Source: an uncultured Eubacteriales bacterium | GTDB lineage: Bacteria; Bacillota; Clostridia; Oscillospirales; Acutalibacteraceae | Assembly: GCA_964500795.1 (NCBI GenBank) | Contig: CAZCQI010000001.1 | Location: 1-49,981 of the forward strand | Length of the DNA: 49,981 bases | Direction: 5' to 3' | Part shown: piece by piece, positions 1-49,981 of the stretch | Layout of the letters: every line of letters begins with the position of its first letter | Numbering within the stretch: the first letter of the stretch is position 1 | The notes under the pieces: model-generated | The model's input: the letters and a program-made list of their open reading frames with translations, nothing else | Databases searched by the model: none | Told to the model about the DNA's origin: nothing | Program-made: the position numbers and the translations under genes

Positions 1-48
1 GTTTAAGAAAAATGAAAAAGCCACAAATTAAATATTGAATAATACAAT

Positions 49-85
49 AATCCCCTCGAAACTACTGTGCTGTTTCGAGGGGATT
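49..85 (-). terminator. Putative intrinsic terminator downstream of the HtrA-like gene
   Basis: Perfect 14-bp inverted repeat aatcccctcgaaac / gtttcgaggggatt with a 9-nt loop, 24 nt past the stop of ORF 109..1695. The U tail on the minus strand is only moderate. Confidence 0.55.
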
Positions 86-108
86 AGGTTATTCTTTAAA
101 GATTGCTT

Positions 109-1695
109 TTAATATCCGAAGGGGAAGTAGCTGCTGAAGGGATCTGTAACAGGTTCTTCCTGAGTGGTTGATGTTCCCTTATCCTCTACAAGAGTAACGG
201 TTGCTTCAAACTTAGAGCTTATACTGCCGTTATTTGAAAGGCGGCATACGGAAAGGGTGAGAGTATCACCGACCTTGCCGTTTTCAATGGTTTCAAGGAG
301 AACATCTGTTGAATCGAGGTTTTTGCCGTTTACTGCGGTGATGACGTCTCCGACCTGAATACCGCTGTTAGTAAGGCTGTCATTACCGCTTATGGAGGCA
401 ATAACGATTGAGCCGTAGGGAAGATTGTTTTTCCATGCGATAGCGGAGTATGTGTAATCGCTTGATACTGCGTAATAGGTTATGCCAAGCATGGGTCTGT
501 TGGTTACATAGCCATATTCAACAATTTTATTAAATATTTCTATAACAGTATTTGAGGGAACCGAGAAGCCCATACCTTCATAATCTGTATCGGATATTTT
601 TGAAGAGTTAAGACCGATAACCTGACCGTACTCGTTAACAAGGGCACCGCCGGAGTTGCCGGGGTTGATAGCTGCATTGTGCTGAATACAGGGGAGGTCA
701 TAAGAGCTGCTTGTGGAAGCGATGGGTCTGTCAATAGCACTGATTAAACCGTTTGTGAATGAACCGAAAAATTCTGTTCCGCCGGGGTTACCTATGGCAT
801 AAACCTTTTGACCTACGGAAAGCTTATCGGAGTTGCCGAAGGTAGCTGCGGGGAGTCCCGTCTTTTTGACCTTGAGAACGCCTACATCGGTTTTAGTGTC
901 AATGCCTACGATATCGGCATCGAATTCGGTGCCGTCGTCGAGCTGAATCTGAACACTGATACCACTGTCGGAAATGACATGAGCAGCAGTGATAATATAG
1001 GTATATGTTCCCGTGCTGTCCTCACCTGCAATAATTCCCGAGCCTTCGCCGGATTGCTGATTTTGAGAATAAACGATAACACCTACATTTATGTTTTTAA
1101 CAGCCTGATAAATCTGTTCGGAGGTCATGGCTCCTTCGCCTGAGTATTCGGAGAATGTAAGGGGGGAATCCTCAAGGTCAAGGTCAGAGCTACCGTTTGA
1201 TGAAGCTCCTGAATTATTCGTAGATTGCTCATTTTTAGTTGAAGAGCTGTCGGAAGAATTATTGTCCGAAACGGAGATGCCTATGGCAACGGAGGCGATT
1301 ACTATGCATATACAAATAAGTACGGCGAAAAAGGACTTTCCTTTTTTATTCTTTTTCTTGTTTTCGTCGGGGGTTTTGGAATATTGGTTGTTATAGGCGG
1401 GTGCCCCGTAACGGTTATCGGAATTCGGACCGGGATAAGAATTATTATAGCCACCGTTATTATTGTAACTGCCGCCGTAGCTGTTGTTCGGTGTGTAAGA
1501 ATTGGAGTTTTGACTGTTATAAGCACCCGTTGGGTTATTATAAGGAGTGCTATTTTGGGGCTGAGCTGATATGGTGTTGGGTTCCGATTCCGAAACAGGA
1601 GGAGTATTTTCAATAACCGTCTGTTTCTCTTCCGGTACTGTGTAAAAATTGCCGTTACCCTCAGCAGTGCCGTTGGTGTTAAAGTTTTCGTCCAT
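109..1695 (-). CDS. htrA: HtrA/DegP-family trypsin-like serine protease with C-terminal PDZ-like domain, membrane anchored
   Basis: His motif ITAAHV and Ser motif GNSGGALVN. One TM segment (FFAVLICICIVIASVAIGI) and a PDZ-like C-terminal region (GIQVGDVITAVNGK). The first ~110 aa are an N/Y/S/G-rich low-complexity segment. Confidence 0.9.
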   Translation of the reverse strand: MDENFNTNGTAEGNGNFYTVPEEKQTVIENTPPVSESEPNTISAQPQNSTPYNNPTGAYNSQNSNSYTPNNSYGGSYNNNGGYNNSYPGPNSDNRYGAPAYNNQYSKTPDENKKKNKKGKSFFAVLICICIVIASVAIGISVSDNNSSDSSSTKNEQSTNNSGASSNGSSDLDLEDSPLTFSEYSGEGAMTSEQIYQAVKNINVGVIVYSQNQQSGEGSGIIAGEDSTGTYTYIITAAHVISDSGISVQIQLDDGTEFDADIVGIDTKTDVGVLKVKKTGLPAATFGNSDKLSVGQKVYAIGNPGGTEFFGSFTNGLISAIDRPIASTSSSYDLPCIQHNAAINPGNSGGALVNEYGQVIGLNSSKISDTDYEGMGFSVPSNTVIEIFNKIVEYGYVTNRPMLGITYYAVSSDYTYSAIAWKNNLPYGSIVIASISGNDSLTNSGIQVGDVITAVNGKNLDSTDVLLETIENGKVGDTLTLSVCRLSNNGSISSKFEATVTLVEDKGTSTTQEEPVTDPFSSYFPFGY

Positions 1696-1803
1696 AGTGA
1701 TAAGCCTCCGTTTATGGATAGTTTTTCTTTAATTCGATAACAAATATATCAGGATATTATGAATAATTTATTTTCCTTAAGTGAATAAAGAATAAATATT
1801 AGT

Positions 1804-3279
1804 TTATTTAGGTAGTTTTACGGTAAACCGTGTGAAATTATCCGGTTCGCTATCAACGGTTATTGTGCCGCCGTGGAGCTCGATTATGCTTTTTATCAGG
1901 TAGAGACCGAGTCCTGTGCTCTTAACATCTGTGCTTCGGGATTGGTCTACCTTATAGAATCGTTCAAATACCTTCGCAAGGTCTTTTCGGGGGATTCCTT
2001 TGCCGCTGTTGGTTATTGAGAAGTAACAGAATTTCTTATCGGTTGCGGCATTGACAAGTATCTTACCGCCGTCCTGAGTGAATTTAACGGCGTTGTCAAC
2101 AAGATTGTATATAGCCTGATCTATCATGGCACTGTCGCCGTGTATCACTGCCTGAGGTAAATCCTCAAAGCCGCTTACTTCAATGTTCTTTTTTGAAATC
2201 AGCTGTTCAAAGCCGAGGAAGGTGGTAACGAGCTTGGGAGAAAGATCAAACTGTTCAATGGTAAGATCAACATTGCCTGTTTCGATTTTTGAAATGTTGA
2301 GCATCATAGTTACCATTTTGGAAAGTCGGTTTATTTCGGAAGAAACTATTTTAAGATAATACTCCTGCTTTTCTTCGGGAATAGTTCCGTCTAAAATTCC
2401 GTTGATAAAACCGCCTATGGTTGTCATAGGTGTTTTGAATTCATGGGAAACATTTGCAACAAAGCTGCGGCGCGAATTTTCAAGCTGTTCAAGGGAGGTT
2501 GCCATTGAGTTGAATTTTGTTATAAGCTCCGCCAATTCATCACTTGAATTAAGCTCGGGAACTCTGTAAGAAAAATCGCCTGAGGAGTAGCACCTTGTTG
2601 CAGTTTCCAGATTTCTTATAGGTCCTGCAATGTGTTCTGTAAGGAAATACACCGCGATAGTTACAATAACAAGTGAAACAGCAGTTGCAATAAGGAGAAT
2701 TTTAAGTAGCATTACAAGGTGGCTTGTAATATTGACCTCAACAGGCGCACTCACAACGGAAAAACCGAAAAATTCGTTGTTAACGGTTATGGGTGCCATT
2801 GATATGGAGTGATCTTTTTCGTAGAGCGAATTAAGGTCTGAAATTTCTGAGGCTACACCGTCCCGCACTTTTTGAATGTAGGCGGAGGAAATTTTCAGAT
2901 TGCTGTGTTTTTCGCAGACGCTTTCTTTTAACTTGAAGCCTTCGAGCACATCCGCACAGGCAATAACCTCACCGTTCTTGTTGCATATAAAAACATCGTC
3001 ACCGGTACATTCGCCTATTAAATCCACCGATTGTAAGACTATCAGCGCGGCACCCTCGGGATTTCGTTCGGTAGTGGAAGAGTCAAAAAGATCCGTCATG
3101 GTGTCGGATATTTTTTCGGCATACAGGGAAGTATCGCTGAGGCTTTGCTCTTTTAAAAAGCTTGAAACAAAGCCTGTCAGCGCGATGCCGATAATAAGGT
3201 AGCTTATAAGAATAATTGAAGAAAATGTAAAAAAGCACTTAAAAAAGAACGTACCCTTTTTGGAATGTAAGCGTGACAT
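1804..3279 (-). CDS. Sensor histidine kinase (two TM segments, extracytoplasmic domain, HAMP, HisKA, HATPase)
   Basis: H-box SHEFKTPMT, N-box VDNAVKF and G-box GLGLYLIKSIIELHGG. N-terminal TM, second TM (LLKILLIATAVSLVIVTIAVYF), then a HAMP-like linker. Lies directly downstream of the response regulator gene. Confidence 0.9.
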   Translation of the reverse strand: MSRLHSKKGTFFFKCFFTFSSIILISYLIIGIALTGFVSSFLKEQSLSDTSLYAEKISDTMTDLFDSSTTERNPEGAALIVLQSVDLIGECTGDDVFICNKNGEVIACADVLEGFKLKESVCEKHSNLKISSAYIQKVRDGVASEISDLNSLYEKDHSISMAPITVNNEFFGFSVVSAPVEVNITSHLVMLLKILLIATAVSLVIVTIAVYFLTEHIAGPIRNLETATRCYSSGDFSYRVPELNSSDELAELITKFNSMATSLEQLENSRRSFVANVSHEFKTPMTTIGGFINGILDGTIPEEKQEYYLKIVSSEINRLSKMVTMMLNISKIETGNVDLTIEQFDLSPKLVTTFLGFEQLISKKNIEVSGFEDLPQAVIHGDSAMIDQAIYNLVDNAVKFTQDGGKILVNAATDKKFCYFSITNSGKGIPRKDLAKVFERFYKVDQSRSTDVKSTGLGLYLIKSIIELHGGTITVDSEPDNFTRFTVKLPK

Positions 3280-3298
3280 TTTTGTTTACCACCGTAAA

Positions 3299-3991
3299 TT
3301 ACTTTGTTTCAAACTTGTAGCCTACGCCCCAAACGGTTTTAAGCTCCCATTTATCGGAAACACCCTCGAGCTTTTCGCGCAGACGTTTTACGTGAACATC
3401 AACGGTTCTTGAGTCACCGTAGTATTCGAAGCCCCAAACTTCATCGAGAAGCTGGTCACGGGTGTAAACTCTGTTAGGATTGCTTGCAAGGTGGAAAATA
3501 AGCTCAAGCTCTTTTGGGGGAGTGTCCACTGCTTTGCCGTTTACTTTCATTTCATAGTTTGTAAGGTTAACGGTAAGCTTATCGTATGAAACCTCCTTAA
3601 CTGCATTATCCTCGTTGCCTTGAGAAACCGAACGGCGAAGCACCGCTTTAATGCGGGCAATAACTTCTTTTGTTTCAAAAGGCTTTGTAATGTAATCGTC
3701 AGCACCCAGCTCAAGACCTAAAACCTTATCAAAGGTTTCGCCCTTTGCGGTTAGCATAATAATTGGTTTCTGAGAGTTTTTTCTGATTTCGCGGCATATC
3801 TGCCAGCCGTCCATACCGGGAAGCATTATGTCAAGAAGAACAAGGTCGGGATCGGTGTTATTGAAAGCATCAATAGCGTTAAACCCGTTGGTAACTACTT
3901 CTGTTTCAAAGCCGTCCTTTTCAAGATAAAGCCTTAACAGCTCGCAAATATTGATATCGTCATCAACAATAAGTATTTTTGCATTTGCCAT
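3299..3991 (-). CDS. OmpR/PhoB-family response regulator
   Basis: Receiver domain (ILIVDDD, phospho-acceptor context LVLLDIMLPGMDG, LTAKG). Winged-helix C-terminus (RVYTRDQLLDEVWG ... VWGVGYKF). Confidence 0.92.
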   Translation of the reverse strand: MANAKILIVDDDINICELLRLYLEKDGFETEVVTNGFNAIDAFNNTDPDLVLLDIMLPGMDGWQICREIRKNSQKPIIMLTAKGETFDKVLGLELGADDYITKPFETKEVIARIKAVLRRSVSQGNEDNAVKEVSYDKLTVNLTNYEMKVNGKAVDTPPKELELIFHLASNPNRVYTRDQLLDEVWGFEYYGDSRTVDVHVKRLREKLEGVSDKWELKTVWGVGYKFETK

Positions 3992-4104
3992 AGGTGTTTC
4001 CTCCTTACGGATTTCTTTACATACTATATATTATCAAAAACAGTACGGGAATTTATGAACAATTTTTAAAATAAAATTAATATAAAGGTAAATATTACAA
4101 GTCT

Positions 4105-4136
4105 AAAAACGGCAGTAGGAAAAACTGCCGTTTTTT
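4105..4136 (-). terminator. Intrinsic terminator (bidirectional shape) after ORF 4139..5929
   Basis: Stem cggcagt / actgccg with a 7-nt loop, flanked by an A-run and a T-run, immediately past the stop codon. Confidence 0.7.
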
Positions 4137-4138
4137 AA

Positions 4139-5929
4139 TCAGGATTTTTCTTTGTTTTTTCTCTTGCGATTATTTTTATCTTTGACCTTGCCGTGCTTGC
4201 CTTTTTTTAATTTTACTGCAATTACAATGCCGATTGCAAGAGCAATCAGACAAATTACCGAAACAATTACAGCTGTTTTTTTGAGGCTTTCATTGCCTGT
4301 ATTTGAGTCTGCGGTTGAATCTGCAGTGGTAGGTTCGGTAAGGTAACTGTCCGCAAGAACAAGTTGTATATTGCCGTCCTCGTCAACGGTGTAAACATAG
4401 CCCTCGGGAAGAGTTTCGTACACTGTGCCGTTCCGGTCAACTATCTGACCCGCGGAGTTGAGGGAATAAAGCTCATTATTTGTACCCATCACCATATTGC
4501 CGTAGTCTGCGCCGGTGATAACAGAGCCTCCTGCCGGGATAATTGCATCGACACCCGTTGTGATAATTGAACCTAATGTTGAAATGATTCCTGTGAGGTC
4601 GCTGCCGGGTGCGGTTTTTGAACCCTGATATACATTCAGCTTGTAGGTTGAGGTTTTTGTTTTTCCGCTTGCAACATAACGGCATACAATGTTGAGGGTC
4701 TGCTTTTGGGTACCGTTGAGAGGTACATTTGCATATTCACCTGCAGTATATTCCTTGCCGTTGATATAAACGGTTACACCGCTGTTGCTTATGGGGGTGG
4801 GGTTGATGTAGATACTGCTTCTTGCGTATTCCAGATATGTGTTATACTCGTAAATATCTGAATAGAATTCCTGCTCTAAATCAAAGCGGTCGGTTTTTTT
4901 AAGCACAAGATCAAAGCATTGCTCGTATGAATATTTTGTTGAGGATAATGTGAGCTTTGCATCCTCGTATGCCATACGCTGTAAGATATAAAAGGCTACG
5001 GTGCCTTTATTTAAAGCTTTCTCAACGCTTGAGGGGTCAAGAGTGACACTGTACTGAGAGCCCAGCATAGCCGTAAGATATTTAAGACGGATTTCCTCGG
5101 TGGTAGCAGTTTCCGAATCAACCGCTATACCGTAGGTCCTGATTGTCATTATGGCAACTCTTCTGTAAACCTCATTTTCAGAGATAGTTGTCAGCTCTTT
5201 TGCGGAAACATAACCTTGAGAATAAAGAGAGAACAGTGATGTGTAGTAAATATAATCGTCAAGGCTCGGTATTGAGGATATGCCGAAATATTTTGAAACA
5301 AATTCGTATAACGTGGAATTTTGTCCCGAAAGAGCCGCTGTATACATAACAAGGGCTTCTTCAAGAGGTGTTCCCTCGGGAATTGTGAAATGCTGCCCCG
5401 TGTATACATAATACAAATCGTTTCTCATCAAAGCGTAAAGAGCACTTATCATAAAGGCTTTATCGGGATCGGCTTCATCCTCCGCCGTGACAATAATTCC
5501 GTGAGCTCTGAGCCAATCAGCCATTGTGGCATAGTCAGTGTCAGGCTCGGAGATAACAGTAAGCGCACCTAACTGCTGAAAAAAATAAAGATAAGCGGCT
5601 TTCTGGGAATCATCGTCAAGAGTATATAATTCAATGTTTTCGGCAACTGTTTTTTTAAATGTGGGCGCATCCGTGGTGTAGGGATAATCACACACAGGGT
5701 AAAGAAGAAGCTCGGTTACAAAACTCTCGGCTGCCAGCATATCTTCTTTAACAACAAGCTTGCGAAGCCAGGAGGGGTCGTTTTCATCGTAAAGATACTG
5801 AGTGTTAACACCAAGGTTATCGGTGTTTACCGTGCTTGCGAAGGTTTTTGCGAAAACAGACGGGCTGAATGAAGTTATCAACAGTGAAACTGTAATTATC
5901 AAGCACAAAAATTTAGCTGTTTTTTTCAA
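4139..5929 (-). CDS. Exported, C-terminally membrane-anchored protein of unknown function
   Basis: Signal peptide MKKTAKFLCLIITVSLLITSFSPSVFA. C-terminal TM (AVIVSVICLIALAIGIVIAV) followed by a Lys/Arg-rich tail. I recognised no catalytic motif. Confidence 0.65.
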   Translation of the reverse strand: MKKTAKFLCLIITVSLLITSFSPSVFAKTFASTVNTDNLGVNTQYLYDENDPSWLRKLVVKEDMLAAESFVTELLLYPVCDYPYTTDAPTFKKTVAENIELYTLDDDSQKAAYLYFFQQLGALTVISEPDTDYATMADWLRAHGIIVTAEDEADPDKAFMISALYALMRNDLYYVYTGQHFTIPEGTPLEEALVMYTAALSGQNSTLYEFVSKYFGISSIPSLDDYIYYTSLFSLYSQGYVSAKELTTISENEVYRRVAIMTIRTYGIAVDSETATTEEIRLKYLTAMLGSQYSVTLDPSSVEKALNKGTVAFYILQRMAYEDAKLTLSSTKYSYEQCFDLVLKKTDRFDLEQEFYSDIYEYNTYLEYARSSIYINPTPISNSGVTVYINGKEYTAGEYANVPLNGTQKQTLNIVCRYVASGKTKTSTYKLNVYQGSKTAPGSDLTGIISTLGSIITTGVDAIIPAGGSVITGADYGNMVMGTNNELYSLNSAGQIVDRNGTVYETLPEGYVYTVDEDGNIQLVLADSYLTEPTTADSTADSNTGNESLKKTAVIVSVICLIALAIGIVIAVKLKKGKHGKVKDKNNRKRKNKEKS

Positions 5930-5968
5930 AAACTCGTCTCCTTTCTTTGAAATAGGGTGGTGTAAAAA

Positions 5969-7018
5969 TCATTTTTTAACAGTGAAAGCGAAAATTGTGT
6001 TTGAAACATATTCTTCCCCTGCATCATAGGTGCAGGAGGGCCATTCGGGATGGTTAGGTGTGTCGGGATAAAACTGTGTTTCAAAGCAGAAGGCAGAACG
6101 GTTTGTTATAGGCACACCGTTTTTACCTTGGACGGAGCCGTCAAGGAAGTTACCCGTGTAAAGCTGAATGCCGGGAAGGTCGGTTTTAACCTCCATAGCA
6201 ATTCCGCTCTTATCGCCTGTTGCCGTTGCGGCGGTTTTTAACGTGCCGTCGAAATCGGTTATGCAGAAATTGTGGTCATAGCCGTTGCCGTTTTTGAGCT
6301 GTATATGGTCTGCCGCTATATCTCTGCCGATAGCTTTTTCGGTTGTGAAATCAAATGGTGTTCCGCTGACGGGGGCGAGTTCACCTGTGGGAATACTTAT
6401 TTCATCAATGGGTGTGTAACGGTCAGCATTTATTTTAACCGTATGTTTAAGAATATCGCCGCTGTCAAAACCGTTAAGGTTAAAATAGGCGTGGTTTGTA
6501 AGGTTGATAATTGTTTTCTTATCGGAAATCGCTCTGTATTCCAAAGCTAATTCATCGCTGTCGGTGAGGGTGTATGTAACGGCAACCTGAACATTTCCCG
6601 GGAAGCCCTCTGTGCCGTCAAGACTTTTGTAGGTGAATTTTACGGAATTGTCGGCAATTATTTCACTGCTCCATAAAGCAGAAGAATATTCGCCGCCTCC
6701 GTGAAGGCAGGTGATGCCTTTTTCGTTGCAGGTGACATTGTATTCTGCGCCGTCTATTGAGAATTTGCCGTCCTTAATGCGGTTTGCGTACTGACCTACC
6801 ACAACGCCCTGATAATCTCCGCGATAGATGTGACCGTCAAGGTTATCGTGACCTACCAAAATATCGATAAGCTCACCGTTTTTATCTTTGATAAAAAGCT
6901 TATCAAGGGTTGCACCTTTTTCAATAAGCTGAACCTTAGTACCGTTTTTGTTTTCAATATTTAAAGCGTAAACGTCTTTTCCGTTCATGATGCCGTAATG
7001 GGTTTTTGTTACAGACAT
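5969..7018 (-). CDS. galM: Aldose 1-epimerase (galactose mutarotase)
   Basis: Family-typical motifs GGxxG-like LHGGGEYS, LTNHAYFNL, GYDHNF and FCFETQ. About 350 aa. Confidence 0.88.
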   Translation of the reverse strand: MSVTKTHYGIMNGKDVYALNIENKNGTKVQLIEKGATLDKLFIKDKNGELIDILVGHDNLDGHIYRGDYQGVVVGQYANRIKDGKFSIDGAEYNVTCNEKGITCLHGGGEYSSALWSSEIIADNSVKFTYKSLDGTEGFPGNVQVAVTYTLTDSDELALEYRAISDKKTIINLTNHAYFNLNGFDSGDILKHTVKINADRYTPIDEISIPTGELAPVSGTPFDFTTEKAIGRDIAADHIQLKNGNGYDHNFCITDFDGTLKTAATATGDKSGIAMEVKTDLPGIQLYTGNFLDGSVQGKNGVPITNRSAFCFETQFYPDTPNHPEWPSCTYDAGEEYVSNTIFAFTVKK

Positions 7019-7170
7019 AATTCTGCCTCCGATTTTTTGCTGATTCTTTCACTATATAAATATACCCATAAAAAGGCACAAAGTCAAGAAAATAAAGGTG
7101 CGAAAAGGGCTTTTTGGAAGGAATTAACACAAATTTATCAAATCCGTAACACTTCGTTCTATAATGCACA

Positions 7171-7199
7171 TTGATTATTTGTTTTGTTTATGGTAATAT
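7171..7199 (+). promoter_or_regulatory. Sigma-A-type promoter for the FHA-SEDS/PBP operon
   Basis: TTGATT-N17-TAATAT with a TGg extended -10, about 40 nt upstream of the ATG at 7240. AAGGAG RBS at 7222-7227. Confidence 0.55.
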
Positions 7200-7239
7200 A
7201 GTATAAGAGAGATTATAGCATAAGGAGTGATATTCCGTA

Positions 7240-8904
7240 ATGGCTTTTATAGAGGCTGTAGCACCGTATCTGAGATATGTAATGACAGGTATATTGCTGT
7301 ATGTGTCGGTGCGCCTTTTGATTGCACTTTTCTCAGGCAAGGTGACGGATCCCGTGCGCGGAAAGCTTATTGACTCAATAACGGGTAATGCTGTTTTACT
7401 TTATGACAGGGAGGTTTCTCTCGGCAGAAATAAAAAGTGTGATGTGGTTTTGCCTTTCGATACCATTTCCCGTCTTCATGCAGTTATTGCTTACCGAAAC
7501 AAGGGCTTTGCAATTTATGATACTTTTTCAAAATCCGGTGTTACGGTGAACGGCGAAAAAATCAACGGGAAAAGATGCCTTTCCAACGGCGATGTTATCG
7601 ACATCGGCGGTCTTGAATATACCCTTAAGGAGGAGAAGTATAAGTACATAAAGGATAGGAGCGGTGCTTTGGGCAGACCCTCGTACGGTGTGATACTTAT
7701 TCTTCTTGCTCTTTTCAACATTTTCTCAATGCTCATAAACCTGTATCCCAACGGTGAAATGAGCACTCAGGTGCTTATTTGTTACCTCGGCTTTATTGCC
7801 TTGCAGTGGATATATTTTATATTTGCTTCCTATGTAATGAGGATAAATAATTTTGAGCTTGAAATGCTTGCTTTTATGTTTTCTTCCGTGGGACTTGCCA
7901 TTGTGGGCAGTATGTACCCGGAAGCAGTTTTAAAGCAGTTTGCCGCAATATTGCTGGGCGTTGTAATGTTTTGTGCCATGGTTATGTTTTTGCGGTTCGT
8001 GGATGCGGCAAAAACCGTAAGGTGGATTCTTGCGGCGGGTTCAATAGGCATTTTGGGTATTACCGTTATTCTTGCCGAGCCCACGCACGGTGCACTGAAT
8101 TGGCTTTCTTTAGGGGGAGTATCGATTCAGCCCTCAGAGCTTGTTAAGGTGGCATTCATATTTGCAGGTGCGGCTACTCTCGAAAAGCTTCAGTCCATGC
8201 GCCATTTAACAAGATATATAATATTTGCCGCGGTTTGCGTCGGTGAGCTTTTCCTTATGCGGGATTTAGGCACGGCACTTATATTCTTTTTCACTTTCAT
8301 TGTTATTGCTTTTATGCGCTCGGGTGATGCCAGAACTCTTCTTCTTGTGTGTATTGTTGCCGCATTGGGTGCGGGGCTGGTGCTTGCTTTCAGACCCTAT
8401 GTTGCAAGCAGATTTTCAACATATCTTCATGTTTGGGAGTATATGGACGAGGGCGGCTATCAGCAGACACGAACTTTGATTTATACCGCATCAGGAGGAC
8501 TTTTCGGCTTAGGCTTAGGTAACGGTGAGCTTCGTAATATTTTTGCGGCGGCTGAGGATCTTGTTTTCGGCGTTGTATGTGAAGAATTCGGTATTATTAT
8601 GGGCTTTGCAATTCCCCTCGTTTATGCGGCGATTGCCGTTTGGGCAGTGGTAAAAGCAGGTAAGTCCAAATCAACCTTTTATGCTATTGCGGGTGTCGCG
8701 GCGGCGGCTATGATGCTCTTCCAGAGTATGCTCAGTATTTTCGGTATAACGGATATACTTCCCCTTACGGGAGTTACGCTTCCTTTTGTAAGTAAGGGCG
8801 GCTCAAGTATAATAAGCTGTTTCTGCCTTCTGGCATTTATAAAAACCATTGATACCAGAACTTACGCGAGCTTTAAACCTGTAAAAGGAGGCGGTGAGAA
8901 ATGA
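7240..8904 (+). CDS. FHA-domain / SEDS (FtsW-RodA-SpoVE family) fusion protein
   Basis: N-terminal TM, then an FHA-like segment (SLGRNKKCDVVLPFDTISRLHAVIAYRNKGFAIYDTFSKSGVTVNGEKI). A polytopic SEDS body follows (SIQPSELVKVAFI, GDARTLLL, SGGLFGLGLGNG, LPFVSKGGSS). Confidence 0.85.
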   Translation: MAFIEAVAPYLRYVMTGILLYVSVRLLIALFSGKVTDPVRGKLIDSITGNAVLLYDREVSLGRNKKCDVVLPFDTISRLHAVIAYRNKGFAIYDTFSKSGVTVNGEKINGKRCLSNGDVIDIGGLEYTLKEEKYKYIKDRSGALGRPSYGVILILLALFNIFSMLINLYPNGEMSTQVLICYLGFIALQWIYFIFASYVMRINNFELEMLAFMFSSVGLAIVGSMYPEAVLKQFAAILLGVVMFCAMVMFLRFVDAAKTVRWILAAGSIGILGITVILAEPTHGALNWLSLGGVSIQPSELVKVAFIFAGAATLEKLQSMRHLTRYIIFAAVCVGELFLMRDLGTALIFFFTFIVIAFMRSGDARTLLLVCIVAALGAGLVLAFRPYVASRFSTYLHVWEYMDEGGYQQTRTLIYTASGGLFGLGLGNGELRNIFAAAEDLVFGVVCEEFGIIMGFAIPLVYAAIAVWAVVKAGKSKSTFYAIAGVAAAAMMLFQSMLSIFGITDILPLTGVTLPFVSKGGSSIISCFCLLAFIKTIDTRTYASFKPVKGGGEK

Positions 8905-10289
8905 AAACTACTGCAAGACGCGGCTTCGTAGTGTTGCTCCTTGTTGCTGCAGTTATAGGAGGACTTGCTTTTTTAGGTGTGAAGCTTGCGGTTAACGGAG
9001 AAAAATGGGCAACTATGCGCGCCAATGAGCACCTTACCGAAAACGGAAGTTTTATCGCCGCAGGCAATATTGTTGACCGAAACGGTGAGATTCTTGCCAA
9101 AACGGTTGATGATGAAAGGGTGTATAACGATTCCGAAAGAATACGCCGTGCCACTCTTCATATAGTAGGTGATACCGAAGGCTACATTTCCTCGGGAGTA
9201 CAGACAGCCTACAAAACTCAGCTTACAGGCTATAACCCCGTAACGGGTATATACTCTCTTGAAAAATACGGCAGGGGTAATGACATAACACTCACTCTCG
9301 ACAGCAGTGTATGTGCTGTGGCGTATGATAAGCTGAAAGGCAAAAAAGGTGTTGTTGCGGCATATAACTACAAAACGGGAGAACTGCTTTGTGCGGTTTC
9401 AAGTCCGAATTACGACATAAGAAATAAACCATCTTCCGAGGAAATAGAAGAGGGCGCAGAGGATGAATACGAGGGCTTATATATGAACCGCCTTATTGAC
9501 GGACTTTATACCCCCGGTTCTACTTTTAAAATAATTTCTACGGTAAGTGCATTGGAAAATAAATCGGACATTGACACTTGGGAATATACCTGTAAGGGTG
9601 AGACGGTGGTAGGCGGTGTTAAGGTTACCTGCCCTAAAAAACACGGCAAACAGAATTTTACAAAAGCTTTTGCAAATTCCTGCAACTGCGGTTATGCAGA
9701 GCTTTCCGAAGAATTGGGCGGCGAGGCAATAACGGCAACGGCTACGGAGTTCGGCTTCGGTCAGACCTTTACCTTCGGCAATACCCAAACAAAGGCAAGC
9801 CGATTGGATTTATCATCAGCCGAAGTCGGTGATGTTGCCTGGGCAAGCGTGGGGCAGTATACAACACTTGTTAACCCATATCATATGCTTACCGTTGTGG
9901 GTTCAATAGCAAATGACGGCACTGCGGTGCTTCCTTATGTGGTGGAGTCCGTTACAACTCCTGCGGGTAAGGTGGTTGAAGAAGCAACTGCTGAAACTGT
10001 CGAATATATTTCCGCCGAAACAGCCGATGAAATCAAGGATATGATGCGTAATAACGTTGAAACAAATTACGGCGATTGGAATTTTAAAGGACTTTCAATG
10101 TGCGGTAAAACAGGCACGGCAGAGGTTTCCGACGATGATAAGCCACATGCCTGGTTTGTGGGCTTTTCCTCGAACGAGGAGTGTCCCGTTGCTATAGTGG
10201 TTATTGTTGAAAACGGCGGCTGGGGCTCGTCAACTGCCGTTCCTGTTGCATCTGCGGTTATGGAAAGCATATATAAATCCCTGGTATAA
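8901..10289 (+). CDS. Class B penicillin-binding protein (short PbpA/PBP2-type transpeptidase)
   Basis: SxxK = STFK (GSTFKIIS), SxN = SCN (FANSCN) and KTG = KTGT (CGKTGTAE). N-terminal TM anchor. ATGA start/stop overlap with the SEDS gene. Confidence 0.9.
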   Translation: MKTTARRGFVVLLLVAAVIGGLAFLGVKLAVNGEKWATMRANEHLTENGSFIAAGNIVDRNGEILAKTVDDERVYNDSERIRRATLHIVGDTEGYISSGVQTAYKTQLTGYNPVTGIYSLEKYGRGNDITLTLDSSVCAVAYDKLKGKKGVVAAYNYKTGELLCAVSSPNYDIRNKPSSEEIEEGAEDEYEGLYMNRLIDGLYTPGSTFKIISTVSALENKSDIDTWEYTCKGETVVGGVKVTCPKKHGKQNFTKAFANSCNCGYAELSEELGGEAITATATEFGFGQTFTFGNTQTKASRLDLSSAEVGDVAWASVGQYTTLVNPYHMLTVVGSIANDGTAVLPYVVESVTTPAGKVVEEATAETVEYISAETADEIKDMMRNNVETNYGDWNFKGLSMCGKTGTAEVSDDDKPHAWFVGFSSNEECPVAIVVIVENGGWGSSTAVPVASAVMESIYKSLV

Positions 10290-10386
10290 CTTGGTATAAT
10301 TTTTAAAATTTTCTATGGTTGACTTAACGCGATATATGTTGTAAAATATATATTTGAGTTTTAATATAAACGAAAGGCTGAAGCAA

Positions 10387-11088
10387 ATGAGTTTTATAGA
10401 ATTTGATTCCGTTTACAAAAGATATAAGATGGGTGAAATCGTGATTAACGCCGCTGACGGTGTTACCTTTAATGTTGAGCAGGGCGAGTTTTGTGTTATC
10501 GTCGGTGCCAGCGGTGCAGGTAAAACTACCGTTCTTAATATTCTCGGCGGTATGGATGATTGCGACGACGGCAAGGTGCGTGTAGCAGGTGACCTTATAA
10601 ATGAATACGACAGCAAGCGTCTTATTGAATACAGAAGATATGATGTAGGCTTCGTTTTTCAGTTTTACAACCTTGTTCCGAACCTTACCGCACTTGAAAA
10701 TGTTGAGCTTGCAACCCAGATAGGCTCCAAGGCTCTAAGTCCCGCAAAGGTGCTTGAAAGAGTTGGTTTGGGAGAGCGACTTAATAACTTCCCCGCTCAG
10801 CTTTCGGGCGGTGAACAGCAGCGTGTTTCCATAGCGCGTGCCCTTGCAAAGAACCCTAAGCTTCTTCTTTGCGATGAACCTACCGGTGCTCTTGACTATA
10901 ATACAGGTAAGCAGATTCTCAAGCTTCTTCAGGATACAAGCCGTGAAACGGGTATGACGGTTATCGTTATTACACATAACTCTGCTGTTACCCCTATGGC
11001 GGACAGAGTTATTTCTATGAAGAGCGGCAGAGTCGTGAAAATGGAAGTTAACGAAAATCCCGTATCCGTTGCCGATATTGAATGGTAA
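10387..11088 (+). CDS. ABC transporter ATP-binding protein (MacB/LolD/FtsE-like)
   Basis: Walker [10 protein letters not shown], signature LSGGEQQR, Walker B LLLCDEPT and H-loop ITHN. Start set at the ATG at 10387 (GAAAGG RBS upstream) rather than the TTG at 10354. Confidence 0.9.
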
Positions 11089-11116
11089 ATCGACGGAAGC
11101 TGAAAGGATAAACAGA

Positions 11117-14100
11117 ATGAGTAAAGCGTATATTACAGACAGTTTGCGCTCAATTAAACGCACCTTCAGCAGGTTCGTTTCAATAATCGCAATAGTCGCT
11201 TTGGGCAGTGGACTGTTTTGCGGTTTTAATGCCGTGGGTCCCGATATGCTGAATACCGCGGATGAATACTACGATACATATAACCTTATGGATCTCAGGC
11301 TTCAATCCTATATAGGTCTTTATGAGGAGGATCTGGAGCAGATACGTGCCATTGAGGGCGTTGAATCCGTTCAGGGTGCAAAATTTGTTGACGGTTATGT
11401 TCAAACCCCGAAAGAGGACGGCTCGGGATACGAGGGCATTGTTGATATTGACGGCTCCGAGCTTACAATAAAGGTTATGAGCGTTGACCTTTATAAGGCT
11501 GTTGACTTTGAAAACGGTGTTGATGATCCCAACTATATCAACAGGCTTGACCTTATTGAGGGGCGATATCCCGAAGCCCAAAACGAATGTGTTGTTACCT
11601 GCAGTGACCTTACAACTCCCGAGCAGTTTACAATAGGTAACACCATTAAAGTTGTAGGCGACGGTGAGGATATTTCATATTATCTTAAAAATACCGAATT
11701 CACCATAGTAGGTATCATTAAAACTCCTTATTGGATATCCTATGAGCGCGGTGTTACTACTGCTGGAAGCGGTAAGCTCGGTGATTTCGTTTATGTTAAT
11801 AACGATGCCTTCACGGATAAAATAACCTATTACAGCGAAGCTTATGTCACACTTGAAGGTGCCGATGAATTTCAGGCGTATTCCGATGAATATGATGAAT
11901 TTGTTGAAGGCTACCGTCAGACTATTCTCGCGGCATCAGAGTCCGTTGCGGCTTCAAGGCGTGCTCAGTTAAGCGTGGGTCTTGCAGAGAAGCTTGCAAA
12001 TGCCAAGGTTGAGCTTGATGATGCAGAGGCAACAATAAACGCAAAGATAGCGGATGCACAGGCTCAGCTTGATGAGCTTTACGAGAATGAGAAAAACGGT
12101 GCAGAGCGACTTGCAGAGGCGCAGGCTTTGCTTGATGAAGAATATGCTAAAGCTCAGTCACAGCTTCAAAGCGGCAGTGATGAATACCTCGCCGCCGTTA
12201 ATGAGTATAATGCCAAGATAACATTGGTTTCCCAAAAATCCGTTGAGCTTGCCAACAGTAAGTCGGAATACGAATCAAAAAAGCTTCAGTTGGATTCGTC
12301 TAAAGAACAGCTTGACTCGGCGAAAAATGAGCTCCGAAGTGCCGAATCTCAGATAAATATCACCGAGGGGCTTATAACAAGCACGGAAACGACCCTTGAA
12401 ACATTGCGTGCCAGCCAAAATGTGGCTCAGGAGGATCTTCATCTTGACCAAATGGCAAATCGTCTTGAAGAAACTAACCCGGAGCTTGCCAAGATACTTC
12501 TTTCGGCCTCAAACCTTACTGCTCAGGGTATGGCGGCTGATGCCATAGTTGAGGTTGATGCACTTCTCGAACAGTACAAATCAGAGCTTGCCGTAGCAAA
12601 ACAGCAGAAAGCAGAAGGGCAGGCGGAATATGATTCAAAATATGCAGAATGGGAAAGTGCTTCTGCTCAGCTTTCTGCGGCAAAGGTTCGGCTGGATGAG
12701 GCTGAAGTAGAGTTGGATGCTGCCGAAAAGCAGTTGGCTGATTATAAAGAACAGATAGAAGCCAGCGGCGATCAGCTTCAATACAGTTCAATTGAGGCGC
12801 AAACCTCATATATGACCGCTCAGGCTGAGCTTGCTCTTCGTAATACACAGTATCAGAATATTAAATCGATTATTGCTCAGGCAGAGGCTACATATAATGA
12901 AAGTGTTGAGTCTGCCAACAGGGAGCTGGGAATCTACAAGACTGAGTATAACAAAGGTATGTCTTTGATGGAAAACATTGCGGATGGTGCAGGTTGGTTC
13001 GTTTACACCCGCGATGACTCTCCGGGATATACGGGATACGGTCAGGCGGCTGAAAATATGAAGCGTCTTGCCTATATTTTCCCCACCTTCTTCTTTATTG
13101 TTTCCACCCTTGTTTGCCTTACTACAATGACCCGAATGGTTGAAGAGGAGAGAACTCAGCTCGGTACGCTCAAAGCTTTGGGTTATTCAAACAAAACTAT
13201 TTCGGGAAAATACCTTATATATGCTGCAATAGCAAGTTTTATCGGTATAATCATCGGTGTGGCGGTAGGCTTTACGGGAATACCTCTTGCAATTTGCGGA
13301 GCGTGGGGCATTATGTACGAAATGCCCGCTGTTATTCTTCAGTTTATGCCCGTTTACATTATTCTCGGTGCAGTTATATCTTTGGGTTCAACCGTTCTTG
13401 CGGCTTACCTTGCTTGCCGCAGTGAGCTTGTGACAGTTCCCGCAGTACTGATGAGACCCAAACCGCCTAAAGCAGGTAAACGCGTGTTCCTTGAAAGAAT
13501 CACTTTCATTTGGAAAAGGCTTAACTTTACCTCAAAGGTTACCGTCAGAAATCTTTTCAGGAACGGCAAGCGCTTTGCCGTAACGGTAATCGGTATAGCA
13601 GGCTGTACGGCTCTGATACTTGCTTCATTCGGTCTTAAGGATTCTATCGGCGGTGTAGTTGACAATCAGTACGGAGACGAAAACGGTATTGCAAAATATG
13701 ATTTGCAGGTCGTTCTTGAGGACGGTCAAATGAATTACGAAAACAGTGCTCTTGTTATGAATGTTAATGCTGTTGAGGGAATTCAGGATTCTATGCTCGG
13801 CTACCTTAAGGTTTGCGAAGGCTTCTCAGACAGGTCTGATTCCTCGCTTGAAGTGGATATTCTCGTTCCCGAAGACCCTGCAGGCTTCAATGAATTTGTT
13901 GATTTGCAGTATAAGGGTAAGTCAGTTCCGCTTACGGATAACGGTGCCGTTATAACGAAGAAATTTGCCGATAAAACGGATACCGAAATCGGCGATACGG
14001 TTAAGGTTTCGTGGACGGAAGGCTCAAAGACGGTTGAGTATGAGGTTTTGGTAACCGGTATCGTTGATAACTACGCCTTCCACTATGTATATATGACCCC

Positions 14101-14686
14101 GTATTATTACTCCTCGGTAACAAGCACAGTTTTGTCGTATAACTATTTGTTCTGTAAAATTACCGACGGTATGACTACAGAGTCAAAAGCGGCTCTTGAA
14201 AAGTCTGTAAATGCCATAGACGGTGTCAACGGCTCGGTGTTCACAACGGTAGTTATTGATAACTTCAACAATATAATAAATACCCTCAACCTCGTTATTT
14301 TGGTACTTATCTTTGCGGCTATGGCTCTTGCAATAGTTGTTCTTTACAATCTTAATAACATAAATGTTAACGAGCGAATAAGAGAGCTTGCTACACTTAA
14401 GGTTCTGGGCTTCTATGACGGTGAGGTTTCGGCGTATATTTACCGTGAAAACATTTTCCTTACAATTATAGGTGTTGTCCTGGGTCTGATTTTGGGTATT
14501 CCGCTTAATGTGGCTGTTGTTGGTGTTGTTGATATTGATACTCTCACATTTAAGACAGACCTTGAACCGCTCAGCTTCCTTCTTGCAGCTGCGCTGACGA
14601 TTCTCTTCGCAGTAATCGTTAACCTTGTAATGCATTTTAAGCTGAAAAAGATCAGTATGGTTGAGTCACTCAAATCTGTTGAATAA
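11117..14686 (+). CDS. Large duplicated FtsX-family ABC permease with a ~350-aa extracytoplasmic coiled-coil insert
   Basis: N-terminal TM (FVSIIAIVALGSGLFCG), a MacB-like extracytoplasmic domain, then an A/E/Q/L-rich heptad-like stretch from about aa 290 to 640. First FtsX TM bundle (LKALGYS motif), second extracytoplasmic domain, second FtsX bundle (LKVLGFY motif). Start chosen at ATG 11117 with a GAAAGGA RBS. Confidence 0.85.
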   Translation: MSKAYITDSLRSIKRTFSRFVSIIAIVALGSGLFCGFNAVGPDMLNTADEYYDTYNLMDLRLQSYIGLYEEDLEQIRAIEGVESVQGAKFVDGYVQTPKEDGSGYEGIVDIDGSELTIKVMSVDLYKAVDFENGVDDPNYINRLDLIEGRYPEAQNECVVTCSDLTTPEQFTIGNTIKVVGDGEDISYYLKNTEFTIVGIIKTPYWISYERGVTTAGSGKLGDFVYVNNDAFTDKITYYSEAYVTLEGADEFQAYSDEYDEFVEGYRQTILAASESVAASRRAQLSVGLAEKLANAKVELDDAEATINAKIADAQAQLDELYENEKNGAERLAEAQALLDEEYAKAQSQLQSGSDEYLAAVNEYNAKITLVSQKSVELANSKSEYESKKLQLDSSKEQLDSAKNELRSAESQINITEGLITSTETTLETLRASQNVAQEDLHLDQMANRLEETNPELAKILLSASNLTAQGMAADAIVEVDALLEQYKSELAVAKQQKAEGQAEYDSKYAEWESASAQLSAAKVRLDEAEVELDAAEKQLADYKEQIEASGDQLQYSSIEAQTSYMTAQAELALRNTQYQNIKSIIAQAEATYNESVESANRELGIYKTEYNKGMSLMENIADGAGWFVYTRDDSPGYTGYGQAAENMKRLAYIFPTFFFIVSTLVCLTTMTRMVEEERTQLGTLKALGYSNKTISGKYLIYAAIASFIGIIIGVAVGFTGIPLAICGAWGIMYEMPAVILQFMPVYIILGAVISLGSTVLAAYLACRSELVTVPAVLMRPKPPKAGKRVFLERITFIWKRLNFTSKVTVRNLFRNGKRFAVTVIGIAGCTALILASFGLKDSIGGVVDNQYGDENGIAKYDLQVVLEDGQMNYENSALVMNVNAVEGIQDSMLGYLKVCEGFSDRSDSSLEVDILVPEDPAGFNEFVDLQYKGKSVPLTDNGAVITKKFADKTDTEIGDTVKVSWTEGSKTVEYEVLVTGIVDNYAFHYVYMTPYYYSSVTSTVLSYNYLFCKITDGMTTESKAALEKSVNAIDGVNGSVFTTVVIDNFNNIINTLNLVILVLIFAAMALAIVVLYNLNNINVNERIRELATLKVLGFYDGEVSAYIYRENIFLTIIGVVLGLILGIPLNVAVVGVVDIDTLTFKTDLEPLSFLLAAALTILFAVIVNLVMHFKLKKISMVESLKSVE

Positions 14687-14693
14687 ACATTAA

Positions 14694-14730
14694 TAAAAAA
14701 GTTGTCGGTTGAAAAATCGGCAACTTTTTT
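14694..14730 (+). terminator. Intrinsic terminator after the ABC permease
   Basis: Stem gttgtcg / cggcaac (one G-U) extended by A-run/T-run pairing and followed by tttttt. Confidence 0.65.
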
Positions 14731-14799
14731 GTCGAAAAAACTTGAAAATACGACAGATGTATGATATCTTATTATTGTCATTTAAAGGTGGGTGATCAG

Positions 14800-15417
14800 A
14801 TGCCGGCACAGAAAAGACGGGTAAATAATACGGACAGGCGAGTTAAAAGAACTAAAAAAGCTCTTCACGATGCTCTTTTGAAGCTGCTTGAAACTAAAAC
14901 CATTAACGAAATTTCAGTAACAGAGCTCACGTCTCTTGCGGATGTTAACAGGGCAACCTTTTATTTTTATTATACTGATTTAATAGATATGCTCAGGCAA
15001 GTTCAGAATGAAGCATACGAAACCGTTAAAAAGGTGGTTAATAAATCGTCTAATTCCCTGAACACCGCCGAGGGCTTTGCGGAATATGCAGAAAGGCTTT
15101 TGACATTTTGCAAAGAAAATGAGAGCCTATGCAGATTTATTATCAATAACGATGTAAATAACCAGCTTTATACATATATAAGAAATCTTATTCTTGCGAA
15201 TGTTCCGAACAGTAAAGAAACCTTTGATGAAAAAAATCCTGCAAGATATCTTTCAAACTATGTGCTCACTGCTATGATAGGTGTTATGGTAGATTGGATG
15301 GATGAAGGGATGATCGTTTCTCCCGGGGAGCTGGCAGAATTTTTTGCCGGTTGCTATCTTAACGGCTCTTACAAAACAAAGCAGTTATACGCTGCTTTCA
15401 GTTCTAACGAAGAATAA
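14800..15417 (+). CDS. TetR/AcrR-family transcriptional regulator
   Basis: N-terminal HTH region (RTKKALHDALLKLLETKTINEISVTELTSLADVNRATFYFYY) and an all-helical C-terminal domain. Start at ATG 14800 with an AAAGGTGGGTG RBS. Confidence 0.8.
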   Translation: MPAQKRRVNNTDRRVKRTKKALHDALLKLLETKTINEISVTELTSLADVNRATFYFYYTDLIDMLRQVQNEAYETVKKVVNKSSNSLNTAEGFAEYAERLLTFCKENESLCRFIINNDVNNQLYTYIRNLILANVPNSKETFDEKNPARYLSNYVLTAMIGVMVDWMDEGMIVSPGELAEFFAGCYLNGSYKTKQLYAAFSSNEE

Positions 15418-15460
15418 AAAAACAGTCTTTTGCAAAAGAAAAATGCAAAAGACTGTTTTT
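15416..15460. terminator. Bidirectional terminator between the TetR gene (+) and nfo (-)
   Basis: 18-bp arms aaaaaacagtcttttgca / tgcaaaagactgtttttt between convergent stops. Confidence 0.75.
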
Positions 15461-16294
15461 TCAATTCTTATATAGTTTTTTCAGCAGTTCAATTTCTCTT
15501 GCGTAGCCTTCAATATCGTTGGGCGTTTCAAGGAAGAAGGGGAGCTTGCAAAGAGCGGGATGGTTGATAATTCTCTCAATAGCCTCGAGACCTATGCCGC
15601 CTTCGCCGATTTTTGAGTGGCGATCCTTGTGACAGCCAAGGTAATTCATACTGTCATTGAGGTGCACTGCCTTGAGCCTTTGAAGACCTATGATTTTATC
15701 AAATTCCCGAAGTACGCCGTCAAGGTCGTTTACGATATCATAGCCACCGTCAAAAATGTGGCAGGTGTCAAGGCAAACGCCGAGTTTTTCTTTTAAATCT
15801 ACTTTATCAATGATTGATTTTAATTCTTCAAAGCTTCTGCCTATTTCACTGCCTTTTCCTGCCATTGTTTCAAGGAGAACGGTAGTTTTTTGTTCGGGGA
15901 ACAGAACTGCGTTGAGCATATCGGCAATATACTGAATACCAACATCCTCACCTTGCCCTACGTGGCTTCCGGGATGAAAGTTATATAAAGCACCTTCGAT
16001 GTTATCAAGCCTCATAATATCATCTGCCATTGTGTTTTTGGCAAATTCGCGCAGACCTGCATCCTTAGAGCAGGCGTTCATTGTGTAGGGGGCGTGGGCG
16101 AGGACACTTACTATACCGTTTTCCTTGCGATATTTTTCAAAAGCCTTTATATCTTCTAAATCCAATGGCTTTGCCGCACCGCCTCTGGGGTTACGCGTAA
16201 AAAACTGAAAGTCGTTGGCACCGATTCTTACAGCCTCTTTACCCATAGCAAGGTAACCGCCTGAGCTTGATAAATGACAACCTATAATAAACAT
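15461..16294 (-). CDS. nfo: Deoxyribonuclease IV (endonuclease IV, AP endonuclease family 2)
   Basis: N-terminus [11 protein letters not shown] ... [11 protein letters not shown], metal-ligand motifs HAPY, HPGS, LETMAG, CLDTCH and HLND. About 277 aa. Confidence 0.88.
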
Positions 16295-16309
16295 AAAATC
16301 ACCAAAAAA

Positions 16310-17560
16310 TTATTTTGTTTCGAGCTTGTGAATGAAAAGTCCGCTTAAGAGCTTGGGTTCAAACCAAGTGGATTTCGGGGGCATAATCATATCAGCATCC
16401 GCAATTGACATAAGGTCATCAAGGGTTGTGGGATACATTGAGAATGCAACCTCCATACCGCCGTCAACAAGTCTTTGGAGCTCGCCGAGGCCGCGGATAC
16501 CGCCGATAAAGTCAATTCTTTTATCGGTTCTCGGGTCTCCGATGCCGAGAACAGGGGTAAGCAGGTTTTTCTGGAGAATGGAAACATCAAGTCTGTCAAC
16601 GGGGTTGCTACCGTCAAAAGTACCGTCCTTTGCGGTAAGCTTATACCACTTTTTATTGAGATACATTCCGAAATTATGTTTGTTTTCGGGATGGTATGCG
16701 CCCTCTGAGGGGGCATCCTCAACGATAAAGGCTTTACTGATTTTTTCAATAAATTCACTATCTGAATTGCCGTTAAGGTCTTTAACGACCCTGTTATAAT
16801 CCATAATGCGAAGAGTGTGAGAGGGGAAGAGTACCGCAAGGAAGAAGTTGAATTCCTCCGTGCCGTTGTAATCGGGGTTCTGCTCACGGCGCATTTTAGC
16901 AACATTTACGGCAGAAGCGCAACGGTGGTGACCGTCTGCAATATAAAAATCACCTGACTCTGCGAGAAGTGCTGAAAGCTCCGAACAGATATCTTCATCA
17001 TCAATTACCCAAACGGTGTTTGAAATGCCGTCGTCAGTAACAAAATCGTAAACAGGCTCACTTTTTTTCTTCTTCTCGATTATTGCGGTAACCCTTTCGT
17101 TATCGCGGTAGCAAAGGAAGATGGGACCGGTATTCGCGTCGCAGGTGTCAACATGGCGGATTCTGTCGGCTTCTTTATCTGCTCTTGTTAATTCGTGTTT
17201 TTTAATATGGTTATTGATGTAATCGTCAACTGAGGCACAGCCCACAAGACCTGTCTGCTCTTTACCGTCCATTATCTGGCGGTAAACGTAGAAGCAAGGC
17301 GATTTATCCATAGAGCAAATACCGTTTTCCTCACTCTTTTTAAGGTTTTCGGCGGCTTTTGCATAAACCTCGGGGCTGTAAAGGTCAGTGCCCTCGGGAA
17401 GGTCAATTTCTGCTTTATCTACGTGAAGGAAGGAGTAGGGGTTGCCCTTAACCATTTCCTTTGCTTCCTCACTGTTCATAACATCGTAAGGGAGCGCTGC
17501 CACCTTTTCGGCGTATTCGGGGAGAGGTCTCAAAGCCTTAAAGGGTTTAAAAATTGCCAT
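16310..17560 (-). CDS. DUF1015-family protein
   Basis: Characteristic N-terminus MAIFKPFKALRP...ALPYDVM and an internal ADGHHR motif. About 416 aa. Confidence 0.75.
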   Translation of the reverse strand: MAIFKPFKALRPLPEYAEKVAALPYDVMNSEEAKEMVKGNPYSFLHVDKAEIDLPEGTDLYSPEVYAKAAENLKKSEENGICSMDKSPCFYVYRQIMDGKEQTGLVGCASVDDYINNHIKKHELTRADKEADRIRHVDTCDANTGPIFLCYRDNERVTAIIEKKKKSEPVYDFVTDDGISNTVWVIDDEDICSELSALLAESGDFYIADGHHRCASAVNVAKMRREQNPDYNGTEEFNFFLAVLFPSHTLRIMDYNRVVKDLNGNSDSEFIEKISKAFIVEDAPSEGAYHPENKHNFGMYLNKKWYKLTAKDGTFDGSNPVDRLDVSILQKNLLTPVLGIGDPRTDKRIDFIGGIRGLGELQRLVDGGMEVAFSMYPTTLDDLMSIADADMIMPPKSTWFEPKLLSGLFIHKLETK

Positions 17561-17728
17561 ATATATTACCTCCGATTATACTAACATTATTACCCTTCAA
17601 TTTTACTTTTTTGCAAGCATATTGTCAATATTTATATTGCATTTTAAATTGCAATATGGTATCTTTAAATTATTATTTTAAGGATATGATAATCTTAAAG
17701 AATTCGGTTGGGAATATACGGTGAAATA

Positions 17729-18418
17729 ATGACTTTTGACAGAATAATGAACTACTGCGCGGCTTTGCAGCTTAATAATAACCGCACTTGGTTTCACGAG
17801 CATCACGGTGAATATGATGAGGCAAAAAAAGATTTTTTAGGCTTTATTGATATGCTCCGCTTTAAAATAAGCGAAGAAGCTCCCGAGGTGGGCAAATCCA
17901 TAATGTATATGGAGCCGAAAGAATGGATGTACCGCGTTGCCCGTGATATGAGATTTCATAAGAACGGTCCGCCCTATAACCCTGCGTTCAGGGCATATAT
18001 TGCCGCGGACAGAAAATCGTGGATGCCAATAGGGTATTATCTGAGAATATATCCCGGTTCCTCCTGCTTCGGTACAGGTCTTTGGTGCGATACCACTGCT
18101 AAGATGAATGATATAAGAAGATATATTTCGGAAAATTACGGTGAGTTCGAGAAAATTCTTAAAGAAACGAAGCTCACCCTGACGGGAGATAAGCTGAAAA
18201 CTATGCCCCGCGGTTTTTCTTCCGATGACCCTGCCGCCGAATATATTAAAATGAAAAATTGGGAAATGCTTTGTTTCATTCCCGATGAAGATATAACCAA
18301 CTTTGAAGATTTCAGTACCCTTTTGGGTTTGTATGTAAGGCAGATGGAGCCTATGCGCCGTTTTCTTATGTCGGCGGCAAAATACACCGATAATAAAAGA
18401 CCTGAATTTGAATGGTAA
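17729..18418 (+). CDS. DUF2461 (TIGR02453-like) family protein
   Basis: N-terminal LQLNNNRTWFHEHHGEYD and internal RDMRFHKNGPPYNP resemble the conserved core of this family. The start is uncertain (ATG 17729 versus TTG 17708). Confidence 0.65.
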   Translation: MTFDRIMNYCAALQLNNNRTWFHEHHGEYDEAKKDFLGFIDMLRFKISEEAPEVGKSIMYMEPKEWMYRVARDMRFHKNGPPYNPAFRAYIAADRKSWMPIGYYLRIYPGSSCFGTGLWCDTTAKMNDIRRYISENYGEFEKILKETKLTLTGDKLKTMPRGFSSDDPAAEYIKMKNWEMLCFIPDEDITNFEDFSTLLGLYVRQMEPMRRFLMSAAKYTDNKRPEFEW

Positions 18419-18429
18419 AAAACAATCAA

Positions 18430-18475
18430 CCCCTCGCATTGCATCAGAAGTGAGCAATGTGAGGGGCGATTTTTT
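18430..18475. terminator. Intrinsic terminator between convergent genes
   Basis: Stem cccctcgcattgc / gcaatgtgagggg (one G-U), with T-runs on both strands. Confidence 0.65.
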
Positions 18476-18495
18476 AGTATAATTTTTATAAAGGG

Positions 18496-19668
18496 TTATC
18501 CGAGCTCCTCAATAAACTCGCCGATTCGTGCAAGAGCCTTTATAATATGCTCGGTTGAGTAGCAATACGAGGCTCTCACATACCCTTCGCCGCCCTTGCC
18601 GAAGGCAGTTCCGGGAACGACTGCAACCTTTTTCGACTGCAAAAGCTTTTCACAGAATTCGTCACTTGAAAGACCCGTGCTTTCAATACAAGGGAAGGCG
18701 TAAAAAGCACCTTTCGGCTCGCGGCAGGTAAGACCGAGTTTATTAAAGCCGTTAACAATAAGACGTCTTCGGCGGTTATATTCTTCACGCATATGCTCTA
18801 TTGATTCATCACCGTTCTTAAGTGCTTCAACTGCGGCATACTGTGAAGTAGTGGGTGCGCACATTATTGCATATTGGTGGATTTTTGTTATCTGCTTTAA
18901 AAGCGGTTCGGGACCGAAGGCATAGCCTAAACGCCAGCCTGTCATAGAATAAGCCTTTGAAAAACCGTTTACGGTAACGGTTCTTTCCCACATGCCGTCA
19001 ACCGCGGCGGCAGGAACGTGATTGCAATCACCGTAAATAAGCTCTGAGTAGATTTCATCGGATATAACAATAATATTCGTATCCTTGATTATCTCGGCTA
19101 TTGCCTCAATATCCGCTCTTTCCATAATTGCCCCTGTAGGGTTGCAGGGGTAGGGGAGAACGAGAGCCTTTGTTTTGGGGGTTATAGCCTTTTTAAGCTC
19201 TTCGGGAGTTACCTTGAAATCATTTTCAGCCTTTGTTTCTATAATAACGGGTACACCGCCTGCAAGAACGGTAATAGGCTCATAGCACACATAGCTGGGT
19301 TGGGGAATTATAACCTCATCTCCGGGGGCGACCACGGCGCGTATTGCACCGTCAATAGCCTCACTGCCTCCTACGGTTACAAGAATTTCCGTTTCAGGCT
19401 TATAAGAAAGGTCATAACGTCTGTTTAAATATCGGGCGATTTCTCTTCTGAGTTCAATAGTACCGCGGTTGGCACTGTATTTGGTTCTGCCGCGTTCTAA
19501 AGAATTTATACCTGCCTTGCGTATCTGCCACGGAGTTTGAAAATCGGGTTCGCCTACACCAAGGGATATAACATCATCCATAGTTGCGGCAATATCAAAA
19601 AACTTTCGTATTCCCGAGGGCTTGATTTCGGCAACGGCAGTGTTTAAAACCTTGGAATAATCAATCAT
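18496..19668 (-). CDS. Class I/II PLP-dependent aminotransferase (AlaT/AspC-like)
   Basis: PLP-lysine motif GFSKAYSMTGWRLGY plus NPTG and SDEIY motifs. About 390 aa. Overlaps the upstream Lrp-family gene by 8 nt, an arrangement resembling B. subtilis alaR-alaT. Confidence 0.88.
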   Translation of the reverse strand: MIDYSKVLNTAVAEIKPSGIRKFFDIAATMDDVISLGVGEPDFQTPWQIRKAGINSLERGRTKYSANRGTIELRREIARYLNRRYDLSYKPETEILVTVGGSEAIDGAIRAVVAPGDEVIIPQPSYVCYEPITVLAGGVPVIIETKAENDFKVTPEELKKAITPKTKALVLPYPCNPTGAIMERADIEAIAEIIKDTNIIVISDEIYSELIYGDCNHVPAAAVDGMWERTVTVNGFSKAYSMTGWRLGYAFGPEPLLKQITKIHQYAIMCAPTTSQYAAVEALKNGDESIEHMREEYNRRRRLIVNGFNKLGLTCREPKGAFYAFPCIESTGLSSDEFCEKLLQSKKVAVVPGTAFGKGGEGYVRASYCYSTEHIIKALARIGEFIEELG

Positions 19669-20146
19669 ACAGGAACTGCCCCCTGGTATCTTCCTCTGCG
19701 CTCAAAAGTTCAACATCCATTTCCTTATATCGGCGCATAACAAAATGGGTTGCAGTTGAGGTGACGGAGTCAATGGTTGCAAGCTCTCTTGCAACAAATT
19801 TTGCAACATCGTGAAGAGTTTTGCCCTTAACAACCACGTTAAGGTCGTAAGAGCCTGACATAAGGTAAACTGATTCTACCTCGCGGTATGACATAACCTT
19901 TTCGGCAACCTCTTCAAAGCCCAGGTCTGCTTTGGGAACAACGTTAAGCTCTACAATTGCGGAAACATAGGCATCATCAAACTTTTCCCAATCTATAACC
20001 GCTTTATAACCGCGGATAATACCTTCCTTTTCAAGCGCTTCAATTTCTGCGGCAACCTCTTTTTCATCTTTTCCCAGCATAACGGCAAGTTCTTCTGTTG
20101 TATATCGTGCATTTCTGCACAAAAGTCTTAAAAGCTCGGATTTCAT
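19661..20146 (-). CDS. Lrp/AsnC-family transcriptional regulator
   Basis: N-terminal HTH (LLRLLCRNARYTTEELAVMLG) and a C-terminal RAM-like domain. About 161 aa. Confidence 0.85.
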   Translation of the reverse strand: MKSELLRLLCRNARYTTEELAVMLGKDEKEVAAEIEALEKEGIIRGYKAVIDWEKFDDAYVSAIVELNVVPKADLGFEEVAEKVMSYREVESVYLMSGSYDLNVVVKGKTLHDVAKFVARELATIDSVTSTATHFVMRRYKEMDVELLSAEEDTRGQFLYD

Positions 20147-20282
20147 AATAAACTCCTTACATTACAATCATTTTGAATTATTATTTTACACTTTTTTTGA
20201 AAAATGTAAAGCAGTTATTGATATATTACCAAAAACTTGATAAAATGTAAATTGTAAAATATATTTTTAAAGAGGTGTAGTT

Positions 20283-20483
20283 GTGGCTGTAAAATTTAAT
20301 GCGGACAAAGCTGTTGTCGAAAGAATAAAAGAAGGACTTAAGATGAAAGACGGATACTGTCCTTGCCGTCTTGAAAGAACAGAAGAAAACAAATGTATTT
20401 GCAAAGAATTCAGAGAGCAGATAAAAGACCCTGATTTTGAGGGCTACTGCCACTGTATGCTTTACTATAAATCCAAAGATTGA
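20283..20483 (+). CDS. Minimal ferredoxin-thioredoxin reductase catalytic-subunit-like protein
   Basis: Cys pattern CPCR-x10-CIC-x16-CHCMLY parallels the CPC...CPC...CHC cluster/disulfide motif of FTR catalytic chains. GTG start 7 nt after GAGG. Immediately upstream of trxA. Confidence 0.6.
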   Translation: MAVKFNADKAVVERIKEGLKMKDGYCPCRLERTEENKCICKEFREQIKDPDFEGYCHCMLYYKSKD

Positions 20484-20497
20484 AAGGATGTGTCATA

Positions 20498-20812
20498 ATG
20501 TCAGTATTGAATATAAATAAAGAAAATTTTGAAGAGCTCGTTTTGAAAAATGAAAAGCCGGTGCTTCTTGATTTTTACGCGGTTTGGTGCGGTCCCTGTC
20601 AGATGGTTTCGCCTGTTGTTGATGAAATTGCCGAGGAAAATCCGCAGTTTGCGGTAGGTAAAATAGATGTGGACAGCGAAATTGATTTGGCGCGTGCATT
20701 CGGTGTTGAGAGCATCCCCACTCTTGTTGTTATGAAAAACGGCGAAGTTGTTAACAAAGCCGTGGGTGGCAGACCCAAACAGCAAATTTTGGCGCTTTTA
20801 GAGGATAAATAA
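20498..20812 (+). CDS. trxA: Thioredoxin
   Basis: WCGPC active site in the context LLDFYAVWCGPCQMVSP, and a cis-Pro region ESIPTLVVMKNGE. ATG at 20498 preceded by AAAGGA. Confidence 0.92.
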   Translation: MSVLNINKENFEELVLKNEKPVLLDFYAVWCGPCQMVSPVVDEIAEENPQFAVGKIDVDSEIDLARAFGVESIPTLVVMKNGEVVNKAVGGRPKQQILALLEDK

Positions 20813-20820
20813 TGATAAAC

Positions 20821-20850
20821 AGGAGCTGTTGTCCGTTTGCGACAGCTCCT
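20821..20850 (+). terminator. Possible terminator after trxA
   Basis: Stem aggagctgt / acagctcct with a 12-nt loop. The T tail is weak. Confidence 0.45.
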
Positions 20851-20887
20851 TTAATATTACATATTTGTTACAAATTATACCGTTTAT

Positions 20888-20916
20888 TTGACAGTTTTGA
20901 AGTTTTATAGTATTAT
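20888..20916 (+). promoter_or_regulatory. Sigma-A-type promoter upstream of the tmk-like gene
   Basis: TTGACA-N17-TATTAT, 48 nt upstream of the ATG at 20965. Confidence 0.5.
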
Positions 20917-20964
20917 TTACAGGTATAATTGGAATGATTATGTATTGAAAGGGCCTGTTAAAGG

Positions 20965-21627
20965 ATGTTTATTGATTTAGAAGGGCTTGACGGTTGCGGT
21001 AAAACCACCCAGACGGAGCTTATATGCAAAAGGCTTGAAGCAGACGGTATTGATTATAAAAAAATCAAGCTTCCCGATTACGAAAGTGAATCGAGTATTC
21101 TTGTAAGAAAATATCTTGCAGGGGATTTCGGTAAAAATGCAGAGGATGTAAATGCATACGCGGCTTCCGTTCTTTATGCAGGCGATAGATTTGCTTCATA
21201 CACCGAAAAGTGGAAGAGCGATTATCTTGAGGGAAAACTCATTTTTGCAGACAGATATACTCCCGCAAACGCCATATATCAAATGACAAAGCTTAAAAAA
21301 GACGAGTGGGACGAATATATAGATTGGCTCTTCGATTTTGAATACAACAAGATAGGTATTCCTGCACCCGATAAGGTTATTTTTCTTGATATGCCCGTTG
21401 AGGTTTCGCAACGCCTTATGACTCAGCGTTATGAGGGTGATGAAAATAAAAAAGATGTTCACGAGGCAAATGTTGATTTTCTCAATGCCTGCCGCGAGGC
21501 GGCACTGTATGCTGCAAAAAAATGCGGCTGGGTCGTAGTTGCCTGTGCCGAGAGCGGCGACCCCCTTTCTATTGAAAGCATCAATGACAGGGTTTACGGG
21601 ATTTTACTTGATACACTTGAAAGATAA
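20965..21627 (+). CDS. tmk: Thymidylate kinase-family nucleotide kinase
   Basis: P-loop EGLDGCGKTT and a DRY-type motif (FADRYTPANAIYQ). About 220 aa. Confidence 0.75.
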   Translation: MFIDLEGLDGCGKTTQTELICKRLEADGIDYKKIKLPDYESESSILVRKYLAGDFGKNAEDVNAYAASVLYAGDRFASYTEKWKSDYLEGKLIFADRYTPANAIYQMTKLKKDEWDEYIDWLFDFEYNKIGIPAPDKVIFLDMPVEVSQRLMTQRYEGDENKKDVHEANVDFLNACREAALYAAKKCGWVVVACAESGDPLSIESINDRVYGILLDTLER

Positions 21628-21636
21628 AGGATATTT

Positions 21637-22521
21637 ATGCTGGATTTTCAACTTGTTACACCACATGATAAACAACTCATAGAAAAATATATTCCCGAAG
21701 ATGTTAAGCAAATGTGCGATTTTTCTTTCGGCAATATTTTTGCTTGGGGTGTGGATGAAAAAACGCGTATAGCCGAAAAAGACGGTTTCCTGTTTTTGCG
21801 CTCCCGATTTAACGGCGTTAAATCATATGCTTTTCCGTGGGGCGCAGGTGATGCGGGAAAAGCTCTTGCGGTAATTGAAGAGGATTCAAAGGCACGTGGG
21901 GCAGAGCTTAGCTTTTATTGCGTAAGCGAAGAACAGGCGGGTGTTTTGAAAAGCTTTTACGGTGACAGGCTCATTCTCACTGAGCAACGGGATTTTTTCG
22001 ATTATATTTACCTTCGTGAAAATCTTGCTTTTCTAAGGGGCAGAAAATATCACTCAATGAAAAATCATGTTAACTCTTTTCAGAAAAAATATGAATATTC
22101 TTATGAAGCTTTAGGCAGTGAAAATATTCGTGAATGTGCAGAGTTTTCAAGACTTTGGCATAAAAACGGAGTCCGTAACCCAAAGCTCGATATAGAAAAA
22201 ATCGTAATAGACCGTGCTTTTGAAAATTTTTCCGAGTTGGGTCTTTCGGGTGCTCTTATAAGAGTAGAAAAGGAAATTGTTGCTTATGCCATGGGTGAAC
22301 CGATGGCAGACGGCAAAACCTACTGCATTCATTTTGAAAAGGCTTCACCGGAGTTTCCCGGTGCATACGCTGTTATAAATAAACTCTTTGCAGAAAATTC
22401 TCTTGGCGATTTCCTTTATATAAACCGCGAGGATGATGCAGGAGCAGAAGGCTTAAGAAAAGCCAAAACCTCCTATAATCCCGAGTACCTTATTAAAAAA
22501 TATTATGGAAAAATCATTTGA
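21637..22521 (+). CDS. DUF2156-family protein (stand-alone homolog of the MprF C-terminal aminoacyl-transferase domain)
   Basis: Length and motifs typical of the family (FSFGNIFAW, LRGRKYHSMKNHVNSF, YINREDDAGAEGLRKAK). This is recognition by eye only. Confidence 0.6.
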   Translation: MLDFQLVTPHDKQLIEKYIPEDVKQMCDFSFGNIFAWGVDEKTRIAEKDGFLFLRSRFNGVKSYAFPWGAGDAGKALAVIEEDSKARGAELSFYCVSEEQAGVLKSFYGDRLILTEQRDFFDYIYLRENLAFLRGRKYHSMKNHVNSFQKKYEYSYEALGSENIRECAEFSRLWHKNGVRNPKLDIEKIVIDRAFENFSELGLSGALIRVEKEIVAYAMGEPMADGKTYCIHFEKASPEFPGAYAVINKLFAENSLGDFLYINREDDAGAEGLRKAKTSYNPEYLIKKYYGKII

Positions 22522-23335
22522 ACCGCGTTTCGTTAAAGTCGGCGAATATAAGGAATTGAAAAAGCTTTGGAAAACCTCCTTCGATGATTCGGACAGGGCG
22601 TTGGATGCCTTCTTTGAAAAGACGGTTACATCCGGCAGTGCAATAGCAATTTTTGACGCAGAAAAAGCAGTAAGTGCTTTATATATGCTCGAAAGTGAAA
22701 TTATTATTTCAGGTGTTTCTTACCGGGCTTTTTATATTTACGCAGTGTGTACCCACCCCGATTACAGGGGCAGGGGGCTTATGAATAAGCTGTTTGGCTT
22801 GCTTAAAAGCACCGCCGTAAAAAGAAATATAAATTATCTTTTTCTTGTTCCCCGGGAGGATTACCTCTTCGGACTTTATGGAAAACAAGGCTTTTTAAAA
22901 GGTTTTTGTTACAAAGAAAAAACAGTTTTTAAATCTGCATTTGAAAATATATGCGTACCCGAAACATATCAAGCGGATTTTGAAAGCTACAAAAAATACA
23001 GCTTTGAAAAATCGTATTTTTGCCCTGTAGCAATGCTTAAGGAGAAGCCTTTTAACAGCTTTTTCTTTTCCGCAGAAGGCACTGTAACGGCGCTGTTTAC
23101 CGATAACGGCTATATTCTTTATGAATATGAGCACGGTCGTGTTACGGTTTTTGAATATTTCGGCGATGAAGCATCGCTTCTTCGGGCGGTTTTTGTTGAG
23201 ACCGATGCAGAATGGGTTGAAGTGCGTGAGCCTTGTTCACAAAATGAAGAAGGTATACCCTACGGTATGTATTGCCCCGTGTCTGATGCGCCCGAAATAG
23301 AAAACGGATTTTTCGGAATACCCTATTCTACCTGA
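22505..23335 (+). CDS. GNAT-family N-acetyltransferase with C-terminal extension
   Basis: Acetyl-CoA-binding motif HPDYRGRGLMNKLF. Overlaps the DUF2156 gene by 17 nt. Confidence 0.65.
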   Translation: MEKSFEPRFVKVGEYKELKKLWKTSFDDSDRALDAFFEKTVTSGSAIAIFDAEKAVSALYMLESEIIISGVSYRAFYIYAVCTHPDYRGRGLMNKLFGLLKSTAVKRNINYLFLVPREDYLFGLYGKQGFLKGFCYKEKTVFKSAFENICVPETYQADFESYKKYSFEKSYFCPVAMLKEKPFNSFFFSAEGTVTALFTDNGYILYEYEHGRVTVFEYFGDEASLLRAVFVETDAEWVEVREPCSQNEEGIPYGMYCPVSDAPEIENGFFGIPYST

Positions 23336-23349
23336 AAAGAGGTTTTTTT

Positions 23350-23895
23350 ATGATATATATTTTTCTCGCAGACGGTTTTGAAGAAATAGAAGCGTTGGCA
23401 CCTCTTGATTTTTTATTAAGAGCAGGTGTAGATGTTAAAACCGTTGCAGTTGATGAAATGCTTTGCAGGGGAACTCATAATATTAAAGTTCAGGCGGATT
23501 TACGTACAGACGATATTTTTCTTGACGACAGTCTCGAAGGTATAATTCTCCCCGGAGGAATGCCGGGAGCAAAAAATCTTAATAATTCTTCTCAGGTTCA
23601 GTCGGCAATTGATTACTGCGCAAAGAACGCAAAGGTTATCGGTGCTATTTGTGCCGCACCCTTTATACTCGGCAGAAAAGGACTTTTAAACGGCAAGAAG
23701 GCAACTTGCTTCCCCGGTTTTGAAAATGAACTTGCAGGAGCAGAAGTCCTTCCGGACGGTGTGGTTACCGACGGCAATATCGTTACGGCGAAAGGTGCAG
23801 GTGTTGCGTGGGAGTTCGGAGCTGCCGTTGCGAGCCTTGTTGCAGGTGAAACAAGGGCAGAGGAAATACTCAGGGGTATTCAATGGAAAAAGTAA
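23350..23895 (+). CDS. DJ-1/PfpI (ThiJ) family protein
   Basis: Nucleophile elbow IGAICAAP, plus LPGG and ITAKG-like (VTAKGAG) motifs. About 181 aa. Confidence 0.85.
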   Translation: MIYIFLADGFEEIEALAPLDFLLRAGVDVKTVAVDEMLCRGTHNIKVQADLRTDDIFLDDSLEGIILPGGMPGAKNLNNSSQVQSAIDYCAKNAKVIGAICAAPFILGRKGLLNGKKATCFPGFENELAGAEVLPDGVVTDGNIVTAKGAGVAWEFGAAVASLVAGETRAEEILRGIQWKK

Positions 23896-24482
23896 CTGAT
23901 ATAAGACCCATTAAGAAAAAACTTCGTGCAGAGGCTAAGGAAAAAAGGCTTTCAATGGACCCTTTTTCGAAAACCTCATACGATAAAAAGATATGTAATA
24001 AGCTTCTCAACCTTTGGGCGGTGCGCGAGGCGAGGACGGTTCTTTGCTATGTGTCCACACCTATTGAGGTTGATACAAGAAACTTTATCGATGCACTTCT
24101 TTCTCTCGGCAAAAAGGTGGCAGTTCCCCGTTGCGAGGGCGAAAAAAGCAATATGAATTTTTATTATATAGATTCATTGAACGATTTGCAGGTCGGTTCC
24201 TTCGGCGTATTAGAACCCTGCTCAGAGGATGAAAAGAGAGTTACAGATACCTACGGTGCGGTTTGCATCGTGCCTGCTTTTATGTTTGATAAATCAGGCT
24301 ACCGTCTGGGCTACGGTAAGGGATATTATGACAGATATCTTTCACGTTACAAAGGCTCAACTATCGGCATTTGTTACGACGAAAATATAACTGATGAATT
24401 ATTTCACGGCAAATTTGACAGGACAGTGAATATGGTGCTGACTGAAAAACGAATCATCACCGTGAATGAAAAGGAGGCTTGA
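23883..24482 (+). CDS. 5-formyltetrahydrofolate cyclo-ligase
   Basis: Family pattern K..LR, EVDT, FGVLEP, VPAFMFDKSGYRLGYGKGYYDRYL. Confidence 0.85.
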   Translation: MEKVTDIRPIKKKLRAEAKEKRLSMDPFSKTSYDKKICNKLLNLWAVREARTVLCYVSTPIEVDTRNFIDALLSLGKKVAVPRCEGEKSNMNFYYIDSLNDLQVGSFGVLEPCSEDEKRVTDTYGAVCIVPAFMFDKSGYRLGYGKGYYDRYLSRYKGSTIGICYDENITDELFHGKFDRTVNMVLTEKRIITVNEKEA

Positions 24483-24484
24483 TT

Positions 24485-25993
24485 ATGGCTCATGACGATT
24501 TCAGTGATTATGAAGAACTTTTGAATATGTATGCTGAGGAAAGCGACTCACCAAAGCAGAAGAAAAGCACTGCTCAGGCTGATTTGGAAAATGAGCTTGA
24601 GCGTTCTCAGAGCGAACGCCGCAAGCGTGTTCAAAATTTTAAGGTGGATATTTCTTCAGACTCTTCCGCGGATAAACCCTCCTACAAGGGCGGAGTGTAT
24701 TTTTCTAATCCGCCCCGTGATATAGACAAGGAGGCGCAGAGGGAGAAAAAAGCCAACGCGAGAAAAACTCAGAATACCTCAAAATCACAGCAGGCAAAGA
24801 AATTCAGCGTGTCTGCTCCGCCTGCTACCGCAAAGCAGAAAAAAGCCATTGCCCTCAAAGAGGCTAAGGCTAAGAAAAGAGCAGAAAAATTCGGAGGAAA
24901 ACTTCTTGCTTCGGAAAAATTCTCAAAATTTGCTTTATGTGCGGCAATAGTTGTTTTTACAAGTGTTATCCTCTGTATTTACGGAATAGGCTGTATTAAC
25001 GATGTTCTTGCGCTGAATGTTGATGATGTATCCGTTGAGGTCACCGTTTCCGAAAATATGACAGACGGAGAGGTTATTGATATTCTTGAAGATAATGACC
25101 TTATAAATCACGGGCTTTTCTGCAAAGCGTTTGTGAAAATTCTGGATATAACAAGTGACAGTAAAAAAAGTACGTATGTTTCAGGTGTTTATACCCTTTC
25201 GAAGAGTTACGGACTTGAAAAAATGCTTTCTACCATGAAGGCAGACATTACACTTTCCGAAACTGTTACTCTTACCTTCCCTGAGGGCTGGACCATTGAC
25301 CAGATAGCGGAGAAGCTGGAAGCAAACGAGGTTTGCACCGCCGCAAGCTTTATCAGCACTCTTCAGACGGTTGATTTTTCCGAAGAATATTCATTTATTG
25401 CGGCAATTCCTCAAAAAGAATTGCGTTTCAGGCTTCTTGAGGGTTATATTTACCCCGACACCTACGATTTCTATGTGGGCGAAAATGCTTCCAGCGTTGT
25501 AAGAAAATTCCTTAATAACTTCAAAAGTAAGTGGACTGATGAATATCAGGCTCAGGCGGATGCATTGGGAGTAAGTGTTGACGAAGCGATAGTGGTTGCT
25601 TCCATTCTTCAGAAGGAGGCGGCTTCCGATGTACAAATGCCCAATATTTCATCTATTATTTATAACCGTCTTGGCAATCAGTCGGCTTTCCCCTGGCTTC
25701 AGTTCGACTCAACAGAGGTTTACCTTCTTGAAACCATTAAACCAACTCTTACCTCTTCTACCGAGGATACCGAGAAATATGTTGAATATCGCGATAATTA
25801 CGATACTTACAGTACCGAGTGCACGGGTCTTCCCGTTGGTGCTATCTGCAATCCGGGTGACGATGCAATAAAAGCAGCACTTAACCCTGCAAATACCGAT
25901 TATTATTACTTCTGCCACGATGATGACGGTAATGCTTATTATGCAAATACATTTGCTAAGCATCAGCAGAACCTAAGAAAGATAGGCGGTTGA
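24485..25993 (+). CDS. mltG: Endolytic murein transglycosylase MltG (YceG-like) with a long Lys-rich N-terminal cytoplasmic extension
   Basis: TM at about aa 150. YceG core motifs EGYIYPDTY, ASILQKEA and YNRL. C-terminal YNTY-like (YDTYSTECTGLPVGAICNPG) region. Confidence 0.85.
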   Translation: MAHDDFSDYEELLNMYAEESDSPKQKKSTAQADLENELERSQSERRKRVQNFKVDISSDSSADKPSYKGGVYFSNPPRDIDKEAQREKKANARKTQNTSKSQQAKKFSVSAPPATAKQKKAIALKEAKAKKRAEKFGGKLLASEKFSKFALCAAIVVFTSVILCIYGIGCINDVLALNVDDVSVEVTVSENMTDGEVIDILEDNDLINHGLFCKAFVKILDITSDSKKSTYVSGVYTLSKSYGLEKMLSTMKADITLSETVTLTFPEGWTIDQIAEKLEANEVCTAASFISTLQTVDFSEEYSFIAAIPQKELRFRLLEGYIYPDTYDFYVGENASSVVRKFLNNFKSKWTDEYQAQADALGVSVDEAIVVASILQKEAASDVQMPNISSIIYNRLGNQSAFPWLQFDSTEVYLLETIKPTLTSSTEDTEKYVEYRDNYDTYSTECTGLPVGAICNPGDDAIKAALNPANTDYYYFCHDDDGNAYYANTFAKHQQNLRKIGG

Positions 25994-26075
25994 GTTCCGA
26001 TAAAATCGCCCATAGCACCGTTTTATGCTCAGGGCAGTATCCTTATACAGCAACGTTTTAGATTTATAAACTATA

Positions 26076-26118
26076 AAAGCTCTCTGTGAAATCACAATCG
26101 GTTTCACAGAGAGCTTTT
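26076..26118. terminator. Bidirectional terminator between mltG (+) and hemW (-)
   Basis: 16-17-bp arms aaaagctctctgtgaaa / tttcacagagagctttt. Confidence 0.75.
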
Positions 26119-26144
26119 GCTATTATTAAAATTGTTGCAGGCTG

Positions 26145-27263
26145 TTAAATGAATTCGGCAATGATACTGTTTGAAAGCAGAAAGCCTTTTTCGGTCAGTG
26201 AGAGCTTTTCTTCGTCAAAATTTACAAGTCCTTCTTTTGCAAAAAGAGGGGCTTTTTTAATTATTTTTTCACAGTATGATTTGCCGTAAAGCCGATTAAG
26301 ACAGGAAAGACTTAAGCCTTCCTTCAGCCTTAAACGAAGCATTATGTATTCTTCGGCATCGCCGCCGATGCAGTCGAATACCGCGCTCTCGCCGTTTATA
26401 AAGCTTTCTGTATCGGCAGAAAAATAAAACCGCTTGCCGCTTATATATGAATGGGCAGAGGGACCTAATCCCAGATAATCGTCAAGAAGCCAATATTTCG
26501 TATTGTGGCGGCTTTCAAAGCCGGGGATGGCGAAGTTTGAAATTTCGTAATGACTAAAGCCCGCTTTTTCCAATATGTGGGCGCACTGAAGGTAAAATTC
26601 GCTCACGGTTTCATCATCGGGAAAGTCGTATTTTTCACGGTGCAGGTCGAAAAAAGTACCTTCTTCAATTTTGAGCATGTACGCGCTTATGTGCTTGGCA
26701 CCGCAGTTTTTTACAAATTCGAGGGTGTCGTTTAATGTTTCGGCAGTTTGTAAAGGTATACCCAGCATAACATCAAGGGATATGTTTTCTATCCCCGAAT
26801 TCTTGAAAATTTCAATTACCCGTGAAACACGCTCTCTGTCGGCAGCTCTTCCCAGAGCTTTTCGTTCCTTATCAACCGCTGATTGAAGTCCCAAGGAGAT
26901 TCTGTTAACGCCTGCCCTTTTTAAAAACGGCGCGATTCCTTCAATGTCTGAGTTTGGGTTGCATTCCACGGTAATTTCAGCTGTATCGGGAATATTGAAT
27001 TTTTCTTTTGCGGATGTGATTATGCTGAAAAGCTCTTCTCCCGAAAGGACGGAGGGCGTTCCGCCGCCAAGATAAAGGGTATCTGCTGTTATGGGTTCTT
27101 CAATAAACTCCTTACAACGCGAAAGAGTGTTTATTTCATTTAAAAGAGCCTCAACATATTTTCTCTGCAATTCATCAGTACATCTGTTGGAATAAAAATC
27201 GCAGTACGGGCACTTGGATTTACAAAACGGAATATGAATATAAATACCTGCCAAAACAATCAC
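26145..27263 (-). CDS. hemW: Radical SAM heme chaperone HemW (HemN-like, oxygen-independent coproporphyrinogen oxidase family)
   Basis: IYIHIPFCKSKCPYCDF (CxxxCxxC), GGGTPS and the HemN C-terminal domain. About 372 aa. Confidence 0.9.
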   Translation of the reverse strand: MIVLAGIYIHIPFCKSKCPYCDFYSNRCTDELQRKYVEALLNEINTLSRCKEFIEEPITADTLYLGGGTPSVLSGEELFSIITSAKEKFNIPDTAEITVECNPNSDIEGIAPFLKRAGVNRISLGLQSAVDKERKALGRAADRERVSRVIEIFKNSGIENISLDVMLGIPLQTAETLNDTLEFVKNCGAKHISAYMLKIEEGTFFDLHREKYDFPDDETVSEFYLQCAHILEKAGFSHYEISNFAIPGFESRHNTKYWLLDDYLGLGPSAHSYISGKRFYFSADTESFINGESAVFDCIGGDAEEYIMLRLRLKEGLSLSCLNRLYGKSYCEKIIKKAPLFAKEGLVNFDEEKLSLTEKGFLLSNSIIAEFI

Positions 27264-27271
27264 CGTAATGA

Positions 27272-27484
27272 TTATACAATATCCTCACTGCTTTTTTCAA
27301 TTGCCTTTTCGATTTTCTTTTTCACATATTTATTTTTACATCCGCCTGCTTCGTTACATTTGAATTTGTGGTAGTGCAGGCATCTGACCTTCTTTTTGCC
27401 GCTTAAAAAAGTCATTTCCTGTATTATAACGTTTTTGGATATAACGGGGCAGTATTGCTCATAGGTATAAGAATGTCTGTTCAT
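27272..27484 (-). CDS. Small basic Cys-containing protein of unknown function
   Basis: 70-aa ORF ending 8 nt upstream of hemW. It has four Cys (C12, C35, C43, C49) and a Lys-rich tail. I recognised no family. Confidence 0.4.
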   Translation of the reverse strand: MNRHSYTYEQYCPVISKNVIIQEMTFLSGKKKVRCLHYHKFKCNEAGGCKNKYVKKKIEKAIEKSSEDIV

Positions 27485-27647
27485 AATTAACCTCTCATAA
27501 TTTATTTTATCACTAATAAGTATGTTCTGGTTTTCGGTTTAATAATCTGTAATAAAATATATTTTGTCCGCATATCAATAAAGCGGAAATTTATGAAAAG
27601 GGGAGAACAAAATATACAAAGCACGTCTTTATTCAAGAATTAAAAAA

Positions 27648-27830
27648 ATGAGTGATAATGAGCTTCTTCTTAAAGAAATTGAGGAAACAAGGCTCCTTAT
27701 GAAGCTTGCGTATTTTAAAATTTCACAAACTGTTGAGAAGGAATTGGTTGAATCTGCAATATTGGAGCTTCGCAGTCTTGAGCTAAAGCATGCATATCTG
27801 ATGAAGAAATTAAAGGAGGCAGAAAAATGA
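27648..27830 (+). CDS. yaaL: YaaL-like (DUF2508) small helical protein
   Basis: 60-aa helical protein directly upstream of, and overlapping (ATGA), a BofA-like gene, as in the B. subtilis yaaL-bofA arrangement. Confidence 0.5.
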   Translation: MSDNELLLKEIEETRLLMKLAYFKISQTVEKELVESAILELRSLELKHAYLMKKLKEAEK

Positions 27831-28072
27831 TTTATTTTATCGGTGGGTGCTTATTGCTTATTATGCTTATTGTATTCAAGAAAAGCGGATGCTTTTTTAA
27901 ATCCTTGTTTACAAGCGTTTTAGGTGGCTTAGGGGCGCTGTGCGCTGTGGGTGCGGTTTCATATTTTGTTCCGCTGACTTTGGGTATTAACCTTTACTCC
28001 TTAATATTCGGGGCAGTATTTTCCGTACCGGGGGTAATATTTATGCTTTTAACAAAAACCTTTTTGTTTTAG
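27827..28072 (+). CDS. bofA: BofA-like pro-sigma-K processing inhibitor (sporulation membrane protein)
   Basis: 81 aa with two or three TM segments, Gly-rich helices (VLGGLGALCAVGA, SVPGVIFMLL) and synteny with yaaL. Confidence 0.55.
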   Translation: MIYFIGGCLLLIMLIVFKKSGCFFKSLFTSVLGGLGALCAVGAVSYFVPLTLGINLYSLIFGAVFSVPGVIFMLLTKTFLF

Positions 28073-28129
28073 TTGAAAAGAAAATAATAAAGTTGTATAA
28101 TCACCTTATCATTTCTTAAGGAGATTTTT

Positions 28130-29353
28130 ATGGCACGGGATTTTACAAAGGTTTTCATAACGCCCAAGGGAGAAAAATTTATAAAAGGCGGTCACCTGTG
28201 GGTATTCGGTGATGAGGTAACTGCTGTTTCAGGTGAATACGAAAACGGCGATATTGTTGACGTTTATTCTCAAAAAGAACGGTATTTAGGCTCAGGCTAT
28301 ATAAATGACAATTCAAAAATCAGGGTGAGAATTATTTCCCGTAATGCTAATGATAAATTTGATGAAGCATTTTATGAACGAAGGCTTCGTTACGCCATAG
28401 ACTACCGCCGTACGGTAATGGGTGAAGAGGATTTTAAATGTTGCCGCCTTATTTTCGGCGAGGCGGACAGCTTCCCGGGGCTTACCGTTGACCGCTTTGA
28501 AAATATTATAGTTATTCAGGTGCTCTCCCTGGGAATTGAAAAAATCAAGCATTTTCTTATACCCGGATTGGTTAAAATACTCAGAGAGTACGGCGAAACC
28601 GTTGATGCGGTATACGAAAGAAATGATGTTGCAATACGTGAGCGTGAGGGTATGAAGCAGTATAAAGGCTTCTTTGAAGCTGAAGGACTGAAAACTGACC
28701 TTGACGGTGTAACGGTTATTGAAGAAAACGGAATAAAATTTGCAGTGGATTATATAAACGGGCAGAAAACAGGCTATTTTCTTGATCAAAAATATAACCG
28801 CCTTGCAATAAGAAAAATTGCAAAAGGCAGAAAGGTTCTTGATTGCTTTACCCACACGGGAGCTTTTGCTCTCAATGCCGCGGCGGCAGGCGCAAAGCTC
28901 GTTACAGCGGTAGATATTTCGGAAGAAGCAATAAATTCCGCAAAGCGCAATACTGCTCTTAACGGTTTTACCAATATGGAGTTTATTTGCACTAATGTTT
29001 TTGACCTTCTTACCGAAATGAAAGAAGAGAAAAAGTGCGATTACGATTTTATAATTCTCGACCCGCCTGCGTTTACAAAAAGCAGTGCTACCGTTAAGGC
29101 AGCCTACAGAGGATATAAGGAAATAAACCTTAAAGCAATGAAGCTTCTTCCGAGAGGTGGCTATCTTGCAACCTGCTCCTGCTCCCATTTTATGCCGGAC
29201 GAGCTTTTTAAAAAGATGCTCTGCGAAGCGGCAACGGATGCCGGAGTTTCCCTCAGACAGATAGAATGCCGTCAGCAAAGTGCCGACCATCCCGTTCTTT
29301 GGAATGTTCCCGAAACGGATTATTTGAAATTTTATATTTTTCAGGTTGTTTAA
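28130..29353 (+). CDS. rlmI: Class I SAM-dependent rRNA methyltransferase, RlmI/RlmK-like with N-terminal PUA-like domain
   Basis: GHLWVF N-terminus, SAM motif VLDCFTHTGAFAL, catalytic DPPAF and CSCS motifs. Confidence 0.82.
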   Translation: MARDFTKVFITPKGEKFIKGGHLWVFGDEVTAVSGEYENGDIVDVYSQKERYLGSGYINDNSKIRVRIISRNANDKFDEAFYERRLRYAIDYRRTVMGEEDFKCCRLIFGEADSFPGLTVDRFENIIVIQVLSLGIEKIKHFLIPGLVKILREYGETVDAVYERNDVAIREREGMKQYKGFFEAEGLKTDLDGVTVIEENGIKFAVDYINGQKTGYFLDQKYNRLAIRKIAKGRKVLDCFTHTGAFALNAAAAGAKLVTAVDISEEAINSAKRNTALNGFTNMEFICTNVFDLLTEMKEEKKCDYDFIILDPPAFTKSSATVKAAYRGYKEINLKAMKLLPRGGYLATCSCSHFMPDELFKKMLCEAATDAGVSLRQIECRQQSADHPVLWNVPETDYLKFYIFQVV

Positions 29354-29375
29354 AGCCTAACCCCGAGAGACTGAT

Positions 29376-29418
29376 AAAAAGAGCTGTTGTAACGGTGAAG
29401 TTGCAACAGCTCTTTTTT
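29376..29418 (+). terminator. Intrinsic terminator after the rlmI-like gene
   Basis: Stem gagctgttg / caacagctc flanked by an A-run and a tttttt run. Confidence 0.75.
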
Positions 29419-29616
29419 GACTTTTTTTGAATTTTTCTTCGATGAAAAGTTTTGAATTATTTGGTTTTTCAGATGTGTTTTTTCAACTTGAAGCCCATAT
29501 TTACTTGATAATTCATTGCGGCTGTGATATAATTTTGCATATGTGTGAAAGTGTGCGTTTTTTACAAAAATCGAAATTGCATTTTGTAGTATAATGGTGC
29601 AAAGAGGCGAAAACAA

Positions 29617-30435
29617 ATGATTAAATGGCTTCGAAGGATAACCGTGATTGTATTCGTTGTGGTGCTTATTGCCTATGTAGGTTTTTCCTTTATGGCGAAA
29701 GTAACGACAGATACAACTATTCCTGAAATACAAATTGAAACAGATGAACTCGAAATCAGCGTAAAGGATAAAAAAGAGGCTCTGCTCCAAGGAGTTACCG
29801 CCTTTGACCAAAAAGACGGAGATATTACCGACAAGGTTCTCGTAGAGACGGTTTCAAAATTTATAACACCCGGAGAATTTAACGTTACCTATGCCGTTGC
29901 AGACGACGATAATCACGTAACAAAGGCAACGCGCAGAGTTCGTTACACCGACTATACTCCACCTGAGTTTTATATGAAACGGGCTCTTGTATATTCTGTT
30001 GATGAAGCTGTTGATATCAGATCTGCTGTGGGCGCAAGGGATTGTATTGACGGAGATATAAGTGACAGAGTAACTATTACTGCCACCGATTATGTTCAGA
30101 ATACTACAGGCGTATTTAGTGTTTCTCTTCAGGTTTCAAACAGTATGGGTCATATGATATACCTTGATGTTACAGTGCATGTTGAGGGCAATGAAACAAT
30201 GGCTCCGGAAATACAACTGAAGAATACTCTTATATACATAAAAAAAGGTGAAAAACCCGTATTTGAAGATTATATAAAAGAGGTAACGGTAAACGGCGTT
30301 TTGATGAAAGATTACGAATTACTCATTTCAACTAACTTTGACAGTGAACAAGAAGGCACATATAACGTGCATTATTATATTTCAACAAACGGTGGATATG
30401 AAGGTCATTCGATTCTTACGGTTGTTGTTGAGTGA
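29617..30435 (+). CDS. Membrane-anchored protein with repeated Ig-like (DUF5011-type) domains
   Basis: N-terminal TM (ITVIVFVVVLIAYVGFSF). Repeated signature A-x-D-x-x-DGDI(T/S)D(K/R)V occurs twice (AFDQKDGDITDKV, ARDCIDGDISDRV). Confidence 0.6.
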   Translation: MIKWLRRITVIVFVVVLIAYVGFSFMAKVTTDTTIPEIQIETDELEISVKDKKEALLQGVTAFDQKDGDITDKVLVETVSKFITPGEFNVTYAVADDDNHVTKATRRVRYTDYTPPEFYMKRALVYSVDEAVDIRSAVGARDCIDGDISDRVTITATDYVQNTTGVFSVSLQVSNSMGHMIYLDVTVHVEGNETMAPEIQLKNTLIYIKKGEKPVFEDYIKEVTVNGVLMKDYELLISTNFDSEQEGTYNVHYYISTNGGYEGHSILTVVVE

Positions 30436-30450
30436 TAGGTGGGATAATCT

Positions 30451-31926
30451 TTGGAAAAAAATGAATCTTCGTTTAGAATAAACTTCGAATGGCATAGCCT
30501 TCTTAAAGACCTTATTCGCAACATCTGGCTTGTTATCCTTGCAGGGGTGATTGCCTTTTTAGGTATTCGGGTTGTGGAAAACAGTGGTTATACCCCCACT
30601 TACACAAGCAGCGCAGTTCTTGTTGTTCGTTCAAAGGTCGGAACCACAGGGGTGTACAGTAACCTTGAATCCTCAGTTGAAATGGCAAAAATATTTACAA
30701 CTGTTTTTAAACAATCCACAATGAAAAAGCTTGCCGCAGAAAATATCGGTGAGAAATCCTTTAACGGAACAATTCAAGCAGATGTCACCGGAACAACAAA
30801 TCTTTTGAATATTTCTGTGAGCAGTAAGGATCCTGAATTATCCTTTCGCTTACTTTCATCGATTCTTGAGGTTTATCCCGATGTTTCCGATACCATATTC
30901 AGCGATGCTGTTATTGATATTATTTCATATCCTGATATGCCTACATCTCCGTCAAACTCTCCGTTGACGATTTACAGAAACTATATTATTCTGTTTTTTA
31001 TGGCTTTTGAAGCGGCAATGATTTTTCTTTTTTCTATACTGAGAGAAACTGTTAAAGATGAAAAAGGCTTTTTTGAGGATATTGATGCAGAGCTTATAGG
31101 GACCATAGCTCACGAACACCCCCATATTTCATTCAGAGAAAAACTCAAAAAGAAAAAAAGAGCTATGTTGATAAATGATGCTTATTCAACGCTCAAATAT
31201 ACCGAGGATTATCATAAGCTGGCAACGAAGTTTGAATATATGCGAAAAAGGAAGGAGCAAAAGGTTTTTACAGTAACAAGTGTTGCGGAAAATGAAGGTA
31301 AATCAACTGTTGCTTCAAATATAGCTTTAGCACTTTCCGAAAGAGGGTATAAAGTTGCCCTTATAGATCTGGATGTACGCAAGCCCTCTCTGTATAAAAT
31401 ATTTGATTTCCGCCATGAATTGAAAACAGAGTTTTCAGATGTTCTTTCTAACAAAGCCACTTTAAGCGAGTTTGGTTTTTTTTCGTATAAAAAAGGCGAA
31501 TTATTAATAGCTTTCAATAAAAAATCTTACCAAAATTCCCATTATTTATTCAGCAATAAAACATTTAAACAGTGTATTTCGGTTCTCAGCAAAAAAATGG
31601 ACTTTGTTATTATAGATACCCCGCCGTGTTCCGTTTCAGCAGACGCGGTAACAATTTCTTCTTTTGCAGATGCTTCTTTACTTGTTGTGAGAACAGATTG
31701 CGTCGCTGTTGAAGACATAAACGATGCAATTTTGTCCCTTTCTGAATCCGATGGCAATTTTGCGGGCTGTATTCTGAATGATGTACACAAACAGTTCACC
31801 TTATTCGGTCAGATGGGTTCGGAAGAAACAGGATATTACAGGTCGTATTATAACGGTTATTCAAAATATGCCGGAAGCAACAACACAGATTATAAAAGAG
31901 AAATAGTTGACAAAAGAACCGACTAA
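30451..31926 (+). CDS. Fused Wzz-type chain-length-determinant / BY-tyrosine autokinase (paralog 1)
   Basis: Two TM segments bracket a ~150-aa outer domain. The kinase has Walker A-like AENEGKST, Walker A' LIDLDVRKP, Walker B VIIDTPP and a C-terminal Tyr cluster GYYRSYYNGYSKY. TTG start 7 nt after AGGTGGG. Confidence 0.78.
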   Translation: MEKNESSFRINFEWHSLLKDLIRNIWLVILAGVIAFLGIRVVENSGYTPTYTSSAVLVVRSKVGTTGVYSNLESSVEMAKIFTTVFKQSTMKKLAAENIGEKSFNGTIQADVTGTTNLLNISVSSKDPELSFRLLSSILEVYPDVSDTIFSDAVIDIISYPDMPTSPSNSPLTIYRNYIILFFMAFEAAMIFLFSILRETVKDEKGFFEDIDAELIGTIAHEHPHISFREKLKKKKRAMLINDAYSTLKYTEDYHKLATKFEYMRKRKEQKVFTVTSVAENEGKSTVASNIALALSERGYKVALIDLDVRKPSLYKIFDFRHELKTEFSDVLSNKATLSEFGFFSYKKGELLIAFNKKSYQNSHYLFSNKTFKQCISVLSKKMDFVIIDTPPCSVSADAVTISSFADASLLVVRTDCVAVEDINDAILSLSESDGNFAGCILNDVHKQFTLFGQMGSEETGYYRSYYNGYSKYAGSNNTDYKREIVDKRTD

Positions 31927-31965
31927 GACTCTAATAAAAACTAAAGTCAGAAATAAGGTTATTAT

Positions 31966-33435
31966 ATGTACAATGAAAAACCAAATCGGGATATAACCAA
32001 CGCTACCGATGCCGTTAACCTTAAAGTCCTCATAAGCGATATATGGCGCGGATTTGTTAAATTCATCTGGATAGCTGTTGTTCTTGCCGTGCTTTTCGGC
32101 GGAATCCAGTTTTACAGAAGTTATATCAATTTCACCCCTGTTTACACCGTAACCGCAACTTTTACGGTTCAGACCGAAAACAAGGTTCTTTCGGGTGATA
32201 ACGGCGTTTCGGCATACGCCTTTTACTATAACAGAGACACCGCAAATCAGCTTGCATCAGTTTTTCCGTATATAATCAATAACCCAATTCTTACAACAAA
32301 GGTTTGTGAAGAATTGAATGTTAAAGCGATGCCGGCAACCGTTACCGCAACCTGCATTGCCGATACAAATATGGTTACGCTTACCGCAAAGGGATCGGAC
32401 TCTCAAAAAACTTATGATACATTGCTCTCTGTTATTGATAATTATTCTTCGGTTGCCGATTATATAATCGGCCGAACAAAGCTCGTAATAATCAGCGAAC
32501 CCGAAGTTCCGAAACAGCCTTCAAACACAATGGATTGGATTCAATCGGTAGTTATTGCCGCTTTTATCGGCGGTGCCATCGGTGTAGGTTGGATTATTAT
32601 TTATGCTCTTCTGAGAAAAACAATCCGAACAAAAGCGGATATCCGAAAAGTTCTTAATCAAAAGTGTATAGGAGTTATCCCGCAGGTTGTTTTCAAAAAA
32701 TACCGAAGAAAAATTAACACCGATGTTATTCTTACTAATCCCCATATCGGTAACGATTTTTTGGAATCGTTGAGGTTGCTCATGAATTCGGTTCAGAAGC
32801 ATCTTTCTGCCGATGAAAAAATTGTTATGATAACAAGCACCGCTCCCGAAGAAGGGAAATCGGTAGTAACTCTTAACCTTGCATCTGTCTTTGCTCAAAG
32901 CCGCGATGTCCTTGTGGTGGACTGCGATTTGAGAGATTCGGGAATATATCCCTTGGCAACAAACAATGCCGGAACAATCACAACAAAAACAGATAATGAG
33001 ACTTATTCCATAAACCATTTAGAAGCTCTCGGAATTGATTTTCTCAGCTTTAAGGATGGCGAAAGTGCGCTTCAAAGTATAATCCGCACTTCTGAGCTTC
33101 AGGAAATTCTTTCGAAATTAAAGGAGCGCTATGACATAATCTTTGTTGATACGCCTCCTTGCGGTATAATTTCAGATGCCGCTATTGTTGCAAGGGCTTC
33201 GGATGCCATTCTCTATATCGTAAGACAAGATGCTGTTATGCAATCTGTTATAAGAACAAGAATGAGCACTATGCTTCAAACGGAAACAAAGTTCCTCGGT
33301 TGTATTCTTAACGGAGCTACAGGCGGTTTGGGTGGCTACGGCAACTATTATCGGTACGGCGGCTACAACAAATATTACCGTCACGGGTATATGTACAAAG
33401 GAAGCTACGGATATCGCAGTAAAAATAAGAAATAA
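31966..33435 (+). CDS. Fused Wzz-type chain-length-determinant / BY-tyrosine autokinase (paralog 2)
   Basis: Same architecture as paralog 1. Walker A-like APEEGKSV, A' VVDCDLRD, B IFVDTPP and a very Tyr-rich tail GGYGNYYRYGGYNKYYRHGYMYKGSYGYRS. Confidence 0.82.
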   Translation: MYNEKPNRDITNATDAVNLKVLISDIWRGFVKFIWIAVVLAVLFGGIQFYRSYINFTPVYTVTATFTVQTENKVLSGDNGVSAYAFYYNRDTANQLASVFPYIINNPILTTKVCEELNVKAMPATVTATCIADTNMVTLTAKGSDSQKTYDTLLSVIDNYSSVADYIIGRTKLVIISEPEVPKQPSNTMDWIQSVVIAAFIGGAIGVGWIIIYALLRKTIRTKADIRKVLNQKCIGVIPQVVFKKYRRKINTDVILTNPHIGNDFLESLRLLMNSVQKHLSADEKIVMITSTAPEEGKSVVTLNLASVFAQSRDVLVVDCDLRDSGIYPLATNNAGTITTKTDNETYSINHLEALGIDFLSFKDGESALQSIIRTSELQEILSKLKERYDIIFVDTPPCGIISDAAIVARASDAILYIVRQDAVMQSVIRTRMSTMLQTETKFLGCILNGATGGLGGYGNYYRYGGYNKYYRHGYMYKGSYGYRSKNKK

Positions 33436-33452
33436 AGAAAAGAGGTTGCCCC

Positions 33453-35171
33453 ATGAAGAATCCGGGTGAATATGTTGAGCTTTTTCGTTCTCTCGGAAAG
33501 GAATGGAAATGGCTTTTTAAATATATTTCCAAATATCGCGTACAAATCATATTTTATATTATCATAGGGCTTATAAGCACAGCAATGGGTCTGGGCGTTA
33601 ATATTGCAATGAAATATTTAATCGACTCCGTTGTTTCCCATAATAACGAAACAATTATCAAAAGTGCGGCTTTGGCTATCAGTCTGGGACTCACCCAGCT
33701 GATAGTAAGTGCGATTGTTTCACGGATATCATCTGTTGTCGGAACAAAAGTCAGTAACGAGATCAGAGAAAGTGTTTATGAGCATATAACATTTTCAAAA
33801 TGGGAGGATATAGGAAAATATCATTCCGGTGATCTGCTTAACAGAATTGAAGGCGACGTAACTGCTGTTTCAAGCAGCATTATTACGTATATTCCCAATG
33901 TTTTCACAAAAATTGCTCAATTTTTAGGTTGCCTTATAATTGTTCTTTATTATGATCCGACTATGGCAATTTTCGCACTTATGAGTGCACCGTTCTTGGT
34001 TCTTTCTTCAAGAATATCTACTAAAATGATGCGCAAATACAACAAAGAAAGTCGGGAAATGAACGGAAAGATTCTGTCCTTTTATTCAGAATCAATTCAA
34101 AATCTTCAAACAATCAAAGCTTTCGATATAACAAAGCGTTATGTTGACCAGCTTAAAAATAATCTGAAATTATACAGAAAAATTAAACTTGACTACGATA
34201 AATTTTCAATCAAAATAACTCTGTGTATGTCGGTTATAGGGCTCATTGTGTCCTATTGCTGCTACGGTTGGGGTGTTTACCGTCTTTGGCAAGGTGTTAT
34301 TACCTATGGTACAATGACCTTGTTTCTCCAGATTTCCGGTCAACTGACATCATCCTTCTCTGCACTTGTGACGCTTTTTCCGTCTGCAATTTCAATAGCA
34401 ACTGCTGCCGGCAGAATTATGGAGATAACAGATCTGCCTCTTGAAGAATGTAAAAATAACGAAAAAGCTGAAAAAATGGAAAAAAGCGCAAACGAAAGCG
34501 GCTTAACTTTATGTTGTAACGGTCTTACATACACTTATCCCGACTGTAAGAAACCGGTTGTAAGTGATATTACATTCAGAGCTGAGCCCGGAGAAACTAT
34601 TGCTTTTATAGGACCTTCCGGTGAAGGGAAAACAACGATTTTAAGACTCATTTTAGGGCTCGTTGAACCTGATTCAGGCGAAATAACAATGGCAACGAAC
34701 AACGGTGATAATATTCCTGTTTCCGAAAGCACAAGAAGATTTTGTTCATATGTTCCTCAAGGAAACGCAATATTCTCAGGCTCTATAGCAGATAACCTGA
34801 GAATCGTTCGTCCCGAGGCAACCGATGAAGATGTTACCGAAGCGCTGAAAACAGCGGATGCGTGGGGCTTCATAGAAAAATTACCTGAAGGAATCTATAC
34901 TGAAATAAATGAAAAGGGTGTTAATTTCTCAGAAGGTCAGATTCAGCGAATTTCAATTGCAAGAGCAATTTTGAGAGATGCTCCGGTAATTGTTATGGAT
35001 GAAGCTACAAGTGCTCTTGATGCTGCAACAGAGAAAACCGTTCTCGCGAATATGATGAAAGCTTATCCCAACAGAACAAGAATTATAACCACCCACAGAC
35101 CGAGTATGTTAAACTATTGTACAAGAGTTTACAATATTGACAAAAGAGGTAATCTCGTTGAATATAATTGA
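33453..35171 (+). CDS. ABC exporter, fused TMD-NBD half-transporter (MsbA/bacteriocin-exporter type, no C39 peptidase domain)
   Basis: Six predicted TM helices, then Walker A GPSGEGKTT, signature FSEGQIQR and Walker B VIVMDEATS. Starts 17 nt after the second kinase gene. Confidence 0.9.
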   Translation: MKNPGEYVELFRSLGKEWKWLFKYISKYRVQIIFYIIIGLISTAMGLGVNIAMKYLIDSVVSHNNETIIKSAALAISLGLTQLIVSAIVSRISSVVGTKVSNEIRESVYEHITFSKWEDIGKYHSGDLLNRIEGDVTAVSSSIITYIPNVFTKIAQFLGCLIIVLYYDPTMAIFALMSAPFLVLSSRISTKMMRKYNKESREMNGKILSFYSESIQNLQTIKAFDITKRYVDQLKNNLKLYRKIKLDYDKFSIKITLCMSVIGLIVSYCCYGWGVYRLWQGVITYGTMTLFLQISGQLTSSFSALVTLFPSAISIATAAGRIMEITDLPLEECKNNEKAEKMEKSANESGLTLCCNGLTYTYPDCKKPVVSDITFRAEPGETIAFIGPSGEGKTTILRLILGLVEPDSGEITMATNNGDNIPVSESTRRFCSYVPQGNAIFSGSIADNLRIVRPEATDEDVTEALKTADAWGFIEKLPEGIYTEINEKGVNFSEGQIQRISIARAILRDAPVIVMDEATSALDAATEKTVLANMMKAYPNRTRIITTHRPSMLNYCTRVYNIDKRGNLVEYN

Positions 35172-35243
35172 ATTTTTATTTCCGTTATTTTTTAAAGAAC
35201 AGTCCCTTTCTTACTCTTTAATAAGATTTTTGTGTATTTTATA

Positions 35244-35272
35244 TTGAAATAAAAAAACAACAATGTTATAAT
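35244..35272 (+). promoter_or_regulatory. Near-consensus sigma-A promoter for the PqqD/rSAM/peptide/kinase operon
   Basis: TTGAAA-N17-TATAAT with a TGt extended -10, 45 nt upstream of the ATG at 35317. GAGG RBS. Confidence 0.65.
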
Positions 35273-35316
35273 TTATTGTGGTATAGGTTGCGAAAAGACT
35301 TTGTGAGGTTCTTATT

Positions 35317-35583
35317 ATGTATAAAATTAAAGATGGTTTTATAATAAGAAAAATCGGTGGCCGGATAATGGCAGTTCCTATCGGAAGCAGAACCGGCAGC
35401 ATACATGGAATGATCGCTTTAACCGAAAGCGGTGAACTTCTTTGGAATGTCCTTGAAAAAGGGGCAGATACCGAAAAGCTTGTTACAGTTTTAACTGATA
35501 ATTACGAAGTCGAAAAAACGGTTGCAATCGCCGATGTAGAAAAGTTTATTGCCAATCTTGCGCAACAGGGTGTGCTCGAATGA
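35317..35583 (+). CDS. PqqD-family protein (stand-alone RiPP recognition element / peptide chaperone)
   Basis: 88 aa with the pattern typical of PqqD-like proteins (IIRKIGGRIMAVP ... LTESGELLWNVLEKG ... LVTVLTDNYEV ... DVEKFIANLAQQGVLE). ATGA overlap with the radical SAM gene. Confidence 0.72.
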   Translation: MYKIKDGFIIRKIGGRIMAVPIGSRTGSIHGMIALTESGELLWNVLEKGADTEKLVTVLTDNYEVEKTVAIADVEKFIANLAQQGVLE

Positions 35584-36629
35584 TTGATTGCGGACAAATC
35601 GGCAACGATTACATAGAACAGCTCAGAGCATGGGCAAAACGTAATTTCGTTCCGCTTACTGCTACCTTCGAATTAACTCCTTTTTGCAATTTCGATTGCG
35701 TTATGTGCTATGTTCATTTAACAAAAGAAGCAGCCGAAAAGCAAGGCAAGCTGCTTACTGCCGACGAATGGATCGAAATAGCCCAACAAGCAAAAAATAT
35801 GGGCACTCTTAACCTTTCCTTAACCGGCGGTGAACCGTTTTTGCACCCTGAGTTCTGGAAAATCTACGAAGAACTGAACAAAATGGGGTTTTTGATTTCT
35901 GTTTTATCCAACGGCTCAATGATTGACGAGTCTGTAATGGAAAAATTTCGTAAATACGGTATGCCGTATATGGTTAAGCTCACTCTTTACGGTGCAAGCG
36001 ATGAAACATATCAACGCACCTGCAATTCACCAAATGGCTTCACAAGGTTTACAAAAGCCGTTGATCTTCTTAAAGATGCGGGAGTACCATTAAGTATAAC
36101 CTCAACCATAGTAAAAGAAAACGTAGATGATTTGCAAGATATCTACCGTTTTGCAAGAGAAAGGAATTTGCCTTTACAGCATACAATAACCGTGGTTAAA
36201 TCCTCCAGAGGGTCAATAAACACAATTGAAAAATCCCGGTTTAATTTTGATGATTATTGTGAGAAGCTGACTCTTGATGACCTTGAAAAAAGTAAATTTC
36301 CTTCTGCTGATGAGCCGTTTTCTTTATGCGGCAGCTTCGGAAATTCCTTCTGGATGACTTGGCACGGGCATTTACAGATGTGTTCATTTATGAACCTTCC
36401 TGACGTCCCGTATTCAGGAAATTTAAATTCAGATTTTAAAAAGCTGAATGAAATGCTGTTAAAACTGAGAAATCCCGTTGAATGCGAGAAGTGTCAGTAT
36501 AAAACATTCTGCCAAAGATGTCCCGGAATTTTGTGCGGTGAGAGCGGACACCCTGAAAAAACAACCGACAGAATCTGTAGCTTAGCAAGACGATTTTTTG
36601 AATTATATAAAACCAAGAAAGAGAATTGA
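35580..36629 (+). CDS. Radical SAM enzyme with C-terminal SPASM-type auxiliary-cluster domain
   Basis: CNFDCVMCY (CX3CX2C) and a GGEP motif (LTGGEPFLHPEF). C-terminal C-x12-G-x4-C, then CEKCQYKTFCQRC (CX2CX5CX2C) plus two more Cys. Only 349 aa, with no N-terminal RRE. Confidence 0.85.
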   Translation: MIDCGQIGNDYIEQLRAWAKRNFVPLTATFELTPFCNFDCVMCYVHLTKEAAEKQGKLLTADEWIEIAQQAKNMGTLNLSLTGGEPFLHPEFWKIYEELNKMGFLISVLSNGSMIDESVMEKFRKYGMPYMVKLTLYGASDETYQRTCNSPNGFTRFTKAVDLLKDAGVPLSITSTIVKENVDDLQDIYRFARERNLPLQHTITVVKSSRGSINTIEKSRFNFDDYCEKLTLDDLEKSKFPSADEPFSLCGSFGNSFWMTWHGHLQMCSFMNLPDVPYSGNLNSDFKKLNEMLLKLRNPVECEKCQYKTFCQRCPGILCGESGHPEKTTDRICSLARRFFELYKTKKEN

Positions 36630-36630
36630 T

Positions 36631-36897
36631 ATGAAAAAGAAATATATCGTTCCCGACTGTAAGCTTTTTGCAATCAATATAAGTGAAAATATTGCAGCTT
36701 CCGGAGGTTCTTCTGAAATCTCGGGCTCTGCGGTTATTCAGTTTTTTCAATATATTGATGGTTGCAGAGGTATTTATACAAAAAATGATACGGCAACTGT
36801 AAACCCGAATAATTCTACTTTTATGGATTACTATAATGAATTGCTCACATACGGTGCCGAAGTTTATTTTAATTGTTTCCGCTACCAATACGGATGA
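36631..36897 (+). CDS. Candidate RiPP precursor peptide (88 aa), Tyr/Phe-rich C-terminal region
   Basis: ATG lies 1 nt after the rSAM stop, with an AAGAAAGAGAA RBS. The stop overlaps the next start (ATGA). Sequence: MKKKYIVPDCKLFAINISENIAASGGSSEISGSAVIQFFQYIDGCRGIYTKNDTATVNPNNSTFMDYYNELLTYGAEVYFNCFRYQYG. I recognised no family. Confidence 0.5.
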   Translation: MKKKYIVPDCKLFAINISENIAASGGSSEISGSAVIQFFQYIDGCRGIYTKNDTATVNPNNSTFMDYYNELLTYGAEVYFNCFRYQYG

Positions 36898-37661
36898 AAA
36901 TACGTATCGCAGATTTGCCCATAGAATGGCAAGAAGACAGGCAAAACTATGTTGAGACTTTCAGCTCTCAAACTCAGGAAGAACCGATAATGGTTGTAGG
37001 CTTTGAAAATAAGTTGCCTGAATGTCACGGAATTCAGTATCCTGAAAAAAATACAGAGCATATACTCAGAACGGGAAACGGCGAAATGCTTTGCGCAAAC
37101 TCAGATTGGAGCAAGGTAACGTCGTATTTCACAGCAGAGCTCGGCGAATACGCTTTGACTCTTGCTGCTATGTGTTCAAGATTATCCTATTACGATACGG
37201 TCCTTATTCACGCATCTTGCATTGACCTTGACGGAGAAGGCGTGATTTTTACAGGCTTTTCAGGTGTCGGAAAAACCACCCAAGCAAAACTGTGGCAGGA
37301 CTGCCGGGGCGCAGATATAATTAACGGCGATAAAGTTTTTGTTCGCGAAATTGACGGCAGCTTTTACGGTTGCGGTTTACCTTGGAAAGGCTCGTCGGAA
37401 TATTGCCTTAACAAAAAAACAAAGCTTAAAGCAATTATTGTTTTACGCCGGTCAAAAGAAAATAAAATAACAAAACTTAATACCCTCTCTGCTATAGAGT
37501 ATTTTATGCCTCATATCTTTATACCGCATTGGGATGAAAAATGCACCGATAATGCTTGCAGTATATTTGAAAAAATTCTTGAAAAAGTTCCTGTTTTTTT
37601 ACTTGAATGTCGTCCTGATGAGGATGCCGTCACACTTGTGGAAAATACGGTTTTTAAATAA
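36894..37661 (+). CDS. HPr-kinase-C-terminal-domain-like P-loop protein (putative peptide kinase)
   Basis: LIHASCIDLDGEGVIFTGFSGVGKTTQAKLWQDCRGADIINGDKVFV parallels the HprK core (H-x-x-x-V...G-x-G-V-L-I-T-G-x-S-G-x-G-K-S ... L-V-x-D-D). Start set at the ATG at 36894 (ATGA coupling). Confidence 0.62.
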   Translation: MKIRIADLPIEWQEDRQNYVETFSSQTQEEPIMVVGFENKLPECHGIQYPEKNTEHILRTGNGEMLCANSDWSKVTSYFTAELGEYALTLAAMCSRLSYYDTVLIHASCIDLDGEGVIFTGFSGVGKTTQAKLWQDCRGADIINGDKVFVREIDGSFYGCGLPWKGSSEYCLNKKTKLKAIIVLRRSKENKITKLNTLSAIEYFMPHIFIPHWDEKCTDNACSIFEKILEKVPVFLLECRPDEDAVTLVENTVFK

Positions 37662-37698
37662 TAAATCCGTTTCTTCATACGCGAAGCGTATATCATTG

Positions 37699-37737
37699 AA
37701 AAACACTCTTTTGTCGACCCGGCAAAAGAGTGTTTTT
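37699..37737 (+). terminator. Intrinsic terminator ending the RiPP-like operon
   Basis: 13-bp arms aaaacactctttt / aaaagagtgtttt followed by a T-run. A small atacgc-gaa-gcgtat hairpin sits at 37677-37691. Confidence 0.75.
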
Positions 37738-37775
37738 GTGTGGCATCGAACCCAAATATGCCTTAAATGAATAAA

Positions 37776-37805
37776 TAAAAACAGCTCACCGTATCGGGTG
37801 AACTG
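37776..37805 (-). terminator. Intrinsic terminator of tRNA-Gln
   Basis: On the minus strand, cagttcacc-cgatac-ggtgagctg followed by tttttattt. Confidence 0.65.
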
Positions 37806-37811
37806 TCTATC

Positions 37812-37885
37812 TGGCAGCGGGATAGGGATTCGAACCCCAACAAACAGAGTCAGAGTCTGTCGTGCTACCGTTACACTATCCCGCT
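37812..37885 (-). tRNA. tRNA-Gln (anticodon CTG)
   Basis: The reverse complement folds as a cloverleaf. Acceptor AGCGGGA/TCCCGCT, D stem GTGT/GCAC, anticodon stem ACAGA/TCTGT with loop CTCTGAC, T arm TGGGG-TTCGAAT-CCCTA, and an encoded CCA. Confidence 0.85.
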
Positions 37886-37898
37886 AAGAACGGGTGTT

Positions 37899-37927
37899 AT
37901 TATACTATCAGTTTTTCAGAATGTCAA
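37899..37927 (-). promoter_or_regulatory. Consensus sigma-A promoter for tRNA-Gln
   Basis: Minus strand reads TTGACA-N17-TATAAT, ending about 13 nt upstream of the tRNA 5' end. Confidence 0.7.
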
Positions 37928-38020
37928 GAGTTTATTCTAAAAAAATCAGAAAAAACCATAAAAAATTTAAAAAATTAAAGACAAATAAAAAAGAGGTTGT
38001 TTTTTGGTATTTGCGTCACC

Positions 38021-38049
38021 TTTACAAATCTGTATGTGTGTATTATAAT
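38021..38049 (+). promoter_or_regulatory. Sigma-A-type promoter for the MocR-like gene
   Basis: TTTACA-N17-TATAAT, 50 nt upstream of the ATG at 38100. Flanked by TTGGTA(T/A) repeats at about 38004 and 38054. Confidence 0.5.
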
Positions 38050-38099
38050 GCTTTTGGTAATACAAAAAGTATCGGAGAGGGGATTTATCACATAACAGG

Positions 38100-39185
38100 A
38101 TGAAATATATAGTTGATAAAAAAAATAAGGAGCCTGCATACATACAGCTTTACACTCAATTTCGTAATGATATTGTGAGCGGGGTTTATAAATACGGTGT
38201 TAAATTACCCTCTAAAAGGCTTGTTGCGACGGAAACAAATGTCAGTGTTGTGACGGTGGAGCACGCTTATGAGCTTCTTTGCGATGAAGGGTATGTACGA
38301 TCTAAGGAGCGAAGCGGTTATTTTGTTGAATACAGTGCCGAGGAATGCTTTCCCGTTGGGGAGCCGTCGGCAAATGAAAAAGCGGTCAAATACCATAACA
38401 TTGATACAGATTTTCCGTTTTCGGTGTATTGTAAAACGGTGAGACGGGTGCTCAGCGAATACGGAGAGGATATTCTTATTAAATCGCCCAATAACGGTTG
38501 CAGAGAGCTGCGCCGTGCCATAGCCGCATATCTCGTAAGAAGTCGCGGTATGAGAGTGGATGCATCACAGGTTATTATCGGTTCGGGTGCCGAGTATCTT
38601 TACAGTCTTATAGTGCAGATGCTGGGGAGAGATAAAATTTTTGCTCTTGAAAATCCGTCTTATGAAAAAATACGCAAGGTGTACGGTGCCAACGGTGTCA
38701 ATTGCGAAATGTTAAAAATGGGTGCCGACGGTATCAGAAGTGACGAGCTTGAAAAAACACTCGCCGGTGTTCTCCACGTCACCCCGTTTAACAGCTTTCC
38801 CAGCGGAGTTACCGCCACCGCTTCCAAAAGAAATGAATATGTGCGTTGGGTGAGAGAACGTGACGGTATTTTGATAGAAGATGATTTCGATTCCGAATTT
38901 ACCGTTTCCATGAAAGCGGCTGATACGCTTTTTTCTTTGGAGCCCGAAAGAACCATATATATGAATACATTTTCAAAAACCGTTGCCCCGTCTGTGCGTA
39001 TCGGTTATATGGTTTTGCCTGAAAAGCTTATAGCCACCTTTGAGAAAACCGTGGGCTTTTATTCCTGCACGGTACCTATACTCGAGCAGTATGTTCTTGC
39101 GCAATTTATAGATAACGGTGATTTCGAGCGGCATATAAACAGGGTGAGGAGGAAAAGAAGAAATAAATTGACGCGTAACGGATAA
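38100..39185 (+). CDS. GntR/MocR-family regulator (wHTH plus fold-type-I aminotransferase-like domain), apparently C-terminally truncated
   Basis: GntR wHTH (LPSKRLVATETNVSVVTVEHAYELLCDEGYV) and PLP-Lys motif NTFSKTVAPSVRIGYM. The ORF stops about 75 aa later, whereas my recollection is that MocR proteins run about 100 aa longer. Confidence 0.7.
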   Translation: MKYIVDKKNKEPAYIQLYTQFRNDIVSGVYKYGVKLPSKRLVATETNVSVVTVEHAYELLCDEGYVRSKERSGYFVEYSAEECFPVGEPSANEKAVKYHNIDTDFPFSVYCKTVRRVLSEYGEDILIKSPNNGCRELRRAIAAYLVRSRGMRVDASQVIIGSGAEYLYSLIVQMLGRDKIFALENPSYEKIRKVYGANGVNCEMLKMGADGIRSDELEKTLAGVLHVTPFNSFPSGVTATASKRNEYVRWVRERDGILIEDDFDSEFTVSMKAADTLFSLEPERTIYMNTFSKTVAPSVRIGYMVLPEKLIATFEKTVGFYSCTVPILEQYVLAQFIDNGDFERHINRVRRKRRNKLTRNG

Positions 39186-39203
39186 AATTTATATAAAAAA
39201 CAG

Positions 39204-39232
39204 TTGACATTTTTTATTTGTTATGGTAATAT
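39204..39232 (+). promoter_or_regulatory. Consensus sigma-A promoter for the tRNA-Ser pair
   Basis: TTGACA-N17-TAATAT with a TGg extended -10, ending 16 nt before the first tRNA. Confidence 0.7.
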
Positions 39233-39248
39233 ATCAAGGCTGATAAAT

Positions 39249-39337
39249 GCAGAGATACCGAAGTGGTTATAACGGAACGGTCTTGAAAACCGTCGTACGG
39301 CAACGTACCGTGGGTTCGAATCCCACTCTCTGCGCCA
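39249..39337 (+). tRNA. tRNA-Ser (anticodon TGA), class II with long variable arm
   Basis: Acceptor GCAGAGA/TCTCTGC, anticodon stem ACGGT/ACCGT with loop CTTGAAA, variable arm GTACG-GCAA-CGTAC, T arm GTGGG-TTCGAAT-CCCAC, and an encoded CCA. Confidence 0.85.
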
Positions 39338-39380
39338 CCTCTTTTGAGGACAATTTAATAACTGATTTCCAGTTACCAAT

Positions 39381-39471
39381 GCAGAAGTACTCAAGTTGGT
39401 GACGAGGCGCCCCTGCTAAGGGCGTAGGTCGGGAAACCGGCGCGAGAGTTCGAGTCTCTCCTTCTGCGCCA
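39381..39471 (+). tRNA. tRNA-Ser (anticodon GCT), class II with long variable arm
   Basis: Acceptor GCAGAAG/CTTCTGC, anticodon stem CGCCC/GGGCG with loop CTGCTAA, T arm GAGAG-TTCGAGT-CTCTC, and an encoded CCA. Confidence 0.85.
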
Positions 39472-39474
39472 AAC

Positions 39475-39506
39475 AAAAAAGATATCCCTTGGGATGTCTT
39501 TTTTGT
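39475..39506 (+). terminator. Intrinsic terminator after the tRNA-Ser pair
   Basis: aaaaaagatatcc-cttg-ggatgtctttttt hairpin (one G-U) with a T-run. Confidence 0.7.
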
Positions 39507-39723
39507 TTTGTGTAAAGTAAAAAAGAAGGGGAGAGACTCGAGCTTCCTGCTCTTTAAAATTACTAACGCGGAACAATAACCGTAGGGTACGGTCTTGACC
39601 GTACCGTTGTTCCTTCCTGAATTTACTAACCGAGAACAACGTTTAAAGTTATCCTTATTCCTTCGGGTGAAAAGTATCCAAAAACACACAGAATATATTA
39701 TATATATTTTCTTTTTATTACAG

Positions 39724-39752
39724 TTGATTTTAGCGAGAATTTAGTGTAATAT
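39724..39752 (+). promoter_or_regulatory. Sigma-A-type promoter for glgP
   Basis: TTGATT-N17-TAATAT, 55 nt upstream of the ATG at 39808. GGAGG RBS. Confidence 0.55.
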
Positions 39753-39807
39753 GTATAAAAGAGTATTTTAAAACCTACTTTTAGAAAATGTTTTTTGGAG
39801 GTTTTGT

Positions 39808-42216
39808 ATGAATTATAAGCTTACAAAGAATCAAGCAAAAGAAATGCTTGAAAACAAGCTGCTTCATTATTTCGGTATTTCCACCGAAAATGCAACATAC
39901 GAGCAGTATTATAAAGCAATTGCCATGATTGTGCGTGATATGATGGCGCAGGGCAGAGCGGAAAATTCAAGGAAAGCCGATGATGAGGGTAAAAAGCGCG
40001 TCTATTACCTTTCAATGGAGTTTCTTATGGGTCGCTCCCTGAAAAATACATTATATAACCTTAATCTCACAAATACTTTTGCAAGTGTTCTTAAGGATTA
40101 CGGTATAAAGCTTGAAAGCCTTTATGAATGTGAGCCTGATGCGGGTTTGGGTAACGGCGGTTTAGGCAGACTTGCCGCCTGCTATCTTGACGGTCTTGCA
40201 GCTCAGGGTTATCCTGCAAGAGGATATTCGATTCTTTATGAATACGGTATTTTCCGTCAAAAGCTTATCGAGGGCAGGCAGACTGAACTTCCCGATAATT
40301 GGCTTCCCGGCGGTGAGGTTTGGCTCGTTCCCAGAGAGAGCAGTGCAGTAGACGTTTGCTTCGAAGGCACGCTCAAGGAATCTTGGGACAATCAATACCA
40401 CAGCGTAGAAATAGTTGACGGAAACATTATTCAGGCTGTACCTTTTGATATGTTTGTTGCAGGTAAGGACGGTAAAGGTATAAGCTGTCTTCGCCTTTGG
40501 TCCGCGAAAGCACCCGAGTTCGATATGAAGTCCTTTAATCAAGGCGATTTTATGCGTTCCATGGAACGTCAGGCAATGGCTGAGGTTATCAGCAAGGTGC
40601 TTTATCCTATGGATAATCATCCCGAGGGTAAATCTCTCAGGCTTCGTCAGCAGTATTTCCTTGTTTCCGCTTCCGTTCAGGATATTATTCGCCACCATCT
40701 TCGTGAATACGGCACAGTTGATAATCTTCCTGAAAAAATTGCAATACACATCAACGATACTCATCCCACAATGGCTATTCCCGAGCTTATGCGAATTCTT
40801 CTTGATGAGTGCGGTTACGGCTGGGATGATGCCTGGAGACTTGTAACAAATACGGTTGCATACACTAACCATACCGTTATGAGCGAGGCTCTTGAGTGCT
40901 GGAGTGAGGAGCTTGTTAAACGCCTTATTCCCCGTATTTACAACATAATCAAAGAAATAGATAACCGCTTCCGTGCTTATGTCTGGGAATGCACCCGCGA
41001 TGCGGATTATGTTGAACGTACCGCAATCGTTTCGGGCGGAGTAGTAAAAATGGCTAACCTTTGCGTTGCGGCTTGCCACAGCGTAAACGGTGTTTCGGCA
41101 CTTCACAGTCAAATTCTCAAGGATTCTCTTTTTAACGATTTCTATAAGCTTACTCCCGATAAATTTACAAATGTAACAAACGGTATTGCTCACAGGCGTT
41201 GGCTTTGTCAGGCAAACCCCAAGCTTACGGCTTATCTTACGGAGCTTCTGGGCAGTGATAAATTTGTTTACGATGCGGAGCATCTTTCTAAGCTTGCCGA
41301 TTACAAGGATGATGAGGAGGTACTCTCAAAGCTTGAGAAAATCAAAAAGGCGAATAAGGAAGCCTTTGCAAAGCATATATACAAAACAACAGGCGTAAAG
41401 CTTAATACGGATTCAATTTTCGATGTTCAGGTGAAGAGACTTCACGAGTATAAGCGTCAGCATCTTAACGCGCTCAATATCGTTTCCGAGTACCTTGCAA
41501 TTAAAGAAAACCCCAACGGTAATTTTGTTCCCAAAACATATATTTTCGGTGCAAAGGCGGCACCGGGTTATTATGTTGCTCAAAGAATTATAAGCTTCAT
41601 TCTTGCTCTGGGCGAGATGATTGATAAGGACCCCGACGTTAAGGGCAGGCTTAAGGTTCTTTACGTTGAGGATTACAACGTAACAAATGCCGAAAGACTT
41701 ATGCCCGCAGCTGATGTTTCCGAGCAGATATCCCTTGCCGGAAAGGAAGCCAGCGGCACGGGCAATATGAAGCTTATGATGAACGGTGCTGTTACAATAG
41801 GTACTCTTGACGGCGCAAATGTTGAAATTTACGAAGCTGTCGGGGATGATAATATGTTCCTTTTCGGTATGAAGACCGACGAGGTTTCCGACCTTAGGAA
41901 AAACGGCTATAATCCGCAGAATTATTACAACAACAATCCCGAGCTTCGCAAGGTGCTTGATTTTATTTCGAGAGGCGGTATTGACGGTAAGGATTTCTCC
42001 GATATTTCGGGAACCATAATTCACCACGACCCCTTTATGGTGCTTGCCGATTTTGCAGATTATCAGAGAGCACAGAAGAAGGTAAGCGAAGCCTTTGCCG
42101 ACAGAACAAAATGGAACAGGATGTCGCTTCTTAATATTGCATATTCAGGCAGATTTGCCGCTGACAGAGCTATAACCGAATACGCTCGCAATATATGGAA
42201 TATACAAAAAATCTGA
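39808..42216 (+). CDS. glgP: Glycogen/maltodextrin phosphorylase (GT35)
   Basis: About 802 aa. N-terminal YYLSMEFLMGR, GLGNGGLGRLAAC, and the PLP-site EASGTGNMKLMMNGA. Confidence 0.95.
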   Translation: MNYKLTKNQAKEMLENKLLHYFGISTENATYEQYYKAIAMIVRDMMAQGRAENSRKADDEGKKRVYYLSMEFLMGRSLKNTLYNLNLTNTFASVLKDYGIKLESLYECEPDAGLGNGGLGRLAACYLDGLAAQGYPARGYSILYEYGIFRQKLIEGRQTELPDNWLPGGEVWLVPRESSAVDVCFEGTLKESWDNQYHSVEIVDGNIIQAVPFDMFVAGKDGKGISCLRLWSAKAPEFDMKSFNQGDFMRSMERQAMAEVISKVLYPMDNHPEGKSLRLRQQYFLVSASVQDIIRHHLREYGTVDNLPEKIAIHINDTHPTMAIPELMRILLDECGYGWDDAWRLVTNTVAYTNHTVMSEALECWSEELVKRLIPRIYNIIKEIDNRFRAYVWECTRDADYVERTAIVSGGVVKMANLCVAACHSVNGVSALHSQILKDSLFNDFYKLTPDKFTNVTNGIAHRRWLCQANPKLTAYLTELLGSDKFVYDAEHLSKLADYKDDEEVLSKLEKIKKANKEAFAKHIYKTTGVKLNTDSIFDVQVKRLHEYKRQHLNALNIVSEYLAIKENPNGNFVPKTYIFGAKAAPGYYVAQRIISFILALGEMIDKDPDVKGRLKVLYVEDYNVTNAERLMPAADVSEQISLAGKEASGTGNMKLMMNGAVTIGTLDGANVEIYEAVGDDNMFLFGMKTDEVSDLRKNGYNPQNYYNNNPELRKVLDFISRGGIDGKDFSDISGTIIHHDPFMVLADFADYQRAQKKVSEAFADRTKWNRMSLLNIAYSGRFAADRAITEYARNIWNIQKI

Positions 42217-42288
42217 CGTTTTTTCAGCTTTTTGACGAATTTAATGTAAAATCCGTGTATGTTTTTCTTTACTGTGATTAAATAACTA

Positions 42289-42317
42289 TTGACAATTTTG
42301 GCTTTTTGAGGTAATCT
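42289..42317 (+). promoter_or_regulatory. Sigma-A-type promoter for the repeat-protein gene
   Basis: TTGACA-N17-TAATCT, about 64 nt upstream of the ATG at 42381. Confidence 0.5.
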
Positions 42318-42380
42318 ATTATTGTTAAGAAAAAGTGCGGGCTGTGTCGGTTCGCGAAATGAAAGGGGTTATTTAACCAA

Positions 42381-43436
42381 ATGAAAAATTCAGATTTAAA
42401 AGTCGTTGCAATTATTTTGGCGATTGCTCTTTTTGCAACAGTTGTGACCAGCAATGCAGTTTCGGTTGCATCAATCGTTTACTTAGCTAAAGGTAGCACT
42501 GCAACTGTCTCCGCTTCAACAGGCGACGCCGACGCCACAGGTGATACAGGTTCGTCAAGCGGTTCTGTTGCAACGGGTGATACCGGCTCTGTAGTTGACA
42601 CGGGCTCCGTAGGTGATACAAGCTCCGCAGGTGATACCGGCTCTGCAGGCAGTTCAGCGTCAACAGGCGATACAGGTTCTGCAGGCAGTTCAACTTCAAC
42701 CGGAAGCACAGGTTCAACAGGAAGCACAGGTTCAACGGGAAGCACAGGTTCAACAGGAAGCACAGGTTCAACAGGAAGCACAGGCTCAACAGGCTCAGCA
42801 GGAACAACCTCAAACGCTTGGGATAAGGCAACAACTTATAATTTCTATAAAAAAGCTGCTCACGATCAGGCAACAAAGGGTACAGCCGGTTTTGATAAAA
42901 TTGAGTGGCAGGTTCTTGAGAATCTTGAGGTAGGTTCAGTAGGCTCCATTGTTCAGCCTATCATTGATGACCTTATGACAACTGAAGCAGAAGCAGAGGT
43001 TCAGGTTAATGAAAAAGGCTCCGACGAAGCAAAAAGACGTTTCCCTGATTGCACACTTACAGATCTCACTAAGGTTGCAAGTGCAACTAAGAAGGATCTT
43101 GCAAACGGCAACTATGAAATAACTATCATTATGCAGGATGAAGATACTCCTATGAAGTCAAATAACTTCCTTGGTCAGGTTACAAGCTCTGTTCTTTTCT
43201 GGGAAGATATTGAGGAAACAATTGCTGGTCTTCCGGTAAGCATCACCGTTAACAGCAAGTCTATTAATTATAAGGGTTACAAAATCGTTGCCGAAATGAC
43301 TAAGGACGGTAAATTCGTTTCTCTCGGCCATTATGCAACAGTTGATATTAAGGCTAACGCAAAGATTACTATTTTCACTGTTGATGTGGGCGGTATGCTT
43401 TACAACAACTGCAAATATTCAAACTTTAAGTATTGA
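42381..43436 (+). CDS. Membrane-anchored or secreted protein with a Gly/Ser/Thr/Asp repeat linker and an uncharacterised C-terminal globular domain
   Basis: N-terminal hydrophobic segment (VVAIILAIALFATVVTS). About 100 aa of GDTGS and GST repeats, then a ~210-aa non-repetitive domain. I recognised no family. Confidence 0.7.
   Translation: MKNSDLKVVAIILAIALFATVVTSNAVSVASIVYLAKGSTATVSASTGDADATGDTGSSSGSVATGDTGSVVDTGSVGDTSSAGDTGSAGSSASTGDTGSAGSSTSTGSTGSTGSTGSTGSTGSTGSTGSTGSTGSTGSAGTTSNAWDKATTYNFYKKAAHDQATKGTAGFDKIEWQVLENLEVGSVGSIVQPIIDDLMTTEAEAEVQVNEKGSDEAKRRFPDCTLTDLTKVASATKKDLANGNYEITIIMQDEDTPMKSNNFLGQVTSSVLFWEDIEETIAGLPVSITVNSKSINYKGYKIVAEMTKDGKFVSLGHYATVDIKANAKITIFTVDVGGMLYNNCKYSNFKY
42702..42791 (+). 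repeat. Five tandem copies of an 18-bp unit (ggaagcacaggttcaaca) encoding (GST)n, within a wider degenerate GDTGS-coding repeat zone (about 42530-42800)
   Basis: Direct reading shows units at 42702, 42720, 42738, 42756 and 42774, with 1-nt variants in copies 2 and 5. Confidence 0.85.
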
Positions 43437-43447
43437 TTGATTTTTCT

Positions 43448-43483
43448 GTACCCTCTGCTTTGCGGCAGGGGGTGCTTTTTTTT
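43448..43483 (+). terminator. Intrinsic terminator after the repeat-protein gene
   Basis: gtaccctctgc-tttgcg-gcagggggtgc stem (G-U pairs) followed by tttttttt. Confidence 0.7.
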
Positions 43484-43570
43484 GCGAAGAGAACTCAAAT
43501 TATGTTATTGCCTTTTGCAGTGCGGTATGATAGAATATGTACAACAGTTGTTTAGCGGAGGAACGGCTTC

Positions 43571-44302
43571 ATGATTTTATGGATACTTTTTTCAGCATTT
43601 GTCGTTATTGAGATAGTGTTTACGCCCCTGTATCTCAAAGCGTTGTGGCCCGAAAAATGCTTTAAATCACTTGTGTATAAAATGATTTGCTCAACTGCGT
43701 TTGTAGGTATAGGCGTAGTTTCAATGCTTATTTCGGGCAATACATCACGGTATGCGCTAACTATGATGATAGGCCTTGTTTTAGGCTGGATAGGTGACTA
43801 TTTCCTACACGCTAAGCCTACCAATGCCTATTTTGTTACCGGCTTTATCAGCTTTCTTTTGGGTCATATTGCGTACATTATAGCGTATGTTAATGCTATC
43901 CCTGTTGTTGCCCCCGATTATGTTACACCGAATATTGCAGAAATAGGTCTTATGATATTTATGCTCGGGTCGGCTGTGTTTGCGGCAAAAATGCTTAAAG
44001 TAAAGTTTAATCCGAAGCCTATGAAATATGCCATAATGGTTTATTCTGTGATTCTTGTTTTTATGTTTGTTAAGGCTTTTTCTTTGGGCTATTGCTATTA
44101 TACAAGGGGCGGTGAATACGGAGTTGTTGCTTTCCTTGTTTTGGCTGTGGGCTCGTTGTTTTTCGTTCTTTCGGATGCCTCTTTGGGCGCTATGATGTTT
44201 GGTGGGCAGAAAAAGAACTATCCTTTGAAAATTTTTAATATCATTACATATTTCGGCGGTCAAGTGATGCTGGCTTCCTCAATTCTTTTTATAAATGCCT
44301 GA
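43571..44302 (+). CDS. YhhN-family (lysoplasmalogenase-like) polytopic membrane protein
   Basis: About 243 aa and about 8 TM helices. Motifs LVLGWIGDYFL and FVLSDASL resemble conserved YhhN signatures. Confidence 0.55.
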   Translation: MILWILFSAFVVIEIVFTPLYLKALWPEKCFKSLVYKMICSTAFVGIGVVSMLISGNTSRYALTMMIGLVLGWIGDYFLHAKPTNAYFVTGFISFLLGHIAYIIAYVNAIPVVAPDYVTPNIAEIGLMIFMLGSAVFAAKMLKVKFNPKPMKYAIMVYSVILVFMFVKAFSLGYCYYTRGGEYGVVAFLVLAVGSLFFVLSDASLGAMMFGGQKKNYPLKIFNIITYFGGQVMLASSILFINA

Positions 44303-44326
44303 GTTTTAAAGATTGGATCTGTTGAA

Positions 44327-45046
44327 ATGAGAAGAATTTTAAGTCGCACAAGGGCGGCTGTTGACGATTATAAAATGATTGAGAACGGTGATAAAATTGC
44401 CGTGGGTATTTCAGGCGGCAAGGATTCCGTTATGCTTCTTAAGACACTTTGCGAGCTGAGAAGATTTTATCCTCAAAAATTCGAAATCGTTGCAATAACT
44501 CTTGATATGCGCTTCGGTAATACCGACGGTGATTTTTCGCCTATACAAAAAATTTGCGATGAATACGGCGTAGAGTATGTTATAAAACGCACTGACCTGT
44601 ATGAAATCATTTTTAATATACGAAAAGAAAGCTCACCTTGCAGTCTTTGTTCGCGTATGCGCCGCGGAATACTCCACGATACGGCAAAGGAGCTGGGCTG
44701 TAATAAAATAGCTCTCGGGCATCATCTTGACGATGCCGCTGAGACCTTTATGATGAATTTGCTTATTGAAAGCAGAGTAGGTTGCTTCGCCCCCGTAACC
44801 TATCTTTCGAGAAAAGATATAACGATGATCCGCCCCCTCGTTTATGTGCGCGAGCGCGAGGTGGAGCAGGCGGTACAAAGGCTTGATTTACCCATTGTTA
44901 AAAGCGGTTGCCCCGCAAACGAGCATACAAAGCGCGAGGATACAAAAACCTTACTCAAAAATCTTTCTGAGGAATACGGCGACGTTCCCGAAAAAATAGT
45001 GGGAGCCTTGCAACGAGCAGGGATTGACAAGTGGGGAAAGACCTAA
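44327..45046 (+). CDS. ttcA: TtcA-family tRNA 2-thiocytidine/thiolation PP-loop ATPase
   Basis: PP-loop GISGGKDS, Cys motif CSLCSRMRRG, LGHHLDD and a C-terminal Cys (SGCP). Confidence 0.85.
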   Translation: MRRILSRTRAAVDDYKMIENGDKIAVGISGGKDSVMLLKTLCELRRFYPQKFEIVAITLDMRFGNTDGDFSPIQKICDEYGVEYVIKRTDLYEIIFNIRKESSPCSLCSRMRRGILHDTAKELGCNKIALGHHLDDAAETFMMNLLIESRVGCFAPVTYLSRKDITMIRPLVYVREREVEQAVQRLDLPIVKSGCPANEHTKREDTKTLLKNLSEEYGDVPEKIVGALQRAGIDKWGKT

Positions 45047-45073
45047 TTGTTGTTTTATATTTTCAAGATATTA

Positions 45074-45268
45074 TCAAAAATTTTGGCTGATATATATTTC
45101 TTCTGCATCAATCTGAGCTTGTATAAGAATTGCATCAGCTGAGGCTTTATCTGTTTCATTTAAAGCATCTGTTACCGCATAATAATACATCTTTTTATAA
45201 AGCTCTTCTTCGCTTCGTTTGGGCTTGTTATCGCCGATTATGAGTTTTAAATCAGGATTTTCGCTCAT
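45074..45268 (-). CDS. Small acidic/hydrophilic protein of unknown function (64 aa)
   Basis: ATG preceded by AGGAGAAAG. Lies directly downstream of a structured leader and terminator. I recognised no family. Confidence 0.5.
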   Translation of the reverse strand: MSENPDLKLIIGDNKPKRSEEELYKKMYYYAVTDALNETDKASADAILIQAQIDAEEIYISQNF

Positions 45269-45287
45269 ATCTTCTTTCTCCTAAAAT

Positions 45288-45454
45288 AAAAAATGCGCAG
45301 CCGAAGCTACGCATGAAAAACACGCAACTCCATTTGCTGCGACACAAACTTATCGAATGACTAATAAATCACACGATTGGAGCCCGTGCTTTTACCAAAA
45401 CACAGGATGTGACTATTAGCCCTTTTTATACACTCGATATTAAGTTTGTGTCGC
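45288..45454 (-). ncRNA. Unclassified structured RNA: riboswitch-like leader of the 64-aa ORF, or a stand-alone sRNA
   Basis: Its own promoter is at 45461-45489. A 116-nt imperfect rod has a 14-bp closing stem (GCGACACAAACUUA / UAAGUUUGUGUCGC). A CUCCA apical loop segment is complementary to UGGAG in the 3' tail. A terminator AUGCGUAGC-UUCG-GCUGCGCAU-UUUUUU follows. I recognised no known riboswitch consensus. Confidence 0.45.
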
Positions 45455-45460
45455 AAAATC

Positions 45461-45489
45461 AGTTTACCATAATATGATAATAAAATCAA
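45461..45489 (-). promoter_or_regulatory. Sigma-A promoter driving the structured RNA
   Basis: Minus strand reads TTGATT-N17-TAAACT with a TGg extended -10, just downstream of the azlD terminator. Confidence 0.6.
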
Positions 45490-45512
45490 GAAAATTCATG
45501 CAGTAATAAAAT

Positions 45513-45554
45513 AAAAATGTGTATTCAGCGTTAGTTCACTGAATACACATTTTT
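45513..45554 (-). terminator. Intrinsic terminator of the azlCD transcript
   Basis: 12-bp arms atgtgtattcag / ctgaatacacat with a 10-nt loop and T-runs on both strands. Confidence 0.75.
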
Positions 45555-45871
45555 CATATAAACATCATAATCAGTTCCGTGGCGAGAACTCCCAGGCACG
45601 ATAGTGCCGCAACCTGAACAAGGCTTCTGCCAAAGAATGCGGCGATTATTGCCACTATGAAGCCTACGGCGGCGGTTATGGGACTGTCCGTTGCGTAGAA
45701 TATTGCGGGGACAGTCATAACGCTTAAAACCGTGTAGGGAATGTAATGAAGAAAAGAAAGTATGAATTTATTTTTGATTTTTTCCTTAATGGCAACTAAG
45801 GGAATCATCCTTACAAGATATGTAACACTCGCCATAACAAGAAGGTAAACTATGAATTTTTCGTTATCCAT
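45554..45871 (-). CDS. azlD: AzlD-family branched-chain amino acid transport protein
   Basis: 105-aa protein with 3-4 TM helices, overlapping the upstream AzlC-like gene by 8 nt. Typical azlCD pairing. Confidence 0.8.
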   Translation of the reverse strand: MDNEKFIVYLLVMASVTYLVRMIPLVAIKEKIKNKFILSFLHYIPYTVLSVMTVPAIFYATDSPITAAVGFIVAIIAAFFGRSLVQVAALSCLGVLATELIMMFI

Positions 45872-46622
45872 TGTTTTTTACCTCCTCGCTTTTTTCTGCT
45901 TGTACGCCCTCTTCTTCGGATTTTATGGGGGCAATAATTGCGAAAAGGGCGCTTGCCGCAACCGCGCATATAATAACAGTAAAGCCGGAGGGAACCGCGC
46001 TGAGAGAGGGAATATATCTGAATGCACAGCTTAAAGCGATTGCAAGAAGCACGCAGAGGGCTGTCATTTTTTCTTTTTTTGCAACGGGAACAACTATTGC
46101 AACAAACATACCGTATATTGCAACACCCAAAGAGGCAGTAACAATAGCCGGAAGAATATTTCCTGCCACTGCACCGCAAAGTGTACCGCCCGTCCACCCG
46201 AGAACGGGGAGAAGAATAAGTCCGTACATATATTTTTTGCCTACTTCACCGTCGTTTGAAACGGAAACTGCAAAAATCTCATCCGTGTTGCCGTAAGCAA
46301 TAAGAAGCCTGTCAATAATCTTTACCTTTTTTGAGAGCTTTTGACCGAGGGAAACGGACATAAGAGAATATCTTGAGTTGATAACAAGCTGAGATACGGC
46401 AAGCTCAATAAGTGTTCCGCCGCCTGCAATGATAGGCACTGCGGCAAGCTGACCCGCTGAGGTAAGGTTCAGAAGTGATATTGCCACCGCCTGCCATACC
46501 GTAAGTCCGTTTTCAACTGCGAATATTCCGAAAGCAAAGGAGACGGAAAAGTAGCCGATACAAATAGGCAAGCCGTCCTTTAAGCCTTTTTTAAAACTGT
46601 TTACTTCGTTCATTTTTGTCAC
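45864..46622 (-). CDS. azlC: AzlC-family branched-chain amino acid exporter permease
   Basis: About 252-aa polytopic protein. N-terminal FKKGLKDGLPICIGYFSVSFAFG is typical of AzlC. Confidence 0.85.
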   Translation of the reverse strand: MTKMNEVNSFKKGLKDGLPICIGYFSVSFAFGIFAVENGLTVWQAVAISLLNLTSAGQLAAVPIIAGGGTLIELAVSQLVINSRYSLMSVSLGQKLSKKVKIIDRLLIAYGNTDEIFAVSVSNDGEVGKKYMYGLILLPVLGWTGGTLCGAVAGNILPAIVTASLGVAIYGMFVAIVVPVAKKEKMTALCVLLAIALSCAFRYIPSLSAVPSGFTVIICAVAASALFAIIAPIKSEEEGVQAEKSEEVKNNG

Positions 46623-46625
46623 TTC

Positions 46626-48053
46626 TTATTTCACAAATTCCTTTAGTGCATCAATATAAATGCTGTTTCTTGTTGTAGATATATTTGCAATGAAGATAAT
46701 ATCATCGATATCTTTATTACCCGCAAATTCGCTCAGCGTTCCTTCGTAGTGGCGGGGGTCGATTACATAAATTGTTTTATAATGGGGGATAAGGAAGGGG
46801 ACGAGAGCGTTGCCGTAGCTTTCCTTGATTACAACGCAGGTTTCACCTTCTGCAATATCTTTGTTTTCGATGGTAGTTAAAGCATTATCACCGCCGATGA
46901 AGGTGAGATATTTAAGGTTTGAATCGTAATTTGTTACATCGCTTATAACATTCCATTTAAAGCTGCTGCCGTCGGATTTTGTAACGGTGCAATCGGTGTT
47001 GTTGTTGGGAAGATATGCAATAACCGTATCAGGTGTTCTGCCGAGAGCCTCGCTCTGTCCCGAGCTTGAATAGAAGGTTCCCAGGAATCCGTCATAGGCA
47101 ACCGTTGAATAGTCACTCAGCGGCACGGGTGTGATGCCCTTTGATATTGCAAACTGCTCATAGGCGTAGTATGCACCGAGAGCCGTCCAATGGTGGTCGG
47201 TACGGAAATAGGTGTATTCGTCCTTATGGGCTTTTTCCGCGTCGTAGATGCTTGATACTGCGGTAACATTGGTAAAAGATGAATTGAAGTAATCAAGAGC
47301 CTTTTTCTGGTCGGAGGAATTTATGCCCTTTCTGATAGAATCGGGAAGCTCAATATCTATACTTGTTGGGACAAGCAAAGTGTACACGTTTGATTTGTTA
47401 CCCGAGACAGCCTTCATATTGTTGACGGAGTTTATAAAATCAGGTGCCAGCTTACTTGAAAAGTTATAATATTCATAAGCACTGTTTCCTGCAACGAGAA
47501 TCGCACCCATTGATTGGGTTTTTATATCGGGCGCATCTTCGGTAGCTCCGGTTGTTTCCTCAGCGGTTTGCTCTTCGGTAGTCAGCGGAGCTGTGGTCTC
47601 GGGGGGAGTAGTGTCGCTTTCTTCGGTAACGGTCACCTCAAGGGGAACATCGGGTATTTCATCAGCGCTTTCAATATCACCGTGGATGGTAATTGAATCA
47701 AAGCCGTAAAGATTTTTTAATGATGTGTTCATCTTTGTGAGCTGCTCACGGAAGGGGAAGGTGTCGGAAAACCAAGTGCTTATGCCGTCAAAATAATCTC
47801 CCGATAAAATCGCATCAACAGAAAACTCCGGGAAGCTTGCAAGCTTTCTTTGCTCGGTGGCGGAGTATGAGGGGCGAAGCGGTATTACAAAGGAAAGTAC
47901 TGCCCCTGCAAACAGCACGATAAAAAACAATATGCTCCCGGCAAGCTGAGATTTATTTCTTTTTATATTCTGTTTTTCTTTTTTTCGGCTTCCTGAATTG
48001 CCGTGTGACGGGAATATTCGAAAGTTTATGTCCCGAGGTCTGTCATATATCAT
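46626..48053 (-). CDS. DHHW-family protein (AlgJ/AlgX-like SGNH-type O-acyltransferase partner)
   Basis: Signature FRTDHHWTALGAYY, an N-terminal TM anchor, and location directly downstream of an MBOAT gene. Confidence 0.8.
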   Translation of the reverse strand: MIYDRPRDINFRIFPSHGNSGSRKKEKQNIKRNKSQLAGSILFFIVLFAGAVLSFVIPLRPSYSATEQRKLASFPEFSVDAILSGDYFDGISTWFSDTFPFREQLTKMNTSLKNLYGFDSITIHGDIESADEIPDVPLEVTVTEESDTTPPETTAPLTTEEQTAEETTGATEDAPDIKTQSMGAILVAGNSAYEYYNFSSKLAPDFINSVNNMKAVSGNKSNVYTLLVPTSIDIELPDSIRKGINSSDQKKALDYFNSSFTNVTAVSSIYDAEKAHKDEYTYFRTDHHWTALGAYYAYEQFAISKGITPVPLSDYSTVAYDGFLGTFYSSSGQSEALGRTPDTVIAYLPNNNTDCTVTKSDGSSFKWNVISDVTNYDSNLKYLTFIGGDNALTTIENKDIAEGETCVVIKESYGNALVPFLIPHYKTIYVIDPRHYEGTLSEFAGNKDIDDIIFIANISTTRNSIYIDALKEFVK

Positions 48054-48064
48054 TTAATGTCACC

Positions 48065-49522
48065 TTAAAATTGGAAATAAAGAAAGGGGTTGTAGCTGTC
48101 GCCCACAAGGGTCAGGGTTGAAAGAACAAGCAAGATAATGGGGATAACAATGCTTGCGGCTTTGTATAAAAGCTTTGCCCTTTTTTGCGAACTGCCTTTA
48201 AGCGCACCCGAAATGTGTTTTACGATGGGAGTTACTGAGAAAAGCGCAACTATTATAAAAATAACATTACCTGCAAGAAGTGTTTGAGTTTCGAAATCAA
48301 TAAGAGCGTTGCCGTTGAGACCGAAAAGACCTTTTACAACAACGGGTATATATTGAAAATCCGAAAAGCGGAAAAGAATCCAACCGAAAAATACTACGAT
48401 AAGAAGATAAGCTCTGCTGAAAACAGAGGGGATTTTTTCAAGAAGCTTCAAAAGTCCTAATTTTTCTACTACAAGGAAGACGAAGAAAAACAAGCCCCAT
48501 AATACAAAATTCCAGGAAGCACCGTGCCAGAGACCTGTAAGAAGCCATACTATAAACAGGTTTCTGTAGGTTTTGAGTTTTCCCTTGCGGTTACCGCCTA
48601 AGGGGATGTATACATAATCTCTGAAAAATGAACTGAGCGAAATATGCCATTTGCGCCAGAATTCCGTAACGGATTTTGATGCATAAGGATAGTCGAAATT
48701 CTCTTTGAAATGAAAGCCAACCATTCTGCCCATACCTATTGCCATATCGGAATATGCCGAGAAATCAAGGTATATCTGAAGCATATAGAAGAGAATGCCG
48801 AACCAGAGTCCCACAGCGGATTGAGCAGAAAGCTCACTCAAAGCACCTGCAGGGTCTGAGCTCATAAGAGAATCGGAAACGAGAAGTTTATCTGAAAGAG
48901 AGCCGCAGGTGTTTGCAATAAGAGCTTTTTTTGCAAGACCTACCGTAAAACGGGTGATGCCGTAGGAGATATCTGAAACTGTTGCTTTTCTTTCAAGAAT
49001 TTCTCGCTGAACATCACTGTAACGTACAATGGGACCTGCTATACATTGGTAGAAAAGACTTGAATACAGAAGAAGCCAGGCGAAGTTTTTCTGTGCAGGA
49101 ACCTCGCCTCTGTATACATCAACAACATAAGACAAAAGCTGGAAGGTGTAAAAAGAAATTCCTATTGGCAATGCCACCTGAGGAATTACCTCGGGTACAC
49201 CGAAAAGAGCTTGAATATTTGTAAGTAAAAATCCCGTGTATTTAAAGTAGCCGATAAGACCGAGATTTATAATGCAGGCGAGAATAAGGATTGCTTTTTT
49301 CTTAGCTTTAGTGTTGCTCTTTTCAATAAGCTTTGCGGCGAGCCAATCACAAAAAGTCATAAAAACAAGAAGAATTATATAAACAGGTTCGCCCCAAGCG
49401 TAGAAAATTAGAGAAAAAATAAGCAGAACGATATTTTTACCCTTGATGCCTCGAGAAAGAGAATATGCTAAGAGGCAAAGGGGAAGAAAAGCATAGATAA
49501 ATAAAAGACTTGAGAAAACCAT
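48065..49522 (-). CDS. MBOAT-family membrane-bound O-acyltransferase (AlgI/DltB-like)
   Basis: Polytopic, with conserved EFWRKWHISLSSFFRDYVYIPLGG and the catalytic-His region GLWHGASWNF. Confidence 0.9.
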   Translation of the reverse strand: MVFSSLLFIYAFLPLCLLAYSLSRGIKGKNIVLLIFSLIFYAWGEPVYIILLVFMTFCDWLAAKLIEKSNTKAKKKAILILACIINLGLIGYFKYTGFLLTNIQALFGVPEVIPQVALPIGISFYTFQLLSYVVDVYRGEVPAQKNFAWLLLYSSLFYQCIAGPIVRYSDVQREILERKATVSDISYGITRFTVGLAKKALIANTCGSLSDKLLVSDSLMSSDPAGALSELSAQSAVGLWFGILFYMLQIYLDFSAYSDMAIGMGRMVGFHFKENFDYPYASKSVTEFWRKWHISLSSFFRDYVYIPLGGNRKGKLKTYRNLFIVWLLTGLWHGASWNFVLWGLFFFVFLVVEKLGLLKLLEKIPSVFSRAYLLIVVFFGWILFRFSDFQYIPVVVKGLFGLNGNALIDFETQTLLAGNVIFIIVALFSVTPIVKHISGALKGSSQKRAKLLYKAASIVIPIILLVLSTLTLVGDSYNPFLYFQF

Positions 49523-49704
49523 TTATGACCTCACCGAAAATTAGTTTGCAGTTCCTTACTGTAAATATATATTATATTTATATTAAAATTAACCAATATA
49601 ATATTATATAATTTGTGTCGTAAATTGCAAGGGCTTTGGGGAAAATTGATGAAATTGTCATTTCGTTATTCCATAATTTGTTTATTGCTTGTCAATCTTT
49701 ATAC

Positions 49705-49733
49705 TTGACTTAGCAATGAATATGTAATAAAAT
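49705..49733 (+). promoter_or_regulatory. Sigma-A-type promoter for the 3'-terminal partial gene, overlapped by an imperfect palindrome
   Basis: TTGACT-N17-TAAAAT. The palindrome ATTGCTTGTCAA-N9-TTGACTTAGCAAT (49684-49717) covers the -35. Confidence 0.45.
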
Positions 49734-49776
49734 AACTATTGGTAAAAAATTAACATCCGAAAGGAGTCAAAATTTA

Positions 49777-49981
49777 ATGAAGTATTCACATGAAGTTGAA
49801 ACAATGTGCCCTATTGCTCAGGGCGTTGCTCACGGTGCTGCTCCCATCCCCGAAGAGGCAAAATGGGTAAAGGCAAAAGAAGTTAAGGATATTTCCGGCT
49901 TTACTCACGGTATCGGTTGGTGTGCACCTCAGCAGGGTGCCTGCAAGCTCACTCTTAATGTTAAAGAGGGCGTTATTCAGG
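49777..49981 (+). CDS. Partial CDS (N-terminal 68 codons, runs off the window) for a Cys-containing protein of uncertain family
   Basis: AAAGGAG RBS 10 nt upstream of ATG 49777, with an open frame to the window end: MKYSHEVETMCPIAQGVAHGAAPIPEEAKWVKAKEVKDISGFTHGIGWCAPQQGACKLTLNVKEGVIQ. The C-x-x-x-x-x-C-KLTLNVKEGVI stretch is loosely reminiscent of NifU/IscU-type scaffolds, but that is not a confident call. Confidence 0.5.
   Translation, partial: MKYSHEVETMCPIAQGVAHGAAPIPEEAKWVKAKEVKDISGFTHGIGWCAPQQGACKLTLNVKEGVIQ

Follow-up and report, generated by a model that had tools for sequence, protein, structure and literature searches.

Among the closest described counterparts of the locus reported here are the linear polyphosphorylated peptide (LPP) clusters of Bacilli, which combine an RRE, an HprK-like kinase, a SpI peptidase, an NTP-transferase together with an MsbA-like pump and are located in capsule loci; their RRE binds to a [Y/W]xxP motif, and Ser3 of the core is phosphorylated by the kinase (Popov et al., Nat Commun 2026, PMC13381572). 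Paeninodin/pseudomycoidin-type lasso peptide clusters pair a B1-type RRE that binds a [Y/W]xxP leader with an HprK-like kinase that phosphorylates a peptide Ser and with an ABC exporter, and there an NTP-transferase is needed to add a hexose on the phosphate. The SynChlorMet cassette (Haft), comprising ScmC (TIGR04249), ScmE (TIGR04250) and ScmF (TIGR04251), is a computational prediction only, and our literature search found no paper mentioning it.

The operon described here resembles the LPP clusters in its discrete lasso-type PqqD RRE, HprK-fold kinase-like enzyme and MsbA-like exporter, in its putative precursor, tens of residues long, whose YxxP leader is conserved and whose core varies, and in its link to capsular polysaccharide loci. 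It differs in that a radical SAM (rSAM)/SPASM enzyme is an invariant core gene of the cassette, its precursors form a distinct family with two conserved Cys, its host belongs to the Clostridia (Acutalibacteraceae) rather than the Bacilli, and its kinase-like protein falls in the ScmC Pfam family while scoring below threshold for Hpr_kinase_C.

Results

The window, by which we mean the whole 49,981-nucleotide stretch of DNA analysed, contains a four-gene cassette with the following features:

35244..35272, + strand: extended -10 promoter of the cassette (TTGAAA, 17 nt, TATAAT with TG extension; 11/12 matches)
35317..35583, + strand: discrete PqqD-family RiPP recognition element, 88 aa (Pfam PqqD)
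35580..36629, + strand: 349-aa radical SAM enzyme, its C-terminal cysteines forming a SPASM-type set (Pfam, cysteine pattern)
36631..36897, + strand: putative precursor peptide, 88 aa (conserved ORF; YxxP leader, core with C45 and C82)
36894..37661, + strand: ScmC-family P-loop protein, 255 aa, HprK/PEPCK fold, putative peptide Ser kinase (fold, profiles)
37699..37737, + strand: intrinsic terminator hairpin at the operon end (18-bp hairpin, then U-run)

The near-consensus promoter, tight gene coupling and strong terminator noted in a first-pass annotation of this DNA were all recovered. Coupling is read directly in the sequence as two ATGA overlaps (PqqD stop/rSAM start, 35580-35583; peptide stop/kinase-like start, 36894-36897) and a 1-nt gap between the rSAM stop TGA (36627-36629) and the peptide ATG (36631). 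The terminator, overlooked by a simple scanner, was recovered by folding against shuffles (-26.5 kcal/mol, z = -5.5; 0/200 shuffles equal it) and is followed in the window by tRNA-Gln. Of 81 orthologous loci, 46 have a promoter-type site (TTGAxx-N16-18-TAxxxT) 5' of pqqD, with TG preceding the -10 in most; in orthologous loci without such a site, pqqD abuts the ABC gene.

The cassette and its small ORF are conserved as a unit: the order and spacing of pqqD, rSAM, peptide and kinase-like genes are constant in 80/80 related loci, down to ~40% identity. A genome collection search found the kinase-like protein encoded in 343 species-level genomes, and the best 80 of these 343 relatives are nearly all Acutalibacteraceae or Clostridia, from MAGs of animal guts.

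The 88-aa ORF is itself a conserved gene, represented by 53 protein clusters at 48-74% identity. Its leader (approximately residues 1-24, MKKKYxxP...ExIAxS) contains invariant Y5, P8, E19, I21, A22 and S24, while the core diverges around two invariant cysteines, C45 and C82, and the C-terminus is the most variable part; in locus L077 the leader is kept and the core is largely different. In AF2 models, residues 1-35 are predicted to be disordered (pLDDT < 50), and the C-terminal 50 residues, which are fairly well conserved, have weak secondary structure (pLDDT 51-69). With its invariant YxxP leader, variable core and two conserved Cys, the 88-aa product behaves like a precursor peptide. The core, of ~60 residues, is conserved family-wide across hundreds of species; conservation of this kind is unusual for a secreted antimicrobial peptide.

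For comparison, the LppA leader (MEENTKREQKLYARPMVLSQQPVRFET/AQSW) was rebuilt from the primer table of the LPP work. With Tyr and Pro as the anchors of the alignment, Y5, P8 and E19 correspond to Y-16, P-13 and E-2 of LppA; E19 and S24 lie one residue further apart than E-2 and S3 of LppA do, and insertions vary this spacing. The rest of the published LPP motif, YxxPxVLxHQxIxFETxxS, is unmatched in the 88-aa peptide.

A separate PqqD-like protein, likewise part of the first description, was confirmed by profile search (PF05402, 46.5 bits; cut-off 23.4), while the NCBIfam PqqD equivalog reached 16.7 bits against a cut-off of 46. Searched against the PDB, its profile matched TbiB1 (2.8e-6), TfuB1 (8.9e-6) and 9x90_B (2.5e-4), and TbiB1 and TfuB1 were matched better than chain 9x8z_B, which is presumably LppB. 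By these profile matches, its nearest solved relatives are lasso B1 proteins, and it is predicted to be an RRE of the lasso-B1 type.

The 349-aa enzyme (Pfam Radical_SAM, 102.6 bits) has both a CX3CX2C motif (C36/C40/C43) and a full SPASM-type cysteine set: 99-100% of 81 orthologues keep C250-x12-G263-x4-C268, C302-x2-C305-x5-C311-x2-C314-x4-C319 and C333, in agreement with the original reading. We assigned SPASM by cysteine pattern alone because the Pfam SPASM model gave no match at E <= 0.1. The enzyme also lacks an N-terminal RRE of its own, as first suggested: the AlbA, StsB and SkfB profiles align only from its residues 20-28 on, starting at approximately profile position 98-111. No NCBIfam family cut-off was reached: the top match was ScmE (78.9 bits; cut-off 400), with PqqE at 73.4 (cut-off 381), mycofactocin maturase at 64 (265), ScmF at 63.1 (400) and the AlbA, SkfB, StsB and PapB maturases at 50-76 bits (300-850). 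Among curated families, the non-RiPP AhbD, MoaA and NirJ match it as weakly as RiPP maturases do.

The P-loop protein had been called HPr-kinase-like, which holds for its fold but not for its profile score. It reached 22.3 bits against Hpr_kinase_C (cut-off 33.3) and 22 bits against TIGR00679 (cut-off 240), scores on which an identity as HprK/P proper was rejected, and it fell under the cut-off for every NCBIfam HprK model. Its predicted structure (pLDDT 93.5) has an HprK/PEPCK fold, with Foldseek matches to PEPCK at 5.6e-8 and, at about 1e-5 to 1e-6, to HprK/P. Aligned with HprK/P, the protein has H106, a GxSGxGKT P-loop and D146 at the positions of the His, the P-loop and the second Asp; just one Asp of the catalytic pair is retained, NGDK replacing ADD with one Asp changed to Gly. 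In PsmK, mutation of the DD pair abolished phosphorylation. The protein and its relatives have precomputed matches to Pfam PF27840 ('ScmC'). The window protein itself gave no match to TIGR04249 at E <= 0.1, and 40 of 62 wider relatives matched that model weakly (best 1.5e-9). The ScmC-like family is large, at ~10,000 representative clusters at 50% identity.

Upstream of the cassette lies a second set of features:

29505..29533, + strand: promoter-like site of the upstream unit (TTGATA-17-TATAAT with TG)
29617..30435, + strand: membrane-anchored Ig-like surface protein (Pfam Bact_surface_Ig-like, 42.6 bits)
30451..31926, + strand: Wzz and tyrosine autokinase (BY-kinase) fusion, copy 1 (TIGR01007, 123.7 bits; cut-off 108)
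31966..33435, + strand: Wzz/BY-kinase-like fusion, copy 2, with Tyr-rich tail (TIGR01007, 93.6 bits, under the cut-off of 108)
33453..35171, + strand: MsbA-like ABC exporter, fused permease and ATPase (ABC_membrane 126.7, ABC_tran 92 bits)

The promoter-like site is preceded by a strong terminator (29376-29417). The Ig-like gene is the first of the conserved upstream unit and keeps this position in the loci L081, L083 and L084. Copy 1 of the Wzz/BY-kinase gene (Pfam Wzz and ParA/AAA_31, with a Tyr-rich C-terminus) has an upstream orthologue in the sampled related loci, and copy 2, among related loci whose flank extends far enough, is missing only from L035. With the same proviso on flank, and excepting L035 and L067, the exporter lies 5' of pqqD in all related loci; its top NCBIfam match is MsbA_rel (304 bits), profile searches found no C39 peptidase domain in it, and it is a candidate peptide exporter, by sequence the putative counterpart of LppD.

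The cassette therefore cannot be called self-contained, as it once was, because the exporter, both Wzz/BY-kinase fusions and the Ig-like gene belong to the conserved unit upstream. In most relatives the unit also extends downstream, taking in a SipW-like peptidase and an NTP_transf_5 enzyme as well as an entire capsule locus: SipW-like peptidase, NTP_transf_5 transferase and capsule glycosyltransferase genes follow the cassette in about three quarters of relatives, and of 82 related loci, 60 have the peptidase directly downstream and 66 contain the transferase. The closest relatives carry the cassette within capsule loci, and its position in most relatives is between chain-length/tyrosine-kinase genes and a priming glycosyltransferase. 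The peptidase (by tblastn), the transferase and the capsule sugar genes are all absent from the window, which is a trimmed version that has lost them. Most relatives of the window thus share the peptidase and the transferase with the LPP clusters, whereas the window itself has neither, and its product may therefore differ or stay uncleaved. The link to the two Wzz/BY-kinase genes persists in trimmed loci without sugar genes.

L084 also carries a paralogous module consisting of a SipW-like peptidase, an rSAM enzyme (33% identity, E 3e-50), a 54-aa peptide with a YxxP motif and two Cys at the matching gene position, and a single protein that fuses a kinase-like domain (E 4e-29) to PqqD (E 1e-17). 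We count this fusion as support for a putative functional linkage of the kinase-like domain and the RRE.

Discussion

The operon is very probably a RiPP-type peptide-maturation unit, as it was first read, a view backed by the gene order in 80/80 loci, the invariant YxxP leader and the paralogue that fuses the kinase-like domain to PqqD. Its RRE would serve both the rSAM/SPASM enzyme and the HprK-fold P-loop enzyme, each using the product of the small ORF. The accompanying claim that this is not a described class stands in part. The P-loop protein falls in Pfam PF27840, named for ScmC of the curated SynChlorMet cassette, and an RRE with an HprK-like kinase and an MsbA-like pump is the LPP family of PMC13381572; an rSAM enzyme in an LPP-type setting, however, is apparently undescribed. 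The terms 'radical', 'rSAM' and 'SPASM' are absent from the LPP paper and those of its supplements that were examined, and our literature search found no paper joining HprK, radical SAM and a precursor peptide. As far as we found, no LPP-type kinase/RRE module with an added radical SAM enzyme has been described.

Each of the other known systems shares part of this layout. The SynChlorMet cassette has a PqqD homologue, rSAM/SPASM enzymes and an ScmC-family protein, and ScmE is the top NCBIfam match of the rSAM enzyme, but that cassette has two PqqE-like rSAM/SPASM proteins (ScmE and ScmF) where this one has a single rSAM, the scores of 79 and 63 bits compare with equivalog cut-offs of 400, and both taxa and gene neighbourhood are unlike. 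The RRE type, leader motif, kinase-like protein and ABC exporter liken the cassette to paeninodin/pseudomycoidin-type clusters. However, an rSAM enzyme stands in place of the class-defining enzyme, and a lasso peptide cluster was rejected on the absence of any Asn-synthetase-like cyclase or B2 cysteine protease ORF in or beside the operon. With the sactipeptide and ranthipeptide systems (AlbA, SkfB, StsB, PapB) the cassette shares an rSAM enzyme with a SPASM-type cysteine set, recognition through an RRE and a core peptide that bears Cys; here, however, the RRE stands alone as its own protein instead of forming an N-terminal domain, and there are just two conserved Cys in a ~60-residue core together with a kinase-like partner. 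C45 and C82 are candidate donors for Cys-to-carbon thioether crosslinks. PQQ biosynthesis was rejected on the PqqE (73.4 versus 381 bits) and PqqD (16.7 versus 46 bits) scores.

From computed conservation, gene order, folds and motifs, we infer the chemical steps (crosslinking and phosphorylation) and the biological role of the cassette. To the pathway as a whole, in which a precursor peptide is presented by the RRE, crosslinked by the rSAM enzyme, phosphorylated on Ser and exported by the MsbA-like pump, we assign a probability of about 0.55. The PqqD-type protein would bind the leader MKKKY-x-x-P ... E-x-I-A-x-S of the ribosomally made 88-aa precursor and, as an adapter, hand the peptide to two enzymes. 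The rSAM/SPASM enzyme would put one or more crosslinks in the core, thioethers from C45 and C82 being likeliest, and the ScmC-family HprK-fold enzyme would phosphorylate a Ser adjoining the leader-core junction; judging from the analogous Ser3 of LppA, the best candidate is S24. The product would then leave through the MsbA-like ABC pump encoded just upstream. In most related genomes, the leader would be removed by the SipW-like signal peptidase, and the NTP_transf_5 enzyme probably decorates the phosphate.

Modification by the rSAM enzyme only would leave the ScmC-like protein some role other than peptide kinase: it could be a phosphorylase, could serve as an ATP-dependent chaperone or scaffold, or could act on a capsule intermediate (sugar phosphate, undecaprenyl phosphate). 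Its under-threshold scores for every HprK model, a structure closer to PEP carboxykinase, a small-molecule kinase, than to HprK/P, the change of one catalytic Asp to Gly, and the polysaccharide genes surrounding the locus in relatives are consistent with such a role. We nevertheless consider it rather unlikely, since the paralogue joins the kinase-like domain directly to the PqqD peptide-binding domain, the peptide and kinase-like genes are coupled in translation, and HprK-like proteins of analogous RRE clusters have been shown to phosphorylate the peptide. Alternatively, PqqD, rSAM/SPASM enzyme, Cys-bearing peptide and ABC exporter are the usual parts of a secreted antimicrobial bacteriocin of sactipeptide/ranthipeptide type, whose capsule-gene neighbourhood would be incidental. 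That is quite improbable given a long core conserved across hundreds of species, the lack of any immunity gene or C39 peptidase domain seen, the Wzz/BY-kinase linkage of loci trimmed of sugar genes, and the presence of the cassette inside capsule loci in its closest relatives.

The remaining alternatives concern the peptide itself. It could give rise to a small cofactor or metabolite derived from the peptide, PQQ- or mycofactocin-like, with a few residues crosslinked by the rSAM enzyme and the rest trimmed: the best rSAM matches, weak as they are, include PqqE and mycofactocin maturase, a PqqD-type partner is held in common, and relatives resemble the mycofactocin pathway in having an enzyme that adds sugar. 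The shortfalls of those matches (73 versus 381, 64 versus 265 and, for PqqD, 16.7 versus 46 bits), the variability of the peptide C-terminus, the conserved dedicated exporter and the lack of partner oxidoreductases in the neighbourhoods examined make this very improbable. The fairly conserved C-terminal 50 residues, with their weak structure predictions (pLDDT 51-69), could instead belong to a small folded accessory protein, the real substrate being encoded elsewhere. We find this very improbable as well, as the leader has an invariant YxxP, the N-terminus is predicted to be disordered, the core varies in distant members, the unit contains no second small conserved ORF, and the L084 module has its own 54-aa YxxP peptide at the same position.

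Returning to the peptide that would be both crosslinked and phosphorylated, its mature form might be no free antimicrobial peptide but a component of capsule assembly: crosslinked, phosphorylated on Ser, in most relatives sugar-decorated on the phosphate, and exported beside the Wzz/tyrosine-kinase machinery. We regard this extension as unlikely, though if true, such a peptide could prime, anchor or regulate capsular polysaccharide, which would make a ribosomal peptide part of the biogenesis of cell-surface glycans.

Conclusions

If the proposed chemistry is true, the cassette would define a class of peptides in which a radical-SAM crosslink is combined with HprK-type Ser phosphorylation, a pairing that we have not found described. 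It is not rare, having relatives in 343 species-level genomes, and the trimmed version in the window, without peptidase, transferase and sugar genes, offers a naturally minimal gene set with which to attempt reconstitution. The fixed place of the cassette between Wzz/BY-kinases and sugar-transfer genes offers a handle on the role of LPPs and of phosphorylated lasso peptides, and the cassette could tie the chemistry of ribosomal peptides to the formation of capsules or biofilms.

Organization and regulation of the operon

The four genes of the cassette, encoding a PqqD-like protein, a radical SAM enzyme (rSAM), an 88-aa peptide and a kinase-like P-loop protein, form a compact operon in which every sequence feature described by the first-pass annotation was found where it had been placed. 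As that annotation had read them, the junctions consist of an ATGA overlap between pqqD and the rSAM gene, a 1-nt gap before the peptide gene, and a second ATGA overlap into the P-loop gene, all visible by direct reading of the sequence. The terminator was missed by a simple terminator scan and confirmed by folding.

Features of the cassette and its flanks (window coordinates)
30451-31926: Wzz/tyrosine-autokinase fusion
31966-33435: Wzz/tyrosine-autokinase fusion, paralogous to the preceding one
33453-35171: MsbA-like ABC exporter
35244-35272: extended -10 promoter upstream of PqqD (TTGAAA-17-TATAAT plus TG extension)
35317-35583: PqqD ORF
35580-36629: rSAM ORF
36631-36897: 88-aa peptide ORF
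36894-37661: P-loop protein ORF, 255 aa
37699-37737: terminator, 18-bp hairpin followed by a U-run (-26.5 kcal/mol, z = -5.5)
37812-37885, minus strand: tRNA-Gln, where the operon ends

Chance is an unlikely explanation for the promoter match: of 81 orthologous loci, 46 have a similar -35/-10 site ahead of pqqD, in most cases with TG before the -10, and the others have pqqD nearly abutting the ABC gene. Many orthologous loci also carry an ATAGGGT-like motif about 10-20 nt 3' of the -10 hexamer, the window version being TATAGGTTG (35273-35316); this may represent an operator or a conserved element of the 5' UTR. The motif has no Rfam match, and across 29300-38100 the Rfam scan found only the tRNA; therefore, this interval contains no known riboswitch or leader RNA.

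Conservation and capsule-locus context

A search of one genome per species found relatives of the P-loop protein in 343 genomes. Nearly all of the best 80 are MAGs carrying an Acutalibacteraceae or Clostridia label, and ruminant guts are the source of many. Wherever the flank sufficed among these best 80 loci, PqqD, rSAM, small ORF and P-loop gene were conserved as a unit, with order and spacing constant down to approximately 40% identity; two peptides undetected by tblastn were recovered by reading ORFs. The cassette is not self-contained, however, as had been proposed from the window sequence: the conserved unit extends upstream of the promoter to the ABC exporter and the two Wzz/tyrosine-autokinase fusions, which immediately precede the cassette in almost all loci. 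Among loci with adequate flank, L035 and L067 are the exceptions to this otherwise constant exporter linkage, being the only ones to lack the exporter upstream of pqqD, and L035 lacks the Wzz/kinase genes as well. The fusions are preceded by a gene for an Ig-like surface protein, and this Ig-like and tandem-fusion block, in which the fusions have Tyr-rich tails, is conserved directly upstream of the exporter (29617-33435 in the window).

Downstream, 60 of 82 loci encode a protein of ~145-165 aa whose best match is an archaeal-type/SipW signal peptidase I, and 66 of 82 carry an NTP_transf_5 nucleotidyltransferase; the genes after it are usually those for a Bac_transf priming transferase, glycosyltransferases and Wzy. 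In L083, a complete locus, the peptidase and transferase genes lie at 10773-11207 and 11224-12390, respectively. A textbook Gram-positive capsule locus is seen in the window's two closest relatives (71-72% identity), in the order LytR, CpsB, Ig-like protein, two Wzz/kinases, ABC exporter, cassette, peptidase, transferase, priming transferase and glycosyltransferases.

The window locus is a trimmed version of this arrangement. Its P-loop gene is followed by the terminator and tRNA-Gln, and neither the peptidase nor the transferase has a copy anywhere in the 50-kb window; five other loci are similarly trimmed (L034, L044, L072, L078 and L080). Since peptidase, transferase and capsule genes occupy this place in the closest relatives, a rearrangement or deletion at a tRNA cluster is likely. 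Beyond tRNA-Gln lie a GntR/aminotransferase-like gene and two tRNA-Ser genes (37662-39471). Because the Ig-like and Wzz/kinase genes are kept while LytR, CpsB and glycosyltransferase genes are missing nearby, the window looks like what remains of a capsule locus after all but its regulators, exporter and peptide cassette had gone.

Elsewhere in the window, a 554-aa fusion of an FHA domain to an FtsW/RodA/SpoVE-family protein is followed by a penicillin-binding transpeptidase gene whose start overlaps its end (7240-10289), and an ABC ATPase gene overlaps the start of a gene for a 1205-aa FtsX/MacB-type permease (10354-14686).

Predicted precursor peptide and enzymes

The 88-aa peptide belongs to no family in NCBIfam or Pfam scans, and it is matched by 53 protein clusters. 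Across the wider family the most conserved part is the N-terminus, M-K-K-x-Y-x-x-P ... E-x-I-A-x-S, with essentially no variation at Y5, P8, E19, I21, A22 and S24; next comes a variable insertion rich in Gly, Ser and Asp, and beyond it the core diverges strongly but retains C45, which lies in a C-R context, and C82 as its two conserved cysteines. In the related locus L077 the leader is retained and the core is largely different. RiPP precursors usually show just this combination of conserved leader and variable core, and the small ORF product is the predicted precursor peptide on these grounds. The leader's YxxP is the motif bound by lasso-type discrete RREs (PMC13381572). AlphaFold modelling of the peptide alone had low confidence (mean pLDDT 47, residues 1-35 below 50) and was used solely to suggest a disordered N-terminus. 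Codon 10 of the window peptide (36658-36660) encodes Cys, where at least 90% of 26 aligned relatives have Ser, and the window peptide therefore has three cysteines versus the two conserved in relatives.

The PqqD protein scored above the Pfam threshold (46.5 versus 23.4 bits), and a profile of 20 orthologues identified the lasso-peptide B1 recognition proteins TbiB1 (2.8e-6) and TfuB1 (8.9e-6) as its nearest solved relatives. The rSAM contains a Radical_SAM domain (102.6 bits, Pfam) and fell below every curated NCBIfam family, the top match being ScmE (78.9 bits versus a cut-off of 400), with NCBIfam matches confined to the core domain. Membership among PQQ, mycofactocin, anaerobic sulfatase maturase, AhbD/NirJ or MoaA enzymes was rejected (38-79 bits versus cut-offs of 180-850), the matches covering only the generic rSAM core. 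The SPASM assignment of the first-pass annotation holds for the cysteine pattern, though not for the Pfam SPASM model, which gave no match: C36/C40/C43 and eight C-terminal cysteines (C250-x12-G-x4-C268; C302-x2-C-x5-C-x2-C-x4-C319; C333) are kept in 99-100% of 81 orthologues. In agreement with the earlier reading, the enzyme lacks an N-terminal RRE, because RRE-bearing maturase profiles begin to align to it only at around their position 100.

The P-loop protein had been called HPr-kinase-like. It fell under the Hpr_kinase_C cut-off (22.3 versus 33.3 bits) and membership in HprK/P proper was rejected, but a confident AlphaFold model (pLDDT 93.5, 25 homologues as input) supports the likeness at the level of fold: structural matches to PEP carboxykinases (5.6e-8) and HprK/P (~1e-5 to 1e-6) identify the PEPCK/HprK P-loop fold. 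H106, GxSGxGKT and D146, invariant in a 25-member alignment, correspond in position to the His, the P-loop and the second Asp of HprK/P, respectively. In precomputed Pfam annotation, the protein and its relatives are assigned to PF27840 (ScmC).

The related locus L084 has a second, paralogous module (5268-8295), placed between its ABC exporter gene and pqqD.

Second module of L084
SipW-like peptidase, 164 aa
rSAM, 387 aa (33% identity to the window rSAM, E 3e-50)
54-aa peptide with YxxP leader and two Cys, MKKTYSTPVAEKIEFRYSDQVIASGLTCTQVWIGFGDGLTSGCTHTVQIPDSGF
377-aa fusion of a ScmC/HprK-like domain (34% identity, E 4e-29) and a C-terminal PqqD domain (33%, E 1e-17)

The 54-aa peptide had no family in an NCBIfam scan. 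Judged from spacing only, L001, L002, L006-L008 and L014-L016 carry a second module too. As read from its gene content, this module shows that the pairing of rSAM and kinase-like enzyme recurs, and the kinase-like/PqqD fusion argues that the ScmC/HprK-like enzyme acts on the peptide.

Proposed pathway and relationship to known systems

The established gene set, order, translational coupling, conservation, folds, cofactor-binding and catalytic motifs, and leader motif are consistent with a pathway in which the RRE would bind the YxxP leader and the rSAM would crosslink the core. The simplest assumption for the rSAM product is thioether formation by C45 and C82, with aromatic C-C links an alternative. 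The ScmC-like enzyme may then phosphorylate a junction Ser, for which S24 is the candidate because it is the sole junction-proximal Ser kept across the wider family, and the MsbA-like pump would export the product. Leader removal in complete loci would fall to the SipW-like peptidase, and NTP_transf_5 may decorate the phosphate.

Alternatively, the P-loop protein may be something other than a peptide kinase, given its weak HprK scores, its PEPCK-like best structural match and the loss of one catalytic Asp; it is the PqqD fusion that argues for action on a peptide. An ordinary bacteriocin is another possible product; the length of the core and its family-wide conservation, the linkage of the cassette to capsule genes, and the absence of an immunity gene and of a C39 domain argue against it. 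A variable C-terminus, a conserved exporter and scores far under cut-offs all speak against a PQQ- or mycofactocin-like cofactor precursor, as the peptide may otherwise be. The 88-aa ORF may instead encode an accessory protein and not the substrate, but its leader features speak against this.

The proposed pathway most resembles that of linear polyphosphorylated peptides (LPPs), described in Bacilli by Popov et al. (Nat Commun 2026, PMC13381572). LPP clusters sit in capsule loci and share a conserved core of LppS (SipW-like peptidase), LppB (discrete RRE), LppK (HprK-like kinase), LppN (NTP-transferase) and LppD (MsbA-like pump); their precursors (35-200 aa) have a YxxP leader, LppK places several phosphates on core Ser3, and LppS cuts after T-1 only if LppB is present (PMC13381572). 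A role for LPPs in biofilms is mentioned as a speculation by the LPP authors (PMC13381572). PsmK, the homologous kinase for pseudomycoidin, phosphorylates the C-terminal Ser, and hexose addition on the phosphate requires the NTP-transferase PsmN (PMC6993621). All LPP components are present in the window's relatives, in the same kind of locus, whereas the radical SAM/SPASM enzyme is the cassette's addition; "radical", "rSAM" and "SPASM" are absent from PMC13381572 and the supplements searched. The LppA leader, rebuilt from the primer table, reads MEENTKREQKLYARPMVLSQQPVRFET followed by AQSW, and an alignment anchored on Tyr and Pro places window E19 on LppA E-2 and invariant S24 one residue past S3. 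For LppK and LppB, the material covered consisted of primers and one probable PDB chain.

A computational precedent is SynChlorMet (TIGRFAMs/NCBIfam), in which ScmC is grouped with a PqqD homologue and two rSAM/SPASM enzymes; the window proteins are similar to its families but score far under the cut-offs. Literature searches on SynChlorMet/ScmC, on HprK with radical SAM and precursor peptide, and on PqqD with radical SAM, capsule and tyrosine kinase returned nothing relevant. The earlier view that the operon fits no described class needs narrowing: the rSAM within this frame is apparently new, but the frame of kinase, RRE, exporter, peptidase and transferase is that of the LPPs (2026), and PqqD + rSAM + ScmC was already a curated prediction. 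As a real, widespread and so far unstudied cassette, it adds an invariant radical SAM enzyme within the LPP frame, a new precursor family, a host range in Clostridia, and a constant pairing with two Wzz/BY-kinase fusions.

Follow-up and report, generated by a model that had tools for sequence, protein, structure and literature searches.

The 88-codon open reading frame (ORF) between a radical SAM (rSAM) gene and an HPr-kinase-like gene in the DNA analysed here, a stretch of 49,981 nucleotides from an uncultured Eubacteriales bacterium (Acutalibacteraceae) referred to below as the window, probably encodes the ribosomally made precursor of a RiPP-type cassette that depends on a radical SAM enzyme. 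Three elements of a generic RRE-dependent radical SAM RiPP system were found: a small precursor gene beside the modifying enzyme, with a leader that is conserved and a core that varies, a PqqD-family RRE, and an rSAM enzyme carrying both CX3CX2C and SPASM cysteines. The features of the cassette are collected in Table 1.

Table 1. Features of the putative precursor cassette in the window, with the evidence used to assign them
Feature	Position	Strand	Evidence
MsbA-like ABC exporter, 572 aa	33453..35171	+	Pfam ABC_membrane and ABC_tran; NCBIfam bacteriocin_ABC
Promoter-like site, TTGAAA-17-TATAAT with TG before the -10	35244..35272	+	Consensus scan, 11/12 matches, pattern match only
Discrete PqqD-family RiPP recognition element (RRE), 88 aa	35317..35583	+	Pfam PqqD, E=4.8e-12
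Radical SAM enzyme with C-terminal SPASM-type cysteine set, 349 aa	35580..36629	+	Pfam Radical_SAM, E=3.4e-29
Putative precursor leader, residues 1-24 (MKKKYIVPDCKLFAINISENIAAS)	36631..36702	+	Column conservation, low pLDDT, paralogue leader alignment, pN/pS
Putative precursor core, residues 25-88 and stop codon	36703..36897	+	Superfamily columns, Cys census, pN/pS, AF2
HPr-kinase-like P-loop protein, 255 aa	36894..37661	+	NCBIfam, Pfam, 26-homologue profile
Intrinsic terminator, 18-bp stem followed by U-run	37699..37745	+	Folding energy -30.4 kcal/mol, z = -4.8 against shuffles

The ORF runs on the forward strand from an ATG at 36631-36633 to a TGA at 36895-36897. The upstream rSAM gene ends with a TGA at 36627-36629, so that a single base separates the two genes, and the TGA of the ORF overlaps the ATG of the next gene at 36894-36896 (ATGA). 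These positions agree with an earlier reading of the sequence alone (the sequence-only reading), which had described translational coupling on both sides, and the purine-rich stretch that it took for a ribosome binding site is AAGAAAGAGAA, 6-16 nt 5' of the ATG. A TTG at 36873 was ruled out as the start of the downstream gene, homologues and gene calls using the ATG at 36894. A recount from the translation gave the same residue numbers as before, i.e. 6 Phe, 9 Tyr and 3 Cys (C10, C45 and C82) in the 88-aa peptide, with 3 Phe and 7 Tyr in the C-terminal 45 residues.

Full-length relatives comprise 53 protein clusters of 88-95 aa that are 48-74% identical to the ORF. Comparison of close pairs gave a pN/pS of 0.07 over codons 1-24 and of 0.23 over the remaining codons. 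Judged by these comparisons, the 88-codon gene is real, conserved and under purifying selection. No Pfam or NCBIfam family was matched by the ORF, by 38 divergent members or by the paralogous peptides described below, and no names were found in the source databases for members of the precursor clusters. Neither precursor family, the 88-aa type or the shorter paralogous type, has a Pfam/NCBIfam model or a source name.

In approximately 46 species found by way of the peptide, the gene always lies between an rSAM/SPASM gene and an HPr-kinase-like gene, and the order PqqD-rSAM-precursor-kinase-like holds also for distant members. As a check from the enzyme side, loci were retrieved with the rSAM protein, which has 1764 homologue clusters, and in 4/4 of these loci the small ORF stood in the same place and gene order. 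The absence of such an ORF from homologous cassettes had been named beforehand as telling against a precursor; it is the presence of the ORF that both searches returned, and its place in the cassette is obligatory.

A complete cassette reads, in order, ABC exporter, PqqD, rSAM, precursor, kinase-like protein, soluble signal-peptidase-like protease and NTP_transf_5. The ABC exporter is the first gene in nearly all homologous loci and adjoins the PqqD gene, including at one locus outside exopolysaccharide (EPS) clusters (L055). In the 143-aa protease, which matches Peptidase_S24/signal peptidase I, the G-x-S-M-x-P, LHR and GD-x-Q boxes are conserved; NTP_transf_5 was matched at 1.6e-38. The precursor family usually lies inside capsule/exopolysaccharide clusters; in almost every carrier genome the cassette is wedged between two Wzz/BY-kinase genes and a priming glycosyltransferase gene. 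The cassette occurs in uncultured gut Clostridia and is widespread in uncultured gut Acutalibacteraceae. One Bacteroidaceae locus (L052) was rejected as a chance match, since only the first ~34 residues align and no cassette genes are nearby, and a metagenome scan with the family alignment gave 452 matching stretches, none of which was confirmed.

Two loci classes carry more than one peptide. L055 has two tandem precursor paralogues with one leader and differing cores, and eight loci have a second module consisting of an S24-like peptidase, a second rSAM enzyme (rSAM2), a peptide of 54-59 aa and an HprK-like::PqqD fusion. Such multiplicity, of tandem precursors and of paralogous modules, is typical of RiPPs.

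The division into leader and core was seen in a profile search of 1.84e9 representatives, which returned relatives of 80-104 aa, many of them matching residues 1-27 or 1-34 alone. Across this superfamily the mean top-residue fraction is 0.75 for the first 24 residues and 0.34 for the rest, which is hypervariable, and the N-terminal leader suggested by the sequence-only reading is upheld by this difference. Leader identity is 58-83% while that of the core drops from 68% to approximately 20%, the flanking enzymes being 55-69% identical. The consensus of residues 1-24 in the profile search is MKKxY[IV]xPESxLFxINLxENIAxS (~60-80% identical). Y5 and P8 are near-invariant across the family, and columns conserved at 90% or more among 38-112 divergent members are M1, K2, K3, Y5, P8, S10, L12, E19, I21 and A22. 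In the AF2 model of the peptide pLDDT is below 50 over residues 1-30, i.e. this part is predicted to be disordered. Columns 1-26 were aligned by hhalign to the leader of the paralogous 54-59 aa family with a probability of 85% (E=6e-6). A Sec or lipoprotein signal peptide was also considered for the ORF and was rejected, as the N-terminus is charged/polar (E, N, D, S) and has no hydrophobic core.

The leader had been thought to end near a Gly-Gly. A leader of approximately 24-26 residues does exist, and its A-x-S stands just before the Gly-Gly at 25-26, but it is not of the double-glycine type, because the cassette has no C39 domain. Residues 25-570 of the exporter align to positions 151-688 of 708 in the bacteriocin_ABC profile, and in the profile alignment the C39 double-glycine peptidase is absent from the exporter, which aligns only from approximately position 150 of the peptidase-containing models. 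The Gly-Gly itself is kept in the close subfamily alone: at position 25, Ser occurs in 57/112 members and Gly in 37/112, and at position 26 Gly occurs in 74/112. The end of the leader, A22-x-S24, fits a -3/-1 site of the signal-peptidase type. The Cys noted earlier in the leader-like part is present in the window as C10, but is a strain-specific replacement of a conserved residue, position 10 being Ser in 106/112 family members. Position 9 is E in 93/112, and the window leader carries two changes, E9D and S10C.

A Gly/Ser linker opens the core, and the segment after it is rich in aromatic residues. At the superfamily level the core is ~20% identical and three columns escape the drift: C82 (97%), position 49, which is aromatic in 92%, and position 36, which is aliphatic in 82%. 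One Cys placed 1-9 residues before the C-terminus was found in 110/112 members. In the window the codon of C82 is 36874-36876 and that of C45 is 36763-36765, C45 being kept in the nearer subfamily alone. Profile positions 29-61 also gave 21 weak stretches in P0071, a repeat protein of 2912 aa that is apparently eukaryotic by sequence; these were discarded as a summed repeat artefact.

Closer relatives give a different picture. The close subfamily is conserved over its whole length; mean column identity is 66%, and 18 positions distributed between K2 and C82 do not vary. Three of its aromatic residues, Y49, F64 and Y79, never change, and conservation reaches 90% or more at Y67, Y68, F80, F83, Y85 and position 87, where the consensus is Phe and the window has Tyr. 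Uniform conservation along the length, which the sequence-only reading took as a sign against a precursor, is accordingly present in the close subfamily and absent from the superfamily, where the leader/core pattern appears. In the AF2 model of the peptide, residues 38-49 form a hairpin and residues 64-83 form helices, and over residues 31-85 the pLDDT is 70-87 (pTM 0.49); a Foldseek comparison of this model with the PDB gave no structural match (best E = 9.7). The conservation of the close subfamily throughout and the moderately confident fold of residues 31-85 count against a precursor, as does the fact that the chemistry is reached by inference.

The neighbouring proteins belong to families that can be named from their profile matches. 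The PqqD protein scores 46.5 bits against a Pfam gathering score of 23.4; its best NCBIfam matches are the lasso PqqD chaperones, below their cut-offs, and among solved structures it comes closest to the lasso RRE TbiB1 (5v1u/5v1v; E=5.7e-4, full length). It is presumed to be a leader-binding chaperone. The promoter-like site of Table 1 sits in the 145-nt gap 5' of its gene.

The rSAM enzyme (102.6 bits against Pfam Radical_SAM) has the cysteines CNFDCVMC (CX3CX2C), C259-X12-G-X4-C277 and C311-X2-C-X5-C-X2-C-X4-C, and presumably modifies the core. Its best NCBIfam matches, ScmE, AhbD, StsB and PqqE, are all far below their cut-offs and its best PDB match is the sactipeptide maturase SkfB (9.6e-14). 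The similarity scores of 50-79 bits do not discriminate among thioether, C-C, ether and other chemistries.

For the kinase-like protein the NCBIfam matches HprK_rel_B (2.3e-6) and hpr-ser (8.3e-5) are both below cut-off, and Pfam Hpr_kinase_C was matched at 1e-4. PF27840 (ScmC) is recorded in precomputed hits of its homologues. With a profile of 26 homologues, the match to HPr kinases (1ko7, 2qmh and 1jb1; 2e-4) extends over the catalytic core, and the P-loop G-x-S-G-x-G-K-T is invariant. The protein is a candidate peptide kinase. Phosphorylation of the peptide is plausible, because this P-loop neighbour is HPr-kinase-like and, in the paralogous module, is fused to PqqD.

We infer the following course for leader binding, Cys chemistry, phosphorylation, cleavage and export. 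Residues 1-24 would be the leader, bound by the discrete PqqD-family RRE encoded two genes upstream; the invariant Y-x-x-P resembles the YxxPxL recognition motif of lasso leaders. PqqD would then present the core of ~64 residues to the rSAM/SPASM enzyme. Modification by this enzyme is likely to be directed at Cys, and C82 near the C-terminus is the most likely target because no other core residue persists throughout the superfamily. The enzyme would be likely to form a thioether (sacti/ranthi-type) or other Cys-based crosslink to an upstream residue, for which the conserved aromatic at position 49 and the T/S after it are candidates; C45 may give a second link in the subfamily of the window. 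By analogy with homologues in lasso clusters, the HPr-kinase-like protein would then probably phosphorylate a hydroxyl of the leader-bound peptide. In complete cassettes the NTP_transf_5 enzyme probably decorates the product further, and cleavage at A-x-S|G by the soluble S26-type (SipW/Sec11-like) peptidase probably frees it from the leader. The finished product is likely to be exported by the MsbA-like ABC protein.

The cassette in the window is truncated, lacking the protease and the nucleotidyltransferase. The intrinsic terminator closes it, a tRNA-Gln gene follows, and a search of the entire window gave no trace of the genes for the protease, NTP_transf_5 or the priming glycosyltransferase. 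The pathway is either incomplete here or finished by genes elsewhere. This copy might be a decaying remnant of a once-complete cassette, expressed or not and with no mature product, because three genes present in nearly all other loci have given way to the terminator and tRNA gene, and because the changes E9D and S10C are unusual in the leader. However, all five cassette ORFs in the window are intact, full length and tightly coupled, contigs from seven sequencing runs show this arrangement again at 99.6-100% identity, and an independent lineage (L065) shares the short form ending after the kinase-like gene. These observations suggest a viable variant, and decay is in our estimate possible and rather improbable.

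A second explanation keeps the precursor and changes the chemistry. The rSAM enzyme would make three-residue cyclophane (triceptide-type) C-C crosslinks on omega-X-X motifs, and Cys would be uninvolved in the radical chemistry. This idea, raised in the sequence-only reading, draws on the aromatic-rich core, on the invariant and highly conserved aromatics of the close subfamily and on the superfamily-wide aromatic at position 49; moreover, C-C-forming SPASM enzymes (PqqE, WgkB and DynA) score about like the thioether enzymes. However, the aromatic triplets are conserved in the close subfamily alone, position 49 being the only aromatic that the superfamily keeps, there is no repeated motif of the kind found in triceptide precursors, the nearest solved rSAM relative (SkfB) forms thioethers, and the single near-universal core residue is a Cys. 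The other modification site proposed at the same time, Cys, is therefore better supported than the aromatic triplets, and cyclophane formation on this peptide is unlikely.

It is very doubtful that the ORF is a small folded accessory or scaffold protein, e.g. a partner of the rSAM or kinase-like protein, and not a substrate: its length of 88 aa (long for a precursor), the modelled hairpin and two helices and the end-to-end conservation of close relatives would favour such a protein, but the profile search reverses the last point, as the superfamily keeps only the first 24 residues and one Cys, the core falls to ~20% identity with the enzymes holding near 60%, the core length and Gly/Ser linker vary, the L055 paralogues differ in their cores, the 54-59 aa peptide with a related leader fills the same slot in the paralogous module, and the predicted fold has no counterpart in the PDB.

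The precursor reading can be compared with known systems. Lasso clusters such as paeninodin, pseudomycoidin and Bsf (genes A, B1, B2, C, D, K and N) encode phosphorylated/phosphoglycosylated peptides in Firmicutes and others. Lasso precursors are phosphorylated by HPr-kinase homologues, the Bsf kinase having been assayed co-expressed with the B1 RRE, and an NTP_transf_5-type enzyme adds hexose to the phosphate (PMC8498205, PMC10368454). The lasso leader has the motif YxxPxL and Thr (or Ile/Val) at its penultimate position (PMC10368454). Our cassettes share with these clusters the discrete PqqD-type RRE, the window PqqD being nearest to lasso B1 proteins, an invariant Y-x-x-P close to the start of the leader (PMC10368454), and the combination of HPr-kinase homologue, NTP_transf_5 nucleotidyltransferase and ABC exporter in one cluster (PMC8498205). 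They differ in having an rSAM/SPASM enzyme and a soluble S26-type peptidase in place of cyclase C and the B2 protease; no asparagine-synthetase-like cyclase C or transglutaminase-like B2 was found in the window cassette or in the gene tables of homologous loci. The core is also ~60 residues compared with ~20, and the C-terminal residue of the family is not a conserved Ser, unlike that of phosphorylated lasso peptides. In the leader, YxxP is invariant but the Leu follows the Pro by four residues and not two (YxxPESxL), and the end is A-x-S. This departure from the lasso motif counts against a precursor, as do rSAM scores that are not chemistry-specific.

With sactipeptides and ranthipeptides (SkfA/SkfB, subtilosin/AlbA, StsB) the cassette has in common a SPASM rSAM enzyme, an RRE and a Cys-containing precursor whose core Cys are C82 and the subfamily residue C45. 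The solved protein closest to the rSAM enzyme is SkfB, and StsB and AlbA are among the NCBIfam matches of the rSAM enzyme. The scores are well below those of the curated families, with 75.6 bits against a cut-off of 625 for StsB, 61.4 against 850 for AlbA and 52.1 against 300 for the SkfB-type family. Unlike in those systems, the RRE is a separate protein, the core is long with one universally conserved Cys near the C-terminus, and kinase-like, nucleotidyltransferase and S26-type peptidase partners belong to the cassette.

The gene set of PqqD-family protein, rSAM/SPASM enzyme and HprK-related/ScmC protein is also that of SynChlorMet (Scm) and GeoRSP, two systems defined by comparative genomics in TIGRFAMs/NCBIfam. 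ScmE is the best NCBIfam match of the rSAM enzyme and HprK_rel_B, the GeoRSP-linked kinase, that of the kinase-like protein. Scores relative to cut-offs were 78.9/400 (ScmE/ScmF), 53.9/400 (GeoRSP_rSAM), 23.9/100 (geo_PqqD_fam) and 27/200 (HprK_rel_B), and the relation at the family level is through Pfam ScmC (PF27840) alone. In contrast to Scm/GeoRSP, cassettes of the window type have one rSAM enzyme rather than two, add an S26-like peptidase, NTP_transf_5 and an ABC exporter, and occur in EPS loci of Clostridia. To our knowledge no precursor has been assigned to the SynChlorMet/GeoRSP cassettes. A literature search on this gene combination, SynChlorMet, GeoRSP, ScmC and HprK-related kinase found nothing relevant.

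The 88-aa peptide provides a definite substrate to test for a radical-SAM peptide pathway that is still uncharacterised and has an unusual set of enzymes: rSAM/SPASM, lasso-type RRE, HPr-kinase-like protein, nucleotidyltransferase and cytoplasmic signal-peptidase-like protease. Standard annotation and RiPP miners would probably miss both precursor families. The leader motif MKKxY[IV]xPESxLFxINLxENIA can be used as a search handle and could help find the missing Scm/GeoRSP precursors. The constant placement in capsule/EPS clusters raises the question of whether a modified peptide participates in, or is co-regulated with, the production of surface polysaccharide. We consider it a speculative and unlikely proposal that the cassette is a working part of capsule/exopolysaccharide assembly and not a free-standing bacteriocin pathway, with, as its product, a crosslinked peptide phosphorylated by the HPr-kinase-like enzyme and glycosylated by the NTP_transf_5 enzyme. 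Such a peptide could be a primer, an anchor or a regulatory ligand of the polysaccharide machinery, which would explain why the cassette lies between Wzz/BY-kinase genes and the priming glycosyltransferase and, if true, would link RiPP chemistry to polysaccharide biosynthesis.

The 88-residue product, MKKKYIVPDCKLFAINISENIAASGGSSEISGSAVIQFFQYIDGCRGIYTKNDTATVNPNNSTFMDYYNELLTYGAEVYFNCFRYQYG, was obtained by translation of the window from the ATG at 36631 to the TGA at 36895-36897. A single base separates the ATG from the stop codon of the upstream rSAM gene (36627-36629), the TGA overlaps the ATG of the downstream gene (36894), and a purine-rich stretch lies 5' of the ORF. The sequence-only reading had described the same coordinates, coupling on both sides and purine-rich stretch, all of which were confirmed, and its residue counts (6 Phe, 9 Tyr and 3 Cys; 3 Phe and 7 Tyr in the last 45 residues) were correct on recount. 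In a search of 5.8 billion proteins, 53 clusters (88-95 aa) matched the ORF over its full length at 48-74% identity; none is named or has a Pfam domain. When one genome was scanned for each GTDB species, 46 loci were obtained. Of these, 45 come from animal-gut MAGs of Acutalibacteraceae or of unclassified Clostridia, and the remaining one (L052) was discarded as a chance match. Metagenome scans gave no usable match to the family. Codons 1-24 have a pN/pS of 0.07 among close pairs, compared with 0.23 in the rest of the ORF. It follows that the ORF is translated and that purifying selection acts on it, the N-terminus being about three times more constrained.

Coordinates of features in the window and in homologous loci from other genomes (L numbers)
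Feature	Sequence	Coordinates	Remarks
Two consecutive Wzz-domain/P-loop tyrosine-autokinase fusion genes	window	30451-33435	directly 5' of ABC gene; Tyr-rich C-terminal tails, e.g. GGYGNYYRYGGYNKYYRHGYMYKGSYGY; pair precedes cassette in most genomes
Promoter-like site	window	35244-35272	near-consensus sigma-70-type, extended -10; in 145-nt gap between ABC gene and PqqD
Codons 9-10 of ORF	window	36655-36660	leader P-D-C, elsewhere P-E-S (E in 93/112, S in 106/112 members)
Terminator hairpin	window	37699-37745	strong; after kinase-like gene (stop 37661); -30.4 kcal/mol, z -4.8
tRNA-Gln gene	window	37812-37885	minus strand; 3' of terminator hairpin
MocR/PdxR-like regulator	window	38100-39471	coordinates include the two tRNA-Ser genes; regulator 361 aa, profile positions 1-361 of 448
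Two tRNA-Ser genes	window	39249-39337 and 39381-39471	after MocR/PdxR-like regulator
351-aa ORF	window	42381-43436	N-terminal hydrophobic segment; long Gly/Ser/Thr/Asp repeats (GDTGS..., then (GST)n)
Paralogous second module	L008	3388-6513	between ABC gene and PqqD
Tandem precursor paralogues	L055 (and L056)	8001-8604	82 and 95 aa; acyltransferase gene 3'
Short cassette	L065	6273-8160	alpha-L-fucosidase gene next

In the alignment of the close family, conservation extends along the whole protein; 18 positions, C45 and C82 among them, are invariant, and the only variable patch is at about 50-63. Taken alone, this is the uniform conservation of a folded protein that the sequence-only reading had named as evidence against a precursor, but a profile search of the superfamily (1.84 billion representatives) shows otherwise. 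It gave 49 matches of 80-104 aa, several of which cover only profile positions 1-27 to 1-34. One match, P0071, was removed as a repeat-summed artefact (a 2912-aa repeat protein, 21 weak stretches at profile positions 29-61, summed E=1.6e-12); it is apparently eukaryotic, judged on its sequence alone. When 38 divergent members are aligned, conservation reaches 90% or more at M1, K2, K3, Y5, P8, S10, L12, E19, I21 and A22, and the mean top-residue fraction is 0.75 at positions 1-24 versus 0.34 at 25-88. C82 is the sole near-universal core residue (97%), followed by an aromatic at position 49 (92%) and an aliphatic at position 36 (82%), and a Cys lies 1-9 residues before the C-terminus in 110 of 112 unique members. 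C10, by comparison, is peculiar to the window strain, and a C-terminal Ser is not conserved in the family. Members with one extra residue have the A-x-S motif displaced in register yet retained. Across the compared loci, identity to the window falls from 68% to about 20% in the core and stays at 58-83% in the leader, except in three loci (50-54% in two; 38% and 50% for the paralogues of L055); PqqD, rSAM and kinase-like protein are about 45-69% identical. These alignments show a leader/core pattern.

The rival explanation is that the product is a small folded protein. The main point in its favour is a moderately confident AF2 fold of the core (53-sequence alignment; residues 31-85 at pLDDT 70-87, with a hairpin at 38-49 and two helices at 64-83). 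A Foldseek search of this model against PDB gave no match. For the whole chain the mean pLDDT was 66 and pTM 0.49, and residues 1-30 were below 50; the predicted disorder of the leader fits the precursor reading.

A second peptide family helps to place the boundary of the precursor leader. In eight loci (L008, L011, L014, L021, L025, L027, L029 and L046) a second module lies between the ABC gene and PqqD. Its genes are those for a 170-aa S24-like peptidase, another rSAM with about 30% identity to the first, a peptide of 54-59 aa and an HprK-like::PqqD fusion. The unannotated 54-59 aa family has the pattern MKKxYxTPVAEKIEFRYxDQVAAS followed by ..CTQNW...CSHTVAVPDSGF, and its leader also ends in A-A-S/G. 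In a profile-profile comparison the leader of the 88-aa family aligned with columns 1-26 of this family (E=6e-6, probability 85%), and similarity ended there; leader and core therefore meet at about residue 24-26.

The peptide-seeded loci have a common gene order: two Wzz/BY-kinase genes, an MsbA-like ABC exporter, PqqD, rSAM/SPASM, the small ORF, an HPr-kinase-like gene (Pfam ScmC), a 143-150 aa protein, NTP_transf_5, a Bac_transf priming glycosyltransferase and more EPS genes. The same cassette is kept where the core is unrecognisable compared with the window (P0089 in L053, P0103 in L057). As a guard against ascertainment bias an rSAM-seeded search was added (1764 clusters at E<=1e-20), from which four previously unseen loci were looked up. 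Homologous cassettes lacking a small ORF would have spoken against the sequence-only reading; in each of the four, an ORF of 89-96 aa that carries the same leader separates rSAM and kinase-like gene. The cassette is self-contained. In L055 and L056 it lies outside any EPS locus and retains the ABC exporter, and the two tandem paralogues there share leader and C-terminal Cys, the cores being otherwise different. In the window, the promoter-like site points to possible transcription of the PqqD-rSAM-precursor-kinase genes apart from the exporter.

PqqD exceeds the Pfam threshold. Its best NCBIfam matches, below cut-off, are lasso PqqD chaperones. Among solved structures it is closest to TbiB1, an RRE that binds lasso leaders (full-length match, E=5.7e-4). 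A CX3CX2C motif and seven C-terminal cysteines of SPASM type are present in the rSAM. Its NCBIfam matches (ScmE, AhbD, StsB, PqqE, MoaA, WgkB, AlbA, DynA and others) score 50-79 bits, far under the cut-offs, and its chemistry is therefore not readable from similarity; of the solved structures, that of SkfB, which forms thioethers, is closest (9.6e-14). In the kinase-like protein the G-x-S-G-x-G-K-T loop is invariant, and a 26-sequence profile matches three HPr kinases at 2e-4 over the catalytic core. Matches to Peptidase_S24 and to signal peptidase I of the archaeal/SipW type were obtained for the 143-aa protein, whose G-x-S-M-x-P, LHR and GD-x-Q boxes are kept in at least 90% of 50 homologues; judged on sequence, it seems to lack a membrane segment. 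The ABC exporter has no C39 peptidase domain.

Several known classes were considered. The cassette works most like RRE-dependent radical SAM RiPP pathways, and the other clusters known to have its tailoring and transport set (K, N, D and a B1-type RRE) are those of phosphorylated lasso peptides. The precursor is not demonstrably a triceptide. A lasso peptide was rejected (no cyclase, no B2, leader motif not YxxPxL), as was a double-glycine-leader peptide, the exporter having no C39 domain. Scores far below cut-off exclude every curated sactipeptide maturase family for the rSAM, and the Scm and GeoRSP cassettes.

Sequence and comparison show that the gene is real and has a leader/core architecture, a fixed cassette slot and neighbours of named families. 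The mechanism below is inferred from what is established for RiPPs and from work on lasso peptides (PMC8498205, PMC10368454). The leader, with its invariant Y5-x-x-P8, would bind PqqD, which would present the core to the rSAM. C82 is the leading candidate for the residue targeted and may give a thioether or other Cys-based crosslink, with a probability a little below even. A hydroxyl on the peptide would be phosphorylated by the HPr-kinase-like enzyme, T/S50 after the conserved aromatic being one candidate site; the HprK-like::RRE fusion of the second module argues that this enzyme acts on the leader-bound peptide. In complete cassettes NTP_transf_5 may add a further group, as in pseudomycoidin, and the S26-type peptidase would cut A22-x-S24/G after S24, a site that fits the -3/-1 small-residue rule. 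The product would be exported by the ABC protein. The precursor interpretation of the sequence-only reading is supported, and is corrected in leader length, cleavage logic and likely target residue. Its cyclophane idea for the aromatic triplets is possible at Y49; conservation elsewhere lends it no support.

In nearly all other genomes peptidase, NTP_transf_5 and Bac_transf genes follow the kinase-like gene, and no relic of them was found in the whole window. Contigs with an identical peptide from six other sequencing runs are 99.6-100% identical to the window, three ending at 37851 inside tRNA-Gln and one at 37841 just ahead of it; the junction is therefore real and not an assembly chimera. 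Since the cassette of L065, an independent lineage, also stops after the kinase-like gene, the short form is recurrent. In the window it either works with genes elsewhere or is being lost, and the leader changes E9D and S10C are compatible with both. Further downstream, the MocR/PdxR-like regulator may be C-terminally short, because its profile coverage stops before the end of the profile.

Pfam and NCBIfam have no model for either peptide family, and a literature set with few subscription-journal papers yielded none on this gene combination, so an earlier description is possible. In sum, the ORF belongs to an unannotated family of precursors for an rSAM/RRE pathway whose enzyme set is unusual, and the placement of the cassette inside EPS loci is striking and nearly constant.
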